From contig JAFYXV010000003.1 in NCBI GenBank assembly GCA_017557885.1, positions 70,902 to 134,901 on the forward strand: DNA of 64,000 nucleotides. Direction: 5' to 3'. Numbering within the stretch: position 1 is the first letter of the stretch; every line of letters begins with the position of its first letter. This DNA comes from a bacterium (lineage in GTDB: Bacteria; Auribacterota; UBA3054). The notes under the pieces are model-generated. The model was given only the letters and a program-made list of their open reading frames with translations. It did no database searches and was not told where the DNA came from. Positions 1 through 64,000 of this stretch are shown here, in pieces. The position numbers and the translations under genes were made by a program.

Positions 1-422
1 CGCTCTGCATCATTTGGCTTCCTTTGCTTTATGTTCTGCAAGGACTGATGACTTACGGGCTCGGCATTTTCCTGGCCACCGCCACGGCTTATTTCCGCGA
101 CATGATGCAGTTCGTCTCCATCGCGCTGCAGGTCTGGTTCTGGATGACGCCTATCGTTTACTTCAGGGAGCTGACGGAAAGGATAGTCTCCTTCGGCCCG
201 CTGCTTTTGCTCGTCAATCCTTTGTATTACCTTTCCCGCGCTTTTCAGATCCTTTTCTATGAAAACGTGGTCTATTACGATTTCCTGCCCCAGAAACTTC
301 TTCCCAGCCAATCCAGCTTTTTCCCGACCTTGGGTATATTGCTGCTCTGCGGTTTGGTCTTTTCGCTTCTGGGGGATCTTTTCTACCTTAAGCTGAAGAA
401 AGAACTGCCTGACCAGATCTGA
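1..422 (+). CDS. ABC-2 type polysaccharide/O-antigen export permease (Wzm/TagG/KpsM family), C-terminal part; 5' end lies outside the window
   Basis: The open frame continues to the window edge. The multi-TM hydrophobic sequence is typical of ABC-2 permeases. It sits immediately upstream of a Wzt/TagH-type ATPase. Confidence 0.75.
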   Translation, partial: LCIIWLPLLYVLQGLMTYGLGIFLATATAYFRDMMQFVSIALQVWFWMTPIVYFRELTERIVSFGPLLLLVNPLYYLSRAFQILFYENVVYYDFLPQKLLPSQSSFFPTLGILLLCGLVFSLLGDLFYLKLKKELPDQI

Positions 423-423
423 T

Positions 424-2109
424 ATGGAACCTGAAAATGTTATAGAGATAAAAGGACTCTCCAAGCGCTTCAGAGTTTACGACAGACCGCTTGACCGTCT
501 CAAGGAATGGCTGACGCCGATCGGCATGTCCTTCCATTGGGCATACTGGGCTTTGAGGGACGTTGACCTAACAGTCAAGAAGGGGAGTTCTTTGGGCATC
601 ATCGGCGTGAACGGCGCCGGCAAGAGTACGCTTCTGAAGATCCTCTGCGGAACGCTCTCGCCGACCTTCGGCAGCGTTGAAATTAAAGGGCGCATCGCGG
701 GATTGCTTGAACTGGGCTCCGGCTTCCACCCGGAGTTCACGGGACGCCAGAACATTTATTTGAATGCCAGGCTTCTCGGCCTTTCCGACGCTGACATCGA
801 GAAGAAACTGCAGAGCATCGTGGAGTTTGCGGAATTGGGCGACTTCTTAGACCATCCCTTGCGCATCTATTCCACCGGCATGGCGCTTCGACTTGGTTTT
901 TCCGTCGCCGCCAACGTGGATCCGGACATCCTCATAATCGACGAGGCGCTGGCGGTTGGGGACGCTTACTTCCAGCAGAAGTGCCTGAAATATTTGAAGG
1001 ATTTCCGCGCCAAGGGCGGGACGCTCATTTTCGTCAGCCACGACCCAGGCGCGGTGAAGCTGCTTTGCGATAGCGCGGTGCTGCTGCACAAGGGCAGGAT
1101 CGTCGCCAACGACACGCCCGAGAACGTTCTGAATTTTTACAACACGCTGCTTGTCAGAGACGATTCCGACAAGGAATCCTTCATATTGGAGCGCAAGAAA
1201 CTTGAAGCGGAAAATAGCAAGCCCCAGCACTCCGGTTCCTTCGAAGCTTTGATCGAAAAAGTTTCCCTTATCAGCGACAACTGCGAAACAAGAACGCTTT
1301 TCGCCGGACACAAAGCTGAACTCAAGGTCACTGTGAAAGCCCTGAACGACATCGAGCCCCCGACCGTCGGCTTTTCCTTAAGAGACCGCCTGGGCTACGA
1401 AGTTTTGGGCACCAACACCATGCTATTGAAAAAGGAATTGCCCGCCCTCAAAGCCGGCGAAGGCCTGACGGTCGGTTTCGATCTTCCGCCTTTTTTGGGT
1501 CCCGGCGAATACACCGTGACGGTCGCGGCGCACCCCGGCAGGGACCATGTCGAGCATTGCTACGACTGGACGGACAGGATGCTGGCCTTCAAGGTCGCCT
1601 TGGAAGACGAGAGCCAGTGCGTAGGACTTTTGAACATTCCCGTGACAGCCAGTTTTGAGAAAGTCGAAACCGACGGCCGGGACGCCCAGGATATCCTAGA
1701 AAGCGCTTTCTCCGGCGCTTCCTCTGAGATCGCGATCACGGAAGAAACGAACCGCTTCCTGACTACCGGCTTTTATCCGCCGGAAAAAATAGGGGAGAGC
1801 TGCGCTTCCTGGACGGGCGCGAGAGCGGTCTTCGTTCTGAAAAGCGAAAACGCCAAGGGACTCGTGATCCGATGCGCGACCGACGCCAGGCAATTGGAAG
1901 CCGGACCGCTTTCTTTAACTTTGAACGTCAATGGGAAATTTGAGATCACGAAGACCATAACGACTCCCGACTGGCAGGAAGTGGAGTTCCCGTTCGAAAG
2001 TGAAGAGCAGGGGATGCTCAGATGCTCCCTTATGATAAGTTCAACCTTCATTCCCGAAAACGATAAACGCGCGCTTGGCATTCTTGTTTCCAAGATCGCT
2101 CTAAGATGA
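424..2109 (+). CDS. Polysaccharide/teichoic-acid-type ABC exporter ATP-binding protein (Wzt/TagH family) with ~300-aa C-terminal extension
   Basis: It has a Walker A (GVNGAGKSTLLKIL), an ABC signature (YSTGMALRLGFS) and a Walker B (ILIIDEALAVGD). The long C-terminal domain resembles the Wzt substrate-binding extension. Confidence 0.85.
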   Translation: MEPENVIEIKGLSKRFRVYDRPLDRLKEWLTPIGMSFHWAYWALRDVDLTVKKGSSLGIIGVNGAGKSTLLKILCGTLSPTFGSVEIKGRIAGLLELGSGFHPEFTGRQNIYLNARLLGLSDADIEKKLQSIVEFAELGDFLDHPLRIYSTGMALRLGFSVAANVDPDILIIDEALAVGDAYFQQKCLKYLKDFRAKGGTLIFVSHDPGAVKLLCDSAVLLHKGRIVANDTPENVLNFYNTLLVRDDSDKESFILERKKLEAENSKPQHSGSFEALIEKVSLISDNCETRTLFAGHKAELKVTVKALNDIEPPTVGFSLRDRLGYEVLGTNTMLLKKELPALKAGEGLTVGFDLPPFLGPGEYTVTVAAHPGRDHVEHCYDWTDRMLAFKVALEDESQCVGLLNIPVTASFEKVETDGRDAQDILESAFSGASSEIAITEETNRFLTTGFYPPEKIGESCASWTGARAVFVLKSENAKGLVIRCATDARQLEAGPLSLTLNVNGKFEITKTITTPDWQEVEFPFESEEQGMLRCSLMISSTFIPENDKRALGILVSKIALR

Positions 2110-3020
2110 ATATGGAATTTGCTGAACTGAAAGAAAAAGTGGCGAAGCTGAAGGCGGAGAAAAACGCCGTCATTCTCGCTCACTACTACACGCCATATGA
2201 GACGCAGGAGCTCGCCGATTTCGTCGGCGATTCTCTGGAACTCTCAAGACTGGCTGCCAAAACGGACGCCGACACCATCGTCTTTTGCGGCGTGGACTTC
2301 ATGGCGGAAAGCGCCAAGATCCTCTCCCCCCAAAAGACTGTCCTGACGCCGGACCCCAGGGCCAACTGCCCGATGGCCAATATGCTGATGCCCAAGGAAC
2401 TCAGGCGCTACAAGGAGGAGCATCCCGACACCATCGTCGTTGCCTACGTCAACTGTTCAGCGGAAATCAAAGCGGAAGCTTATATCTGCTGCACTTCCGC
2501 CAACGCGGGCAAAGTCGTCGCCTCGCTTCCCAAGGATAAGCCTGTTCTTTTCGTTCCCGACCGCTATCTGGGGACCTTTACGAAAAAGAGCGCGGGCAGG
2601 GAAATGGAAGTCTGGCCGGGCTTCTGCCCGACGCACCAGAGGTTCACCCTGAAGGCCGTCATGGAAGCGAAAGCGCTGCACCCCAAAGCCGAGTTCCTCG
2701 CCCATCCGGAATGCCCGGAGGAAGTCTCCGCGGCGGCCGATTTCGTAGGCTCCACTTCCGCCATCATCAAGCGCTGCATGGAAAGCAAGAGCGAAGAGTT
2801 CATCATCGGGACCGAGCAGGGCGTTCTGAAAGCTATCAGGGAAAAAGCGCCAACGAAGAAAGTTTATCCGCTGTTGGAGGGCAACGTCTGCCCGAACATG
2901 AAGCTTATGACGCCGATGAAGGTCTTGTGGACCTTAGAAGACAACGAATATGAGATCAAGGTCAAAGAAGAGACCAGAATAAAAGCCAAAGAAGCGCTGG
3001 ACAGAATGCTGGCGCTCTGA
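2106..3020 (+). CDS. nadA: Quinolinate synthase A
   Basis: The length and the motifs (AHYYTP..., CxxC regions) are typical of NadA. Its start overlaps the preceding stop by 4 nt. Confidence 0.88.
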   Translation: MNMEFAELKEKVAKLKAEKNAVILAHYYTPYETQELADFVGDSLELSRLAAKTDADTIVFCGVDFMAESAKILSPQKTVLTPDPRANCPMANMLMPKELRRYKEEHPDTIVVAYVNCSAEIKAEAYICCTSANAGKVVASLPKDKPVLFVPDRYLGTFTKKSAGREMEVWPGFCPTHQRFTLKAVMEAKALHPKAEFLAHPECPEEVSAAADFVGSTSAIIKRCMESKSEEFIIGTEQGVLKAIREKAPTKKVYPLLEGNVCPNMKLMTPMKVLWTLEDNEYEIKVKEETRIKAKEALDRMLAL

Positions 3021-3030
3021 AGAGGGGACA

Positions 3031-4911
3031 ATGGAAAAACTTGTTAAATTTGAGGTCGGAAAATCAGCCAAGGAAAGATCCTTGCTAATCTCCTTCGGGG
3101 AGTGCCAGGCTGAGCTTCGCTTTGCGGGAAAGCTCAGAGGACGGGACGTTTTGGCTTTCGACTGTTTTACGGAAACGCTCACGTACCAGAAAGCGGAAGT
3201 AAAAAAAGGCCATGCGCTCTTTAGCGGATCGACGCCCTACGGCGCCGCCAAGGCGGAGATCTTTCTGCAGAGCGCCGCGGCTCTGAAGGTCAAAGCTTCC
3301 ATAACCCTTAAGAACCAGGCCCAACTGGACGCCTTTTACTTCATTCTCCAGGGAAAGGTTGGCCAGAAGGTCCTGACGCCCTACGAAACGAAGAAAAGCT
3401 GGTATTCCGGCGAATGGCCGACGCCCTGCGGCGTCCTGAAAGAAAAGGAAGACGCGTTTGTCTTTTTGGTCGCGCCGGAAACTTTCGCAAAGCGTCAGGA
3501 ATGGCTAAGCCAGATAGAAGCTGGCGAACGGTCTTTGCGCTTCGGCACTGATTACGAGCGCTCCTGGCCCCTGAACGGATACCCCAGAAGCCGAAAACTG
3601 GAGTTCGTTTTCTATATCATCGGCACGAGCGTCAACTCTTTGCCCGGCGCGCTTACCCAGGCCGCCTGGCAGTTGGCGAAATTAGAAAACCCAACGACAC
3701 TTGTCGATTTCAAAAAACTGGAAAAGGAAGCCCAGCAGGAACTGAAGGTCCTTGTGGAAAAACTTTCCGCTCCGCCTGACCAGGCGGAAGCGCCCATATC
3801 TTTCGGCAAACTCTTGGGCGCCGCTTTCGCGCTTGCCAAAGCTGCGAAAACGAACGGCCAGAAAATTCCCGCAGCCGCGGAAAAAGCGCTGCAGCTTTAC
3901 AAGAAGGCTCCGCGCTTCAAATCGCTTCCGCCCGCCAACTATCCCTATCCCGGAACTTTCAAGAAGTCCGGCGAACCGGAGATCAATCTTTCCGAGATTG
4001 CCAGGGCCGCCTACTGGCTCGCCAGATGGGAGAATGAAATTGGCGCCACCGGCTTCAAGGACGAACTGAAGAACCTCAAGAAAGAGCTCATCGCCCGCCG
4101 CCACCGCGGCGGCTATATCCCGGAAGTGCTGGAGTCCGCCACAAATCACATCAAGAAGGGCTATTCCAAGAAACGCACCTCCCCCTGGGCGGTGCTTTTC
4201 TTAGAAGAGATCGGCTGCGATAAGGAAATCTATACGCCTCTGCTTAACACCATCACAAGAGAGCTGCTGGTCAAACGGTCAGGATCCTCCGCGGAAGAGC
4301 TTATTTTCGCCGCCAGCGCGGCCGCAAAGGCCTTCAGCCTTACGGGAAGGGAAAACTACCGGGCCAACTGCGTAAAGCTTGTTTACCGCCTCGCAGGGCG
4401 CCAGCAGACCTACCAGCCGCATTATCTGAAAGCGCCAGTTTGCGGACTGATCTCGGGCACGGAAGCGCTCGACTTCTCGGAATCAGCGCTCCCCGCTGCT
4501 TTGCCTCTTTTCCTAACCGCACAGAAAGTGAGCGGCGCCAGGATGTTCGAGGAGCGCGGCAAAGCGCTTTTAAATGCAATTATGAAGAGGGAAGGCTATT
4601 TCGTCTGCAAACCTTATTCCTCCCTTCCGGAACAGAAGAGCCAAACCGCCGCTTCGCCTCTTGAGAAGACCGCTCTTCTTCTTGCGGCTATGGAAATAAA
4701 GGAGACTTTCGGCGACGTAACGATCATCCCGGCGCAGAAGAGGGCAAGCGCTTTCTTCGAAGCCGAGGAACCGAAACTGGAAAAAGAACTCCTGGGCTAC
4801 CGCCTGACCATAAATTCCAAGGAAAAACGCCCGTTGACCGTAAAGAACGAGAACGGCAAAACCTGGAACTTCATTTTGAAAAAAGGCCTCAATCAGATAG
4901 AACTCTACTAA
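3031..4911 (+). CDS. Hypothetical cytoplasmic protein (626 aa), no recognisable domain
   Basis: It is a long ORF in the coding direction of its neighbours. It has no signal peptide and is Lys/Ala-rich. Confidence 0.55.
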   Translation: MEKLVKFEVGKSAKERSLLISFGECQAELRFAGKLRGRDVLAFDCFTETLTYQKAEVKKGHALFSGSTPYGAAKAEIFLQSAAALKVKASITLKNQAQLDAFYFILQGKVGQKVLTPYETKKSWYSGEWPTPCGVLKEKEDAFVFLVAPETFAKRQEWLSQIEAGERSLRFGTDYERSWPLNGYPRSRKLEFVFYIIGTSVNSLPGALTQAAWQLAKLENPTTLVDFKKLEKEAQQELKVLVEKLSAPPDQAEAPISFGKLLGAAFALAKAAKTNGQKIPAAAEKALQLYKKAPRFKSLPPANYPYPGTFKKSGEPEINLSEIARAAYWLARWENEIGATGFKDELKNLKKELIARRHRGGYIPEVLESATNHIKKGYSKKRTSPWAVLFLEEIGCDKEIYTPLLNTITRELLVKRSGSSAEELIFAASAAAKAFSLTGRENYRANCVKLVYRLAGRQQTYQPHYLKAPVCGLISGTEALDFSESALPAALPLFLTAQKVSGARMFEERGKALLNAIMKREGYFVCKPYSSLPEQKSQTAASPLEKTALLLAAMEIKETFGDVTIIPAQKRASAFFEAEEPKLEKELLGYRLTINSKEKRPLTVKNENGKTWNFILKKGLNQIELY

Positions 4912-4918
4912 GGACATT

Positions 4919-7900
4919 ATGAAAAAGTTGCTTTTTGCGATCGCAATCACTGCGTTTACAGCCCTTGCCGGCAGTCTTAATTTCGACCTGAGGGACGGCA
5001 GCATCCCCGCCTCGGCCACGCCCGACAACAACACTTACCTTGCGGCCGAACAGTACCAGACTGCGCTCCTTGATTCCAAGATAGGGGACACCGTCACTTT
5101 CGCCACGCCGGAAGGGACCTTTAAGGGCGTAGTGGACCTTGCCTACAAAGACATCAACGGCGTAGTAGTGAGAGCCGGCGACGTAGAGGATCAGGGCGGA
5201 ACTTTCATCATCACCTTCTGCGGCGACTATCTTTGCGGACACATCGAGAACCTCGACCTTGGCCGCGACATCAAGTGGGAGTACACGGAAGGCGGCGTCC
5301 AGACCATAAACAACGCCTCTTTTAGTGAAGCCGACGAAGGCTTTCTCCCCGGCAGCGAGCTCCCGGATCCAAGGGCGCTTGTCAATACTTCGGGGAACGA
5401 CATTGAAAAAGACGACGTCGAATACTTTGACTATAAGGACGATGAGATTGATTACGTGCGCTTAGCCGTTTTCTACACTCCGAAATCGCTGGAGTACGCC
5501 GGCAGCCACAACAGGATCAACACCTTCATCGCCCAGGGCATCGCCAAGGGCAACGAGTGCCTCCAGAACTCCCTTATCAACACCCGCCTTTATCTTGCCC
5601 ACTCCCAGCAGTGGAACTACGAGGAAGCCGGCAGCTCTTACACCGACCTATCAAACTTCACCAACGCCAGGAACGGCTGGGAAGGCGTGTATGAAGTCAG
5701 GAACGCGGTCGGCGCCGACCTCTGCACGATCGTGGCCTACGTCCACGATGTCGGCGGCCTCGCTTACGTCAACGGCAGCACTACCGGCATGCCGGATTCC
5801 AGCTACCACCTTATCCGCGTTCTGCAGATGACCGGCGACTCCTGGGTGCATGAGATGGGCCACAACATCGGCTGCAACCACGCCTATGAGCAGGACAGTC
5901 AGCCTGGCCCCGCCTCCGGCGGCGTCTTCGGCCACTCCTTGGGCTACTACTTCACCGGCGCCACCGATCACGGCCATTACGGCACGGTCATGGCTTACGA
6001 CCAGGGCGACTACCACCGCTGCGACTATTTCTCCGCCACGAACGTTTACTTCAAGGGAACGCTCGTCGGCTACGAATCCCGCAACAATGCTCTTACCTGG
6101 AACAAGATCAGGAAAGTCGCCAGGACCTACCGCACGATCCCGACTCCGACTTACGGTGAACTGGCTTACGAGGGCTTCAATTATCCCGCCGGCGAACGCT
6201 TGGATCTCAAAACGGGAGGCCAGGGCTGGAACAACGGCTGGAAGCCAACTACCGCCGACGTCTATGCTACTTCCGACGAATCGCTGGAATATTCGGACGG
6301 CGTGAACCAGCTCGCCACTTCGCCCGGCTGCCTTAAGCTTAACGGCGAATCTATTGACCTCAGCCGCATGCCCAACCAGACTTTCGGGGAGGGCTTCCAT
6401 TACAGCAAGCTCGGCGAGACCAACATGTGGATCTCCCTGCTTCTGAAGCCCACCTCCGACACCCACGGCAGAGTCTATTTCAACGTCGTCGGCAACAACG
6501 CCGGCATCACCCATGACGACCTTTACGCTTTCAACTCCTACGATCCTATTACGGAGGTTCATCCCGTTACCGACCAGACGGACCTCCTGCTCATCCGTTA
6601 TGAATTTAATTCCAGCGGCGCTTGCCCTGCCACGATGTGGGTGAACCCCAAGCTGGGCGTCGCTCCCAACGAGGAGGACGCCGTCGCCAGAACAGATTTC
6701 AACGTTTACTATTCCGGCTACAAGGACATAAACATCTACGCCTCTTCCGCCAAGTTCTGCATCGACGAACTGAGAGTCGGCTTCAGCGCGGAAAGCGTCC
6801 TCCCGATCAAAGCACCTCTCATCTCCGCCACTCAGGATGCCGCTGCCGAATCTATCACCGTAAGCTGGTTCGCCGACGCCGCCCAGCAGAAAGTCACCAT
6901 TTACCGCTCCGAATCCAAGGACTTCTCCGAGGCTGCGCAAATTGCCGAACTGACTGAAGGCACAGGCTTGACCGACGCCGACGTTGAAAGCGGCAAGCTT
7001 TACTTCTACTGGGCCGAAGGCAAGTACTCCGATTCCGCCGATACAAGAGCCGTAGGACCTGCCATGGGTTACGCCGGAACGCCGAAGATCACCGCCACCG
7101 CCAATGGCCCTTACGTCATCCAAAAAGGCGAAGACGTAACCTTTACTGCGGAAGGCTCGCTAGGCGTTGCGCTCACATACTCTTGGTCCTGCTACAAGGA
7201 CACGACGGACTTCTCGCCCTTCCTCAGTGAATTCGTAAGGACCAACAACTTCAAGCCCGGCACCTACGACGTGACGCTGACCGTAAAGGATTTGCTGCTC
7301 ACCAACGCCGACCCTCAGACTGTCACCACCCAGCTCATCGTCAAGAACGCCGATCCCACCATAAGCTTCGAGAAGAGCGAATACGAGGTCGCCTGCGGCG
7401 TGCCCACCGTCTTCCATGCCGTCGTCAAGGATCCGATGCCCCAGGACAAGTTCCAGTACTGCTTCAGGACCGATGACGCTGCGGAATTCAGCGAGTGGAC
7501 CGACTCCTCTTACTTCACCGCCACCTATGACGAGCCGGACTCCACCCACACCATGACCTGCATAGTGGCCGACAACTATGGCGGCACCAACACCTGCACG
7601 ACGACCGTCAAAGTAGGGAAGAGGGAAGCCATCATGTCCGCCGAGCCCGCAATACTCGACTTCCAGGAAACAGACACCCTCATCCTGAGAGTCATCAACT
7701 CCGGCGTCGAACCCTACCAGCTCGACATCACTGACATTCCCGCCGGCTTCAGCGTTTATCCCAGGAACGTCGTCGTCAGCAACGGCGTAGCCGTTCTCTT
7801 AGTCAAATGCGACAGGGAATTCATCCGCAAGAACGCTACCGGCTCTTACACAGGCGCTCTTCCTCTCGGCTTCAAGGACGTCACACTGAAGCTCAATAAG

Positions 7901-9754
7901 CCGAATTCCTATACTATCGCCATCAACCCCAATGGCCCGTACACCGTAAAGAGGGGAGACACGCTCCTTCTCTCCGCCAACGGCACCTCCGCTTCCGACG
8001 GCCTCAAATATCTCTGGAGCGTAGATAACACAGAGATCGATTCTCCCAGTGAAGAAAACTACTTGGCGTACTATACTCCTACGGACATAGAGGCCGGCGA
8101 ACACGAAGTCACGCTCTCCGTTTTGGGCTATGACGATAAGGTCCTCACCAACGCCGTCACTACTTTGACGGTCATGGAAGCTCAACCGGAAATGCTTTTG
8201 AACGTCAAAGAAATCAATGACAAAGAAGTCACTCTTGACGTATTGCTTTCCGGCAACGGCGCAGTCCAGGCCCGCACTCCTAAGATCCAGTCCGGATGGT
8301 TCGGCGAAGGCGAGATCAAACTAACCTTTGAGGCCGACAATTGCTACCGCGAGACCTTCGATGTCAAGGATGAATTCGGGCAGACCAACACGTACCATTA
8401 TGTCTTCGACTTCAGGAAGGAAGTTCCCGCGTTCCTTCCCAAGATCAGCAGCAACGCCTCAGGACAGATCGATTTCGGAAAAACGCTTAAATTGACTTCC
8501 ACCATCGAAACTGACTATACCGGCGAACTGAAGTACTACTGGAAAGAATGGAACGGCAACCCGACTAAGAACGCCCTCCTTACCCCCAACGAAAAGGATA
8601 CGGACACGACGCAGCTCCTTCCCGGCGAATACTTCTTCTCGCTTTACGTTTCCGACGGCAAGTACCTCAGCCTTCCCGCCACCATAAAAGTGACGGTCTC
8701 CGGTTACAAAGGCTTGCTCTATTCCGCCAACGGAACCGAAGTCTTCTTCCTCAACGACGCCCAGATCGCTTCCGACCAATCCTCTTGCATGAGTGAGCCC
8801 AACGGCACGTTTGCCTCCGACTCGACTTCCGTCACTTATCAGCGTCTTGATTCCAAAACCGCGCATCTCACTCTCACGCAAGGCTACGGATCTTTTGTGA
8901 AGCCCGTTCGCATCATAGGCGGGAACTGGAATCTCATCTCCGGCACGGTCGTCACCAACTTCCCCTGGGGCGAAGGACCGATTGAGGGCGTAATAGTCAC
9001 GGCCATCAACAAAGCCATGTTTGTCAGCACAACAACTGACGCCAAAGGCTCTTTTGCCATTCTTATGCCTGAGAACGCCGGCCCCACCACCATTACCTTC
9101 GCCAAGCAGAACTGCGCCTTCCAGCCCATCGAAGTCAGCGAATCTTCCACATTGAAAGTCGTTCCCGAAAAGAGCGAGGGCAACAGCAACTCCTACCTCT
9201 ATCTAACGGTTATCGACAAGGAGTCCTCCTTCTTCATGGAGGGCGTCACGGTAAACTGCTTCGGCATCACTGGACGCACCAACAATAAGGGCGTCACCTC
9301 CAACATCTCCGCCCCCAAGGGAACGGACTCCGTAATCATCTCCATGGACGGCTACGACACTGTCGCGACCAACTTCGCTTTCGCGGGCACCTCCACCATG
9401 CGCAAAGTGGCCCTTGCCAGAACCCAGGGCAGAAGAGTAGACAGCCTTGACGTCATAATAAGAGACACTGATGCCAAGCTCGTCGAAGCCGACCAGTTCC
9501 GCCTGGTTTCTTCCACGACTTCCAGCATCATCGTCAACTATGCGAACGAAGTTTCTCCCTTGCTTTCCATCCCGACGATAGCCGGCCAGAAAGTCATCAT
9601 CCGCGCGCAGAAATCCGGTTACGACAATTTCGCCGAGACTCTGGTCCTTGACAACTACGTCTCAAAAGACATTGTCCTTACTCCCGAGCCCGCAGCCTTA
9701 ACCATCTTAGCCATCATTTTAGCCCTAGCCGTTAAGAGGAATAGATCTCTATGA
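4919..9754 (+). CDS. Giant secreted zinc metalloprotease (metzincin, HExxHxxGxxH) with multiple Ig-like/PKD-like and CarboxypepD_reg-like repeats and C-terminal PEP-CTERM sorting signal
   Basis: It has a signal peptide (MKKLLFAIAITAFTALAG). The motif VHEMGHNIGCNH lies at nt 5859-5891. Repeated ~90-aa beta-rich modules follow. The C-terminus reads PEPAALTILAIILALAVKRNRSL (PEP + TM + basic tail). Confidence 0.85.
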   Translation: MKKLLFAIAITAFTALAGSLNFDLRDGSIPASATPDNNTYLAAEQYQTALLDSKIGDTVTFATPEGTFKGVVDLAYKDINGVVVRAGDVEDQGGTFIITFCGDYLCGHIENLDLGRDIKWEYTEGGVQTINNASFSEADEGFLPGSELPDPRALVNTSGNDIEKDDVEYFDYKDDEIDYVRLAVFYTPKSLEYAGSHNRINTFIAQGIAKGNECLQNSLINTRLYLAHSQQWNYEEAGSSYTDLSNFTNARNGWEGVYEVRNAVGADLCTIVAYVHDVGGLAYVNGSTTGMPDSSYHLIRVLQMTGDSWVHEMGHNIGCNHAYEQDSQPGPASGGVFGHSLGYYFTGATDHGHYGTVMAYDQGDYHRCDYFSATNVYFKGTLVGYESRNNALTWNKIRKVARTYRTIPTPTYGELAYEGFNYPAGERLDLKTGGQGWNNGWKPTTADVYATSDESLEYSDGVNQLATSPGCLKLNGESIDLSRMPNQTFGEGFHYSKLGETNMWISLLLKPTSDTHGRVYFNVVGNNAGITHDDLYAFNSYDPITEVHPVTDQTDLLLIRYEFNSSGACPATMWVNPKLGVAPNEEDAVARTDFNVYYSGYKDINIYASSAKFCIDELRVGFSAESVLPIKAPLISATQDAAAESITVSWFADAAQQKVTIYRSESKDFSEAAQIAELTEGTGLTDADVESGKLYFYWAEGKYSDSADTRAVGPAMGYAGTPKITATANGPYVIQKGEDVTFTAEGSLGVALTYSWSCYKDTTDFSPFLSEFVRTNNFKPGTYDVTLTVKDLLLTNADPQTVTTQLIVKNADPTISFEKSEYEVACGVPTVFHAVVKDPMPQDKFQYCFRTDDAAEFSEWTDSSYFTATYDEPDSTHTMTCIVADNYGGTNTCTTTVKVGKREAIMSAEPAILDFQETDTLILRVINSGVEPYQLDITDIPAGFSVYPRNVVVSNGVAVLLVKCDREFIRKNATGSYTGALPLGFKDVTLKLNKPNSYTIAINPNGPYTVKRGDTLLLSANGTSASDGLKYLWSVDNTEIDSPSEENYLAYYTPTDIEAGEHEVTLSVLGYDDKVLTNAVTTLTVMEAQPEMLLNVKEINDKEVTLDVLLSGNGAVQARTPKIQSGWFGEGEIKLTFEADNCYRETFDVKDEFGQTNTYHYVFDFRKEVPAFLPKISSNASGQIDFGKTLKLTSTIETDYTGELKYYWKEWNGNPTKNALLTPNEKDTDTTQLLPGEYFFSLYVSDGKYLSLPATIKVTVSGYKGLLYSANGTEVFFLNDAQIASDQSSCMSEPNGTFASDSTSVTYQRLDSKTAHLTLTQGYGSFVKPVRIIGGNWNLISGTVVTNFPWGEGPIEGVIVTAINKAMFVSTTTDAKGSFAILMPENAGPTTITFAKQNCAFQPIEVSESSTLKVVPEKSEGNSNSYLYLTVIDKESSFFMEGVTVNCFGITGRTNNKGVTSNISAPKGTDSVIISMDGYDTVATNFAFAGTSTMRKVALARTQGRRVDSLDVIIRDTDAKLVEADQFRLVSSTTSSIIVNYANEVSPLLSIPTIAGQKVIIRAQKSGYDNFAETLVLDNYVSKDIVLTPEPAALTILAIILALAVKRNRSL

Positions 9755-10374
9755 CGCTCTTCTTTGACTTCTGGGAAAAAGGCGGTTTTTTCGTCTATCC
9801 CTTGCTCTTTTGCGCCCTGGTCTCCATCTGGATCTTCGTGCAGCGCTATTTCCATTTCTGGCGCGCCACGATCGACGTTAGGGAATTCACCGGCGGCATC
9901 GCAAATCTGGTGAGGGCCAACCGTATTGCGGAGGCCGTTTCCCTCTGCGCCACGACGCCCGGACCAGTGGCGGCCATTTTGCATTCCGCGCTTCTCTGCT
10001 ACGGGGAATCGAAGGCTCAGATCCTGGAGGCCCTGGACAGGACCGCTCAGATCGAGATCAACAGATTGGACCACAATCTTTCGGTCCTGGCCTCTTTGGC
10101 CCGCATAACGCCTCTCATCGGCCTTCTGGGGACCATCGCGGGCATCATCAATCTCTTTTACACCATTCAGATCGAATCGCCCTTCGTGCAGCAGGCCTCC
10201 CTGGCCAAGGGGCTCTGGCAGGCGCTTATAACCACCGCTTTGGGGCTTATCATCGCCATACCTGACCATTTCGCCTTCGATTACCTGACGAGCCGTGTCA
10301 GGCATTTCGTGGACGACATGTCGCTTGCTTCTTCGGAAATAACGGAGCTTCTTTTGGAAAAGGAAAATGCCTAG
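9751..10374 (+). CDS. exbB: MotA/TolQ/ExbB proton-channel family protein
   Basis: It has three TM helices and ExbB/TolQ-like sequence. Its ATG overlaps the stop of the upstream giant ORF (ATGA). Confidence 0.85.
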   Translation: MTLFFDFWEKGGFFVYPLLFCALVSIWIFVQRYFHFWRATIDVREFTGGIANLVRANRIAEAVSLCATTPGPVAAILHSALLCYGESKAQILEALDRTAQIEINRLDHNLSVLASLARITPLIGLLGTIAGIINLFYTIQIESPFVQQASLAKGLWQALITTALGLIIAIPDHFAFDYLTSRVRHFVDDMSLASSEITELLLEKENA

Positions 10375-10807
10375 GCCCTGGTACACCAAGACGCTGGAAA
10401 GGACTCACAAACGCCACAGCAGGATCATGGCGCTGGCGGATCTTTCGCCGGTGGTGGACATACTGTTCATCATAGCGGTGACGCTTTTTGTTTGCAGCGG
10501 ACTTGTCTATCGTCCGGGGGTGGCGGTCTCTCTTCCGAATAATACCGATCCGGACAGCATCAGGGGCGAAGTTATGACGCTTACGCTGACCAAGGAGGGA
10601 GATCTTTACGCCGAAGGCGACGACCTTTCGCCTGTCAGCAGAGACAGGGCCCTGGAGCTTATGGAACAGTTCAAAAAGAACTGCCCCTCCGGGACCGTCC
10701 TTGTGATGGCGGATGAAGAATCTAAGCAGAAAGACATGGCGGAAATTTTGAAACTCATAAGGGAAGCCGGCATCCGCAAAGCCGCGTACGCCACTTCCCA
10801 AAAATGA
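10367..10807 (+). CDS. exbD: Biopolymer transport protein ExbD/TolR
   Basis: It has an N-terminal single TM (LSPVVDILFIIAVTLF) and a periplasmic ExbD fold, and is ~146 aa long. It overlaps exbB. Confidence 0.85.
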   Translation: MPRPWYTKTLERTHKRHSRIMALADLSPVVDILFIIAVTLFVCSGLVYRPGVAVSLPNNTDPDSIRGEVMTLTLTKEGDLYAEGDDLSPVSRDRALELMEQFKKNCPSGTVLVMADEESKQKDMAEILKLIREAGIRKAAYATSQK

Positions 10808-10839
10808 CCGAACATATAATTTTCAAAAAGGAGGTTTTT

Positions 10840-11211
10840 ATGTTTAAAAAGATCGTAAACGACGCTCTCAATTTCGGCATGGGCGTTACCGCTGCCGGCA
10901 AAGACAAAGCCGAACTGCTGGCCAAGAAACTGCAGGACAAGTGCGGTGTAACCAAAGCTGAAAGCCAGAAGATCGTCAAGGAAATGATCTCCCGGGGCGA
11001 AAAGATCCGCATCCAATTTGAAAAAGACTTCCTCTCGACCCAGGCCGAGCTCTTCACAAAACTGGAAAAATTCGCCAAAGACAACAAGGAGAAGGCCCAG
11101 AAGAAAGCCGCTCCCAAAGCCAAAGCAAAAGCCAAGCCCTGCTGCAAAAAGGCCTGCGCCAAAAAGAGCGCGCCCAAGAAAACGGCCAAAAAAGCAGCCG
11201 AGAAAAAATAA
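10840..11211 (+). CDS. Histone H1-like nucleoid protein (chlamydial Hc1/HctA-like): helical N-domain plus Lys/Ala/Pro-rich tail with Cys
   Basis: A strong RBS (AAAGGAGG) lies 5 nt upstream of the ATG at 10840. The C-terminal tail reads KKAAPKAKAKAKPCCKKACAKKSAPKKTAKKAAEKK. A hairpin follows the gene. Confidence 0.7.
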   Translation: MFKKIVNDALNFGMGVTAAGKDKAELLAKKLQDKCGVTKAESQKIVKEMISRGEKIRIQFEKDFLSTQAELFTKLEKFAKDNKEKAQKKAAPKAKAKAKPCCKKACAKKSAPKKTAKKAAEKK

Positions 11212-11225
11212 CGATAAATTCTGAC

Positions 11226-11256
11226 GCCCCGGGGCGAAAAGCTCCGGGGCTTATTC
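11226..11256 (+). terminator. Weak hairpin after hc1-like gene (CCCCGG...CCGGGG)
   Basis: The stem is 6 bp and GC-only with an 11-nt loop. The downstream T-tract is poor. Confidence 0.3.
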
Positions 11257-11259
11257 AAA

Positions 11260-12957
11260 ATGAGCGAAAGATCCAGAAGCATACTTGAGACATACAACTG
11301 CCTGGTGCGCTACAAGGAGATAACCGCCATTCTTCTGCGCTACGGCTACCGCGATCTTCTTGAGCGCCTCCATCTTGGCGACCAGCAGAAGCTGAAGGAG
11401 GTTTTCCGGGAAAAGAACGAGGAGAGCTCCGAACTCGTCTCCCTTAGCGGCCCGGAAAGGCTGCGTTTTTTGCTTGAAGAGCTGGGCACGACCTTCATCA
11501 AGTTCGGCCAGATCTTAAGCACCAGGACGGATCTTTTGCCGGAGGAATATTGCGCCGAGTTAAAGAAACTCCAGGATCACGTCACGCCCACGCCGGACGA
11601 GACCGCCAAGGCTCTCATCGCCCAGGAGCTGGGGCAGAAAGTCGAAGATATCTTCAGGGAGTTTTCACCACAACCCATAGCCTGCGCCTCCATCGCCCAA
11701 GTTTACAAAGCTAAATTGCCCACCGGAGAGACCGTGGCGGTCAAGGTCAGGCATCCCGACATCGAAAGAAAGATCGCCGCCGATCTGGCCATTATGGAAG
11801 ACCTGGCGCGCCTTCTGGAGCGCAACATAAGCGATCTGGCCGCCCTGCGGCCGGTGGCGCTGGTCAAGGAATTCGGCCGCAATCTGAGCAACGAGACCAA
11901 TCTTCTCATCGAAGCCAACAATCTGGAACGCTTCAACACCCAGAACGAGGGAAAGGAAGGCTTGCGGCTGGTTAAGCTTTACCGGGAGCTCACCACTTCC
12001 AAAGTTTTGGTCATGGAATTCATGGAGGGCGTCAAGATATCGGACACGGAGAAATTGCGTTCTCTGGATCTTGACCTCAAAGCGGTCGCCCATTCCGGGA
12101 CCAGGATAATCCTGGAACAGGTCTTCGTGCAGGGATTTTTCCACGGCGATCCGCATCCCGGCAACATCCTGGTCCTGGAGGACGGCCGGATCTGCTTCCT
12201 GGATTTCGGATTGATGGGCAAATTGAACCGTTCGCAGCGCCTTTCTCTGGCGGAAATGCTTGTGGCGGTCTCCCGGCGGCGGGACGACGATCTTTTGAAA
12301 GGCGTCCTGGCGCTTTCCGAAAACGGGGACGAGATCAAAGACCAAGCCGAATTGGGAAGAGATCTTTCCGACTTTGTGGACAAGTACGCCTATCTGCCCC
12401 TGGACAAACTGAAAGTCAACGAGATATTGAACGACCTTCTGAAACTTCTTACTGTGCACGGCATCGTGCTTCCTCCGGAGATATCTACTCTGGTGAAAGT
12501 CTTGGCCATGCTCGAGGGGACGGGCGTTGCCCTGGATCCGGAGTTCCAGGTCCTGGAAGAGATAAAGCCATTTGCGGAGAAGCTCATTTTGGAAAAATAC
12601 GATCCCAAGAGGATCGCCACGGACATGACCCACACCTCCGCGGAGCTTTACCGTCTTTTGAGAGATCTGCCCGACGAAGCCAGGGAGCTTATAAAGGTCG
12701 TCAAGAAAGCGGAACTGAAGATCAATTTCAGTTCCGCCGGCTTAAAGTTTTTAATGAGGGCTTTCGACAAGGACGCCAACCGTCTTGCCTATGCCCTTAT
12801 CGTTTCTTCGCTGCTTTTGGCCAGCTCCATACTCCTTCTGGCCCATGTTCCCCCCGTTTATCATGAGGTGTCCCTGATGGGTCTTGTGGGGCTTGTGGTC
12901 TCCGGAGCCATGGGCCTCTGGCTTCTAATTGCCATCGCCCGTTCCGGACATCTGTGA
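11260..12957 (+). CDS. ubiB: ABC1/UbiB-family atypical protein kinase
   Basis: It has an ABC1 kinase core (VAVKVRHPDIE, HGDPHPGNIL, DFG) and a C-terminal TM segment. Confidence 0.85.
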   Translation: MSERSRSILETYNCLVRYKEITAILLRYGYRDLLERLHLGDQQKLKEVFREKNEESSELVSLSGPERLRFLLEELGTTFIKFGQILSTRTDLLPEEYCAELKKLQDHVTPTPDETAKALIAQELGQKVEDIFREFSPQPIACASIAQVYKAKLPTGETVAVKVRHPDIERKIAADLAIMEDLARLLERNISDLAALRPVALVKEFGRNLSNETNLLIEANNLERFNTQNEGKEGLRLVKLYRELTTSKVLVMEFMEGVKISDTEKLRSLDLDLKAVAHSGTRIILEQVFVQGFFHGDPHPGNILVLEDGRICFLDFGLMGKLNRSQRLSLAEMLVAVSRRRDDDLLKGVLALSENGDEIKDQAELGRDLSDFVDKYAYLPLDKLKVNEILNDLLKLLTVHGIVLPPEISTLVKVLAMLEGTGVALDPEFQVLEEIKPFAEKLILEKYDPKRIATDMTHTSAELYRLLRDLPDEARELIKVVKKAELKINFSSAGLKFLMRAFDKDANRLAYALIVSSLLLASSILLLAHVPPVYHEVSLMGLVGLVVSGAMGLWLLIAIARSGHL

Positions 12958-15053
12958 GTTTTTTAAATATGCTCTCCGTCACGGTCATTATAGCTGCTCT
13001 TTTGTTTTTGACCTGCTCGCTCTATTTCACAGCGAAACTGAAATGGTTTGCAGCGATTCCTCTCTCGGCGCTGGTCATATGGGCTTTCTTAAAGAGAGTC
13101 CTGTTCCTGGGAGAGAAATGCTTCTGGTGGGATGAATTTCTGACCGAGCAGAGAGTCTGGTACACCGAAAGCGAGATCTTCGAATATCCGATGACCGCCA
13201 GGGCGGTTATCTATTCTTTTATTCTCAAATTCTACGCCTCTTTTGTCAGTTTCTTTACCCACAACGACTACCTGACGGAATTCCAATTGCGTTTTCCTCA
13301 CGCGCTGGCTGGCACCCTCGCCCTGCTGGTGATCTATTTCATAGGCAAATTGCTGAAGGACAAGGTCTCTGGCCTTCTTATGGCCTTTTTGGCGGCCTTT
13401 TCGCCTTTTTTGATCATTTATGCGCGTGAAGCGCGCTATTATCCCTTTGTGCTTTTATTCTCCGCCTGCCTCGTCCACGCAGCCCTGCTCATCATATACA
13501 GGCAGGAGAATAAAAGAGCTCTGCTTTATTACGCCTATTACGCGATCGTTGCCATAATGGGCATGCACACTCACCAGGGTTTCTGGCTTCTTTTTGCCGC
13601 CTCCAATATCTTCCTTGTCCTCTTTGAGATTCAAAACCTCATCTTTAAAAAAGAACAAAAGCCAAACCTGATCTTCCTGATCGAGATCTTTTGGCTCATG
13701 ACTCTCCCCATAGTCACCGCCTACTTCTGCATCGATTCCCTTCTGGACAAAGGGGCAAATTCAGGCATCATCAAAGCCGCAAAACTTGTCCCAAGCTTAG
13801 ATCTCGCTTTTTTTAAAACTGTCCACCAAGAGCTTTGGCAGGGGATAAGGCCCTGCCAATACCTCCACTTTATTGCCCTGGCATCGGCGATCTTTTTGCT
13901 TTTCCCAAAAAAGACCAGAAAACTCTCCCTATACCTTCTTACCGTCACCGCCGTAACCTTTGTCGCCTTAAGGAACATGGGAACTTTCAAGGAGCCTTTC
14001 CGGGTAAAGTACATCACTTTCATCTGGCTCGTTGAAGCGATAGTCCTTGTTTTGGCTTCAGCCAACATACTGGATCTTGTTCTGATAAAAGTTAAAAACC
14101 AAAATATCCAGACCGGCGTATACTGTTTCGCTCTTGCGCTTATGGCGGTCATTTCCCTGGAAGACTCAACAGAAACTTTCAGCCTGCCCAAAAAAGAGAA
14201 GCTCACGGAATCTTACCGGACCTTGACCAAAAAACTGAACGATCTGGCACAGCCTGACGATATCATCGTCTCTTACGAAGAGGGCCTCGAAGCCCTGCAG
14301 TATTACAAAAGAGTTTACGCTTCCGACTGGAAGATCATCGGCGCTCACCAGATCGAAAGCCAATATTCCGGCAATTACATCTACGACGGCTTCGCTTATT
14401 GTCTCTTTCACAAAAACACCGCAAGGACAGAAAACAACCAGACGCTTGAGAAAATAGCCAGTTCTGCCGGATACTCGCTCTACAAAACCAAAAGCAAGCT
14501 GGACCCGCAGCTTCAAAACAATCTCCTTATAACCTTAATTGACGGCTTCAAGGAGAAAAACGATCTTCCTGTCAAAAAGAGCATTGACCGATTGTATTTC
14601 ACCGGCAACTATCTCAAGAACGGTAATTTTGAAAACGAATTAAAAGACTGGACGGCCAGCGAGATCAACAGAGACTACATGTCGATCTCTGTGCTCGTCA
14701 CAAACAATACGACGTACTTAAACATCACCAACAACTATTCGACAGCTCTGGTCCTGTCACAAACGATCGACATCCCGGCTCCGGGCCAATATTCCCTCGT
14801 TTTTAAAACTCACGGTTTTTACTCCAGCGGACACTTGACTATCAAATCTGATGACGTAAACATAGACATCTACCGCGCCGAGATCACCAACCCCGTTTTT
14901 CCCAGATTCCATAACCTAAATTTCAAAAAGCCGCAAACAGTCAAACTCTACATAACCATAAAACCGGACAATTACGCCGCCCTTTACAATTTCGGCTTCT
15001 ACAAGCTTGAAAAGCGCCGGCAAATTTCCACGCCTTCGGCCGGAAACAATTGA
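12954..15053 (+). CDS. GT-C fold glycosyltransferase, ArnT/PMT-like (GT39/GT83-type) with C-terminal soluble domain
   Basis: It has >10 TM helices, a WWDEF acidic loop motif and an RFPHALAGTLALLVIYF region typical of ArnT/PMT. A GTG start at 12954 overlaps the ubiB stop; the alternative ATG is at 12969. Confidence 0.7.
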   Translation: MSFLNMLSVTVIIAALLFLTCSLYFTAKLKWFAAIPLSALVIWAFLKRVLFLGEKCFWWDEFLTEQRVWYTESEIFEYPMTARAVIYSFILKFYASFVSFFTHNDYLTEFQLRFPHALAGTLALLVIYFIGKLLKDKVSGLLMAFLAAFSPFLIIYAREARYYPFVLLFSACLVHAALLIIYRQENKRALLYYAYYAIVAIMGMHTHQGFWLLFAASNIFLVLFEIQNLIFKKEQKPNLIFLIEIFWLMTLPIVTAYFCIDSLLDKGANSGIIKAAKLVPSLDLAFFKTVHQELWQGIRPCQYLHFIALASAIFLLFPKKTRKLSLYLLTVTAVTFVALRNMGTFKEPFRVKYITFIWLVEAIVLVLASANILDLVLIKVKNQNIQTGVYCFALALMAVISLEDSTETFSLPKKEKLTESYRTLTKKLNDLAQPDDIIVSYEEGLEALQYYKRVYASDWKIIGAHQIESQYSGNYIYDGFAYCLFHKNTARTENNQTLEKIASSAGYSLYKTKSKLDPQLQNNLLITLIDGFKEKNDLPVKKSIDRLYFTGNYLKNGNFENELKDWTASEINRDYMSISVLVTNNTTYLNITNNYSTALVLSQTIDIPAPGQYSLVFKTHGFYSSGHLTIKSDDVNIDIYRAEITNPVFPRFHNLNFKKPQTVKLYITIKPDNYAALYNFGFYKLEKRRQISTPSAGNN

Positions 15054-15077
15054 GCGCAAGTTCGTTTTTGGTACAAT
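15050..15077 (+). promoter_or_regulatory. Putative sigma70 promoter for argB-argD (TTGAGC-16-TGgTACAAT)
   Basis: An extended -10 TGnTACAAT lies at 15069-15077 with a -35-like hexamer 16 nt upstream. The AT-rich leader runs to the ATG at 15123. Confidence 0.45.
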
Positions 15078-15122
15078 GATAAAAATTAAAACCATATATT
15101 TTTTCAATCATTAAAAAATGAA

Positions 15123-16001
15123 ATGAAAGAAGCGATTAAAAAAACCGAGATCCTCATCGAGGCACTTCCTTACATCCAGAAGTTTAAGAACCGCATCGTC
15201 GTCATCAAATACGGCGGATCCGCCATGGCGGAAGCGGGCGTGGACGAAGGGATACTGAAAGACATCGCCTTCATGCGCGCCGTGGGCATGTGCCCGGTGG
15301 TGGTGCACGGCGGCGGCAAGCACATTTCCAAAGCCATGGAGAAAGAGGGGATCGCCCCCAATTTCGTAAAGGGACTGCGCGTCACCGACGAACACACCAT
15401 GCGGGTGGTGGAAGACGTCCTTGTAAACGAAGTCAACGCCAAGCTCGTCGAAAAACTCAGGGAATTGGCCTGTCCGGCCGAGCCCCTTGTCGCCAAACAC
15501 ACCCACACTATCTGCGTGGACAAGCTCAAAGGCCAGGACGAAAACGGAAACCCCTTCGACTGGGGCTTTGTGGGCAAGGTCCGCCGCATTAACCCGCGCA
15601 GGATCTTCGAGACCATTATGAACGGCTCCGTCCCGGTGGTGGCTCCCATCGGCCGCGACCAGAAAGGGCACGCCTACAACGTCAACGCCGACATCGCCGC
15701 TTCGGAGATCGCCGGCTGCCTCTCCGCGGAGAAGCTTGTCTTCTTAACAAACGTGCCAGGATTGCTGCGGGATCCCGAGGATCCCAAGAGCCTCATATCC
15801 TCCGTGCACATGAGCGAGATCCCGAAACTTGTGAAGGAAGGCATAATCAAAGGCGGCATGATACCCAAGGTGGAAGCCTGCCTGGAAGCCATGAAAAACA
15901 ACGTGAAGACCACCCACATCGTGGGCGGCGACATTCCCCACAGCCTGCTGCTCGAGATCTTCACCGACCGCGGCATAGGAACACAGTTCTTGTCAGACTA
16001 A
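15123..16001 (+). CDS. argB: Acetylglutamate kinase
   Basis: It has an amino-acid kinase fold (IVVIKYGGSAM..., VVVHGGG). Confidence 0.9.
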   Translation: MKEAIKKTEILIEALPYIQKFKNRIVVIKYGGSAMAEAGVDEGILKDIAFMRAVGMCPVVVHGGGKHISKAMEKEGIAPNFVKGLRVTDEHTMRVVEDVLVNEVNAKLVEKLRELACPAEPLVAKHTHTICVDKLKGQDENGNPFDWGFVGKVRRINPRRIFETIMNGSVPVVAPIGRDQKGHAYNVNADIAASEIAGCLSAEKLVFLTNVPGLLRDPEDPKSLISSVHMSEIPKLVKEGIIKGGMIPKVEACLEAMKNNVKTTHIVGGDIPHSLLLEIFTDRGIGTQFLSD

Positions 16002-16021
16002 GACTTAAGAAGGAAAACGAA

Positions 16022-17194
16022 GTGAACGTTTACGAAAATTACGACAATTACATCATGAAGACCTACGGCCGGGTCAAGCCCGCCTTCGTGGAAGGAAAAG
16101 GCTCCTGGGTCTTCGATGCGGAAGGCAAAAAATACCTTGACTTTTTCCCCGGCTGGGGCACCGGCCTTCTTGGTCACTGCCACCCCGCGGTGGTGGAAGC
16201 CATCCAAAAGCAGGCTGCGAAGCTCATCCATCTGCCCAACAATTATTACAACGAACCGCAGGCCGAATTGGCGGAGACCGTAATTAAAAAAGCTTTCCCC
16301 GGCAAGATCTTCTTCTGCAATTCCGGCGCGGAAGCCATAGAGGGCTCCATGAAGGTGGCCCGCAACTGGGGAAAAGACAAAGGCCGCTACAAATTCATCA
16401 CCACCAATAATTCTTTCCACGGCCGGACCTTCGGCGCTCTGACCGCCACGGCCCAGGAAAAATACCAGGCGCCTTTCAAGCCTCTTGTGCCCGGGTTCTC
16501 CTACGTCCCTTACGACGACATCCAGGCCATGGAAGAGACTATGGACGAAGAGACCTGCGCCGTCATTTTGGAACCCGTACAGGGCGAAGGCGGAGTCAAC
16601 ATTCCTTCTTTGGAATACATGCGCGCTCTGAGGGAGCTCTGCACGAAGAAAGGCTGCCTTCTTATCTGCGACGAAGTGCAGACCGGCGTCGGCCGCTGCG
16701 GCTATTGGTTCGGTCACCAGCATTTCGGCATAACGCCGGACATCATGGCGGTTGCCAAGATAGCCGGCGGCGGCGCGCCCATCGGCATGATCGTGGCCAA
16801 ACCTGAGATCGCCGACCTTATGCAGCCCGGCTACCACGGCAGCACTTACGGCGGCAATCCTCTGGTCTGCGCCGCCTCCCTGGCAGTCTTCAATACCATC
16901 GAAAAGGAGAACGTGCTTGAGAAAGCCCGCGCCCTGAAGGAAAAATTCGACGTTTACGCCAAAGCTCTCAAGGAAAAATATCCCGTGGTCAAGGAATACC
17001 GCGGCATGGGCGCCATCTACGGCATCGAATTGAACGTTCCCGGCGCGCCCGTCACAGCCTACGCCCTGGAGAATGGAGTGCTGGCCAACTGCACCCACAA
17101 CGTGGTGCTGCGCTTTTTGCCCTCCGCATTCATGAGCGACGAAGAATTGGAATTCGGCATGAGCGTTCTGGAAAAAGGCATCGCCAAACTTTGA
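16022..17194 (+). CDS. argD: Acetylornithine aminotransferase (class III PLP aminotransferase)
   Basis: It has a PLP-lysine region (CDEVQTGVGRCG) and family-typical length. It probably uses a GTG start. Confidence 0.88.
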   Translation: MNVYENYDNYIMKTYGRVKPAFVEGKGSWVFDAEGKKYLDFFPGWGTGLLGHCHPAVVEAIQKQAAKLIHLPNNYYNEPQAELAETVIKKAFPGKIFFCNSGAEAIEGSMKVARNWGKDKGRYKFITTNNSFHGRTFGALTATAQEKYQAPFKPLVPGFSYVPYDDIQAMEETMDEETCAVILEPVQGEGGVNIPSLEYMRALRELCTKKGCLLICDEVQTGVGRCGYWFGHQHFGITPDIMAVAKIAGGGAPIGMIVAKPEIADLMQPGYHGSTYGGNPLVCAASLAVFNTIEKENVLEKARALKEKFDVYAKALKEKYPVVKEYRGMGAIYGIELNVPGAPVTAYALENGVLANCTHNVVLRFLPSAFMSDEELEFGMSVLEKGIAKL

Positions 17195-17214
17195 AGGACG
17201 CTTGAATTTTAAAC

Positions 17215-17247
17215 GGCAAAAAAGCAGGGGAGACCCTGCTTTTTTTA
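17215..17247. terminator. Bidirectional rho-independent terminator between argD (+) and rsmA (-)
   Basis: The sequence AAAAA-GCAGGG-gaga-CCCTGC-TTTTTTT has A-run and T-run flanks. Confidence 0.75.
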
Positions 17248-18060
17248 TTCCGGCAGGCGGCGCGCCAATGCAAGGAAGAGCTTGGGAGAGAGCTCCTCGG
17301 CCCTGGCGAGTTCGTTTATGCCGAGCTCCGAAAAGGTTTTCATAGGGATGTTCAGTTCGGCGAGATTGCTTTTTAAGATCTTGCGGCGATTTTTGAAGGC
17401 TGCCTTCACGACTTTCAGGGTCTTTTGCCAAAGAGAATATTCAGGCCAGGAGATCGGCCCGATCCGGAGAATGGCGGAGTCGATGTGGGGCCTGGGATAG
17501 AAATTGTCTTTTTTTATAGTTGCGACGCATTCGGCAGGCCCGAGGATCTGTAGCAGAGCGTTCAGGGCGCCGTAGCGCTCTTCCCCTTTCTTTTGAGCGA
17601 GACGCAGGGCTTCTTCCTTTTGGATCGTGAATGTTAGGCTTTGGAAAGAAACGCCGCAGCTGATGAGTTTCAGGATGATCTCTTTGACGATGTAGTAGGG
17701 GAGATTGGCGACAACTTTGGAGCAGCGGCTGAATTCTTTGGCGTCGGCTTGGAGAAAGTCTTCGTTTATGAGACCGGCTTTGCTTTCCGGATGGAGTTCG
17801 GGCCAGAAATTTGTTAAGCGTTGGTCTATTTCGTAGGCCGTTATTTCAGCGCCCGCTGCTTCCATAAGGCATGTGAGATGGCCGAGCCCCGGTCCGATCT
17901 CCAGCACTTTGTCTCCTTTCCGAACATCCGCCACCCGGATGATCTTCTCGCATTCTATTTTGTGGAAGAGAAAGTTCTGGCCCAGCGAGCGCTTGGCCTG
18001 CAGTCCGTTTTTTTGGAGGAACTCCTTGAGATCCGCAAGATGGTAAAGGTCGGCGGTCAA
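17245..18060 (-). CDS. rsmA: 16S rRNA (adenine1518/1519-N6)-dimethyltransferase RsmA/KsgA
   Basis: It has the GQNFL motif and SAM-binding motifs (VLEIGPGLGHLT). Confidence 0.88.
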   Translation of the reverse strand: MTADLYHLADLKEFLQKNGLQAKRSLGQNFLFHKIECEKIIRVADVRKGDKVLEIGPGLGHLTCLMEAAGAEITAYEIDQRLTNFWPELHPESKAGLINEDFLQADAKEFSRCSKVVANLPYYIVKEIILKLISCGVSFQSLTFTIQKEEALRLAQKKGEERYGALNALLQILGPAECVATIKKDNFYPRPHIDSAILRIGPISWPEYSLWQKTLKVVKAAFKNRRKILKSNLAELNIPMKTFSELGINELARAEELSPKLFLALARRLPE

Positions 18061-18063
18061 TTT

Positions 18064-19020
18064 TTATTCTTTGGCAAGCCGGTAGGCGAGTTTGATGGCT
18101 GCAAGGGCGGAATGATGGTCGGCTTCAAAGTTTTCGGCAATGTTGTAAGCGGTGCCGTGGTCCGGGCTGGTCCTGACGAAGGGAAGCCCCAGGGTAACGT
18201 TGACGCCGCCCTCGAAGTCCAGAAGCTTTATGGGAATGAGCCCCTGGTCGTGGTACATGGCGACCACGATGTCGTAGCGCTTTTCTTTAGCGAAATGAAA
18301 GAGCGTGTCGGAGGGCAGCGGGCCGTAGGCTTTGATGCCGATTATGTTGGCGTCCTCGATGGCCGGAGCGATCACCTCCAGCTCTTCTTTCCCCAGAATG
18401 CCGTTTTCCCCGGCGTGAGGATTGAATCCCGCGACGGCGACTTTTGGTTCCGAAACGCCGAGGCGCCTTGCCATTTTGTCGGCCTGGACGATCTTGGAGA
18501 GGATCCCTTCGGTGGTAAGGGCGCCGGGAACTTTTGCCAAGGGGATGTGATGGGTGACCAGGACGACTTTCAGCTCTTCCGTGTAAAAAGCCATTGCGGT
18601 GTCGGCGGATCCTGTTTCGTCAGCCAGAAAGTCCGTATGGCCCGCATTCTTGTAACCGGCCATCCTTATACCCTCTTTGTTCAAAGGGGCGGTTATAAGG
18701 GCTCTCAGGGGCTCCTTGAGGCAATATTGGGTTGCCTCACGGAGGCAGACCATGGCGAAACGTCCGCAGTCGGAGGAAAGGTCGCCCAGCTCGTATTCCT
18801 CCGGGAAGGCTTCTTCTATTTCAGCGGTGGTCAAAAAATTTTCCGGAACGGGTAGCTCCAATTTTTCGGCCAGACCTTGCCAGAAGGACCGGGGTCCGGC
18901 GAAGATGATCTTGGCGTCTTCAAAAAGTTCTTCTTCTTTGATCTCGCCGTAGGCTTTCAGCATGACTTCCGGCCCTATGCCGGCTATGTCGCCCGGAGTG
19001 ATTATAAGTTCAAGAGGCAT
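18064..19020 (-). CDS. pdxA: 4-hydroxythreonine-4-phosphate dehydrogenase
   Basis: It has a PdxA fold (ITPGDIAGIGPEV, HGTA). Confidence 0.88.
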   Translation of the reverse strand: MPLELIITPGDIAGIGPEVMLKAYGEIKEEELFEDAKIIFAGPRSFWQGLAEKLELPVPENFLTTAEIEEAFPEEYELGDLSSDCGRFAMVCLREATQYCLKEPLRALITAPLNKEGIRMAGYKNAGHTDFLADETGSADTAMAFYTEELKVVLVTHHIPLAKVPGALTTEGILSKIVQADKMARRLGVSEPKVAVAGFNPHAGENGILGKEELEVIAPAIEDANIIGIKAYGPLPSDTLFHFAKEKRYDIVVAMYHDQGLIPIKLLDFEGGVNVTLGLPFVRTSPDHGTAYNIAENFEADHHSALAAIKLAYRLAKE

Positions 19021-20207
19021 ATTATTTCTTTGGCGGCTTTGGTTCCGAGGTCACCCTCGCCCAAGGAGGCTTTGACAGCTTTAAGGTCGCTGACCGTTTT
19101 GTCGTAGGCGGATCTGTCTTCCAGATATTTGTTGGCCCAGGGGACTATGCGTTCCGGAGTCATCTGGTACTGGATGAATTCCTGGACGATGCGTCTTTGG
19201 GCGATGATGTTGGCAAGGTTGATGAAGGGGATCTTCATGGCGATGCGGGCCAGGAAGAAGGAAATGTAGTTGAGGTAATAGAGGACAAGGATAGGCTTCT
19301 CCATCAGGGCGGCCTCAAAGGCCGCGGTGCCGGAAGTTACGAGGACGAGCTTGCTGAGGTGCACGATGTCGTACATGGATCCGTCTATAAGGCGGTAGCA
19401 GTTCTCATCAAAATTTCGGAGAGCGGCTTGAAGCATAGGCTTGAGGTTCGGCCTGGCGCAGGAGATGAGGAAGAAAACGTCGGGGTGAGTTTTCTTGATG
19501 GCATCCGCACTTTTTAGCATGGTGGGGAAGATCCATTTGATCTCGTTCTCGCGGCTGCCGGGCAAGAGGGCTATGAGTTCTCTGCCGTTCGGAATATTGT
19601 TTTTGGCTTGGAAATCCTGATCCGGCTGGAATTCTTTTATCTTGTTGATGATCCAATGCCCGATATGCCTGACCTTCATTTTGCTGGGCTTGTTGAATTT
19701 GTGCTCGGTGATGGAGAGCGTGTCGTTTTCTACTTTCCATTCGCCGCCTTTCTCATAGACGTCCACTTCGAATGGGAACATGACCATCATAAGGGAAATG
19801 CATTCCCTTATGGCGTTGATCCTCGAGTGGCCCCAGGCCCAGATCTGCGGGGAGACAAGGTAGATCAAAGGAAGGTCGGGATAGAGCTTGTGGAGCTTTT
19901 TGGCCAGCGCTAAGTTGAAGCCGGGATAGTCGATGAAGACTACGGCGTCCGGGCGGTTTTCCTTGACGTTTTGGAGAACGGAGTTGTAAACGCGCCTGAT
20001 CCTCGGATAATGCTTGATGACCTCGATGACGCCGATGACGGAAAGCTCGGTGATGTTGTGGGTAAGCGTTAGGCCGGCTTTTTCCATCTCCGGTCCGCCG
20101 ATGCCGTAAAGTTCCAGATCAGGCCTGGAATCTTTAAGGGCTTTGACGGCGTGGGCGCCGCAGATGTCGCCGGATGTTTCGCCGGCAATGAAGAAGATCT
20201 TGGGCAT
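19002..20207 (-). CDS. lpxB: Lipid-A-disaccharide synthase
   Basis: It has LpxB N-terminal motifs (IAGETSGD...) and the length of a GT19 family protein. Confidence 0.85.
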   Translation of the reverse strand: MPKIFFIAGETSGDICGAHAVKALKDSRPDLELYGIGGPEMEKAGLTLTHNITELSVIGVIEVIKHYPRIRRVYNSVLQNVKENRPDAVVFIDYPGFNLALAKKLHKLYPDLPLIYLVSPQIWAWGHSRINAIRECISLMMVMFPFEVDVYEKGGEWKVENDTLSITEHKFNKPSKMKVRHIGHWIINKIKEFQPDQDFQAKNNIPNGRELIALLPGSRENEIKWIFPTMLKSADAIKKTHPDVFFLISCARPNLKPMLQAALRNFDENCYRLIDGSMYDIVHLSKLVLVTSGTAAFEAALMEKPILVLYYLNYISFFLARIAMKIPFINLANIIAQRRIVQEFIQYQMTPERIVPWANKYLEDRSAYDKTVSDLKAVKASLGEGDLGTKAAKEIICLLNL

Positions 20208-20596
20208 TAGGGACGTCCTTTGATCTTGATTATCGAATCAACGAGCATATAGATGCCGGCTATGATCGTGAAGATGGAAAAGTAAAGTTTCAAGTGCAGG
20301 CTGTCGAGGTTCTTGGCGATGAGGCTTGCCAGGTAGCTGAAGACAAGCATCAATACGACAAGAGCACAGGCGATCTTTATGTCCACCCAGCCTTTCTTGT
20401 AGTACTCCCAGACGGCAAAGAAAGTTACGGGAGGAAGCATGATAGCAAGGCTTGTAGCCACGGCCTGGTGCTGGCTGAACTTGCAGAAGTAAACGAGACA
20501 GGGGACAAGGATAAGGCCTCCGCCGATGCCGAAGAAGCCCGAGGCGAAGCCGGCGCAGGCGCCGATAAGGATTATGATTAACCAGTTGGTTGCCAT
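20207..20596 (-). CDS. TauE/SafE-family membrane protein, half-size (single 4-TM repeat)
   Basis: It is 129 aa with 4 predicted TM helices and a GxGGG motif typical of TauE/SafE. It overlaps the lpxB start. Confidence 0.6.
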   Translation of the reverse strand: MATNWLIIILIGACAGFASGFFGIGGGLILVPCLVYFCKFSQHQAVATSLAIMLPPVTFFAVWEYYKKGWVDIKIACALVVLMLVFSYLASLIAKNLDSLHLKLYFSIFTIIAGIYMLVDSIIKIKGRP

Positions 20597-20597
20597 G

Positions 20598-23015
20598 TTA
20601 TTGCTTGCCGCCCAACTTTATGATGTAGGGCGAAATGAAGTTTATTCTCTGGGCGATGTTGAGCAGATGGTCGCCGATCCTTTCAATGTTGCCGATGGTG
20701 TCCAAAAATAGGATCGTGGCGTTGGGAGAACACTGCCCTGCTTCCAGGCGCTTAATGTGATTGGCGGAAAGCTTGCGGTGCATCTGGTTGAGATCCTGCT
20801 CCAAAGCCACGGCTTCTCCGGCCGCGTTGCGGTCGGCGTTCTCAAGGGCCTTTATTACCTGCTCAAACTGCTTTTGCAGAAGATTGTTGATCTCTATTAG
20901 CTCCCGGATGGCGGAGTCGGAAACGATTATCTGCTCTTCCGAGCGCTTCTGGGCCAGTTCGAAGATATTGATGGCAAGGTCGCCGATGCGTTCGATGTCA
21001 TGGGAGATGTGCATCAGTTCGGGAAGGAGAGCGATCTCGTCGTCGTTCAGCCCCTGTTTGGCAAGCGCCGCGGTGTAGCTTGTTATTTTTTTGTTCAGGG
21101 TGTTGATCTCTTCTTCGCGCTTCAGGATGTTTTTGCTGAAGCGGACGCTGCCCTCGCAGAAGCAGAGGAAGGCGTCGTCCACGTTCTTGTCGGCCCTCCT
21201 CAGCATGAAGAGGATCTCGGAGACGCTTTGCGAGAGTCCCAGGGCGGGAGTCTTCAAAAGGCGCTCGTCCAGGAAGGCGTACTCGGATTCTTCGCTTTCG
21301 CCTTTGACGGGGATGAGCTTCTCGCAGATCCAGGCCAAGGTTCCCGTGAAGGGCACAAGGACGATGACGTTGAGAACGTTGAAGACGGTGTTGGCCATGG
21401 CGACATGGCGGACGATGTTCTCATTGTGGCCGCCCAAAACTTCGCCGGCCGTCATGGCGTTGATGAGCGCGAGGAAAATAGGTTCTCCTTTCCAGAGAAT
21501 GTAAAACAAGGGCAGCATGAAGAGGGAACCGCCGACCTTGATGATAGTGTTGACGAGCGCGGCCCTCCTGGCTTTTCTGTTGGCGCCGATGGCGGCCAGA
21601 TTGGCGGTTATGGTCGTGCCGATGTTACAGCCCAGGACCAGCGGGAAGGATGTGTAGAAGTTGATGAGGCCGCTGCCGCAGAGAGCCATGACCACGCCGA
21701 TGGTGGCGGCGGAACTTTGGACTATCATTGTAGCTACCGTACCGATTATGAGGGCGGCGACGATATGTCCGAAGGGCATGTAGCCGTTGGCAGCGGGCGC
21801 ACAGTCGAAGGATCGGAAGACGTTGACGAAGGTAGGCGAAGTTCTAAGGGGAACGAGCGTCTGGTTCATCATGTCCATGCCGAAGAAGAGAAGGCCGAAT
21901 CCCATGATGACGTCGCCCCAGTGGCGGCCGACGGCCTTTTTGCTCATGAGACGGACAATAAGGCCAATAAGGACAGCAGGCAGGGCGATGTCGGTCAGCC
22001 CGAAAGCCATGATCTGGGGAGTGACGGTGGTGCCGATGCAGCTGCCGAAAATGACGCTGATGGCCTGCTCGAGGTTCATGAGGCCGGCGTTCACGAAGCC
22101 GACCACCATGACGGTGGAGGCGCTGCTGGATTGCACTATGGCCGTGATGACGGTGCCGACGACTATGCCGGTGAATTTGTTCTTGACGAAGAGCTGGAGA
22201 ATGCTTTTCAATCTGGCGCCGGCGACGCTCTGCAAGCCCTCCGACATCATGGTCATGCCGAGCAGGAAGAGCGCCAGACCGCCCAGAATCGCGATTATTA
22301 CGGAAGTGGTGTTGATGACGACGGATTGGAAATGCAATCCGCGCATGTTACTTACACCCGGCATCTCAACTTCCGCGATGACTTCCGTCTCGCCGGTAGT
22401 TTTGCCGGCTGTGATGAGAGTGCCGGCCGTGCCAGTCTCGTCGGTCACGGCTTCTCTGCAGGAAAGGTGGCATCCGGAGAAGGGGTCGATGAGAAAATGG
22501 ATGGGAACGCCTGACAAAGGCTTGCCGTCCTTATTATAGACCGTAATGGAAAGCATGTCCGGGCTCGTGCGGCCACTCAATATCTCCTGGCGGGTGTTGC
22601 GCAGGCAAAGGCCGGAGACTATCCTGAATTCGCAGCTGACGTCGCCGAAGGGCGATTCCGCTGCGACGCTGATATGATGGTCACCGGTTGTCTTGCCGAT
22701 GGCGATCTCCAGTTCCGCCGTGCCGCCGGCGTCAGTTGTTGCCGTCGGGCCGTTGGGGAAGGTGATCTCGGGATCGTTCTCGCGCTGGCTGAAAGTGACC
22801 TTGGCGCCTCCTATGGGATCGCGCTGCCCCTTGCCGCCCAATAGTCCCGGGATCATCGGACCTTCGACTTTGACTCTGAGGGTGACGTTGGTCTGGGGCG
22901 GGACGCAGACAACAGCTTCGGAAACGGGCGATATCAGCTCGGGAATGGCGTCCTCAGATTTGGAGCAGCCAAAGAGCAGCAGTGTGAGCGTTGCTAGAAG
23001 TAAGTAGCGCATCAA
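20598..23015 (-). CDS. Lipoprotein Na/Pi-cotransporter-family protein with N-terminal extracytoplasmic Ig-like domains and C-terminal PhoU-like domains
   Basis: It has a lipobox (LLFGC) and ~230 aa of beta-rich N-terminal region. The body contains two Na_Pi_cotrans repeats (QSSSAST, GCNIGTT). The C-terminus has two PhoU-like helical repeats (IERIGD x2). Confidence 0.8.
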   Translation of the reverse strand: MMRYLLLATLTLLLFGCSKSEDAIPELISPVSEAVVCVPPQTNVTLRVKVEGPMIPGLLGGKGQRDPIGGAKVTFSQRENDPEITFPNGPTATTDAGGTAELEIAIGKTTGDHHISVAAESPFGDVSCEFRIVSGLCLRNTRQEILSGRTSPDMLSITVYNKDGKPLSGVPIHFLIDPFSGCHLSCREAVTDETGTAGTLITAGKTTGETEVIAEVEMPGVSNMRGLHFQSVVINTTSVIIAILGGLALFLLGMTMMSEGLQSVAGARLKSILQLFVKNKFTGIVVGTVITAIVQSSSASTVMVVGFVNAGLMNLEQAISVIFGSCIGTTVTPQIMAFGLTDIALPAVLIGLIVRLMSKKAVGRHWGDVIMGFGLLFFGMDMMNQTLVPLRTSPTFVNVFRSFDCAPAANGYMPFGHIVAALIIGTVATMIVQSSAATIGVVMALCGSGLINFYTSFPLVLGCNIGTTITANLAAIGANRKARRAALVNTIIKVGGSLFMLPLFYILWKGEPIFLALINAMTAGEVLGGHNENIVRHVAMANTVFNVLNVIVLVPFTGTLAWICEKLIPVKGESEESEYAFLDERLLKTPALGLSQSVSEILFMLRRADKNVDDAFLCFCEGSVRFSKNILKREEEINTLNKKITSYTAALAKQGLNDDEIALLPELMHISHDIERIGDLAINIFELAQKRSEEQIIVSDSAIRELIEINNLLQKQFEQVIKALENADRNAAGEAVALEQDLNQMHRKLSANHIKRLEAGQCSPNATILFLDTIGNIERIGDHLLNIAQRINFISPYIIKLGGKQ

Positions 23016-25363
23016 TCTTTGGTCAGAAGGGTTATGCGTTGGGCGATATTGAGAAGGTGCCTGGTCATGCGGGACATTATGGTGACGGAGTCGTTGATGA
23101 GCACGGCGATCTTGATGGACCGCATGTCGCTCTGACCGCCGGCGGAGTATTCGCTTTGTATCTCGCTGTCCAGCTGCTGAAGGACTTTCTGGCGGATTAT
23201 AAGGGTGGCGGTGATGTCCTCCCTTTCCTCATTGCGGCCTTTGAGGGCCCGCAGGATCTCGCTGCAGTAAAGATCCATGGCGGAGAAGTAATCGTCTATC
23301 GGCTTGACGCTCTCCTTGTGCGCCAGAAGGTCTCTTTCCGCGCAGTTCTTGGCCATATGGAGGAAATTGACGGCAATGTCGCCGATCCTTTCGATGTCGT
23401 GGGCCACGTGGATGTAGGCCGGCACGCGTTCGGTGTTCTGTTTGTCAACGTTGTATTCCGAAAGCCAGGTCAGGAAAGAGCTGACGTCGCGCTGGAAGTC
23501 GTCGAGCTCATTCTCCATAGTTATGATCTCCATATCCTTGCTGAAATCATTTTCCATAAAAGCCGTGTAGGCGTAGCGCATCATGATCTGGCCTTTTTCC
23601 AGCGATTCGACGGTCAGCCTTCTAAGCTGCGCGAAGGCCAGATTCGGCGTCAAAAGAAGGCGGCTGTCGAGGACGTAGCTCTTCTCATTTTCCATCGCCT
23701 TGACGGGAATGATCCTTTCCGCGATCTTGACAAGGAGCGAGGAGAAGGGCAGAAGCAGAAGAGCCGTCATAACGTTGATCATGGTGTGGGCCATGGCGAC
23801 GTGCCTGCCAATCTCTTCGCCCGCGAAGGCGTCGCCGGGGCAGAAGGCGTCGAAGAAGATCAGTGCGAGGGAACGGCCGTTGAACTTAATGAAGAAACAG
23901 GCCGTGCCGAGGGCGACCGTGAAAAGATTTATGATCGTGTGGATGACGGCCACGCGGTGGGCGGCCCTCGACGTTCCCTTGGCGGATAGATGGACCGCGA
24001 TGGATTTGCCCAGATTGCAGCCCAAGATCAGGGGACAGATGGTCGCGAAATTCATCATGCCGGAGCAGGCCAGGATGATTACAGCGCCTACGGTGGCGGC
24101 GCTGCTTCTTAGGAGCGCGCTCACGGCGAAAGCCGCCAGGAAGGAGTAGAGGAAGGGCAGGGAACTTCCGCTCGAACAGTCGAAGATCTTGCCGATCTCA
24201 GAGAAATATTCGCTCCCGGCCAAGGGCGTCAAGGTTTCCTCAAGCAAGTAGAAAGCCAAAAAGATCGTGCCGAAGCCGAAGAAGATCCTGCTGAGCGCGT
24301 GCCAGAAGTCGCCGCGGCGCCCGGGAATCAACCTGAAGATCGCGCCAAGAATCAGAGCCGGCATGATGAGCGGGAAGAGCCGGCAGGCCATGATCTGAGG
24401 CGCGATGGTGGAGCCGATGTTGCAGCCGAGGATAAGAGGCACGGAAACGGAGAGGGCAAGCAGTCCGGCGTTTACAAACCCCACGACCATGTCGCTGGCG
24501 GCGCCGCTTGACTGCAGAATGGCGGTGACGAAAGCGGCCTTGAAAAGGTCCTGGAGCGGCCGGCGCTTTATGGAGTTGAAGAGGGCTTTCAGCTTCTCGC
24601 TGGCGGCGGTCCTAAGACCGAAGGACATGAAAACCAAACCGAGGTAGAAGAGCGAGAAGAAGCCGCAGAGTTTAAGAATGAGAGCGCCCTTGTCGATGGT
24701 CTGGACCGAAAAGGAGAAGCAGTCGTAGGAAGGGGCTTCGGCATGGATGAAACTCTTGCCGGATTGTTTGGCGCCCTTGATGTAAACTTTTGCAAGGCCT
24801 AAAGGATCGCTTTTTATATTTTCGGCGCTGAACTCCACTTTCGGGGAGGCGCCTTCGCAGAAGAAGTGCACGGGAACGCCCTCTTTGGGAGAGCCGTCCT
24901 CGTTGAAGAAGGTGAGCGCGACGGGTTCCTTGACGGAAAGCCCCTGCATGGCCTGCTGATGGTCGCCGGCTACGGAAACGCCCCAATTGAGGGCGAAGGT
25001 CGTTTCCTTCGTCGTGCCGTCCGGCAGGCGGAAATGCGCTCTCACATGGTGAGTCCCGGGGCGGGGTGAAACGGTGACGGCGGTTTTCGCGCTGCCGTTT
25101 TCATCGGAAACTGAAACGGCTTCATTTGGGAAAGAGACCGCCTCGTCCTGGGATTCGAATGTCACTTTGATGCCGGAAACGGGCTTGTCGTAAGAGTTCA
25201 GGACTTTTACCAGAAGTTCCTGAGGCTCACTTCCGTTGGCCAGATAACGGGATCCATCCTGCGCCTCAAGTCTGACCGGAACTCCGCCGCCTTTTTGGCA
25301 GGCGGAAAAAATAAGAAGCGCCGGCAGAAGCAGGATTGAAAGAAAGCGTTGGGAGATTTTCAA
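23012..25363 (-). CDS. Paralogous lipoprotein Na/Pi-cotransporter-family protein with N-terminal Ig-like domains and C-terminal PhoU-like domains
   Basis: It has the same architecture as the downstream gene: a lipobox (IFSAC) and Na/Pi repeats (QSSGAAS, GCNIGST; GCNLGKS). It also carries the PhoU-like IERIGD repeat. Confidence 0.8.
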   Translation of the reverse strand: MKISQRFLSILLLPALLIFSACQKGGGVPVRLEAQDGSRYLANGSEPQELLVKVLNSYDKPVSGIKVTFESQDEAVSFPNEAVSVSDENGSAKTAVTVSPRPGTHHVRAHFRLPDGTTKETTFALNWGVSVAGDHQQAMQGLSVKEPVALTFFNEDGSPKEGVPVHFFCEGASPKVEFSAENIKSDPLGLAKVYIKGAKQSGKSFIHAEAPSYDCFSFSVQTIDKGALILKLCGFFSLFYLGLVFMSFGLRTAASEKLKALFNSIKRRPLQDLFKAAFVTAILQSSGAASDMVVGFVNAGLLALSVSVPLILGCNIGSTIAPQIMACRLFPLIMPALILGAIFRLIPGRRGDFWHALSRIFFGFGTIFLAFYLLEETLTPLAGSEYFSEIGKIFDCSSGSSLPFLYSFLAAFAVSALLRSSAATVGAVIILACSGMMNFATICPLILGCNLGKSIAVHLSAKGTSRAAHRVAVIHTIINLFTVALGTACFFIKFNGRSLALIFFDAFCPGDAFAGEEIGRHVAMAHTMINVMTALLLLPFSSLLVKIAERIIPVKAMENEKSYVLDSRLLLTPNLAFAQLRRLTVESLEKGQIMMRYAYTAFMENDFSKDMEIITMENELDDFQRDVSSFLTWLSEYNVDKQNTERVPAYIHVAHDIERIGDIAVNFLHMAKNCAERDLLAHKESVKPIDDYFSAMDLYCSEILRALKGRNEEREDITATLIIRQKVLQQLDSEIQSEYSAGGQSDMRSIKIAVLINDSVTIMSRMTRHLLNIAQRITLLTKD

Positions 25364-25425
25364 AAGGTCCCCAAGGGTTTGATTTTTAAAAAGCGGAGCG
25401 GCATGCGCCGCTCCGCTTTCTTTTT

Positions 25426-28400
25426 TTAGTCAAGCTCTATTTCAGAGAGTTTCTGATAAAGCTTGAAGCGGCGTTCCATCAGTTTCGCGCCTTGAGCGAC
25501 CAGGGCTTCCGCGGTGGCGGGATCCTGGGCTTTCAGCTGACGGAAGCGGTTTTCGCCGAAGGCGTATTCGCTATAAGGAAGCGTCGGAGCCTTGCTGTCG
25601 AGCTGCAAGGGCTTGTCCAGCGTCGGATTGTAGCGATACAGCAGCCAGGCGCCGCTGTTGACAGCCTTCTGCTGTTCACGCAAGCCGGTGGTCATGTTGA
25701 TGCCGTGGGCAATGCAGTGAGCGTAGCAGATGATCAGCGACGGGCCGTCGTAGGCTTCGGCTTCGTTGAACGCCTTGACCGCCTGGGCGGGGTTGGCGCC
25801 CAAGGAAACGGAAGCGACGTAAACGTTGCCGTAGGTCATGGCGATCATGCCGAGGTCCTTCTTCGGCATTCTCTTGCCGCCGGCCGCGAAGAGGGCCTTG
25901 GCGCCAAGCGGAGTGGCCTTGGACATCTGGCCGCCGGTGTTACTGTAGACTTCCGTGTCGAGGACCAGGATGTTGACGTTCTTGCCGGAGGCGATGACGT
26001 GGTCGAGTCCGCCGTAGCCGATATCGTAAGCCCAGCCGTCGCCGCCAAGGATCCAGACGGACTTCTTGACGAGGTAGTCGGCGAGACTGTAGAGCTGCTT
26101 GGCTTCCTGCTTGTCGCACTTAGAGAGGCGCTCTTTGAGTTCGGCCACTCTGGCGCGCTGCTCTTCGATCTCAGTCTGGTTGGTCTGCGGAGCGTTCTTG
26201 ATGGCTTCAAGAAGCGGCTTGCACTCGGCGCTGCATTCGCAGGCGAGGAGCTTGTCGATCAGTTCGAGGGCGAAGCCTTTGAACTTGTCGACGCCCAGGC
26301 GCATGCCGAGACCGAATTCCGCGTTGTCTTCAAAGAGGGAGTTGGACCAGGCCGGGCCGCGGCCGTCAGCACGTTTGGCGTACGGCGTGGTCGGCAGGTT
26401 GCCGCCGTAAATGGAGGAGCAGCCCGTCGCGTTGGCGATCATGGCTCTGTCGCCGAAGAGCTGGGAGAGCAGTTTCACATACGGCGTCTCGCCGCAGCCG
26501 GCGCAGGCGCCGCTGTACTCGAAGAGCGGGCGGCGGAGCTGGCTGCCCTTGACGGTGGTCGGGTTGGCCAGTTCGGCTTTCGTTTCGGGGAGGTTGAGGA
26601 AGAAGGCGTAGTTCTTGGCTTCGGCTTCTCTCAAAGGCTCCTGCTTCTGCATATTGATGGCTTTCTTGCCTTCCTCGGTCTTAGACTTGGCGGGGCACAT
26701 CTCGACACAGGCGCCGCAGCCCGTGCAGTCTTCCGGAGCGATCTGGACCGTGAACTTCAGGCCGGCGAAAGCGGGCGTCTTGGCGTCCGTTGATTTGAAA
26801 GTCTCGGGAGCGCCTTCAGCGGCCTTGGGCTCGTAGGCTTTGATGCGGATGGCGGCGTGCGGGCAATACAGAGAGCACATGCCGCACTGGATACAAGTGG
26901 CGGGATCCCAGACCGGGATGTTGACGGCGATGTTGCGTTTCTCGTACTGAGTCGTGGCGGTCGGGAAGGTGCCGTCCACCGGCATGGCGGAGACAGGCAG
27001 ATCGTTGCCGTTGCCGGCGATCATGACGCCCGTCACTTTCTGGACGAATTCCGGAGCGTCGGCCGGGACGGCGGGCTTCATCGGTTTCTCGGTGTTGACG
27101 ACCATCTTGTCCTTCGGCATCTCGGAAACGGCCTGCAAGCCGGCGTCCACGGCCTTGTTGTTCATGGCCACGACGGCTTCGCCCTTCTTAGAGTAGGACT
27201 TGACGATGTATTCTCTGATCTTGGCGACCGCGGTCTCGGGATCCATGACCTTAGAGATCATGAAGAAGGCGGTCTGCAATATGGTGTTGGTGCGGCTGCC
27301 AAGGCCGATCTTCTCAGCTTCTTTGATGGCGTTGACCGTGAAGAAGCGGGCCTTCTTGGCGATCAGCTGTTCCTGGACCTTTTTCGGCAGGTGCTGCCAG
27401 GTCTCTTCCGCGGTGTCGTAGAGAGAGGAGACGAGGAAGATGCCGCCTTCTTTGAGGTTGGAAAGCATGTCGTACTTCTCAAGGAAGGAGTACTGGTGGC
27501 AGGCGATGAAGTCAGCCTTCGTGATAAGGTAAGCGCTGGCGATGGGGTTCTTGCCGAAGCGGAGGTGGGAGGTCGTCAGACCGCCGGCCTTCTTGGAGTC
27601 GTACACGAAGTAACCCTGGGCGTAGTTGTCGGTGTAGTTGCCGATGATCTTAATGGAGTTCTTGTTGGCGCCGACCGTGCCGTCACTGCCGAGGCCGTAG
27701 AACATGGCGCAATAGGTGTCGGTGTTCTCCTCAGCCTGCCAGGCAGGATCGTAGGGGAGAGACGTTCCCATAACGTCGTCATTGATGCCGATCGTGAAGT
27801 GATTCTTCGGCTCTTTGGCTTCCAGGTTGTCAAGGATGCCTTTGCACATGGCGTCGGTGAATTCCTTGCTGCCCAAGCCGTAGCGGCCGCCGACGATCGT
27901 CGGCATGGCGAATTTGGCCTTGCCGGTCTGGACGGCTTCGGCGATGGCGGAGCAAACGTCTTCGTAGAGAGGTTCGCCCTGGGAGCCGGGCTCTTTGGTG
28001 CGGTCGAGGACCGCGACGCGCTTGACGGTCGCGGGAAGAGCGGCCGCGAACAGTTCGCCGGCGAACGGACGGAAGAGGCGGACTTTCACAAGACCGACCT
28101 TCTTGCCCTGCTTGGCGAGAGCGGTCACGACTTCTTCCATCGTGCCGGCGCCGGAGCCCATGGCCACCACGACGTTCTCGGCTTCGGGATGTCCGACGTA
28201 CTCGTAAACTTTGTACTGGCGGCCGACGATCTTGGCGAATTCATCCATGGCGTCCTGCACGAGCTGCGGGCAGGCCTGGTAATATTTGTTGACGGTCTCG
28301 CGGCCCTGGAAGTAAACGTCAGGGTTCTGGGCGGTGCCGCGCATGGAGGGCCTGTCCGGGCAGAGGCCGCGCTTGCGGTTCTCTAAAACGAGGTCGAAGG

Positions 28401-28986
28401 GGATCATCTGCTTCATGTCTTCGTAGTCGAGGACTTCGATCTTCTGAATTTCATGAGAAGTACGGAAGCCGTCGAAGAAGTGCACGAAGGGGACTCTGCT
28501 GGTCAGAGTAGCTTTCTGGGCGATCAGAGCGAAGTCCATGACTTCCTGAACGGTGTTGGAGCAGAGCATGGCGAAACCGGTCTGGCGAACGGCCATGACG
28601 TCGGAGTGGTCGCCGAAAATGGAAAGGCCCTGGCAAGCCAAGGCGCGGGCGGTGACATGGAAGACCGTAGAGGTCAGTTCGCCGGCGATCTTGTACATGT
28701 TGGGGATCATCAGAAGAAGACCCTGGGAGGCCGTGAAGGTCGTGGTCAGGGCGCCGGAGGTCAGGGCGCCGTGGACGGCGCCGGAAGCGCCGCCTTCCGA
28801 CTGCAGCTCGGAAACAGAGGGGATCGTGCCCCAGATGTTCGGCTGATTGGCAGCGGATTTAGCGTCGGAAATTTCGCCCATCGGCGAAGAAGGCGTGATC
28901 GGGTAAATGGCGATCACTTCGTTCGTGGCGTGAGCCACATGAGCGGCAGCGGTGTTGCCGTCCATACACTCTTTTTTACGAGCCAT
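25426..28986 (-). CDS. nifJ: Pyruvate:ferredoxin (flavodoxin) oxidoreductase, single-polypeptide PFOR
   Basis: It is 1186 aa with a 2x[4Fe-4S] ferredoxin insert (CIQCGMCSLYCP...CTGCGACVEMCP). It has a TPP-binding C-terminal region (GGDGWAYDIG). Confidence 0.92.
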   Translation of the reverse strand: MARKKECMDGNTAAAHVAHATNEVIAIYPITPSSPMGEISDAKSAANQPNIWGTIPSVSELQSEGGASGAVHGALTSGALTTTFTASQGLLLMIPNMYKIAGELTSTVFHVTARALACQGLSIFGDHSDVMAVRQTGFAMLCSNTVQEVMDFALIAQKATLTSRVPFVHFFDGFRTSHEIQKIEVLDYEDMKQMIPFDLVLENRKRGLCPDRPSMRGTAQNPDVYFQGRETVNKYYQACPQLVQDAMDEFAKIVGRQYKVYEYVGHPEAENVVVAMGSGAGTMEEVVTALAKQGKKVGLVKVRLFRPFAGELFAAALPATVKRVAVLDRTKEPGSQGEPLYEDVCSAIAEAVQTGKAKFAMPTIVGGRYGLGSKEFTDAMCKGILDNLEAKEPKNHFTIGINDDVMGTSLPYDPAWQAEENTDTYCAMFYGLGSDGTVGANKNSIKIIGNYTDNYAQGYFVYDSKKAGGLTTSHLRFGKNPIASAYLITKADFIACHQYSFLEKYDMLSNLKEGGIFLVSSLYDTAEETWQHLPKKVQEQLIAKKARFFTVNAIKEAEKIGLGSRTNTILQTAFFMISKVMDPETAVAKIREYIVKSYSKKGEAVVAMNNKAVDAGLQAVSEMPKDKMVVNTEKPMKPAVPADAPEFVQKVTGVMIAGNGNDLPVSAMPVDGTFPTATTQYEKRNIAVNIPVWDPATCIQCGMCSLYCPHAAIRIKAYEPKAAEGAPETFKSTDAKTPAFAGLKFTVQIAPEDCTGCGACVEMCPAKSKTEEGKKAINMQKQEPLREAEAKNYAFFLNLPETKAELANPTTVKGSQLRRPLFEYSGACAGCGETPYVKLLSQLFGDRAMIANATGCSSIYGGNLPTTPYAKRADGRGPAWSNSLFEDNAEFGLGMRLGVDKFKGFALELIDKLLACECSAECKPLLEAIKNAPQTNQTEIEEQRARVAELKERLSKCDKQEAKQLYSLADYLVKKSVWILGGDGWAYDIGYGGLDHVIASGKNVNILVLDTEVYSNTGGQMSKATPLGAKALFAAGGKRMPKKDLGMIAMTYGNVYVASVSLGANPAQAVKAFNEAEAYDGPSLIICYAHCIAHGINMTTGLREQQKAVNSGAWLLYRYNPTLDKPLQLDSKAPTLPYSEYAFGENRFRQLKAQDPATAEALVAQGAKLMERRFKLYQKLSEIELD

Positions 28987-29148
28987 AGAGTTCCTTTTTT
29001 AATTTGGTGGTTAAAAAATAGTTTTACACGAATTATTAGTGATTATAGCAAAAGCCCTAAGGGGCAGGCAAGGCTTGCGGAGGAGAAAGACCACTTGATT
29101 TTTTCCCCGCCTTTTTGATACTATTACCTCACACTTATCTTGTGATGA

Positions 29149-29225
29149 GGGCGGCTAGCTCAGTTGGTTAGAGCGCATGCTCGACATGCATGAGGTCACT
29201 GGTTCAAATCCAGTGTCGCCCACCA
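29149..29225 (+). tRNA. tRNA-Val (anticodon GAC), with C at position 33
   Basis: I folded the cloverleaf by hand. It has a 7-bp acceptor with G6-U67, an AGCTCAGTTGGTTAGAGC D-arm, a TCGACAT anticodon loop, a TTCAAAT T-loop and a 3' ACCA. Confidence 0.75.
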
Positions 29226-29256
29226 TCTCCTTCCTTTTTAGACCAAAGCACTATTT

Positions 29257-30453
29257 ATGAAGGGAATATTCTATCTATTATTATTCGCGGCGGTGCTTGG
29301 TGGTGGCTGGTACGCCTACAAATACTGGCAGGAAACCCAGTCTGCTTCAAACGTTGAAACTACTCCAGTAGCGCCCGTCATTCGCCGCGACATCAGCGAT
29401 GTTCTGGAAGAGACGGGGACAATCAATCCCGTCAACAAAGTCGCCATCAAATCTGAAGTAAGCGGCCGCGTGCAAAAGGTGTATGTCGAGGACGGCATGT
29501 CGGTGACATCCGGCTTCATCCTTGTTGAGCTTGACAAAACCGATCTTTTGAATACAAGGAAGGACCTCCAGTACGAACTGCAGGAAGCCGAGCTCAATTA
29601 TTCCCGCGCCAAGATCGACCACGACCGCAATTACGAGCTTTATAAAAAGAAAATCATCGCTGTGGACGCCTACGACCAGGTGAAAGTCACGCTTGATTTG
29701 AGGTCGAATACGGTCATGAAGATAATTTCAAAGCTGAACAGCAACAGCGACGATATCAGGAAGACGACGATCTTTTCCCCTGCGAACGGCATCGTCTTAA
29801 ACAAAAACATCGAGGAAGGCGAAATGGTGGTTGGCGCCAACAGCGTCTCATCCGGCACGGAAATGATGACGGTCGCCGACCTCAATTTCCTGGAAGTCAG
29901 CTCTTACGTCAACGAGATCGACGTGACCAGGCTCCACGTCGGGCAAAAGATCGACATCACCGTCGACTCTACGCCGGGCGTGGAATATTCCGGAACGGTC
30001 ACGCACGTGGCGCCCATGAGCTCCAGTTCCTCAACGAGCGGAGGCTCCTCAAGCTCCAGCTCCTCTAAGGACGGCTTTGAAGTCAGAGTGGCCGTGAAAG
30101 GGGACGTCAGCCAGCTGAAGATGGGCATGACCGCCAACATCACCGCGACTCTTAAGGAAGTGAAGAACGCCCTGGCCGTACCTCTGGCCGCCGTCTTCTG
30201 CGACGACTATGAGGTCGCGCCCAGCGCCCAGAAATACTACGTTTTCGTCCAGAAAAACGCCGCTCCGACCAGAGAGGAGAACGAGAAGATAGTCCAGGAA
30301 TTCGAAAGGCGCGAAGTGACGGTCGGCGTCACCGACACCACGGGCGCCGAGATCACTGGCGGTCTTGAGGAAAACGAACTGGTGGCAGTTAAACGCCCCG
30401 CTAACATGTCAGAACCGACGCGCGTCCACGACAGGATGCGCGGCCCGCGTTAA
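29257..30453 (+). CDS. Efflux pump periplasmic adaptor (HlyD/MacA membrane-fusion family) with internal poly-Ser tract
   Basis: It has an N-terminal TM, a coiled-coil and lipoyl/beta-barrel MFP motifs. A low-complexity SSSSSTSGGSSSSSSS insert lies at nt ~30016-30072. Confidence 0.8.
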   Translation: MKGIFYLLLFAAVLGGGWYAYKYWQETQSASNVETTPVAPVIRRDISDVLEETGTINPVNKVAIKSEVSGRVQKVYVEDGMSVTSGFILVELDKTDLLNTRKDLQYELQEAELNYSRAKIDHDRNYELYKKKIIAVDAYDQVKVTLDLRSNTVMKIISKLNSNSDDIRKTTIFSPANGIVLNKNIEEGEMVVGANSVSSGTEMMTVADLNFLEVSSYVNEIDVTRLHVGQKIDITVDSTPGVEYSGTVTHVAPMSSSSSTSGGSSSSSSSKDGFEVRVAVKGDVSQLKMGMTANITATLKEVKNALAVPLAAVFCDDYEVAPSAQKYYVFVQKNAAPTREENEKIVQEFERREVTVGVTDTTGAEITGGLEENELVAVKRPANMSEPTRVHDRMRGPR

Positions 30454-30462
30454 TTTTTTTTA

Positions 30463-31041
30463 GTGATAATCATGAAAAAGATCCTGCTTTCCCTAATTGC
30501 CTTAATAGCCCTGATGGGCTGCAGCTACGGCAACGTCAGAATAACGAAATCCGAGCGCTACACTTTCCAGCCCAGGCCTCGTTTTCGCATCAATTACAAC
30601 GTCATCAACGACAAAGGCGAGAACATAACCCAAGAAGTCATCAACAACAATTCCGACGAATGGCTCATTTTCACGGAGATCTGCGACAAGGTCAAATACG
30701 TCATGGAAAGCTCTGAGAAAGGGTACATAGCGGTCAGCGACCCCTACGAGGAAGTAAGTTTCATCATCGACATCGGCTTCAGCGCTTTTTATCAAAAACG
30801 CGTGACGGAAGAAATGCTTTGGAATCTGCCCACGGCCACGCTGCTTCCCGGCTGCGACAAAGGCGAGACGAGAGTGCATTACCTTTCCATCACCATGCTG
30901 GCGCCGCTGCCAGGCTTGGAAGGATTGGCGGAGCTTTGGCGCGGAGAAACGGTCCTGGAGGACGAGAACGAAGACATAACCGTGGCTTCCATGACCATGA
31001 TCGAAGACATTCTTAAGAAATTCCCCAAGGCGCTGCGTTAA
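30463..31041 (+). CDS. Hypothetical lipoprotein embedded in MacAB-type efflux operon
   Basis: It has a lipobox (ALMGCSYG). It is 9 nt from the adaptor stop and abuts the ATPase start. Confidence 0.6.
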   Translation: MIIMKKILLSLIALIALMGCSYGNVRITKSERYTFQPRPRFRINYNVINDKGENITQEVINNNSDEWLIFTEICDKVKYVMESSEKGYIAVSDPYEEVSFIIDIGFSAFYQKRVTEEMLWNLPTATLLPGCDKGETRVHYLSITMLAPLPGLEGLAELWRGETVLEDENEDITVASMTMIEDILKKFPKALR

Positions 31042-31725
31042 ATGGCTAGACCGGTCGTAGAGCTCATAGACATTTGCAAGACCTACGATACCGGAGCAAC
31101 CGCTTTCGAGGCCCTGCACAAGGTCAACCTTACGATAGATGAGGGGGAGTTCCTCGCGATCATCGGCCCTTCCGGCTCCGGCAAATCGACGCTGATGCAC
31201 ATTTTAGGCTGTCTCGACAAGCCGACTTCCGGCATCATGAAGCTGGAGGGAAGGGACATTTCCAAATTAGGCTCAAACGATCTGGCGGCCATCCGCAACA
31301 AAAGGATCGGCTTCGTCTTCCAGACCTTCAATCTTCTTCCGCGTTTCAACGTTCTTCAGAACGTCGAACTGCCCATGGTTTACGGCAACGTTTCGCCTTT
31401 CAACAGGAGAAAGCGCGCCATGGAAATACTTGAGACCGTCGGGCTGGGCGACCGCTGGCACCATTTGCCGCAGGAACTTTCCGGCGGGCAGAGACAGAGG
31501 GCGGCCGTCGCCAGGGCGCTTGTCATGAACCCCGCCATGGTCTTCGCCGACGAGCCGACCGGAAACCTTGACACCAAGACCGGCGCACAGATCATGCAGC
31601 TCTTCAAGGATCTCAACGACAAAGGGCACACCATCATCCTGGTCACGCACGACCGCGACGTGGCCTCCCAGACCAAGCGCCAGATCGAGATCCGCGACGG
31701 AAGAGTCAAAGAGGTTAAAGGATGA
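31042..31725 (+). CDS. ABC transporter ATP-binding protein (MacB/LolD family)
   Basis: It has Walker A (GPSGSGKST), a signature (LSGGQRQR) and Walker B (VFADEPTGNLD). Confidence 0.88.
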   Translation: MARPVVELIDICKTYDTGATAFEALHKVNLTIDEGEFLAIIGPSGSGKSTLMHILGCLDKPTSGIMKLEGRDISKLGSNDLAAIRNKRIGFVFQTFNLLPRFNVLQNVELPMVYGNVSPFNRRKRAMEILETVGLGDRWHHLPQELSGGQRQRAAVARALVMNPAMVFADEPTGNLDTKTGAQIMQLFKDLNDKGHTIILVTHDRDVASQTKRQIEIRDGRVKEVKG

Positions 31726-32957
31726 GTCTTCTGCACGGCATAATGGTTGGCTGCAAGGAAATGTGGGCGCACAAGATGCGCTCCTTTCTCACCATGCTGG
31801 GCGTTATTTTGGGCGTCGCGGCCCTGGGCGCCATGTTTGCCTTCATGGAAGGCATGATCGCCGACATGCAGAAGTTCATCAGGGAAACCGGAGGCGTGGA
31901 GCGCGTGACCTGTTCCAGCGACCAGATCCCGGAAGACCAACTGGCCTTTTCCTCCCTGAACCGTCAGCGCCGCATGAAAGACATCGCGGCCCTTAAAAGC
32001 AACATTCCAGACATTGACGAATATTCGCCGGAAGTGAGCTTAGGCAGAGATTATCCAGTCCAGCATCTCAACAAGACCGTGAGAGTCGAAGTGAGGGGCG
32101 TGACTATGGGAGAGCTGGCGCTCAGAAATTATGAAGTCGAGAAAGGGCGTTTCATCTGCGACCTCGACCGCGTCAAACGCCAGAGAGTGTGCGTTTTGGG
32201 CACCTACGCCTCCGACGAGCTCTTCGGCTCCTACGGAGACCCCTTGGGCCGCACCGTCAGGATAGGCGGCAAAAATTTCAAAGTCATAGGCGTTCTGAAG
32301 CATTACCAGGCCGGCAACGGAGGCTTCAACTTCATGTCCTGGAAGAACCGCATAGTCTTCATTCCCCTGGAGACCACCTGGATGGTCTTCACCCACAACA
32401 AGGACATCACCGCCCTTGACATCCAGGTCAAGGACACCGCGAAAGTGGCAGCCATTTCGCAATTGGCCCAGCAGGTGCTTTTCCACACTCACCGCCACAT
32501 CAGCTGCCTGCAGATGAGGACCAACGAGGAGATGGTCGAGAACTTCTCAAGCCGAACCGCCGCCTTCAATATTACCCTTGGCATCGTCGCAAGCATTTCC
32601 ATGCTTGTCGGCGGAATCGGCATCATGAACATCATGCTGGCGTCTATCAACGAGCGCATACGTGAGATCGGCATCAGGAAAGCCATCGGCGCCCGCAATA
32701 TCGACATCCTTTCCCAGGTCATCGTGGAGGCCGTCCTTCTTTCCATCCTGGGAGGGGTATTGGGGGTTGGCGTCAGCCTTCTGCTTACAAAATTCATTAC
32801 TTTCTTCGTGAAAGAAAACCTCTCGACTCCCATCGTCAAACCGGAACAGCTGCTCTTCGCTTTCTCTGTTTCCGTCGTGGTGGGCATTATTTTCGGCATC
32901 TTCCCGGCTTTCAAAGCCTCCCAGCTCGATCCTATCGAGGCTCTGCGGCACGAATAA
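31722..32957 (+). CDS. ABC transporter permease (MacB/FtsX family)
   Basis: It has a MacB_PCD periplasmic domain between TM1 and TM2 and a C-terminal FtsX 3-TM bundle. Confidence 0.85.
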   Translation: MSLLHGIMVGCKEMWAHKMRSFLTMLGVILGVAALGAMFAFMEGMIADMQKFIRETGGVERVTCSSDQIPEDQLAFSSLNRQRRMKDIAALKSNIPDIDEYSPEVSLGRDYPVQHLNKTVRVEVRGVTMGELALRNYEVEKGRFICDLDRVKRQRVCVLGTYASDELFGSYGDPLGRTVRIGGKNFKVIGVLKHYQAGNGGFNFMSWKNRIVFIPLETTWMVFTHNKDITALDIQVKDTAKVAAISQLAQQVLFHTHRHISCLQMRTNEEMVENFSSRTAAFNITLGIVASISMLVGGIGIMNIMLASINERIREIGIRKAIGARNIDILSQVIVEAVLLSILGGVLGVGVSLLLTKFITFFVKENLSTPIVKPEQLLFAFSVSVVVGIIFGIFPAFKASQLDPIEALRHE

Positions 32958-33017
32958 GCAAACTATCTCGCCCCTTTCGCCTTAGGGCTGGAACTTGCCG
33001 CCAATTTCCTTTTGCCG

Positions 33018-33046
33018 TTGCATGCCCATGCCAGTTTTGGTATAAT
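33018..33046 (+). promoter_or_regulatory. Near-consensus sigma70 promoter (TTGCAT-17-TGgTATAAT) upstream of the TolC-like gene
   Basis: The -35 element TTGCAT lies at 33018-33023 with a 17-nt spacer. The extended -10 TGGTATAAT lies at 33038-33046. Confidence 0.5.
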
Positions 33047-33118
33047 TCTCTTTAATAGTTTTAGAATAATGTGTGTGTTCATTTTCGCCCCGGCGAAATA
33101 ACCTTTCATCAAAATAGT

Positions 33119-35284
33119 ATGGGAAATAAATCATACCTGCAGATCTTTTTCTGCCTTTTGGCCATTTCCTGCCTGACCGCCCTGGCGGCCGAGGAAGAGA
33201 ACGCTTCAACCACCGACCTGGAGAGATCCGAAGCCGCCATGTTCAGCGAACTTGACGAACTGACGGAAAAAGTTTTCTCCGACATTGATCAGAAGGAGAC
33301 ACCCGGGAGCGCTGAAACTTCCGGCGTAGTGATCCAAATGCAGGATGCCCAGGCCCCTTCGGGCCAGGAAGTCGTCGTGCCCCAAAAACCAGCCTCCCCT
33401 GAGAAAAGCGAAGAGGGGGAAATGGAGATCATACCCGCCGAGGACGAAAACCACCTGAAAGAGAAGATAAAGGAAGTCAAAGCCAATCCATTGGAACAGA
33501 CCAACGACGCTCTTGGCGAAAACAGCTCCCAGCCAGAGCGCATGGACATAGTCCTGAAGACTTCCTCCAGCGACAAAATGGAAAAAGAGCTTCCTGCGGG
33601 AGCCCGCTTCTGGGAAGCCGCTACCCCCAGCGTAAACTCCCTGGGCAAAGACGTTGACAAGCATCTCGTGGAGTACGATTCCGACGACGGCTATGTGCAC
33701 ACAAACATTTATCTTAGCCTGAGAGACTGTATCTCCATGGGCTTGGAGAAGAACCTCGGCCTGACCATCGAGCGTTACAATCCCGAATACGCCAGGGAAG
33801 GCATCCGCATCGCCAAAGGCGCCTTCGACCCCTTCCTGGCCATGAGCATCAAATGGGAGGGCGCCAAGCAGCCCAGGCCCTACGTCAAAGTTCAGAGCTA
33901 CAAGAAGAAATTCGCGGTGGGAAGAGATCCCCAGACCGGCCAGCCCATTTACAGGACCTTTAACATTCCCTACAACACCAAGCTTCATATCGGCAATTCC
34001 GAAACGGAAGGGGAGACCTACAAAATGGGCGTTCAGGGCAAGTTCGCCACCGGTCTGCAATACACTTTGGGAGCCGGTTTCACCAGGTCCTGGACGGACC
34101 AGAAGAACAATATGTGGGGCAATCCTCTTTACAGCGCCGCCACCACCATCACCCTTGACATGCCGCTTTTGAGAGGCTTCGGCGTGGACGTCAACATGGC
34201 TCCCGTCAGAGTCGCCAGGAACAACTGGAGGATCGCCAAGGAATCCCTGGACGACTATATGCAGTCTTTCATCACCCAGATAGTGGCGGATTACTGGACC
34301 CTCTACTATTGGCGCGAGCAGACCGGCGCCGAGGAATACACCCTCGACCTGGCCAAGAACCTTCTTTATGTCACCGCCAACAAAAGGGCGGTGGGCCTGG
34401 TGGCCAGCAACGAAGTGATCCAGGCGGAAGCCAGGATCGCCAGCCAGGAGCAGAGACTTCTGTCCTCCCGCAACTCCATCAGGGACAGCGAGGACAATCT
34501 CCGTTACATCATCAACTTTGAGATGAACGATCTCTACCGTCCGAAAGCCCTGAGGCCTTATCAGTATCACCTGGTCCCCCTGGAAAAGCCCCAGGTCACG
34601 GATGTCCATCTGGATGAGGCGGACCTTATCGAGACCGCTCTTATTAAGCGCAAAACTCTGGAAGTCGCCAAGCTGCAGCTGAAGAACGCCAAGGAAAATC
34701 TGAAGGTCGCCAAGAGCAATCTCATGCCGAAACTGGACGTGGTGACCAGCGCCGGATTCACCGGCGTCGGCAACACCCACGACAGGGCCTTTACCGACGA
34801 AGCCAGCGGCCGCCACCTCAACTGGAGCGTGGGCTTCGACTTCGTGACGCCGATCTTCTTCTGGAGCTACGTGGGCGACTACCGCCAGGCCAAATATGCC
34901 AAGGAACAGGCCAACCTGTCCGTGGAGAACGTCCAGCAGTCCATCGTCATAGAAGTCAGGACCGCCATCAGAGCCGTCCAGACCAACAGGAAGCGCATCT
35001 CCGCCGCCAGGGAAGCCACCAGGCTTGCTTACGAACAGCTCTACTACGAGCAGGAAAAATACAAAGCCGGATTGGTCACCACCTACGAAGTTCTGGAACT
35101 CCAGAGCGATCTGGCCCAGGCTTTGTCCGACGAAATAAAAGCGCTGGTGGATTGGCGCATCTCCATGAGCAACCTCTCCCGCGCCGTCGGATTAGCCCTC
35201 GACTTCAACGACGTCGTCATCGAAGACTACTACAAGCTTCCCAAGAACGAGGAAGCCTACTTCACCCGTTTCTTATTCCAGTAA
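33119..35284 (+). CDS. TolC-family outer-membrane efflux protein with ~190-aa acidic N-terminal extension
   Basis: A signal peptide (MGNKSYLQIFFCLLAISCLTALAA) starts at the internal ATG at 33119. The ORF-track start at 33071 precedes the signal peptide. An acidic low-complexity region is followed by two TolC repeats. Confidence 0.8.
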   Translation: MGNKSYLQIFFCLLAISCLTALAAEEENASTTDLERSEAAMFSELDELTEKVFSDIDQKETPGSAETSGVVIQMQDAQAPSGQEVVVPQKPASPEKSEEGEMEIIPAEDENHLKEKIKEVKANPLEQTNDALGENSSQPERMDIVLKTSSSDKMEKELPAGARFWEAATPSVNSLGKDVDKHLVEYDSDDGYVHTNIYLSLRDCISMGLEKNLGLTIERYNPEYAREGIRIAKGAFDPFLAMSIKWEGAKQPRPYVKVQSYKKKFAVGRDPQTGQPIYRTFNIPYNTKLHIGNSETEGETYKMGVQGKFATGLQYTLGAGFTRSWTDQKNNMWGNPLYSAATTITLDMPLLRGFGVDVNMAPVRVARNNWRIAKESLDDYMQSFITQIVADYWTLYYWREQTGAEEYTLDLAKNLLYVTANKRAVGLVASNEVIQAEARIASQEQRLLSSRNSIRDSEDNLRYIINFEMNDLYRPKALRPYQYHLVPLEKPQVTDVHLDEADLIETALIKRKTLEVAKLQLKNAKENLKVAKSNLMPKLDVVTSAGFTGVGNTHDRAFTDEASGRHLNWSVGFDFVTPIFFWSYVGDYRQAKYAKEQANLSVENVQQSIVIEVRTAIRAVQTNRKRISAAREATRLAYEQLYYEQEKYKAGLVTTYEVLELQSDLAQALSDEIKALVDWRISMSNLSRAVGLALDFNDVVIEDYYKLPKNEEAYFTRFLFQ

Positions 35285-35299
35285 GATTTAAGGAGTTTT

Positions 35300-37027
35300 A
35301 TGCGCTGGTCTAAGGCCCTGCTGCCCACCATGAAGGACAGCCCCAAGGACGCGGAGGTCATCAGTCATATCCTGATGGCCAGAGCCGGTCTCATCAGAAA
35401 AGTCGGTTCCGGTCTTTACGAATATCTGCCCGCCGGACAGAATGTGCTTTTGAAACTTGAAAAGATCATCAGGGAAGAGCTTGCCAAAGTTGACATGCAG
35501 GAGATCCTGATGCCTATTTTGGCGCCCAGCGAACTCTGGGAAGAGTCCGGCCGACGTTTCGCCTACGGCAAGGAAATGATGGTCGTAAGAGACCGCCATG
35601 ATCACGACTACATCCTCTGCCCGACCCACGAGGAGACCGTGACAGATCTGGCCAGAAGGGAAATAAGAAGCTACAAGCAGCTGCCCTTCGCAGTCTATCA
35701 CATCCAGCTGAAGTTCAGGGACGAAGTGAGGCCTAGGTTCGGCGTTATGAGAAGCCGCGAATTCATCATGAAGGACGGCTATTCCTTCCACACCAGTCAG
35801 GAAGACCTTGAGAGATATTACGCCATCGTCTGCGAAGCTTACAAGAAGATCTTTAAAAGAGCCGGCCTCGACACCAGAGTCGTCATCGGGCATTCCGGCG
35901 CCATCGGCGGCAAAGTCGCGCACGAACTGATGGTCCTGGCCAAGACAGGCGAATCGCTCATCCTTTCCTGCCCGGACGAAAATTGCGGCTACACCGCCAC
36001 CGACGAAACGGCGGACGGCAAGATCCTCGACCTGCCTCAGGAACCCAACGACAAAGCGATCGAGAAAGTCGCCACTCCGCACGCCAACACCATTGAAAAA
36101 CTGGCGGAATTCCTGAAACTGAAGCAGAGTCAGACCATCAAGGCCACCCTCTTCGACTGCGACGGCCAGCTAGTCATCGTCTTCATAAGAGGGGACAGGG
36201 AAGTCAACGAAGCGAAGCTCTCCAGAATAGTCGGCTGCGCGCCGGCCCTGGCGGGGGACAAGCTATTGGAAAATTTCAAAGGCAAAGTCGCCCCGGGCTT
36301 CTGCGGCCCCATCGATCTCAACAAAGTGGAAGGGCTGAAAGTTTATTTCGACCTGACCGTCAAGAATCTGATTGGAGCCGCCACCGGCGCCAACGAAGAA
36401 GGCTACCATTTTGTCAACGTCACGCCAGCCAGGGATCTCCCCTGGGCGGAATACCAGGATCTGGCCGTCATGATAGAAGGCGACCTCTGTCCCCGCTGCG
36501 GGAAACCGATGACGGAATGCCGCGGCATCGAAGTCGGCAACATCTTCCAGCTCGGAACGAAATACAGCTCCGCCATGGGCGCCACGTACAGCGACGAGAA
36601 CAACAATGAAAAGCCCTTCATCATGGGCTGCTACGGCCTGGGCGTAGGCCGCACCGTCGCCGCGGCGGTGGAAAGCTGCCACGATGAATTCGGCATCAGG
36701 TGGCCCAAGGCCATCGCGCCTTACGACATGGTCGTGCAGATCCTGGATCTCGGGGACGAAGCCGTGGTCAAGAAAGCCGAGGAGCTCTACGAGGCCCTGA
36801 AGGAGAAAGGCTATTCCGTCATCTTAGACGACCGCGACCAGAAGCCCGGCTTCAAGTTCAAAGACAGCGACCTCATCGGCTTCCCGGTCCGAATAACCAT
36901 CGGATCCAAGAATCTCGCTAACGGCATGGTGGAAGTTAAGCGCCGCTGCGACGAAGGCAAGGGGACGCTCATTCCTGCCGAAAACGCTTTAACCGAAATT
37001 GAAAAGATCTATTCGACCTGCCCCTGA
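35300..37027 (+). CDS. proS: Proline--tRNA ligase (bacterial type with editing domain)
   Basis: It has class II aaRS motifs and the ProRS N-terminus (MRWSKALLPTMKDSPKDAEVISHILM). Confidence 0.92.
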   Translation: MRWSKALLPTMKDSPKDAEVISHILMARAGLIRKVGSGLYEYLPAGQNVLLKLEKIIREELAKVDMQEILMPILAPSELWEESGRRFAYGKEMMVVRDRHDHDYILCPTHEETVTDLARREIRSYKQLPFAVYHIQLKFRDEVRPRFGVMRSREFIMKDGYSFHTSQEDLERYYAIVCEAYKKIFKRAGLDTRVVIGHSGAIGGKVAHELMVLAKTGESLILSCPDENCGYTATDETADGKILDLPQEPNDKAIEKVATPHANTIEKLAEFLKLKQSQTIKATLFDCDGQLVIVFIRGDREVNEAKLSRIVGCAPALAGDKLLENFKGKVAPGFCGPIDLNKVEGLKVYFDLTVKNLIGAATGANEEGYHFVNVTPARDLPWAEYQDLAVMIEGDLCPRCGKPMTECRGIEVGNIFQLGTKYSSAMGATYSDENNNEKPFIMGCYGLGVGRTVAAAVESCHDEFGIRWPKAIAPYDMVVQILDLGDEAVVKKAEELYEALKEKGYSVILDDRDQKPGFKFKDSDLIGFPVRITIGSKNLANGMVEVKRRCDEGKGTLIPAENALTEIEKIYSTCP

Positions 37028-37028
37028 T

Positions 37029-38231
37029 ATGGCTAAAAAGAATGAAAAGCAAGGCGTCCTGTACCCAATGGGCTTCATGGCCGCCAGCATCAACTGCGGA
37101 ATAAAGGAAAGCAAAAACGACCTGACGCTGCTCGTCTGTCCGACCGGTGCGACGGTCGCCGGAACTTTTACCAAAAACCTCTGCTGCGCCGCGCCCGTCG
37201 AACTCTGCAAAGAGCATCTTAAAGGCGGAGTTTGCCGCGCGATCATCGTGAATTCCGGCAACGCCAACGCCGCGACAGGGGAGAGAGGCTACGAGGACGC
37301 GCTGGCCACAGCCTGCAAACTCTCTGAAACGCTGGGCTGCCCGGTGAACGAAGTCTTTGTTTCTTCTACCGGCTGCATCGGCAAATTCCTTCCTCTTGAC
37401 AAGATCCTGAGCGGCATTCCCAAGATCGTTCTCAGTTTGGAAGATTCCGCCGCCGCGGAAGAAGCCGCGGCGCAGGGCATCCTGACTACCGACCTGGTGA
37501 AAAAGCAATCCAAGAGGGAAGTCACGCTCTCCAAAGGCAAAGTCAGGATCGGCGGAATGTGCAAAGGCTCCGGCATGATCGCGCCGAATATGGCTACCAT
37601 GCTGGCTTATGTCACCACCGACGCCGCTGTTTCCCAGGAGGTATTGCAGGAGCTCTTCTCCAAAGCGGTGAAGGCCAGTTTCAATCACGTCAGCGTGGAC
37701 GGCGACACCTCCACCAACGATTCCGCATTCCTGCTTGCCTCCGGCATTAGCAACGTCCCCGTCAAAACTAAAAAAGACCAGGCTCTTTTCTACAAAGCTC
37801 TGGAGGAAGTCTGCATTGAGCTTGCCAAAGACATAGCCAGAGACGGCGAGGGCGCCACGAAATTCGTGGAGGTCACCGTGGAGGGAGCCAAGAGCGATGC
37901 GGACGCCGAAGTGATCGCCAAGACCATCGCCAATTCGCCTCTGGTGAAGACTAGTATCTGCGGCGGCGATCCCAACTGGGGAAGGATCCTGGCGGCGGCG
38001 GGCAGAGCCGGCATCCCTTACGACCAGTACGGCGTTGATCTCTACATGGGTAACCTTATCGCTGCCAAAGGCGGCATGAACGCCGGAACGCCCAGGGAAA
38101 AGCTTGCGAAAGTTTATCGTCAGAAAGAAGTGAAGGTGAGGCTTGTGATAGGGAAGGGCAAAGGCTCATTTACTGCCTGGACCTGCGACATGACCCACGG
38201 CTACATAGACATCAACGTCGATTACACCTAA
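37029..38231 (+). CDS. argJ: Bifunctional ornithine acetyltransferase / N-acetylglutamate synthase
   Basis: It shows ArgJ family sequence including the self-cleavage region (ATMLAY, threonine nucleophile). I chose the ATG at 37029 to avoid overlap with proS. Confidence 0.88.
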   Translation: MAKKNEKQGVLYPMGFMAASINCGIKESKNDLTLLVCPTGATVAGTFTKNLCCAAPVELCKEHLKGGVCRAIIVNSGNANAATGERGYEDALATACKLSETLGCPVNEVFVSSTGCIGKFLPLDKILSGIPKIVLSLEDSAAAEEAAAQGILTTDLVKKQSKREVTLSKGKVRIGGMCKGSGMIAPNMATMLAYVTTDAAVSQEVLQELFSKAVKASFNHVSVDGDTSTNDSAFLLASGISNVPVKTKKDQALFYKALEEVCIELAKDIARDGEGATKFVEVTVEGAKSDADAEVIAKTIANSPLVKTSICGGDPNWGRILAAAGRAGIPYDQYGVDLYMGNLIAAKGGMNAGTPREKLAKVYRQKEVKVRLVIGKGKGSFTAWTCDMTHGYIDINVDYT

Positions 38232-38308
38232 GCCGCGGCTCCTTTAACTGCCGGTTGACTTTCAAACGCTCTTTCAATATAATCTTCTCATGTTTTGAAA
38301 ATCGCAGA

Positions 38309-38384
38309 GCCGAAATAGCTCAGTCGGTAGAGCGGCGGTTTTGTAAACCGCAGGTCATCGGTTCAAGTCCGATTTTCGGCTCCA
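38309..38384 (+). tRNA. tRNA-Thr (anticodon TGT)
   Basis: I folded the cloverleaf by hand. The anticodon loop is TTTGTAA, the T-loop is TTCAAGT and the 3' end is CCA. Confidence 0.8.
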
Positions 38385-38410
38385 GTTCTTTATAGCAGAC
38401 AAATATTTCG

Positions 38411-38494
38411 GAGGGGTACCGAAGTGGTCAAACGGGGCAGACTGTAAATCTGTTGGCACTGCCTTCGATGGTTCGATCCCATCCCCCTCCACCA
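38411..38494 (+). tRNA. tRNA-Tyr (anticodon GTA), long variable arm
   Basis: The anticodon loop is CTGTAAA. It has a type II extra arm, a TTCGATC T-loop region and a 3' CCA. Confidence 0.8.
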
Positions 38495-38605
38495 TTAATA
38501 TTTCGTGGGAATTTACGACAATTGCTCCACGTTAAACATAGCTAAAGGTCACAACGAGCCCGTTGCTTTTAGCAAGGGCTCTTTTTTTATAATCGGCAAC
38601 AAGCA

Positions 38606-39850
38606 GTGAACACCAAGAAAGAAGAGATCAAAACTTCCCATGGGGCGGACTGGGACGATCCCAGCGTCAGTTCCTCCGCCAAGGACAACGCCCCCAGGGT
38701 GATCGTGCAAAAGCAGATCCTGCACGTCAACGGTCCTTACAAGTTGGAAAACGGCGGAACGCTTCCGGAACTTGACGTCATTTACGAGACCTTCGGCAAA
38801 CTGAACGCCAAAAAGGACAACGCCATATTGGTGATCCACGCCCTGACGGGGGACAGCCATTGCAGCGGCTATTACACTTATTATCCCACTGAGAAAGCCG
38901 GCTGGTGGAGCTCCCTCATAGGACCCGGCAAAGCCATCGACACCAACAAATATTTCGTCATCTGCACCAACAATCTGGGCGGATGCTCGAACGACGTCTA
39001 TCCTCCCGTGGAGGGCGCCCCTTCCCACACCACCAATCCCGCCTCCATCGATCCCAGGACCGGCAAACGCTACAACATGAATTTCCCGGACTACACCTTC
39101 GGCGACTGCGTGGAAGTTCAGAAACTGGTGGTGGATCACTTCGGCATCAAGAGGCTTCTGGCGGTCGTGGGCGGATCCATGGGCGGCATGATGACCCTGG
39201 AATGGGCCAGGCGTTATCCTGACAGCTTAAGCTGCATCGTGGCCGTCGCCACCAGCGCTCATCTTTCTCCCCAGGGCATCGCTTTCTCGGAAGTCGAGCG
39301 CCAGTCCATCAGGCTAGACCCCAAGTGGCGCGGCGGCAATTATCCCGACAACGACCCGCCCGCAGGAGGCTTGGGTGTGGCCAGGATGATCGCCCACATA
39401 ACCTACCTTTCCCAACAGAGCATGCGCGCCAAATTCGGCCGCCGCAAACAGCAAAAAAACGGCAAGGTCACAGATCAGTTTGAGGTGGAGAGTTATCTGG
39501 AACACCAGGGGAACTCCTTTGTCAAGCGCTTCGACGCCAACAGCTACCTCTATATCACGGAGGCTCTGGACGACTACGACCTCATAAGGAAAGGGGAGAC
39601 GCTGGACGAGGCGGTGGCTAATTTCAAATGTTTGACCTTAATGCTCTCTTTCCGCACCGACTGGCTTTTCCCAACCAAGGAAGCCAGCGAAGTGGCGGAG
39701 GCTTTACGCCGCCAGGGCAAAATAGTAGAATTCAATGAGGTGGACAGCGAGAAAGGCCACGACGGTTTCCTTATCGATTTCGACAAATACGCCGGATTGG
39801 TCTCCTGCTTCCTGGAAAGAGTTTATTTAAATTACAACAAGACTTTCTGA
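38606..39850 (+). CDS. metX: Homoserine O-acetyltransferase
   Basis: It has an alpha/beta hydrolase with the nucleophile elbow (GGSMGGM) and MetX-specific N-terminal region. Confidence 0.88.
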   Translation: MNTKKEEIKTSHGADWDDPSVSSSAKDNAPRVIVQKQILHVNGPYKLENGGTLPELDVIYETFGKLNAKKDNAILVIHALTGDSHCSGYYTYYPTEKAGWWSSLIGPGKAIDTNKYFVICTNNLGGCSNDVYPPVEGAPSHTTNPASIDPRTGKRYNMNFPDYTFGDCVEVQKLVVDHFGIKRLLAVVGGSMGGMMTLEWARRYPDSLSCIVAVATSAHLSPQGIAFSEVERQSIRLDPKWRGGNYPDNDPPAGGLGVARMIAHITYLSQQSMRAKFGRRKQQKNGKVTDQFEVESYLEHQGNSFVKRFDANSYLYITEALDDYDLIRKGETLDEAVANFKCLTLMLSFRTDWLFPTKEASEVAEALRRQGKIVEFNEVDSEKGHDGFLIDFDKYAGLVSCFLERVYLNYNKTF

Positions 39851-39935
39851 TCAATGCTGGTCTGGAACGCTTTGAACATATCCGGATTGGTGCTTCTGGC
39901 GCTGATGCTTCTGTACTGGTACCGCACCTGCTGAT

Positions 39936-41183
39936 TCACGCCAGCCGTTTCACGCTTTCCTTTGCTTTGGCGATGATCTCTTCTTCGCCCTCTACGACGC
40001 GTCCCTTCATCAAAATTTTTCCGTCGCAGATGACGGTGTCCACGCATTCCGGGCTCGCGGAATAGACCAGATTCGATATGATGTCGTGATTCGGCACCAT
40101 GCAGGGGATGTTGGTGTTTATAAGAAGGCAGTCAGCCGCTTTTCCGACTTCTATAATTCCGCCGTCCACGCCCGCAGCCAGAGCGCCCTGGCGCGTAGCC
40201 ATGGCGTAAACTTCCTCCGCCGGAGCGATGGTCGGCTCTTTGTGGAAGACCTTGGCTAGATACGAGGCAAAACGCATGACATTGAACATAGAGAGATCGT
40301 TGCTGGAGCAGCAGCCGTCCGTGCCCAGGCAGGCCCTTACTCCGAAATCTCTTATCCTCTTATAGGGAAACACGCCGGAACTAAGCTTCATGTTGGAAAG
40401 GGGAACGTGCACAGCCCAGGATCTTCTTTTAGCGATAATTTCAAGATCTTCGTCGCTCAGATGCACGCAATGGGCCATGATCGTTGTCTCCTTCAGGATC
40501 CCAAGTTTGTCGAGCCATGCGACAGGGGACATGCCGTGCTCTTTAAAGCAATCCGCAACTTCCTTTTCCGTTTCGGATACGTGGATATGCAGGTCAAGGC
40601 CGTACTCTTCGCTGGCATGAAGTGACTGCAGAAGCCTTGACTCATTGACGGTATAGACGGCGTGCGGAGCAATGGAGATCTTCACGATCCCTCGAAACTC
40701 GTCGATCCTTTCCAGACATTCCCGATTGAGCTTGTCCGCGTCGCCGTTCGTGCTGAGGGCCAATAACCCGATCCTCGCGCGAATGCCCATTTCCTTGGCT
40801 GCGCGGGCGGCTTCATAAGTAAACCAATACATGTCCTCGAAGTGGACCGTCCCGCTCTTGATCATTTCCAAGATCGCCAGCCTTGTCCCATTGTAGATGT
40901 CCTCGGCTTTAAGCTTGGCCTCAAAGGGCCAGACGTAATCGTTGAGCCATTTGAACAGCTCGATGTCGTCGGCGTAGCCGCGCATCAAAGTCATGGCGGC
41001 GTGCCCGTGCAGATTGTAAAAGGCCGGCGTTATAGCCATGCCCTGCGCGTCAATAACTTCTTCGCCTGGCAATGGAGAGAGAGCAGGGGCAATCTCGCTG
41101 AAAAGACCGCCCTTTATCCTCACGTCTGTTACCGCGCCGTTTAATATGGCGCCCTTTATAAATAAGTTGGAATCGTTTTTCAT
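39936..41183 (-). CDS. mtaD: Amidohydrolase, 5-methylthioadenosine/S-adenosylhomocysteine deaminase-like
   Basis: It has a metal-binding HGH motif (NLHGHAAMTLMRGYADD) and the MtaD-like core. The start was chosen at MKNDSNLFIKGA, which is internal to the longer ORF-track frame. Confidence 0.78.
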   Translation of the reverse strand: MKNDSNLFIKGAILNGAVTDVRIKGGLFSEIAPALSPLPGEEVIDAQGMAITPAFYNLHGHAAMTLMRGYADDIELFKWLNDYVWPFEAKLKAEDIYNGTRLAILEMIKSGTVHFEDMYWFTYEAARAAKEMGIRARIGLLALSTNGDADKLNRECLERIDEFRGIVKISIAPHAVYTVNESRLLQSLHASEEYGLDLHIHVSETEKEVADCFKEHGMSPVAWLDKLGILKETTIMAHCVHLSDEDLEIIAKRRSWAVHVPLSNMKLSSGVFPYKRIRDFGVRACLGTDGCCSSNDLSMFNVMRFASYLAKVFHKEPTIAPAEEVYAMATRQGALAAGVDGGIIEVGKAADCLLINTNIPCMVPNHDIISNLVYSASPECVDTVICDGKILMKGRVVEGEEEIIAKAKESVKRLA

Positions 41184-41268
41184 GCCTTCTATCTTACCAT
41201 AATCCCAGATTGAAAAATCAAAGCGCTTTTTGCTACAATTCACTAAATTAAACAAAAGGAGTTAAACT

Positions 41269-42954
41269 ATGCTGTCCGACATTGAAATCGCCCAAAGCTG
41301 TAAGATGAAAAAAATCTCCGACCTGGCCGCCGAATGGGGGATAGGGGAAGACGAAATTGAACTTTACGGCAAATACAAAGCCAAACTGAACGAGAACCTC
41401 TTCGCCAGACTGGCGAACGAGAAGGACGGCAAGCTCATCCTTGTCACGGCTATCAACCCGACTCCGGCCGGCGAAGGCAAGACCACCGTGTCGGTAGGTT
41501 TGGCGCAGGCCATGAACAGGCTTGGCAAGAAGACCATGCTTGCTTTGAGGGAACCCTCCTTGGGTCCGGTCTTCGGCGTCAAAGGCGGCGCGGCGGGCGG
41601 CGGCTACTCCCAGGTCGTTCCGATGGAGGACATCAACCTCCACTTTACCGGCGACATTCACGCCATCACCGCAGCCAACAACCTGCTCTGCGCGCTCATC
41701 GACAATCACATTCAGCAGGGGAACCAGCTGGGCATCGATCCCAGAAGGATCCTTTTCAAGCGCTGCCTCGACATGAACGACCGCAACCTTCGCCAGATCG
41801 TCATCGGCTTGGGCGGCAAACCGAACGGCACGCCCAGGGAAGACGGCTTCCAGATCACCGTCGCCAGTGAAGTCATGGCTATTTTCTGCCTGGCCAAGGA
41901 CCTCGACGACCTCAAGGAAAGACTGAACAACATCATCGTTGCCTACACCTACACCGGACAGCCGGTGGACGTCAGGGAACTCGGCTGCGGCGGCGCTCTG
42001 ACCGCCATGCTGAAAGACGCCATCAACCCCAACATGGTCCAGACGCTGGAAGGAACGCCGGCTCTTATCCACGGCGGACCTTTCGCCAACATTGCCCACG
42101 GCTGCAACAGCGTTCGAGCGACTCGTTTGGCCCTGAAACTAGGGGACTACTGCGTTACGGAAGCCGGCTTCGGATCTGACCTTGGCGCCGAGAAGTTCTT
42201 CGACATCAAGTGCCGCTACGCCGGCCTCAAACCGGAGTGCGTGGTTCTGGTAGCGACCATCAGGGCTCTGAAATACAACGGCGGCGTTCCCAAAACGGAA
42301 TTGAAAGCGGAGAACGTCGAAGCCCTGAAGAAAGGCTTAATTAACCTCGAAACGCACGTTGAGAACCTGAAGAAATTCGGGCTGCCCGTGGTGGCCGCCA
42401 TTAACCGCTTTGAATCTGATACGGACGCCGAGATCGCAGCTCTGGAAGATTGCTGCAAGAGGCTCCAGATCCCGGTCTCTCTTACGGAGATCTTTGCCAA
42501 GGGAGGCGAAGGCGGCATCGACCTGGCCCAGAAAGTGCTCGGCGAACTCGACAAGAACTGCTCCGACTTCCACTGCCTCTACGAACTCGACCTTTCCATT
42601 GAGGAAAAACTCGAAAAGATCGCCAAGGAGATCTACCGCGCCGACGGCGTCAACTTCGATGCCAAAGCCAGAAAGATGCTAAAAGAGATCAAAGAGATGC
42701 AGCTCGACCATCTGCCTGTGTGCGTAGCCAAGACGCAGTACTCCTTATCCGACGATCCGACCAAGCTGGGAAGGCCTACGAATTTCAAGCTGAACGTCAG
42801 GGAGCTCAAGATCTCCGCGGGCGCCGGCTTCATCGTCGCCCTGACAGGGGACATCATGACCATGCCGGGGCTTCCGAAAGTTCCCGCAGCCATGAACATC
42901 GACTGCTACTACGATCCGGAAAAACGCGAGAGCGTCATAACCGGCCTGTTCTGA
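41269..42954 (+). CDS. fhs: Formate--tetrahydrofolate ligase
   Basis: It has the FTHFS signature ([10 protein letters not shown]) and is 561 aa. Confidence 0.92.
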
Positions 42955-42959
42955 TATTT

Positions 42960-43931
42960 ATGGATCATACCACCTTAATATTGATCTCCGCTTTTCTTAT
43001 ATTGATCGGGGCAGTGATCGTTTTTGCCTTGATCTGGAGCAAAAGATTTGAGGCAAGGCTTCAGGAGCAAACGAATAAAGCCTTGCAGCAAAGCATAATG
43101 GAGATGACGACGGTCGATCTTGTCAACAAGAACATAGGGGAGCTGAGGCAGGATGTGGCGGAGAGGCTGGGCAGGATCGACGAGGCGCAGCGCAATATAA
43201 ACGAATTGGGAGCCTCCATAAACGATCTGAAGACCGTTCTTAAGGGCAACCAGACTCGCGGCCAGTACGGCGAAATGCAGCTTAAATTACTGTTGGAGAA
43301 TACTTTCGGCAATACAAAGGGCCTTTATTCTGAACAATATTCCATTAAAGACGGCAATGTCAGGCCCGACGCAGTGGTTTTTTTGCCGGAGCCGGACAAA
43401 CTTTTGTGCGTTGATTCCAAGTTTCCTTTTTCAGAATATCAGGAAATGTTTAAGGACGATATTTCTGAAGAGCGCAAAAATTCTTTGAAAACATCATTTA
43501 AAGCAGCCGTTAAGAGCCATATAACGACCATTAAGAACAAATATATCATAGAAGGGGAAACAAGTCCCTATGCTGTGATGTTTATTCCAAACGACGGCGT
43601 GTTTTATTATATCCACCTGGAAATGTATGAACTGGTCGAGTATGCCAGGAGCGTCAATGTAATACTGAGTTCGCCGGGAACATTGCAGCCCATATTGGCG
43701 ACGATCAGTTCTTTTTGGCGGGAATATAAGCGTAACGAAAATCTGAAAGAGATCTCGAAACAGATCAAAGAGCTTAACACCGCTTTCAGAGTTTTTCATA
43801 AATCCTGGGATCCTTTTAAGAATTCCTTTGAGGATTCTCATATCAAAATGCAGAAGATCCAGGAAGAATTGCAGCGCTTGGATGACAAGCTGCAAAGGAT
43901 AGCGAATTCGGAGCCCGAAGAGAAGGCCTGA
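42960..43931 (+). CDS. rmuC: DNA recombination protein RmuC
   Basis: It has an N-terminal TM and coiled-coil followed by an RmuC nuclease-like C-terminal domain. The start was set at ATG 42960, after the fhs stop; the ORF-track frame begins inside fhs. Confidence 0.78.
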   Translation: MDHTTLILISAFLILIGAVIVFALIWSKRFEARLQEQTNKALQQSIMEMTTVDLVNKNIGELRQDVAERLGRIDEAQRNINELGASINDLKTVLKGNQTRGQYGEMQLKLLLENTFGNTKGLYSEQYSIKDGNVRPDAVVFLPEPDKLLCVDSKFPFSEYQEMFKDDISEERKNSLKTSFKAAVKSHITTIKNKYIIEGETSPYAVMFIPNDGVFYYIHLEMYELVEYARSVNVILSSPGTLQPILATISSFWREYKRNENLKEISKQIKELNTAFRVFHKSWDPFKNSFEDSHIKMQKIQEELQRLDDKLQRIANSEPEEKA

Positions 43932-44043
43932 TCCATTTTATGACCTTATCGACATTATTCCGTTTTCACGTATGCTCAACTTAACATAAGATATATTATG
44001 CGACATTTAAATATAGGGAAATCCGCATCAATAAAGGAAAGTA

Positions 44044-45309
44044 TTATTTCTTCCCCACCGGGTCGTCTTTGGAATTGTCCCTGGTTTTGCCCTCTGTAAG
44101 AGCCAATATTTCACCGGCCATATAGCAGGATCCGCAGATCAAAATGTTGCCCTCGGTCTGGGCTTCGATATCCTTCAGGGCGTCTGCGGAATTTTTAAAA
44201 ACATTAGCGAAACGTCTGTCGTTTGGCACAAGTTTCTGCCATTCCTCACAAGTCAATTTGCGTTCGTTCTGCGGTTCAACATAGGATATGGATTCGGCTA
44301 TGGGTTCAAGTATCTCCAAAGCCAGTTTGGGATCCTTTTCCTTGAGCATGCCGAAATAGATCTTCCAGTTCCCTTCCGAAATATCTTTCAGGCTTTTGGT
44401 AAGGGCGTTCCAACCTTGGGCGTTGTGGGCGCAATCCAGGATAGTTATGGGATCTTTGCGCAATATCTGCAGCCTTCCGGGCCAAAGGGCCCTTTTTAGG
44501 CCGTTCAGGAGGTTTACGGTATCTATGCCGCAGTAATTAGCTATCATTGCTGCCAAAGCGGCGTTAGCGTACTGATAATTGCCGACTAAGCCTAGTTCGG
44601 CATTGTAAAGGCCAATTTCCGGGATAGATATGAAATATTTCAGCGGTTCGATGAAGCCTTCCGTATAAGTGACATATTTGCAAGGTGCGTTAAGTTTGGC
44701 GCAAGTCGCTTCCATTACGTCTTTTGCTTCACCCTCGCAGGTATGGAAAAGAGGTATTTTAGGCCTGATAATACCGGCTTTTTCCGCGGCGATCTTGGCA
44801 ATGGTATCTCCCAGATATTGAGTATGTTCCAGGCCGATATTGGTCACAGCCGTGACATAGGGCTCTATGGCGCTGGTGGCGTCCAGCCGGCCGCCCAGGC
44901 CGGTCTCCCAGACGACGTAATCGCAAGCTTCTAAGCTGAAATACAGCCATGCTATGACGGTAAGGTACTCGAAAAAGGTCAGTTCTAGTCCGAGAGCTTT
45001 GACCTCAAGGGCCAATTCTTCGAAACGCGACTCCCCTATCATTTCGCCGTTTATACGGATACGTTCCCTCAATTCAACAAGATGCGGAGAAGTGAAGAGG
45101 CCTGTTTTGTAGTTTGCTTCCTTTAGTATGGAGTCGAGGAAGGCGCAGGTGCTGCCTTTGCCGTTGGTGCCGGCGATATGCAGGAATTTAGGCTCTTTTT
45201 GAATGTTGAACCTGGCCTTGAGAACGGCGACGGCGTTTTGAGTGTTAGCAAGCCCCGGGCGGACGCCGAAGGTCCTTAGATTAGAAAGATAGTTTTCCAG
45301 TTCCGTCAT
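44044..45309 (-). CDS. folC: Bifunctional folylpolyglutamate synthase / dihydrofolate synthase
   Basis: It has the Mur ligase family P-loop (GTNGKGST) and a FolC-like length. Confidence 0.88.
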   Translation of the reverse strand: MTELENYLSNLRTFGVRPGLANTQNAVAVLKARFNIQKEPKFLHIAGTNGKGSTCAFLDSILKEANYKTGLFTSPHLVELRERIRINGEMIGESRFEELALEVKALGLELTFFEYLTVIAWLYFSLEACDYVVWETGLGGRLDATSAIEPYVTAVTNIGLEHTQYLGDTIAKIAAEKAGIIRPKIPLFHTCEGEAKDVMEATCAKLNAPCKYVTYTEGFIEPLKYFISIPEIGLYNAELGLVGNYQYANAALAAMIANYCGIDTVNLLNGLKRALWPGRLQILRKDPITILDCAHNAQGWNALTKSLKDISEGNWKIYFGMLKEKDPKLALEILEPIAESISYVEPQNERKLTCEEWQKLVPNDRRFANVFKNSADALKDIEAQTEGNILICGSCYMAGEILALTEGKTRDNSKDDPVGKK

Positions 45310-46172
45310 AGGGAAGCTTTAACTTCGTCTCTGATCATCGCAAGCCCCTCCTCAAAGGAATGGAAGGGCGGAAGGCCTAAGCTGTTGTAAAGAGTCAGGT
45401 CGAAGCGGCAGTCGGCGGGACGGCTGGCGGAAAGCTGGGGCGGTTTGCCCGTATCCTTTATCATGTCGGGATCGAAGCCGAAGGCATCCGCTATAGCCCT
45501 GTACATCTGGTAGCGCGTGATGCCTTTTGGGTTAGACATGTGGACGAGACCGGTATAATGGCGTTTTTCCAGTTCCAAAAGCGCTTTGGCTACGTCTGAG
45601 CTAAGGGAAGGGAAGCGCATCTGGACGTTGTCGAATTCCAATTGTCTCCCCTCTTTCAGAAGCTTTATGGCTTTGTGGATGAAAGAGAGTTCCGGCCGGT
45701 CGGTCGTGCCGTACTGCAGCGACTGGCGGGCGATGAGGAGGTCGGGGCAAACCCTGGCGGCCAATTCCCCTGCCAGTTTTGTCTCGCCGTAAAGGTTGAC
45801 GGGATCCGGCTCGGACTGTTCGCTGTAGGGAGGGTTCTTGCCGTTGAAGACGTAGTCGGTGGAAATAAGGACGAGCCTTTTATTATTGTCGCGGCACCAC
45901 TCAGCCATAACGCGCGTGGCGTCAATGTGCAGCGCTTTGGCCATTTCCGGTCTTCTTAAGCATTCGTCCGGGTCCCTTAAGGCCGCGGAGTGGATGATCG
46001 TGTCAGGTTTAATCTCGTCAAGCAGATCTTTCAGAGCCTTGAGGTCGCTGAGGTCGATCTTGCGGTCGCAATTGGAGCCGGAATGGCCAAGGCCGAAAAC
46101 GGGGTAAACCGGTCGAAAAGTTTTGTAAATATGCTGGCCAAGGAAGCCGCTGGCGCCGGTAAGCAGGATCAT
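45306..46172 (-). CDS. rfbD: dTDP-4-dehydrorhamnose reductase
   Basis: It has a short-chain Rossmann fold (ILLTGASGFLG) and the YxxxK motif of the RmlD family. Confidence 0.8.
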   Translation of the reverse strand: MILLTGASGFLGQHIYKTFRPVYPVFGLGHSGSNCDRKIDLSDLKALKDLLDEIKPDTIIHSAALRDPDECLRRPEMAKALHIDATRVMAEWCRDNNKRLVLISTDYVFNGKNPPYSEQSEPDPVNLYGETKLAGELAARVCPDLLIARQSLQYGTTDRPELSFIHKAIKLLKEGRQLEFDNVQMRFPSLSSDVAKALLELEKRHYTGLVHMSNPKGITRYQMYRAIADAFGFDPDMIKDTGKPPQLSASRPADCRFDLTLYNSLGLPPFHSFEEGLAMIRDEVKASL

Positions 46173-46192
46173 AGATTTATCCTAAAAAAAGA

Positions 46193-46270
46193 TGGGGTGA
46201 ATGAGGAGACTTGAACTCCCGGCCTTCTGGGCCACAACCAGACGCTCTAACCAACTGAGCTACATCCACC
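46193..46270 (-). tRNA. tRNA-His (anticodon GTG) with genomically encoded G-1
   Basis: The reverse complement folds as follows. An 8-nt 5' acceptor holds an extra G paired to the C73 discriminator. The anticodon loop is TTGTGGC and the 3' end is CCA. Confidence 0.8.
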
Positions 46271-46326
46271 ACTTAAAAATCAGTTCATGTATTCTACCTA
46301 AACGGGCTCTGAAAGTCAAACGAAAA

Positions 46327-46353
46327 GGGTCGTGGAAATCAGACCCCCTTTTT
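46327..46353 (+). other. GC-stem hairpin plus T-run between tRNA-His and the hydrogenase operon (possible terminator/leader structure)
   Basis: The sequence is GGGTC-N10-GACCC followed by CCTTTTT. Confidence 0.3.
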
Positions 46354-46412
46354 GATAAAATATCGACTAATAAATAACCTACTTTTATTTCTAAAATCCC
46401 TATGGAGGCACT

Positions 46413-46901
46413 ATGAAAAAAACGGTTCCTTTCAACGGCACCAAAGAACAGGAAGAACAGCTGGTATCCTACATCAAAGAGATGAAGGACGTGCAGGGCA
46501 ACCTTATTCCCATCATGCAGAAGGCTCAGGAGATCTACGGATATCTGCCCATCGAAGTTCAGACCATCATCGCCCGTGAAATGGACATCCCCCTGGAGAA
46601 AGTTTACGGCATCTCCACTTTCTACGCCATGTTCACCCTGGAGCCCAAAGGCAAATACCAGATCGCTGTCTGCCTCGGCACAGCCTGCTACGTCAAGGGT
46701 TCCGGCGACGTTTACGCCAAGCTTGAAAAAGTCCTGGGTCTTCAGGGCGGCGGCTGCACGCCGGACGGCAAGTTCAGTTTGGAAGCCTGCCGCTGCCTGG
46801 GCGCCTGCGGCCTTGCGCCTGTCATGATGATCAACGGCGAAGTTTACGGTCGTCTGACTCCCGACCAGATCCCCGGCATCCTTGCCAAATACAACGACTG
46901 A
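46413..46901 (+). CDS. [FeFe]-hydrogenase electron-bifurcating complex NuoE-like subunit (HndA/HydC; thioredoxin-like [2Fe-2S])
   Basis: It has a 4-Cys pattern (CLGTAC...CRCLGACGLAP) and NuoE-like length. Confidence 0.85.
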   Translation: MKKTVPFNGTKEQEEQLVSYIKEMKDVQGNLIPIMQKAQEIYGYLPIEVQTIIAREMDIPLEKVYGISTFYAMFTLEPKGKYQIAVCLGTACYVKGSGDVYAKLEKVLGLQGGGCTPDGKFSLEACRCLGACGLAPVMMINGEVYGRLTPDQIPGILAKYND

Positions 46902-46902
46902 T

Positions 46903-47262
46903 ATGAAGATCAAAGAAGTCAAAGAGCTACTTGATGCCGAGCTTCTCTGCGGCGACGAAACGGAACTTGAAAAAGACGTATTCAGCGCCTGCGGAAGCGA
47001 TATGATGAGCGACGTTTTAGCCTACGTGAAAGACCAGTCCGTTTTGCTAACAGGTCTTGTCAATCCGCAGGTCATCAGGACTGCCGAGATGATGGACATG
47101 ATCTGCCTCGTCTTCGTGCGGAGTAAAAAGCCGACGCCCGAAATGGTGGCGCTGGCGCACGAACACGGTCTCGTCGTCCTCGCTACGGAAAAACGCATGT
47201 ACGAAGCCTGCGGCATCCTCTATTCCAACGGTCTCACCAGCAAGGGAGTCAAGAAAAGATGA
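46903..47262 (+). CDS. DRTGG-domain protein
   Basis: It is a small (~119 aa) protein with the DRTGG-type fold signature (LTGLVNPQVIRTAE...LVVLATE). It is a member of the hydrogenase regulatory cassette. Confidence 0.65.
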   Translation: MKIKEVKELLDAELLCGDETELEKDVFSACGSDMMSDVLAYVKDQSVLLTGLVNPQVIRTAEMMDMICLVFVRSKKPTPEMVALAHEHGLVVLATEKRMYEACGILYSNGLTSKGVKKR

Positions 47263-47684
47263 GCGAAAGCCTCACTTTTCATTTTGACGTGAACGGCGAA
47301 GACTTCACTTCCGCCGGACAGGCCTCGGTTCGTTTCAAAAAGAACATGCGCGAACTGGGAGTGGACCCGGAGATCATCCGGCGCGCCTCCATCGCCATGT
47401 ACGAAGGCGAAATAAACATGGTCATCCACGCCCACGGCGGCGTGGCTGACGTCGAGGTGAGCGAAGACGCCATAAAGATCGTTCTGAAGGACCAGGGGCC
47501 CGGCATTCCCGACATCGCAAAAGCGATGCAGGAAGGCTACTCCACGGCTCCCGACAACATCCGCTCTTTGGGCTTCGGCGCCGGCATGGGGCTTCCCAAC
47601 ATGAAGCGCTATACCGACGAGATGCAGATAGAATCGACCGTGGGCGTGGGCACCACGGTAACAATGAAGATAAACTTGAATTGA
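47259..47684 (+). CDS. Anti-sigma-regulatory-factor-type Ser/Thr kinase (GHKL/HATPase_c, RsbW-like; HfsA-like)
   Basis: It is 141 aa with HATPase motifs (N-box region and G-boxes DQGPGIP, GFGAGMGL). It overlaps both neighbours. Confidence 0.75.
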   Translation: MSESLTFHFDVNGEDFTSAGQASVRFKKNMRELGVDPEIIRRASIAMYEGEINMVIHAHGGVADVEVSEDAIKIVLKDQGPGIPDIAKAMQEGYSTAPDNIRSLGFGAGMGLPNMKRYTDEMQIESTVGVGTTVTMKINLN

Positions 47685-47697
47685 TTTAACTTTCGGC

Positions 47698-48975
47698 ATG
47701 GAATATCAGCATTCAGTATCCCTGGACATCGAGAAGTGCAAAGGCTGCACTTCCTGCGTCCACCACTGCCCCACCGAGGCCATCAGGATCAGGGACCGCC
47801 ATGCCGTTATTGACGCGATGCGCTGCATCGACTGCGGAGAGTGCATCAGGATCTGCCCGCACCAGGCGAAGAAAGCTTTGCGGGACGATCTATTGGATCT
47901 GCAGCGCTACAAATGGAAGATCGCTCTCCCCGCCCCCAGCCTCTACGCCCAGTTCAACAATCTTGACGACGTGGATTTCGTTCTGCAGGGACTCCTTGAC
48001 ATCGGTTTCGACGACGTCTTCGAAGTGTCCAGAGGCGCGGAACTGGTGACGGCCAGAACGAGGCAGTATCTGAAAACGAGAAAGGGACCGAGGCCGGTCA
48101 TCAGCTCCGCCTGCCCCGCCATCGTTAGGCTCATAGCCTTGCGTTTTCCGAGCCTCAAGGATAATATCCTGGACCTCTTGCCGCCTATGGAAATAGCGGC
48201 CGCCATGGCCCGGGAGCAGGCCCTGAAAGATCATCCGGAATTCAAAAGGGAAGACGTTGGCGTCTGCTTCATCTCCCCCTGCCCCGCCAAAATGAGTTAC
48301 GTTAAGAACGGCCTCCCTGAGTACAAGAGTCAGGTGGACGTGGTGGTGGGCTTCAAGGACGTCTATTTCCTTCTCATCAACGAGATGAGATATTCCAGGC
48401 GCCCGAAGACGCTTTCCGAATCCGGCATGATCGGCATCGGCTGGGCCGCTTCCGGCGGCGAAGCCACCGCGCTCTTCAACGACGCGTATCTGGCTGCGGA
48501 CGGGATAGACAACTGCATCCGCGTATTGGACCGCATCGAGGGCGGCGACTTCCCGAATCTGGAATTCGTGGAGCTGAACGCCTGCCCGGGCGGCTGCGTG
48601 GGCGGCGCCATGACCATCCAGGATCCCTTCATCGCCAAGGCGAGGCTGCAGACTCTGCGGCGCTTCATGCCTGTTTCGCAGAACTTCGTGGACGAGAAGG
48701 ATCCCATCCCGGAAAGTTATTTCGTGAAAGACATGGGCTCCTATACGCCGCTGAACCGCCTTTCCGACAACATGGCGGAATCCATGCGGATGCTGAAAGA
48801 GATCCAAGCCTTGAAGGACGAGCTTCCCGGCGTGGACTGCGGAGCCTGCGGCGCGCCCAATTGCCGCGCTTTCGCGGAGGACGTGGTGAAAGGCACGGCC
48901 AGCAAATACGACTGCATCTTAACGCATCTCGACGAAGTCAAAGCCTTCCTGAGAGAAAAGGAGGAGTCGTTATGA
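47698..48975 (+). CDS. Sensory-type [FeFe]-hydrogenase-like protein (HydS/HfsB-like) lacking a PAS domain
   Basis: The N-terminus has 2x[4Fe-4S] (CKGCTSCVHHCP, CIDCGECIRICP). The H-domain motifs are degenerate: L1 SSACP, L2 SPCPAKMSY, L3 ELNACPGGCVGGA. The C-terminus has a CxxCx5Cx15C cluster. Confidence 0.75.
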   Translation: MEYQHSVSLDIEKCKGCTSCVHHCPTEAIRIRDRHAVIDAMRCIDCGECIRICPHQAKKALRDDLLDLQRYKWKIALPAPSLYAQFNNLDDVDFVLQGLLDIGFDDVFEVSRGAELVTARTRQYLKTRKGPRPVISSACPAIVRLIALRFPSLKDNILDLLPPMEIAAAMAREQALKDHPEFKREDVGVCFISPCPAKMSYVKNGLPEYKSQVDVVVGFKDVYFLLINEMRYSRRPKTLSESGMIGIGWAASGGEATALFNDAYLAADGIDNCIRVLDRIEGGDFPNLEFVELNACPGGCVGGAMTIQDPFIAKARLQTLRRFMPVSQNFVDEKDPIPESYFVKDMGSYTPLNRLSDNMAESMRMLKEIQALKDELPGVDCGACGAPNCRAFAEDVVKGTASKYDCILTHLDEVKAFLREKEESL

Positions 48976-49301
48976 CCGTAGCCGAATTCGCAAAAAAATA
49001 TTCCCTGGAAGTCCTCTCCCTGCCCGCTCCCGAAAGGGAAATCAAAGGCGGCTACATGGGGGACCTCCTCTCCTGGGTCATGGGACGCGCGAAAGCGGAC
49101 CAGGCCTGGATAACCATCATGTCCAACCAAAACATCATCGCCGTGGCGACTTTGATCGATTTCGCCTGCATTATATTGGCGGAGGATGTCAGGCTGGAGG
49201 AAAACCTGATCGAGACCGCCAAAACAAAAGGCGTGAATATTCTCACGACAAAACTGCCGGCTTTTGAAGTCGCCTGCGAGATCTGCCAAGAAATAAAATG
49301 A
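48972..49301 (+). CDS. DRTGG-domain protein (second copy)
   Basis: It is ~109 aa and paralogous to 46903-47262. Its ATG overlaps the hydS stop (ATGA). Confidence 0.65.
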   Translation: MTVAEFAKKYSLEVLSLPAPEREIKGGYMGDLLSWVMGRAKADQAWITIMSNQNIIAVATLIDFACIILAEDVRLEENLIETAKTKGVNILTTKLPAFEVACEICQEIK

Positions 49302-50032
49302 ACCGCTACTATTACGACCTGCACATCCACTCCTGCCTTTCTCCCTGTGCGGAGAACGACATGACGCCCTGCAACATTGCGGGGCTGGCGGCATTGAACG
49401 GTCTCAACATAGTGGCGCTGACCGACCACAACAGCGGCAAGAACTGCCCGGCCTTCTACAAGGCCGCCAAGAATTACGGCGTCATCCCGGTGGCAGGTAT
49501 GGAACTGACGACCGTGGAGGAAATACACCTGGTCTGCCTCTTCCCTACTCTGGAAGACGCCATGAATTTCAGCGAAGAAATAGACAAGCGCCGTGTCAGG
49601 ATAAAAAACAGGAAAGATATTTTCGGCGACCAGCTGATCATGGACGAAGAGGACAACGTATTGGGCGAAGAGGAAGATCTTTTGCCCAACGCCACCACCG
49701 TCACCCTCGACGAAGCGCCGTCCCTGGTTGAGAAACACAACGGCGTGTGCTACCCCGCGCACATCGACCGCGAAGCCAACGGCATCATCGCGATCCTAGG
49801 CGAACTGCCGAAAACCCCGGAATTCTCCTCCATAGAGATCCACGACCGCGGGAACACGGCCGCCTATGTGAAAGACCATCATCTGGAAGGCAAGACCGTC
49901 GTCGTCTCTTCGGACGCGCACATGATCGAACAGCTGAGGGAAAAGGAAAATTATTTCGATCTGGAAGACGAACCCTACAGCGGGGACCTGGTGAGAAAGT
50001 CTTTGTTCAACCGTTTGAGAGGTGTCAAATGA
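49298..50032 (+). CDS. PHP-domain phosphoesterase (HfsC-like)
   Basis: It has PHP His motifs (HIHSCLSPCAE, ALTDHNS). Confidence 0.8.
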   Translation: MNRYYYDLHIHSCLSPCAENDMTPCNIAGLAALNGLNIVALTDHNSGKNCPAFYKAAKNYGVIPVAGMELTTVEEIHLVCLFPTLEDAMNFSEEIDKRRVRIKNRKDIFGDQLIMDEEDNVLGEEEDLLPNATTVTLDEAPSLVEKHNGVCYPAHIDREANGIIAILGELPKTPEFSSIEIHDRGNTAAYVKDHHLEGKTVVVSSDAHMIEQLREKENYFDLEDEPYSGDLVRKSLFNRLRGVK

Positions 50033-50580
50033 AAGAACTTTCTTTGAACATCCTCGACATCGCCGAGAACTCCGTGAAGGCCAAGGCCCCCCTCACGCAG
50101 ATCATCCTTACCGAGACGGAAGACGTTTTGACAATAGAGATCATTGACAACGGCTGCGGCATGACCTCCGACATAGTCAAGAGAGTCATAGATCCCTTCT
50201 ACACCACCAGGACGACCAGGAAGGTCGGGCTCGGCATCCCCTTCTTTAAGATGGAGGCGGAACAGACGGGCGGAACTTTCGAGATCTCTTCCAGATCGGT
50301 TACGGAATATCCCGACGACCACGGCACAGCTATAAAAGCGACATTTCATAAAGATCACATAGATTTCATTCCTCTGGGCGACGTAGTCTCCACGATCCTT
50401 ACGCTCATCCAGGGGCATCCCGACTCGGACTTCCTTTTCAGGCACACCACCCCGAAGGGCGAAGTGTCCCTGGACACAAGGGAAATAAGAGAAGAGCTGG
50501 GCGGCGGCATATCGCTGGCGGAATACGAAGTGATCAAATGGATAGAAGAATATTTAAAAGAACAATATCAAACTAACTAA
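50029..50580 (+). CDS. GHKL/HATPase_c-domain protein (HfsD-like)
   Basis: It has HATPase motifs (IIDNGCGM, GLGIPF). The start was chosen at ATG 50029, overlapping the PHP stop. Confidence 0.7.
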   Translation: MKELSLNILDIAENSVKAKAPLTQIILTETEDVLTIEIIDNGCGMTSDIVKRVIDPFYTTRTTRKVGLGIPFFKMEAEQTGGTFEISSRSVTEYPDDHGTAIKATFHKDHIDFIPLGDVVSTILTLIQGHPDSDFLFRHTTPKGEVSLDTREIREELGGGISLAEYEVIKWIEEYLKEQYQTN

Positions 50581-50600
50581 CTTCAACTCAAGGAAAACTT

Positions 50601-50972
50601 ATGAAATCTTTGGCTGAACTTCAAGCAATCAAAGACAAGATGAAAGACAAAGTCGTCCTTAGGGAAGGTTCCGCGCAGAAACGCGTGGTGGTCGGCATGG
50701 CCACCTGCGGCATCGCGGCCGGCGCCCGCCCCGTATTGAACGCCTTTGTCGAAGGCGTCAACAAGGAAGGCCTTTCCGGCGAAGTCGCCGTCACGCAGAC
50801 CGGCTGCATCGGCATCTGCCAGTACGAGCCCGTGGTGGAGATCTTCGAAGCCGGGAAAGACAAAGTCACTTACGTCAAGATGACCGCGGAAAAAGCCCAG
50901 CGCGTCATTACTGAACACCTCAAAGGCGGAAAGGTCGTGACGGAATACACCATCGCCGCTTACGCCAAATAA
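50601..50972 (+). CDS. Thioredoxin-like [2Fe-2S] ferredoxin subunit (HndB-like)
   Basis: It is 123 aa with Cys at MATCGIAAG and TGCIGICQ. Confidence 0.75.
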   Translation: MKSLAELQAIKDKMKDKVVLREGSAQKRVVVGMATCGIAAGARPVLNAFVEGVNKEGLSGEVAVTQTGCIGICQYEPVVEIFEAGKDKVTYVKMTAEKAQRVITEHLKGGKVVTEYTIAAYAK

Positions 50973-50984
50973 GGAGGAGACTTT

Positions 50985-52787
50985 ATGATTCGTGCACAAG
51001 TATTGATCTGCGGCGGCACCGGCTGTTCCTCTTCCGGAAGCGCCAAACTGATGGAGTCTTTCGAGGCCAACCTCAAGAAATATGAACTGGACCAGGAAGT
51101 CAAGATCGTGAAGACCGGCTGCTTCGGTCTCTGCGCCCTGGGCCCCGTGGTAATCGTTTACCCTGACGGCACCTTCTATTCCCGCGTCACGGAAGGCGAC
51201 GTGGAAGAGATCGTCTCCGAGCATTTATTGAAGGGCCGCATCGTCGAACGCCTTGAATACAAGGACGTCACCGATGATCTGAAGAACAAAGCCGACGTTT
51301 CCTTGAACGACACCAAGTTCTATCGTTCCCAGATGCGCATCGCTCTGAGAAACTGCGGCGTTATCAACCCCGAGGACATCAACGAGTACATCGCCATGGA
51401 CGGCTATGCCGCCCTGGGCAAAGTGCTGACCGAGATGAAACCGGAAGACGTCATCCAGACGCTTCTCGACGCCGGCTTACGCGGCCGCGGCGGCGCCGGC
51501 TTCCCCACCGGCATGAAGTGGAAACTGGCCAGAACGCTCGTCAACGACGGCGGACCGAAGTACGTCTGCTGCAACGCTGACGAAGGCGACCCGGGCGCTT
51601 TCATGGATCGATCCGTACTGGAAGGCGACCCGCATGCCGTCCTTGAAGCCATGGCCATCGCCGGCTACGCGATCGGCTCCAACCAGGGTTTCATCTACGT
51701 CCGCGCCGAATACCCCATCGCCGTCAAGCGTCTCCAGATCGCTATCGGCCAGGCCAAAGAGCTCGGCCTTCTCGGCAAAAACATCTTCAACACGGGCTTC
51801 GATTTCGACATCGACATCCGTCTCGGCGCCGGCGCTTTCGTCTGCGGCGAAGAAACGGCTTTGATGACCTCTATCGAAGGCAACCGCGGCGAACCGAGGC
51901 CCCGTCCCCCGTTCCCGGCGGCCAAAGGCCTCTTCATGCGCCCGACCATTCTTAACAACGTCGAGACCTACGCCAATATTCCCCAGATCATTCTGAAAGG
52001 CGCCCAGTGGTTCGCTTCCATCGGAACTGAGAAATCCAAAGGCACCAAGGTCTTCGCCCTGGGCGGCAAGATCAACAACACCGGCCTTGTGGAAGTTCCC
52101 ATGGGCACGACGCTCCGCCAGATCGTGGAAGACATCGGCGGCGGCATCCCCAACGGCAAGAAGTTCAAAGCGGCCCAGACCGGCGGTCCTTCCGGCGGCT
52201 GCATCCCGGCCGAACACTTCGACGTCCAGATCGACTATGACAACCTGATGGCCATCGGCTCCATGATGGGGTCGGGCGGCCTCATCGTCATGGACGAGGA
52301 CAACTGCATGGTGGACATCGCGAAATTCTTCCTGGAATTCACGGTGGACGAATCCTGCGGCAAATGCACGCCCTGCCGTATCGGCACGCGCCGCATGCTG
52401 GAGATGCTGACGAAGATCACGGAAGGCAAAGCCACCCTGGAAGATCTCGACAAACTGGAAGCTCTCTGCTACTACATCAAGGACAACTCGCTCTGCGGCC
52501 TCGGACAAACGGCCCCCAACCCGGTGCTTTCCACCCTGCGCTACTTCCGCAAGGAATACGAAGCCCACGTTGTGGAGAAACGCTGCCCCGCCGGCGTCTG
52601 CAAAGCGCTCCTCAATTACGTCATAGACCCCCTGAAGTGCAAAGGCTGCACGCTCTGCGCCCGCAACTGCCCCGTCGGCGCCATAACTGGTACTGTCAGG
52701 AATCCCCATACTATCGACACCACGAAGTGCATCAAGTGCGGCGCTTGTATGGATAACTGCAAATTCGGCGCTATCAGCAAGAAATAA
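50985..52787 (+). CDS. NADH-binding subunit of electron-bifurcating [FeFe]-hydrogenase (NuoF-like; HndC/HydB) with N-terminal [2Fe-2S] and C-terminal 2x[4Fe-4S] domains
   Basis: It has an FMN/NADH site (GRGGAGFPTG) and [4Fe-4S] (CGKCTPCR). The C-terminal ferredoxin motifs are CKGCTLCARNCP and CIKCGACMDNC. Confidence 0.9.
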   Translation: MIRAQVLICGGTGCSSSGSAKLMESFEANLKKYELDQEVKIVKTGCFGLCALGPVVIVYPDGTFYSRVTEGDVEEIVSEHLLKGRIVERLEYKDVTDDLKNKADVSLNDTKFYRSQMRIALRNCGVINPEDINEYIAMDGYAALGKVLTEMKPEDVIQTLLDAGLRGRGGAGFPTGMKWKLARTLVNDGGPKYVCCNADEGDPGAFMDRSVLEGDPHAVLEAMAIAGYAIGSNQGFIYVRAEYPIAVKRLQIAIGQAKELGLLGKNIFNTGFDFDIDIRLGAGAFVCGEETALMTSIEGNRGEPRPRPPFPAAKGLFMRPTILNNVETYANIPQIILKGAQWFASIGTEKSKGTKVFALGGKINNTGLVEVPMGTTLRQIVEDIGGGIPNGKKFKAAQTGGPSGGCIPAEHFDVQIDYDNLMAIGSMMGSGGLIVMDEDNCMVDIAKFFLEFTVDESCGKCTPCRIGTRRMLEMLTKITEGKATLEDLDKLEALCYYIKDNSLCGLGQTAPNPVLSTLRYFRKEYEAHVVEKRCPAGVCKALLNYVIDPLKCKGCTLCARNCPVGAITGTVRNPHTIDTTKCIKCGACMDNCKFGAISKK

Positions 52788-52799
52788 GGGAGAAATATT

Positions 52800-54554
52800 A
52801 TGGAAAATGTAAATGTCAAAATAAACGGTAACGATTACAGTGTTCCCGCCGGCTCCACCATTCTGGAAGCCTGCCGCATCGCGGGGATCGAGATCCCGAC
52901 TCTCTGCTACCTGAAAGGCATCAACGAGATCGGCGCCTGCAGAATGTGCGTGGTGGAAGTCAAGAAAGCCCGCACGCTGGTGGCCGCCTGCGTTTACCCT
53001 GTGAACGAAGGCATCGAGATCACCACCAACTCTCCGCGCGTTCTGGAAGCCAGGAAGAAAACCCTCTCATTGATCCTTTCCAATCACGACCGCAAGTGCC
53101 TCTCCTGCGTCCGCAGCTCAAAGTGCGAACTGCAGACTCTGGCCCACGACATGGGCGTTGAGGACGAGGGCTACTACGACGGCGTCAGAAACGAATCCGA
53201 AGAGGATATCAGCGCGGCGCATATGATCCGCGACAACAACAAGTGCATCCTCTGCCGCCGCTGCACCGCCGTCTGCGATAAGATCCAGGCTGTGGGCGTC
53301 ATCGGCGCCAACGGCCGCGGCTTCAAGACCAGGATCACCTCACCCTTCGAAATGGGCCTCGGTGAAACGAGCTGCGTCTGCTGCGGACAGTGCATCGCCG
53401 TCTGCCCGGTGGGCGCCCTGAAAGAAAAAGACTACACGGAAGAAGTCATGAAAGCCATCGCCGATCCCGAGAAATTCGTGGTCGTGCAGACCGCCCCGGC
53501 CGTCCGCGCCGCTCTCGGCGAGGAATTCGGCTACCCGATGGGCACCCCGGTGGAAGGCAAGATGGCGGCCGCTCTGCGCCGCATGGGCTTCGACAAGGTC
53601 TTCGACACCAACTTCTCGGCCGACCTTACCATCATGGAAGAAGCCAACGAGTTCGTGGAAAGAGTGAAAAACGGCGGCAAGCTGCCTCTTATCACTTCCT
53701 GCTCCCCCGGCTGGATCAAGTACTGCGAACATTACTTCCCCGAACTGACGGAAAACCTCTCCACCTGCAAATCCCCGCAGCAGATGTTCGGCGCCACGCT
53801 GAAGACCTACTACGCGCAGAAGATGGGCATCGACCCCAAGAAGATCGTCTCCGTCTCCATCATGCCCTGCACGGCTAAGAAGTTCGAGATCGGCCGCGAC
53901 GACCAGTCCGCCGCCGGGCCGGGCATCCCGGACCTCGACTACAGCTTAACGACCCGCGAACTGGCCCGCCTCATCAAGCATCAGGGCATCAAATTCCGCG
54001 AACTGCCCGACGAGGGCTTCGATGATCCTCTGGGCGAAGGCACCGGCGCGGCCGTCATCTTCGGCGCCACCGGCGGCGTCATGGAAGCTGCTCTCCGCAC
54101 GGCGGTGGAATGGATCACCGGACAGGAACTGAAGAACGTCGAGTTCAAGGAAGTCCGCGGCACTCAGGGCATCAAGGAAGCCACCTACAACGTGGCCGGC
54201 ATGGATGTCAAGATCGCCGTGGCCAGCGGCCTTGCCAACGCCAAAGAGATCCTGACCAAGGTCAGAAACGGCGAAGCGGATTACCACTTCATCGAGATCA
54301 TGGCCTGCCCGGGCGGCTGCGTGAACGGCGGCGGTCAGCCTCAGGTCCACGCCTTCATCAGGAACACCGTGGATATCAGAGCTGAACGCGCCAAAGCGCT
54401 CTATCAGCTCGACGACAACGCCAAGATCCGCAAGTCCCATGAGAACCCCAGCATCAAGAAGATCTATGCTGAGTTCTATGAGAAACCGGGTTCCCACAAG
54501 GCTCACGAGTGCCTGCACACGACTTACGTGAAACGCGGCATGTACAAGAAGTAA
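52800..54554 (+). CDS. hydA: [FeFe]-hydrogenase catalytic subunit (HndD/HydA type) with non-canonical L1 motif
   Basis: The N-terminus has [2Fe-2S] and 4Fe-4S ferredoxin domains. The H-cluster L2 (MPCTAKKFE) and L3 (EIMACPGGCVNGGGQP) motifs are canonical. L1 reads TSCSPGW instead of TSCCPxW. Confidence 0.88.
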   Translation: MENVNVKINGNDYSVPAGSTILEACRIAGIEIPTLCYLKGINEIGACRMCVVEVKKARTLVAACVYPVNEGIEITTNSPRVLEARKKTLSLILSNHDRKCLSCVRSSKCELQTLAHDMGVEDEGYYDGVRNESEEDISAAHMIRDNNKCILCRRCTAVCDKIQAVGVIGANGRGFKTRITSPFEMGLGETSCVCCGQCIAVCPVGALKEKDYTEEVMKAIADPEKFVVVQTAPAVRAALGEEFGYPMGTPVEGKMAAALRRMGFDKVFDTNFSADLTIMEEANEFVERVKNGGKLPLITSCSPGWIKYCEHYFPELTENLSTCKSPQQMFGATLKTYYAQKMGIDPKKIVSVSIMPCTAKKFEIGRDDQSAAGPGIPDLDYSLTTRELARLIKHQGIKFRELPDEGFDDPLGEGTGAAVIFGATGGVMEAALRTAVEWITGQELKNVEFKEVRGTQGIKEATYNVAGMDVKIAVASGLANAKEILTKVRNGEADYHFIEIMACPGGCVNGGGQPQVHAFIRNTVDIRAERAKALYQLDDNAKIRKSHENPSIKKIYAEFYEKPGSHKAHECLHTTYVKRGMYKK

Positions 54555-54570
54555 GAGCAATTCTTACTAA

Positions 54571-54606
54571 AAAAGAGAAGGCGCGCCTTTTGGCGCGCCT
54601 TTTTTC
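54571..54606. terminator. Strong bidirectional rho-independent terminator (GGCGCGCC-TTTT-GGCGCGCC + T6) between hydA (+) and the beta-helix gene (-)
   Basis: It has a perfect 8-bp GC palindrome stem with A-run and T-run flanks. An additional upstream hairpin is GTAAGA-gcaa-TTCTTAC. Confidence 0.8.
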
Positions 54607-54621
54607 TTGGATCGGATAAAC

Positions 54622-56319
54622 TCAATTTTGCTGCACGACTTTTTCGGCATGCCTTATTTTCACCGGATCCTTTGTCTTTGCCGAAAAAATGTTGTGCCTC
54701 AGAAGCACGTTCCTGGCGTAGGAAACGACTACGTCCGGCTGGTCTAGTTCGGATTCGAAAATGTTGTTTTCTATTAGGATGTTGTCGTGCACCCTCGACT
54801 TCTCGTTGCCGTCGCAGTTGATGCAAATTCCGGTGCAGCCTCCGCCGTAGCCGCACCTGACGAAACGGTTTCCTCTTATTACGATGTTCTCGGACCCGGG
54901 GCCCTCGCCCCAGCCTTTCTCCACGCCGATATGGATGGCGTAAAGAGTCGTCTCCATGATAGTGCAGTTCTCTATGAGGACGTTCCTGGTCTTAATGAGA
55001 ATGCCCCTGGCGCGGTGCGACATGATCGTGCAGCCGCGCATCCTGAGGGATGGCATCCTGGAAGCGTTGATGCAGGCGTATTTTTCGAGATGATTGGGAA
55101 GCGGAGTGTCGAAAGTCACCTTGCTCTTAAGACCCTTGACGTCCTTTTCCACTCTCACGACTTTCATGGTGGTCAAAACATTCATGGTCTCGTAATCTAC
55201 GATCTCCATGATGTCGCCGGCTTCCGGAGCGTCGAGGACCAGGGCGTGCGTCATGGCCTTGACTTTCAGGATGGCGCTGCTGTCGTCCCCTTCCACCGGC
55301 AGCATGGTGTAATAGAAATTGTGAAGGTTGGTGGCGTCGTCGCCCTGGTTCGCGAACATGCAGTTCTCGAAATCGATGAGGCCGGAGCAGTTCGTGAAGT
55401 GGGTGGCGTCCGTATTGGTAGAGAGATTTTTCCCCGGCAGAGGAACGACTCTCAGGCCCTGCATGAAGATGTTTTTTGTCTTGTTGCCGACGATGCCCAT
55501 GCCGGGCTGTGAGAAGATCGTGACGTCCTTCAAGGTGATGTCCTCGCACTCGTTCATAAGGATGGCCGGGCGGAAGTGCAAAGAGTGGTTGAAGATCACG
55601 ATGAAGCCCTTGTATTTTTCTGGCAGCGAACTGTGCACGCGGAAGGTTCCGTCGGACAAAACTTCGTTGTCCCGCTGGAAGTAGTCCTGGTTCGGTTCCA
55701 ATCTCTCCCTCACGGGATCCCAGTAGGAGATCCTGGAGAGAGATGCGCCTTCAGTCAAAGGAGTGTCAGCGTCCAGTTTCACGTCGTAGTAGTCTTTTTC
55801 GACTTTTGTGATGACGCCCTGGGTGAAAGGCAGTCTTTTGTAGGAAATATTCAGGCCTTCTATGCAGACGTTCTTCGAGCCTTCCAAGGTCACGGGCTCC
55901 ATGAAGCCTTCGCAGAGGATCGTCACGCCTTTGGCGGTCACTTTCACATTCTTAAGGTTGCGCATGTCCAGCCCGGTGACGTACGGGAAATAAAACTGGA
56001 AGATCGAGTTTTCGTCCTGGCTCTTGTCCTTCAAAGACATGACGGCGTCGCGGAGCTTAATGGCTTCCGGATCGCTTATGAGATACACGCCGGGATCTAT
56101 AATTAGTTCGCAGTTCCCTTTCGCCCTGCAGGCGTCGAAGGCCGCCTTGAAGGCGTCTTTGGCGTTCGCGCTGCCGTCCGGTCTGGCGCCGTAATCGCTG
56201 AATTTTATTTGTGCAAGAGGCATATTTTTTCCTTTTGATTTAAGGTTGGTTTTCGCAAACATGTTGGATGAGCAGCCCAGGGCGAGCAGGACCACGGAAA
56301 GCCATAATATTTTTTTCAT
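54622..56319 (-). CDS. Secreted lipoprotein with right-handed parallel beta-helix (pectin-lyase-fold / GH28-like) repeats
   Basis: It has a lipobox (LLALGCSS). Repeated hydrophobic-N/G-containing ~22-aa segments match PbH1 repeats. The start was chosen at MKKILWL. Confidence 0.65.
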   Translation of the reverse strand: MKKILWLSVVLLALGCSSNMFAKTNLKSKGKNMPLAQIKFSDYGARPDGSANAKDAFKAAFDACRAKGNCELIIDPGVYLISDPEAIKLRDAVMSLKDKSQDENSIFQFYFPYVTGLDMRNLKNVKVTAKGVTILCEGFMEPVTLEGSKNVCIEGLNISYKRLPFTQGVITKVEKDYYDVKLDADTPLTEGASLSRISYWDPVRERLEPNQDYFQRDNEVLSDGTFRVHSSLPEKYKGFIVIFNHSLHFRPAILMNECEDITLKDVTIFSQPGMGIVGNKTKNIFMQGLRVVPLPGKNLSTNTDATHFTNCSGLIDFENCMFANQGDDATNLHNFYYTMLPVEGDDSSAILKVKAMTHALVLDAPEAGDIMEIVDYETMNVLTTMKVVRVEKDVKGLKSKVTFDTPLPNHLEKYACINASRMPSLRMRGCTIMSHRARGILIKTRNVLIENCTIMETTLYAIHIGVEKGWGEGPGSENIVIRGNRFVRCGYGGGCTGICINCDGNEKSRVHDNILIENNIFESELDQPDVVVSYARNVLLRHNIFSAKTKDPVKIRHAEKVVQQN

Positions 56320-56426
56320 CACGATTTTGAAAACAGGGTTGATTATCAATTGTATTCCTATTATAACAAAGGGAGCAGCCTGTTCGCCATGTCAAATTAA
56401 AACAGAGTAATGATATAATTAAGGAT

Positions 56427-56966
56427 ATGACAGACAGCTTATCAACGCTTGATTTTTGGGCAGCCTATCCAGGTCTCTTTGACAAGGCCGCCAGGGTCCA
56501 GAAGGAATGCTTCCCCTACTCTCCCGAGGAAAAGGGCTCGCTTTTTTACGCCCTGGAAGTCTGCGGGGAGGTCGGCGAATTGCTGAACGTCTGCAAAAAG
56601 ATCATAAGGACAAGGGATCCTGAAAAAGAAGGCCGCCTTAAAATCAACGCCTTCCCGGAGGAAGCCGCCGACTGCGTCATCGCCTTCACCATGCTTGCCC
56701 AGTCCCGGGGCCTTGAGCCTTGCCGCCCCTGCGATCCGCCGGTCCGGGAAAAAGAAGCCGTCCATCCGCTTCTCATCCGTCTGGCGAAAAAAGCCGCAGG
56801 ACTCTACGCCTCGGCCTGGGATGAAACCGTAAAAAACGAGGACATATCCTCGGCAATAGATATCATCATCACGCTCTCTTTGGAAATGGACTGCGACCTT
56901 AAGGGAGCCGTTAACGAAAAACTTGACAAGATAGCCGTACGGGCGCTGGAAAAACACTATGATTAA
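56427..56966 (+). CDS. MazG-like nucleoside triphosphate pyrophosphohydrolase-fold protein
   Basis: It has an EVGEL-type motif and a 4-helix all-alpha NTP-PPase pattern. It is 179 aa. Confidence 0.55.
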   Translation: MTDSLSTLDFWAAYPGLFDKAARVQKECFPYSPEEKGSLFYALEVCGEVGELLNVCKKIIRTRDPEKEGRLKINAFPEEAADCVIAFTMLAQSRGLEPCRPCDPPVREKEAVHPLLIRLAKKAAGLYASAWDETVKNEDISSAIDIIITLSLEMDCDLKGAVNEKLDKIAVRALEKHYD

Positions 56967-59028
56967 AAGATCTCTTCTGCTTTTGGCTTTTCTTTCCTCC
57001 CTTTTCGCCTTCTCCTTGGAAACTCTTCCCAGGCAGCCGGAACGGGACAGCTTTCTGGAAGCTTATCAGCTGGCGCTCAGAATATACGGCGTCAACGCCT
57101 CCTACGAGGAGCTGGCCTGCCTGAACGGATTGCCCTTCACGCCGCTCAGAAAAAGCGACGCCATCTGCGGACGCAGCGCCGACCTCCCCTATTCCTGCGA
57201 ATACAATGTTCAGCGGCTCAATAATTTCTACCGCCTCAGGAACGAGGAAAGACTATTTTCCGGCAAAGACCAGAACTCCGCGACCAAAAGGACAGAGTAC
57301 CGCAAGCTCATAGCTGATTCCCAGAAGGAGGGCGTCTCGGCCATCCAGTACGCCAAGTTTCCCGGACAGCTGATCCCCTGCTGGCATTTTGTGGAGCCCG
57401 GCACCGGTCTGACTCTCAGAATAACCTTTCAGGGGAGAACTTACAACTACGCCGGCGTCCCGGAAAAAGTCTGGCTCCTGAAGAGATCCACCCGCCCGGC
57501 TTCCGAAGAGACCCCCCAGATCTTCATCTGGGAAAACATCGGCAAACTGATCAACGGGACCACCAGCGTGCCCTTCCTGTCCTGCGGCGTCAACATGCTC
57601 AGGGAAATGGCCGACAGTTCCTATACCGTCCCCTGGTGTCCGGAATGCCAGTCGCCTTTCAACAACTGCATTTACAAACATCTTTTGCGCTGGCAGTATG
57701 ACGCGTCCCAGGCGGTGAAACTTTTCCCCTGGATGTATCAGCTTGCCACGAACGAAGAGGAAAAGGCTCTGCTTTCCCACGCGGAGCACGAATACCGCTC
57801 TTATCTCGAAATGTTCGCTCCCCTGCTTTGCGACACGAGCTGGGAACGCCTCCAGAACGATCCCGCCCGCCAGAGCCTCCTGGGCGAAAAAGTCCGGAGG
57901 CTGACGGTTCCGCTCATGAGCTGCGCCGAGTGCTTCTTCTCTTTGGCTAACAAAAGGAATTCTCTCAGCCAGGAATATTTCTCCCCCACCAAACGCACCC
58001 AGCAGGTCTCCGACAAGCTGGCCAACACCATGGTTGAGATGAACGTTGATTCGCGCTACGAAGGTTCTTTGGCCTGCTCCCTTATAATGGCCGCCCAACT
58101 GTCCGGATGCGAGCGTCCCTCCTTCGTGGTGCGCAGCATCGCCGGGCTTCCGGCAAGATTGGCCCTCAGGACCAACGACTGGCATTTCTGCCGGGAGATA
58201 AACGAAGGCTCCGATCTGAGCGCCGCGCTGGCGGAAGCCGCCGGCTTCAATCTCCGCTATGTGACCAGCCAGGTCAGCGATCCGGAAGCTGCGGCGGCGG
58301 ACAACATCGTGAAGCGCGTTTATGACGCCGCGGTCAGGAAGATCATCGAGAACATCTCGTCTAAACGCAAGGCCGTGGTGGGTTCCAACCTGAACCGTTC
58401 CGGCGCCTGGGGCGTCATAGCGGGATACACCGACAACGGTTTTGTCTGGCGCGGCCGCACCGCTTCAGACGTGAAGCCTCGCCTCTCTGAGTTCACCATC
58501 CTCCCGGCCAACATTATTCTTATCGACAAGGCTGTCGCCAAGCCTTCCTTTGAGGATGACGTTTCCCTGGCGCTCAGCCGCTGGATAAAATTCATCAAGG
58601 GCTCCTCCAGCCAGGGCGTCCTGACCGGACTTCAGCTTTGGGATTTCTGGATGAACAGCGTATCGCTCTGGTGCCTGGAAACGACTTATCCTTCTCCGGC
58701 CATGGCCGGCGCCAACCGCAGCCTCTGGAACGCCTTCATCGACAGCCGCAGCGACGCCCTGCTCTTCGTGAACCATCTTATCAAAGCCGTGCCCTCCTGC
58801 TCGATACCCATGACGGAAGTAAAGGACATAATGGAAAGGGAGCAAACGATAATGCGCAGCGCTCTCAACAACGGCTACGTCCTCGGTCATGACGGCTCCC
58901 GCTACATGCCTCCGGATTACCGGCTGGAACTGCTAGCAAGACAACTGGACGCCATGCGTCAGGTCAGGGAATTGGAAAAGCAGCTCCTGCCTCACCTGGA
59001 GATGGCTCAGCAGAACCTGCGCCTCTGA
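56959..59028 (+). CDS. Hypothetical secreted Cys-rich protein (689 aa)
   Basis: It has a signal peptide (MIKRSLLLLAFLSSLFAFS) and overlaps the MazG-like stop by 8 nt. It contains many Cys residues and no recognisable catalytic motif. Confidence 0.55.
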   Translation: MIKRSLLLLAFLSSLFAFSLETLPRQPERDSFLEAYQLALRIYGVNASYEELACLNGLPFTPLRKSDAICGRSADLPYSCEYNVQRLNNFYRLRNEERLFSGKDQNSATKRTEYRKLIADSQKEGVSAIQYAKFPGQLIPCWHFVEPGTGLTLRITFQGRTYNYAGVPEKVWLLKRSTRPASEETPQIFIWENIGKLINGTTSVPFLSCGVNMLREMADSSYTVPWCPECQSPFNNCIYKHLLRWQYDASQAVKLFPWMYQLATNEEEKALLSHAEHEYRSYLEMFAPLLCDTSWERLQNDPARQSLLGEKVRRLTVPLMSCAECFFSLANKRNSLSQEYFSPTKRTQQVSDKLANTMVEMNVDSRYEGSLACSLIMAAQLSGCERPSFVVRSIAGLPARLALRTNDWHFCREINEGSDLSAALAEAAGFNLRYVTSQVSDPEAAAADNIVKRVYDAAVRKIIENISSKRKAVVGSNLNRSGAWGVIAGYTDNGFVWRGRTASDVKPRLSEFTILPANIILIDKAVAKPSFEDDVSLALSRWIKFIKGSSSQGVLTGLQLWDFWMNSVSLWCLETTYPSPAMAGANRSLWNAFIDSRSDALLFVNHLIKAVPSCSIPMTEVKDIMEREQTIMRSALNNGYVLGHDGSRYMPPDYRLELLARQLDAMRQVRELEKQLLPHLEMAQQNLRL

Positions 59029-59042
59029 TATTCGGCCGTCTT

Positions 59043-60272
59043 TCAGCGCGCCTTGAAAAAAAGGATCGCGCAAACGATAAATTCTCCGCAAACAAGGCCC
59101 CTGGCGGCCCCAAGGGCGCCCTTTGAAAGAATGAAGCAGGAAGTTATGGCTATGCTGGCCGCCACCCCCAAAAAAAGAGGCAGGAGAAGCCTGGAGGCCT
59201 TTTCCTTAACAAGGACGTACTGCCAGGCCAGCACCCTGGACGGTACCAGCGCCATCTGGAAGATCCCCGCCCGCATTATGGCCGCGCCTTCCCTGTAGGA
59301 GGCTTTGAAGAGCATCTCGTATATAAAGTCTGCGGAAAAATAGCCGGCCAAAGCGAACAAAATTCCTAAAAGCAGCGCGAATACGCTGGCTTTTTTGTAA
59401 GATCCCCTGGCCTTCCCTTCGTTTTCCTTCCGCTGTTTGCTGAAACGGGCCAGGAAGACAAAACCGCCCAGGTTGGCGAAAGTCACGGCGGTGTAGATGA
59501 GGCGGAAACTGGAGGCGTAAAGCCCCGCTTCCTCATCCCCTTTCAAAAAGAAAGTCAAAAACTGCGGCGCGTTCTCGTGAAGCAAAAGCAAAGCCGTCAA
59601 AATTGTCAGCAGCAAGACCGGCTTAAGATCCAAAGCGGGAGCCGCTGCATCGGGATCGCTGCGTTTGTTATAGCGTCCAAAGAGGCAAAAGAAAAGGAAA
59701 AGGTTCTCCAATGCGACGGCCAGGGTAAAAGCTCCCGCCGCGAAATAAAGCCCCTGGGGATTTCTGACGGTAAGGAAAAGCAGAGCAAGATAAACGACCC
59801 GGCCTCCGATGAAATAAACAGCCACAGGGCCTGGCCATTCAAGGCCGTAGAAAAGATTGACGGCATAGATCTGCTGGGGAAGGAAACTGAGTCCGAACAG
59901 CAGGAGAGTGAAGCCCATTTCCCTGTTGCCCTTTCCCATGAAGAAGGCGCAGGCCGCCGTCGCGATCACCGCCAGATTGACAAGGCGGCGGCGGTATGAG
60001 AAGACCTTTTTGGAGAAAGCCCAGGTGTTCCCGGGTATAAGAGCGGCGCTTTCCCTTGTCACCAAAGTGTCAAGGCCTGTGAAGAGCGCAAGGCTGATGT
60101 AATTTACGATGGCAAAGGCCGTGCTGAAAACACCGAACCCTTCCACCTCAAGCGCGTTCGCCAGATAAATGGTGGCGACGAACATCATGACCTTGGAAAG
60201 GATGTTGCCTCCCCATATGAAGGCAAGCTCCTTCAGCGGCAAGATCCCTCCTTTGGGTTCCGGGCCCGGCAT
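59043..60272 (-). CDS. Polysaccharide/O-antigen flippase (Wzx-like, MOP superfamily)
   Basis: It is 409 aa with ~12 TM helices. It sits in a nucleotide-sugar/glycan gene context. Confidence 0.7.
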   Translation of the reverse strand: MPGPEPKGGILPLKELAFIWGGNILSKVMMFVATIYLANALEVEGFGVFSTAFAIVNYISLALFTGLDTLVTRESAALIPGNTWAFSKKVFSYRRRLVNLAVIATAACAFFMGKGNREMGFTLLLFGLSFLPQQIYAVNLFYGLEWPGPVAVYFIGGRVVYLALLFLTVRNPQGLYFAAGAFTLAVALENLFLFFCLFGRYNKRSDPDAAAPALDLKPVLLLTILTALLLLHENAPQFLTFFLKGDEEAGLYASSFRLIYTAVTFANLGGFVFLARFSKQRKENEGKARGSYKKASVFALLLGILFALAGYFSADFIYEMLFKASYREGAAIMRAGIFQMALVPSRVLAWQYVLVKEKASRLLLPLFLGVAASIAITSCFILSKGALGAARGLVCGEFIVCAILFFKAR

Positions 60273-60280
60273 AAGGGAAA

Positions 60281-61576
60281 TCAGAGCGTCACGATGTTCG
60301 CGCGCTCTTTCACGTTTTTGGCTGCGTTCCTGGTGTCGACGATGAGTTTTGCGTCCTTCGCTATCTTCTCATAATCGAAGCAGCTGTGATCGGTTAGGAT
60401 CACCAGGCAGTCGTAAGCGCCGAAATCAGGCGTTTCAACACCGGTTATGGTTTCGTCGTTGTAGCGGAAACTCTTTATGAAGGGATCGTAATAGTAAAGA
60501 TCGGCGCCCTTTTGGCGCAGCCTGTCGTAAACAAGAAGCGAGGGGCTCTCCCTGAGGTCGTCGATGTCCTTCTTGTAAGCCATGCCCAGAAGCAGGACCT
60601 TGGATCCCTTGATGCTCTTCCTGTGATCGTTCAGGGCCTCTCCGATGAGGTTAACCACATAATCAGGCATGGCGCTGTTGATGTCGTCCGCCAGCTCGAT
60701 AAAGCGGGCTTTGTAATGCAGCGTCCTGAGCTTCCAGGAAAGATACAAGGGGTCGATGGGAATGCAGTGGCCGCCGATGCCCGGCCCGGGATAGAAGGGC
60801 ATGAAGCCGAAGGGCTTCGAGGATGCGGCCTTGATGACTTCCCAGACGTCGATGCCCAAATAGCGGCACATGATGGCGATCTCGTTCACTAAGCCGATGT
60901 TGATACTGCGGAAGGTATTCTCGAGCAGTTTGGCCATTTCCGCGGCTTCGCAGGAAGAGACAGGCACTATCATCGGGATGATGCTGGAGTAGAGCGCGAC
61001 CGCCAGTTCCGTGCATTCCGGCGTGGCGCCGCCCACGACTTTCGGAGTGTTAAGCGTATTGTATTTGGGGTTTCCGGGATCAACGCGTTCCGGAGAGAAA
61101 GCGACGAAGACGTCCTTGCCCAGCTCAAAGCCGGCTTTCTGCAGCGGCTTGATCATCAGTTCCTTGGTGCTGCCGGGATACGTCGTGCTTTCCAAAACGA
61201 AGAGCGTTCCCTTCCTGAGGTGAGGCAGGATATAGTCCCTGGCGTTGATCATGTAGGAAACATCCGGCTCGCCGGTCTTGGCGAGCGGCGTGGGGACGCA
61301 GATGGAGATGCAGTCCGCTTCTCTCAGGACGGAAAAATCCGTGGTGGGAGCGAAGCGTCCGCTTTCCACGAAAGACTTCAGCGTTTCAGACTTTACGTCG
61401 ATGATATAGCTCTCGCCTTTCCTGAGGCTCTCCACTTTCTTTTCCGAAAGGTCCACGCCGATCACTTTGTAGCCCTTTGTGGCGAAGGCGCAGGCCAGGG
61501 GAAGGCCCACGTAACCCAAGCCCACTACCGCGACTGTCGCCTCATGGGCAATGATCTTTTCTTTTAAGCTCTTCAT
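60281..61576 (-). CDS. Nucleotide-sugar 6-dehydrogenase (Ugd/WbpA/TviB family)
   Basis: It has an N-terminal Rossmann fold ([14 protein letters not shown]) and the catalytic Cys region (GGHCIP). Confidence 0.85.
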
Positions 61577-62526
61577 TTTATCGTTCCATTGGTTAATTTT
61601 TTCTCGAAATAATCGATGGTCAATTTCAAGCCTTCCTTCAGGGCGATCTTCGGTTCCCAGCCAAGCTCGGCTTTGGCCAGGGAAATGTCAGGCTTTCTTA
61701 CCGTCGGGTCGTCCGAAGGCAGGGGCAGGTTGATTATCCTGCTCTTTGATCCGGTCATGCCGATCACGATCTCGGCAAGCTCTTTGACTTTGAACTCACC
61801 GGGATTGCCAAGGTTGACAGGACCGGGGAAGCCGTCTTTTTCCATCATGAGCAGTATGCCCTTCACCAGGTCGCTCACATAGCAGAAGGAACGGGTCTGC
61901 GTTCCGTCGCCATAGACCGTGATGTCATGATTCTGCAGGGCCTGGACGATGAAATTGGAGACGACTCTGCCGTCGTTCACCCTCATCCTGGGGCCGTAGG
62001 TGTTGAAGATGCGGATTATCTTCGTGTCGACGCCGTTCTGCCTGCGGTAATCGCTGCAGAGCGTTTCCGCCACGCGTTTGCCTTCGTCGTAGCAGCTTCT
62101 GACGCCTATGGGGTTAACGTTGCCCCAGTAGGATTCCACTTGCGGATGCACCTTGGGATCGCCGTAAACTTCCGAAGTGGAAGCCTGCAGAAGCCTGGCG
62201 CCGCAGCGTTTGGCAAGGCCAAGCATATTGAAGGCTCCAAGCATGCTCGTCTTGGTGGTCTGGATGGGATCGACCTGATAGGCGTCCGGGGAGGCCGGGC
62301 AGGCGAAGTTGAAGATCCAGTCGAAATCCTCGCAATAAGGTTCCGAAACGTCGTGCAGGACGAAGCGGAAGGAACTGTTGCCCTCAAACTCCCTAAGATT
62401 TTCCAATCTCCCGGAAGAAAGGTTGTCCACTACGGTAACCTTATGCCCGAGCTTAAGAAGTTCTTCAGTCAGGTGGCTGCCTATGAATCCGGCTCCGCCG
62501 GTTATCAATACTCGTTTAGCGTTCAT
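61573..62526 (-). CDS. UDP-glucuronate decarboxylase-like NAD-dependent epimerase/dehydratase (UXS family)
   Basis: It has GGAGFIGSH and a YxxxK catalytic region (SEVYGDP..., YDEGKR). Confidence 0.8.
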
Positions 62527-63311
62527 TTTTCAAAACCGATAACATCAGACATTGTATATTGGCCCGCTTTTTTCCCGCAGAGGAAAGCGGCGGCTTTCAA
62601 AGCTCCTTTGGCAAAATTGGAACGGCTGGAGGCCCTGTGAGTGAACTCCACCCGCTCTCCCTCCGCGGCGAAAACGACGGTGTGGTCGCCGACCACGTCT
62701 CCGCCCCTCAGGGCGTGGATCGCGATCTCGCCCCGCGGCCTTTCACCGGTCTTGCCATAGCGGCCGTAGATCTCTTTTTCCCGGCCGACCTTCCTGCCCT
62801 CCTCGACTTTTTCCGCAAGGTATAGGGCGGTGCCGCTGGGGGCGTCCTTTTTATGACGATGGTGCATCTCCAGGATCTCCACGTCGTAATCGCTTCCCAA
62901 TACCGCGGCGGCCTGTTTCAGGAGTCCTCCCAGAAGGTTGACGCCCAGGCTGAAGTTGGAGGCGTGAATGACAGGTATATTCCCGGAAGCCTTAGTCAGG
63001 GCCTCTTCTGCGGAAGCGTCCAGGCCCGTGGTGCCGATTACGCAGGGAACGCCGCGCTTCAGATATTCCGCCAACCTGTTTACGAAGCCTTCGGGCAGCG
63101 CAAACTCCACGACGACGTCGGCGTCCGTCAAGGCTTCCTCAGGGTCGCTTGTAATCTTTGCGCCGCACAAAGTCTGACCCAGGGCGGGCGAGGAACTGAA
63201 TTCCAGCGCTCCGGAGACCCGGAAACCTTCCTCTTCCGCAAGGGCGGCAACCATGCGGCCCATGCGGCCGGCGGCTCCCACTATGCAAAGGTTCAAAAGT
63301 TTATTGCTCAT
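62523..63311 (-). CDS. dapB: 4-hydroxy-tetrahydrodipicolinate reductase
   Basis: It has the NAD(P)-binding motif ([11 protein letters not shown]) and a DapB C-terminal domain. The start was chosen at MSNKLL (63311), overlapping the upstream gene's 3' end. Confidence 0.8.
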
Positions 63312-64000
63312 GATCGTTGTTTTTGTCTTCTTCCCGCAACAGTTCCTCGATGGCCTCAAGGACCATTTCCGGCGTGATGTCGGCCATGCACAGCGACGGG
63401 CTGTCAGGCTCTCCGAGAACGCAGTTCCTGTGGTAGCAAGGCAGGCAGCGCCTGGCGCTCTGGAGCACTTTGCTCTTCGCGCCGTACGGCCCGTGGCGCC
63501 TGGGATCCGTCGGACCCATCACCGCCACCATGGGCGTTCCCGCGGAAGCCATGACGTGCATCGGGCCGGTGTCCGGCGTAACGGCGCAGGCCGCTTCCGC
63601 GGCCAGGGCCAGGAATTGCGACCAATCGGTCCTGCCGGCCAGGTCGAGGAATATCCCCGGATGGATCGAAGCGATCCTTTCGCAGATCTCCCGGTCGTTC
63701 TCGCCGCCTATCAAAACGCCCTGCCAGCCGTATTTTTCCCGGAGGGATCTCCCGACTTCGGCGATGCTCTCAGGCACCCAGTTCTTGCTGAACCACCTGG
63801 TGGTGGGGACCGCTATGAAATATTTTTTGGGACTCAGGGAAAAGCGTTTCAGAGTCTCATCCGTCTCCTTCGGCGCAAAGGAAGGCCAGATCTCGGGCTT
63901 TTCGATGCCCAGCTCTTTCAGAAGCGCCAGATTGCAAAGCGAGGCGTGAGTTATCCTGCGGGCCACGCTGACTTTCTTATCGTAAAAAATGGTGGCTCCT
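63301..64000 (-). CDS. Glycosyltransferase family 9 (LPS heptosyltransferase-like), C-terminal part; 5' end beyond window
   Basis: It has the GT9 C-terminal region (GPTDPRRHGPYG..., DTGPMHVMAS). The ORF runs to the window edge. Confidence 0.7.
   Translation of the reverse strand, partial: GATIFYDKKVSVARRITHASLCNLALLKELGIEKPEIWPSFAPKETDETLKRFSLSPKKYFIAVPTTRWFSKNWVPESIAEVGRSLREKYGWQGVLIGGENDREICERIASIHPGIFLDLAGRTDWSQFLALAAEAACAVTPDTGPMHVMASAGTPMVAVMGPTDPRRHGPYGAKSKVLQSARRCLPCYHRNCVLGEPDSPSLCMADITPEMVLEAIEELLREEDKNNDHEQ

Follow-up and report, generated by a model that had tools for sequence, protein, structure and literature searches.

A bifurcating [FeFe]-hydrogenase operon with an embedded Group D, putatively sensory hydrogenase in a diderm from ruminant guts: one more copy of a module common among gut anaerobes

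The 64,000-nucleotide stretch of DNA analyzed here (the window) contains, between positions 46413 and 54554, what appears to be an operon that encodes an electron-bifurcating [FeFe] hydrogenase of the HydABC(D)/Hnd type, linked to NADH and ferredoxin; its structural genes (g1, g8, g9 and g10) enclose a cassette of six further genes (g2 to g7). The probability that this predicted identity is correct, and that the locus represents an ordinary and common module, is roughly 0.8-0.9, and nothing we found contradicts the assignment. Rather than a new system, the locus is a further instance of a module that hundreds of genomes of gut anaerobes carry. As in the preliminary description, all ten open reading frames lie in the same direction on the + strand. 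Independent public gene calls, taken from public contigs with an identical g7 protein, matched the product length for nine of the ten (119, 141, 425, 109, 244, 183, 123, 600 and 584 aa). The ten domain assignments made earlier all proved real when checked against Pfam and NCBIfam HMMs, and each gene is under purifying selection (dN/dS 0.04-0.13).

The HydABC/Hnd type of the structural genes was supported by their best PDB matches, which were chains C, B and A of 7q4v for g1, g9 and g10, respectively. The first gene, g1 (46413..46901, +; 162 aa), encodes a HydC/HndA, NuoE-like [2Fe-2S] subunit (2Fe-2S_thioredx/NuoE PF01257, 1.8e-50; 7q4v_C HydC, 1.5e-54). The product of g9 (50985..52787, +; 600 aa) is a HydB/HndC, NuoF-like FMN/NADH subunit, to which Pfam assigned NuoF with additional N- and C-terminal Fe-S domains (7q4v_B HydB, 2.6e-290), and that of g10 (52800..54554, +; 584 aa) is a catalytic HydA/HndD [FeFe] hydrogenase of M3 type (7q4v_A HydA1, 5.1e-222), which scored 910 bits against the NADH-dependent [FeFe] hydrogenase A6 model NF040763 (cutoff 765). 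The gene set by which HydABC/Hnd enzymes are recognized, that is, an M3-type HydA, a NuoF-like HydB (N-terminal 2Fe-2S, FMN/NADH site and C-terminal 2x[4Fe-4S]) and a NuoE-like HydC, is encoded together here, and bifurcating activity with NADH and ferredoxin is predicted for g1/g8/g9/g10 from sequence. The remaining structural gene, g8 (50601..50972, +; 123 aa), encodes an HndB/HydD-like small thioredoxin-like ferredoxin subunit that matched PF01257 under the cutoff (4.6e-5) and resembles the N-terminal domain of HoxF (1e-17). It has only three conserved cysteines, a pattern invariant in 69 orthologs. Close homology links g1, g9 and g10 to HydC, HydB and HydA1 of 7q4v, but the solved HydABC complexes (7q4v, 8a6t and T. 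maritima 7p5h) have no HndB-like chain, in contrast to the present locus. Other comparators are the tetrameric HydABCD of Caldanaerobacter subterraneus subsp. tengcongensis and HndABCD of Desulfovibrio fructosovorans. The hndABCD order presumably matches the NuoE...HndB-NuoF-HydA order seen here, with the difference that six extra genes lie between hndA and hndB in the present locus.

One of these six genes, g4 (47698..48975, +; 425 aa), encodes a second [FeFe] hydrogenase, with two N-terminal 4Fe-4S motifs of the Fer4 family (residues 8-57), an Fe_hyd_lg_C domain (residues 75-304; 1e-30) and an FeS domain (PF04060, 3.5e-13). It had been regarded as a sensor of the Group C/Hfs type; however, it conforms in both motifs and architecture to Group D (M2e), like TamHydS of Thermoanaerobacter mathranii. 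Group D is defined by a residue other than Cys at C299, replacement of M353 by Ser, a Cx2Cx4Cx16C motif and no PAS domain (PMC8163306), and the change of Met353 to Ser or Thr is a well-conserved M2e property (PMC8163306). In g4 (CpI numbering), C299 is replaced by Ala, which removes the proton-transfer cysteine, M353 by Ser and M497 by Asn. The H-cluster motifs SSACP, SPCPAK and NACPGGC align with TSCCP, MPCxGK and MACPGGC of 8a6t_A, retain all four ligand cysteines and are conserved in 80 orthologs. The C-terminal Cx2Cx4Cx16C motif is also present (CGACGAPNC-x16-C), and the glutamates of the SGGE and FVE(L)NAC segments correspond to E252 and E289 of TamHydS, as judged from peptides deduced from published primers (PMC10407848). 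On the basis of these motifs and primer-deduced peptides, g4 is assigned to Group D. No PAS family was detected in g4 by Pfam at E <= 0.01, other domains cover all 425 aa, and the protein ends 17 residues past the Cx16C cysteine, so that the PAS domain expected C-terminal to the H-domain and extra cluster in Group C is not present. The missing PAS domain, previously considered a local peculiarity, is thus a defining feature of Group D.

Group C (M2f) sensors, such as TmHydS, R. albus HydS and Thermoanaerobacterium HfsB, share with g4 the N-terminal F-clusters, the lost proton-transfer cysteine, the C-terminal Cx2Cx4Cx16C cluster, a genomic link to other hydrogenases and a proposed sensory role. 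On the other hand, they carry a PAS domain and are accompanied by a serine phosphatase or kinase (HfsC is a PP2C-type phosphatase), whereas g4 has Ser and not Gly in place of M353 and is accompanied by DRTGG, PHP and GHKL proteins. The suggestion that the cassette has an H2-sensing regulatory role corresponds to the working hypothesis in the field for hydrogenases of this class (PMC8163306). Enzymes of Group D have already been purified and studied spectroscopically, and they are still labelled 'functionally undefined' or 'putatively sensory' (PMC11216029, PMC10407848). TamHydS is a competent and reversible catalyst, and it shows traits like those of regulatory hydrogenases: high H2 affinity, slow turnover and a stabilized reduced state (PMC8163306). 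The idea of a slow, high-affinity hydrogenase serving as an H2 sensor is shared with the regulatory [NiFe] hydrogenase system HoxBC-HoxJ-HoxA of Cupriavidus (PMC8163306), which however has an unrelated metal site and signals through a PAS histidine kinase together with a response regulator, neither of which occurs in the present locus.

The layout of the locus (two DRTGG genes, no PAS domain, a cassette inside the structural operon) had been considered unusual, but it is ordinary for Group D loci. A gene-neighborhood comparison of the best 80 genome loci revealed the identical order, NuoE-DRTGG-SpoIIAB-like-M2e-DRTGG-PHP-GHKL-HndB-NuoF-HydA, in nearly all of those long enough to show all ten genes. 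These belong to Oscillospirales, Lachnospiraceae, Christensenella and Coriobacteriia, and thus to two named phyla. In total, at least 286 genome loci could be confirmed for the module, and homologs of g4 form at least 8000 protein clusters. Conservation across the 80 loci was limited to the ten genes: no flanking family was common to them, and no sigma factor or DNA-binding gene was conserved beside the module. The placement of an M2e gene beside a bifurcating hydrogenase, separated from it by kinase-like genes, has been on record since a 2012 tabulation (PMC3561251) and was also pointed out for TamHydS (PMC8163306); M2e lies five genes upstream of A1 TR(M3) in C. subterraneus subsp. tengcongensis, Thermoanaerobacter pseudethanolicus, Caldicellulosiruptor, C. 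thermocellum and C. phytofermentans (PMC3561251). The known Group D loci beside A1 TR(M3) (TamHydS, TTE0887, Cthe_0335, Athe_1292, Csac_1857, Cphy_3798 and Teth39_1463) have the hydrogenase architecture and diagnostic substitutions of g4, with GHKL-type 'kinase' genes beside bifurcating HydABC. In C. thermocellum, Cthe_0338 has been assigned as NuoE and Cthe_0339 as a 'histidine kinase', and the NuoE gene follows the PHP gene. The one fetched locus of this type (L068) has the same cassette gene content as the present locus. In contrast, NuoE comes first in the present locus, as it does in most Oscillospirales and Coriobacteriia of the gut, which places the whole cassette between NuoE and HndB.

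Unlike the hosts of the known Group D loci, the present host does not belong to the Firmicutes. It is a diderm from ruminant guts, with TolC and an RND adaptor also encoded in the window, and its ProS is at most 59% identical to any sequence outside its own lineage and at most 52% identical to that of any named phylum. The operon proteins, on the other hand, share 60-84% identity with Oscillospirales proteins, and neighbor-joining trees place them inside Clostridia. This position inside clostridial diversity, together with a ProS so distant from named phyla, suggests that the whole module was gained by horizontal transfer. Compared with the earlier tabulations, our data add that the sensor always occurs with the same five partners and no transcription factor, that the unit stays intact across phylum boundaries, that one 'histidine kinase' is really a MutL-like ATPase and that the DRTGG proteins share an invariant Asp/Ser motif. 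They also offer concrete hypotheses on how fermenters may sense H2 partial pressure, a question relevant to H2 and methane flux in the rumen and to the engineering of biofuel yield.

Profile searches also supported the placement of the inserted genes in the DRTGG, GHKL-ATPase, PHP and [FeFe]-hydrogenase families. The DRTGG proteins are encoded by g2 (46903..47262, +; 119 aa; DRTGG, 2.7e-7), which carries an SDxMSDVL motif, and g5 (48972..49301, +; 109 aa; PF07085, 5.7e-6). D33 and S36 of DRTGG-1 (g2) are invariant in 52 divergent representatives, and the Asp/Ser pair is kept in DRTGG-2 (g5). The two families align over their full length with only 19% identity (hhalign probability 98%, E 2.2e-13), and the two genes are ancient paralogs by this comparison; given such low identity and the presence of both in every locus, local duplication can be rejected. 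A STAS identity was considered for g2 and g5 and rejected, as theirs is a true DRTGG fold. DRTGG domains are not known to serve as phospho-acceptors. The product of g3 (47259..47684, +; 141 aa; HATPase_c_2, 3.3e-11) is a SpoIIAB/RsbW-like GHKL ATPase, putatively of the Ser-kinase/anti-sigma type. It matched the SpoIIAB-like model TIGR01925 (4e-17) at 62 bits, far under the equivalog cutoff of 135, and PDB SpoIIAB 1til (1.3e-9) in an alignment that includes the N, G1 and G2 boxes; these ATP-binding boxes are invariant in 80 orthologs. One protein in which DRTGG-1 and the SpoIIAB-like ATPase are naturally fused was found, and this single case could be a sequencing or gene-calling artefact. The PHP-family metal-dependent phosphoesterase g6 (49298..50032, +; 244 aa; PF02811, 2.9e-9) has metal-binding motifs (HxH, DH, E..H, PAH.DR and SD.H) conserved in at least 97% of 76 orthologs, and its nearest families are phosphoesterases of nucleotides or nucleic acids (pAp phosphatase, RNase AM, the TrlF N-terminal domain and EndoQ), not protein phosphatases. 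Finally, g7 (50029..50580, +; 183 aa; HATPase_c, 5e-13) is a stand-alone GHKL ATPase. This second HATPase does not have a kinase-type fold: it resembles the MutL/GyrB ATPases and carries ENSxxA and DNGCGM motifs. It adjoins the structural genes in both known gene orders (the present type and the C. thermocellum type of L068). In databases, g7 is labelled 'sensor histidine kinase'. Neither g3 nor g7 matched HisKA in Pfam and no response regulator is encoded at the locus; a two-component histidine kinase reading was rejected on the missing DHp/HisKA domain and response regulator partner and on the MutL/GyrB fold of g7.

The term 'partner switching' had been applied to the cassette, and two defining features of such systems are missing. 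No STAS antagonist with a phospho-Ser was found in the module, where the fold is DRTGG, and no PP2C phosphatase, the phosphoesterase being of the PHP family. A cognate sigma factor could not be identified in the neighborhood either, where no further gene family is conserved in the 80 loci. Like the SpoIIAB-SpoIIAA-SpoIIE and RsbW-RsbV-RsbU modules, the present one encodes a small GHKL protein, SpoIIAB-like and with its ATP-binding boxes intact, together with small candidate antagonists and a phosphoesterase. It differs from them in having DRTGG for STAS, PHP for PP2C and no cognate sigma factor in the conserved neighborhood.

How the cassette might work can be proposed only tentatively, and the following scheme, in which HydS signals through a kinase/DRTGG/PHP switch to the hydrogenase, stands at somewhat less than even odds. 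The M2e HydS would bind H2 at an H-cluster whose proton pathway is impaired; with slow turnover and stabilized reduced states, it might report H2 and the redox state through its C-terminal [4Fe-4S] domain. This signal would bias an ATP-dependent switch consisting of the SpoIIAB-like kinase and the two DRTGG proteins, with the conserved Ser36 in the D-x-x-S-D motif of DRTGG-1 as the candidate phospho-acceptor and the PHP enzyme as the putative resetting phosphoesterase. Because the module is accompanied by neither a DNA-binding protein nor a sigma factor, the output would most likely lie within the module itself, on the co-encoded hydrogenase complex, a dedicated transcription factor being less likely; the MutL-like GHKL ATPase, next to the structural genes, may mediate it. 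A bolder version, in which M2e HydS and the other five cassette proteins make up a previously undescribed kind of H2-responsive switch, self-contained and horizontally mobile, that uses DRTGG for STAS, PHP for PP2C and a MutL-like GHKL effector and gates the co-encoded hydrogenase post-translationally and not by transcription, seems unlikely as a complete package. If true, it would hold for the whole Group D family, beyond the present window. In the literature searched, no report of phosphorylation, protein-protein contact or H2 dependence could be found for the cassette proteins, and the Group D literature searched gave no account of how a PAS-less sensor signals.

Other explanations should also be considered. 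The cassette might be a transcriptional anti-sigma system, in which g3 sequesters a sigma factor encoded elsewhere and H2-loaded HydS, DRTGG and PHP proteins control its release and thereby transcription of the hyd operon or of a wider fermentation regulon. The resemblance of g3 is greatest to the anti-sigma F factor SpoIIAB, control of hydrogenase gene expression in R. albus and Thermoanaerobacterium has been proposed for Group C sensors (PMC11837493), and in C. subterraneus subsp. tengcongensis the NADH-dependent hydrogenase activity is reported to respond to H2 partial pressure (cited in PMC3561251). However, we consider this explanation improbable: the 80 loci share no adjacent sigma factor or DNA-binding gene, the module has neither STAS antagonist nor PP2C phosphatase, and the occurrence of the same ten genes in Clostridia, Coriobacteriia and the present diderm would not be expected if the module depended on a lineage-specific sigma factor encoded elsewhere. 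The idea that the locus is a novel Group C/Hfs variant, which duplicated its DRTGG gene, lost its PAS domain and was inserted into a structural operon in a PVC-type lineage with no reported cassettes, has in its favor that the genes and domains are as described and that the host is an unusual diderm. It is nevertheless very improbable, because g4 is of Group D by motifs and architecture, the same architecture and gene order occur in hundreds of genomes, the DRTGG paralogs are ancient and ubiquitous in the module, and the ProS comparison gave no support for PVC membership.

A role outside signalling, with the cassette serving to assemble, repair or activate the bifurcating hydrogenase in an ATP-dependent manner, is quite unlikely as a whole. 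In such a system, the MutL/Hsp90-like GHKL and SpoIIAB-like ATPases would act as clamps or chaperones, the PHP protein as a nucleotide phosphoesterase and M2e as an auxiliary low-rate hydrogenase poising the redox state of the complex. This would agree with the MutL/GyrB/Hsp90-type fold of g7 (different from a kinase CA domain), with its place beside the structural genes, with the nucleotide substrates of the families nearest to g6 and with the catalytic competence and reversibility of TamHydS (PMC8163306). However, TamHydS resembles regulatory hydrogenases in its affinity, turnover and reduced state, 7q4v has no chain resembling g8, and PDB searches with g2, g3, g6 and g7 returned no 7q4v chain. 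Moreover, maturation of the [FeFe] H-cluster is not known to require more than HydE, HydF and HydG.

With regard to expression, it is plausible that the ten genes form a single transcription unit. Most junctions had been described as 4-nt overlaps; in fact, only four of the nine are, all of them ATGA and within the cassette (gaps from g1 to g10 of 1, -4, 13, -4, -4, -4, 20, 12 and 12 nt). A single unit is suggested by the largest gap being 20 nt, by a promoter-like site upstream, by a hairpin after the HydA stop and by internal terminator-like matches within the operon showing no excess over chance. The promoter-like site, of the extended -10 type (46333..46361, +; TGGAAA, a 17-nt spacer and TG-n-TAAAAT), was identified by a consensus scan in the 143-bp gap between tRNA-His and g1, a region kept in a close relative (L001); it should be noted that it is weak evidence, because such matches are as frequent in the region as expected by chance. 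Directly after the HydA stop, a palindromic GC-rich hairpin with A and T runs on either side, AAGGCGCGCC-TTTT-GGCGCGCCTT (54578..54601), could be read directly from the sequence. The terminator scan reported it on the - strand, with a 10-bp GC-rich stem and a T run, and it is likely to be a bidirectional terminator between HydA and the convergent gene.

Ten + strand genes at 46413-54554 (g1-g10) lie between a divergent tRNA-His gene (46193-46269, - strand, separated from g1 by 143 bp) and a convergent gene for a beta-helix protein (54622-56349), which bears out the ten co-directional open reading frames (ORFs) of the preliminary description. Every family proposed there was also confirmed by profile searches, the order being NuoE, DRTGG (DRTGG-1), a SpoIIAB-like protein, an M2e hydrogenase (HydS), a second DRTGG protein (DRTGG-2), PHP, GHKL, HndB, NuoF and HydA. 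Product lengths of g2-g10 were the same in independent gene calls on public contigs encoding an identical g7 protein. The junction gaps from g1 to g10 were 1, -4, 13, -4, -4, -4, 20, 12 and 12 nt; ATGA overlaps of 4 nt, previously ascribed to most junctions, were thus limited to four of the nine, all within the six-gene cassette (g2-g7). Upstream of g1 lies a promoter-like site whose -10 element is extended, a strong GC hairpin with T runs on its flanks directly followed HydA, and terminator-like matches inside the operon were not above chance. On the basis of these features, it is plausible that g1-g10 form one transcription unit. No Rex operator beyond chance level could be identified upstream of the operon, and Rfam searches revealed tRNAs only, with no riboswitch or leader RNA. 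It should be noted that tRNA genes often serve as integration points. The upstream genes FolC and RmlD are syntenic in L002, the closest relative (a yak omasum metagenome-assembled genome, MAG), so any insertion must be older than the split between the two.

The four structural genes (g1, g8, g9 and g10) encode a HydABC(D)-type enzyme. Profile searches assigned g1 as NuoE/HydC-like, g9 as NuoF/HydB-like and g10 as an M3-type HydA exceeding the NCBIfam cutoff for 'NADH-dependent [FeFe] hydrogenase, group A6'. The top solved-structure matches of all three were chains of one HydABC entry, 7q4v: chain C (HydC, 1.5e-54) for g1, chain B (HydB, 2.6e-290) for g9 and chain A (HydA1, 5.1e-222) for g10, and the next-ranked matches included 8a6t ('electron bifurcating hydrogenase') and 7p5h. 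The g10 residues 299-305 read TSCSPGW instead of the textbook L1 motif TSCCPxW, with Ser at the position of CpI C300. Because the same Ser is found in 53 of 53 orthologs and in 7q4v_A, the best solved homolog, this is a conserved variant of the HydA clade to which g10 belongs and not an error. The remaining structural gene, g8 (50601-50972), encodes a small thioredoxin-like ferredoxin that has no counterpart chain in the 7q4v, 8a6t and 7p5h complexes and is similar to the 2Fe-2S domain at the N-terminus of HoxF/HydB-type subunits, as expected for a fourth subunit of the HndB/HydD type. Its only cysteines are C36, C69 and C73, a pattern invariant in 69 orthologs; a conserved Gly replaces the first Cys of the thioredoxin-like [2Fe-2S] motif Cx4C...Cx3C, a Cys that g9 retains in its homologous N-terminal domain. 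In g8 the fourth ligand of the cluster may be a residue other than Cys, or there may be no cluster.

The sensor-like hydrogenase, g4, contains two Fer4 domains, Fe_hyd_lg_C and PF04060 'FeS'. In an alignment to HydA1, its L1 motif was SSACP (CpI C299 replaced by Ala, ligand C300 kept), L2 was SPCPAK (M353 replaced by Ser, C355 and K358 kept) and L3 was NACPGGC (M497 replaced by Asn, C499 and C503 kept), and its C-terminus bears CGACGAPNC-x16-C. The M2e/Group D class, exemplified by TamHydS of Thermoanaerobacter mathranii, is defined by two N-terminal [4Fe-4S] motifs, Cx2Cx4Cx16C, the absence of C299, Ser or Thr in place of M353, a poorly conserved M497 and the lack of a PAS domain (PMC8163306). 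The features of g4 are exactly these, and its motifs place it as a predicted Group D enzyme rather than a sensor of the PAS-bearing Group C (M2f/Hfs) type, as had been suggested. Its H-cluster site is intact and the canonical proton pathway disabled. By comparison with the mutagenic primer sequences in PMC10407848, the glutamates of SGGE and FVE-x-NAC in g4 would correspond, at the motif level, to TamHydS E252 and E289, which belong to the alternative proton pathway in that enzyme (PMC10407848). In the characterised Group D enzyme, H2 affinity is high and turnover low, the reduced state is stabilised and there is an additional C-terminal cluster, properties argued to suit a sensor (PMC8163306).

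A homology search with g4 returned at least 8000 homologous protein clusters, and many matches at 64-72% identity came from named Clostridia or Ruminococcus. Scanning species-representative genomes confirmed at least 286 loci, and the ten proteins were mapped onto the best 80 of these. The complete order from NuoE to HydA, on one strand, was observed in essentially all of the best 80 loci that were long enough, including those of Acutalibacteraceae, Oscillospiraceae, Ruminococcus, Lachnospiraceae, Christensenella and fourteen MAGs of Coriobacteriaceae/Atopobiaceae. Among these 80, NuoE was placed after PHP in one locus only (L068), whose gene order equals that implied by published locus tags of the Clostridium thermocellum type: Cthe_0335 (M2e), Cthe_0338 (NuoE) and Cthe_0339 ('histidine kinase'), then Cthe_0340-0342, with equal five-gene spacing in TTE0887/0892-0894, Athe_1292/1297-1299, Csac_1857/1862-1864, Cphy_3798/3803-3805 and Teth39_1463/1456-1458 (PMC3561251; PMC3990059). 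TamHydS was likewise reported upstream of a bifurcating hydrogenase, adjoining a histidine-kinase-like ATPase (Land et al., PMC8163306). In view of this gene order and these locus tags, the duplicated DRTGG genes, the missing PAS domain and the position inside the structural operon, which had been taken as three distinguishing features, are standard in Group D loci. The arrangement is thus not unusual and the locus itself is ordinary, joining two known, regularly co-occurring families: the cassette of Group D (M2e) type and the bifurcating hydrogenase of HydABC/Hnd type. The NuoE-first order is common and rarely described; it and the host are the only local novelties. In two Coriobacteriales MAGs (L060 and L061), a second, divergent NuoE/NuoF-like gene set lies immediately upstream of the module; the second upstream gene of L061 matched the HndB query instead of NuoF.

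Clustering of all ORFs in the best 80 loci revealed nothing in common beyond the ten genes and the shadow ORFs antisense to them; no family on the flanks, no sigma factor and no DNA-binding protein was conserved. The six cassette and four structural genes are passed on, by descent and by transfer, as a single block that includes no transcription factor. The operon proteins are 60-84% identical to Oscillospirales proteins, in contrast to ProS of the same stretch, which shows at most 59% identity to anything outside its own lineage and whose named matches (at most 52%) are spread over Zixibacteria, Auribacter, Acidobacteria, Firestonebacteria and Elusimicrobia; other genes of the window provided no lineage signature. 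These matches speak neither for nor against the PVC-type affiliation of the preliminary description. The window further encodes a channel of the TolC family together with an RND adaptor, which indicates a diderm host. In neighbour-joining trees, both the window lineage and the Coriobacteriia copies nest within clostridial diversity. Given these similarities, the nesting and the distant ProS, the most economical explanation is that the whole ten-gene module was transferred horizontally between anaerobes sharing a gut habitat, and this rumen diderm probably acquired its operon in that way. The same module, with M2e identity of 62-64%, is carried by fourteen Coriobacteriaceae/Atopobiaceae (Actinomycetota) MAG contigs of up to 184 kb (L051-L055, L057, L058, L060-L063, L067, L069 and L079); the nesting of these copies among those of Firmicutes indicates that the module as a whole has moved between phyla.

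Compared with L002, all ten genes had dN/dS values of 0.04-0.13. The structural genes had dS of 0.19-0.38 and the cassette genes 0.66-1.65, that is, three to five times higher. Such a contrast might point to a mosaic operon assembled by recombination; however, flanking housekeeping genes were cassette-like in dS (1.4-1.7) and the highly expressed FTHFS was also low (0.52), and recombination was rejected as the primary explanation. These values fit better with strong codon bias in highly expressed enzymes versus low-expression cassette genes, which is the likely cause.

With regard to the accessory proteins, g2 and g5 belong to DRTGG, g6 to PHP and g7 to HATPase_c. No BLASTP similarity was detected between g2 and g5, and only a comparison of family profiles relates them, with an alignment over the full length (98% probability, E 2e-13, 19% identity); a recent local duplication was rejected, and the two are ancient paralogs. 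Across 52 divergent representatives of DRTGG-1, a family of about 1358 representative clusters, only D33 and S36 were invariant, within the motif SD(L/M)MSDVL, and the aligned Asp and Ser are retained in DRTGG-2 (GDLLSWV). The idea of DRTGG as a STAS analog was rejected by fold. The g3 product is a small HATPase_c_2 protein nearest to the anti-sigma F factor SpoIIAB, the alignment spanning the N box (E-x-x-x-N-x-x-x-H), G1 box (D-x-G-x-G-I) and G2 box, all invariant in 80 orthologs; its scores are far under the SpoIIAB and RsbW equivalog cutoffs. Among ten longer DRTGG-1 matches scanned with Pfam, the sole module-relevant fusion was P0441, a public protein of 275 aa in which a DRTGG-1-type domain is joined in frame, by a natural-looking linker, to a SpoIIAB-like HATPase_c_2 domain; this single representative may be a Rosetta-stone fusion connecting g2 with g3. 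Combinations of DRTGG-1 with SPOR, ArgJ or peptidase M3 look like chimeric or truncated gene calls. The full PHP metal-binding motif set of g6 is kept in 76 orthologs, and its nearest characterised families are nucleotide/nucleic-acid phosphoesterases, not protein phosphatases. Fold and motifs excluded g7 as a histidine kinase and identified a MutL-like ATPase. Purifying selection has conserved the motifs for ATP and metal binding in g3, g6 and g7.

Our main, tentative reading, to which we give a probability of roughly one third, is that the H2-dependent redox state of HydS would be passed to an ATP-dependent switch formed by the SpoIIAB-like protein together with both DRTGG proteins, with Ser36 of DRTGG-1 as candidate phospho-acceptor and the PHP enzyme resetting the switch. 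As the module is self-contained and portable across phyla, the output would lie within it, on the bifurcating hydrogenase itself, possibly via the MutL-like ATPase. The locus is not a two-component system, and its earlier portrayal as a partner-switching circuit holds by analogy only: such systems comprise a STAS protein, a PP2C phosphatase and a sigma factor, whereas this cassette lacks all three. Of the two main rivals, a classical anti-sigma mechanism, in which g3 would act on a sigma factor encoded elsewhere, seems unlikely, and an ATP-dependent role of the cassette in assembly or activation appears rather improbable. Literature searches on DRTGG/hydrogenase, the locus tags and anti-sigma/bifurcating found no functional study of the cassette proteins and no experiment bearing on the signalling scheme or on either rival. 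The locus illustrates a family-wide question, namely how a hydrogenase lacking a PAS domain would signal by way of its DRTGG, PHP and GHKL partners, which the comparative details make somewhat more testable.

Elsewhere in the window, a 1611-aa protein (4919-9754, + strand) combines a reprolysin-like (M12B) metallopeptidase domain with a PKD domain; its neighbours at 3031-4911 and 56959-59028 had no Pfam match at all. Pyruvate:ferredoxin oxidoreductase (25426-28986, - strand, 1805 bits) and formate-tetrahydrofolate ligase (41269-42954, + strand) fit a fermentative metabolism supplying reduced ferredoxin to the bifurcating hydrogenase. Finally, a pair of overlapping genes in tandem (20598-23015 and 23012-25363, - strand) encodes paralogs of about 800 aa, each with Big_1 (bacterial Ig-like), Na/Pi-cotransporter and PhoU domains, an unusual fusion architecture.
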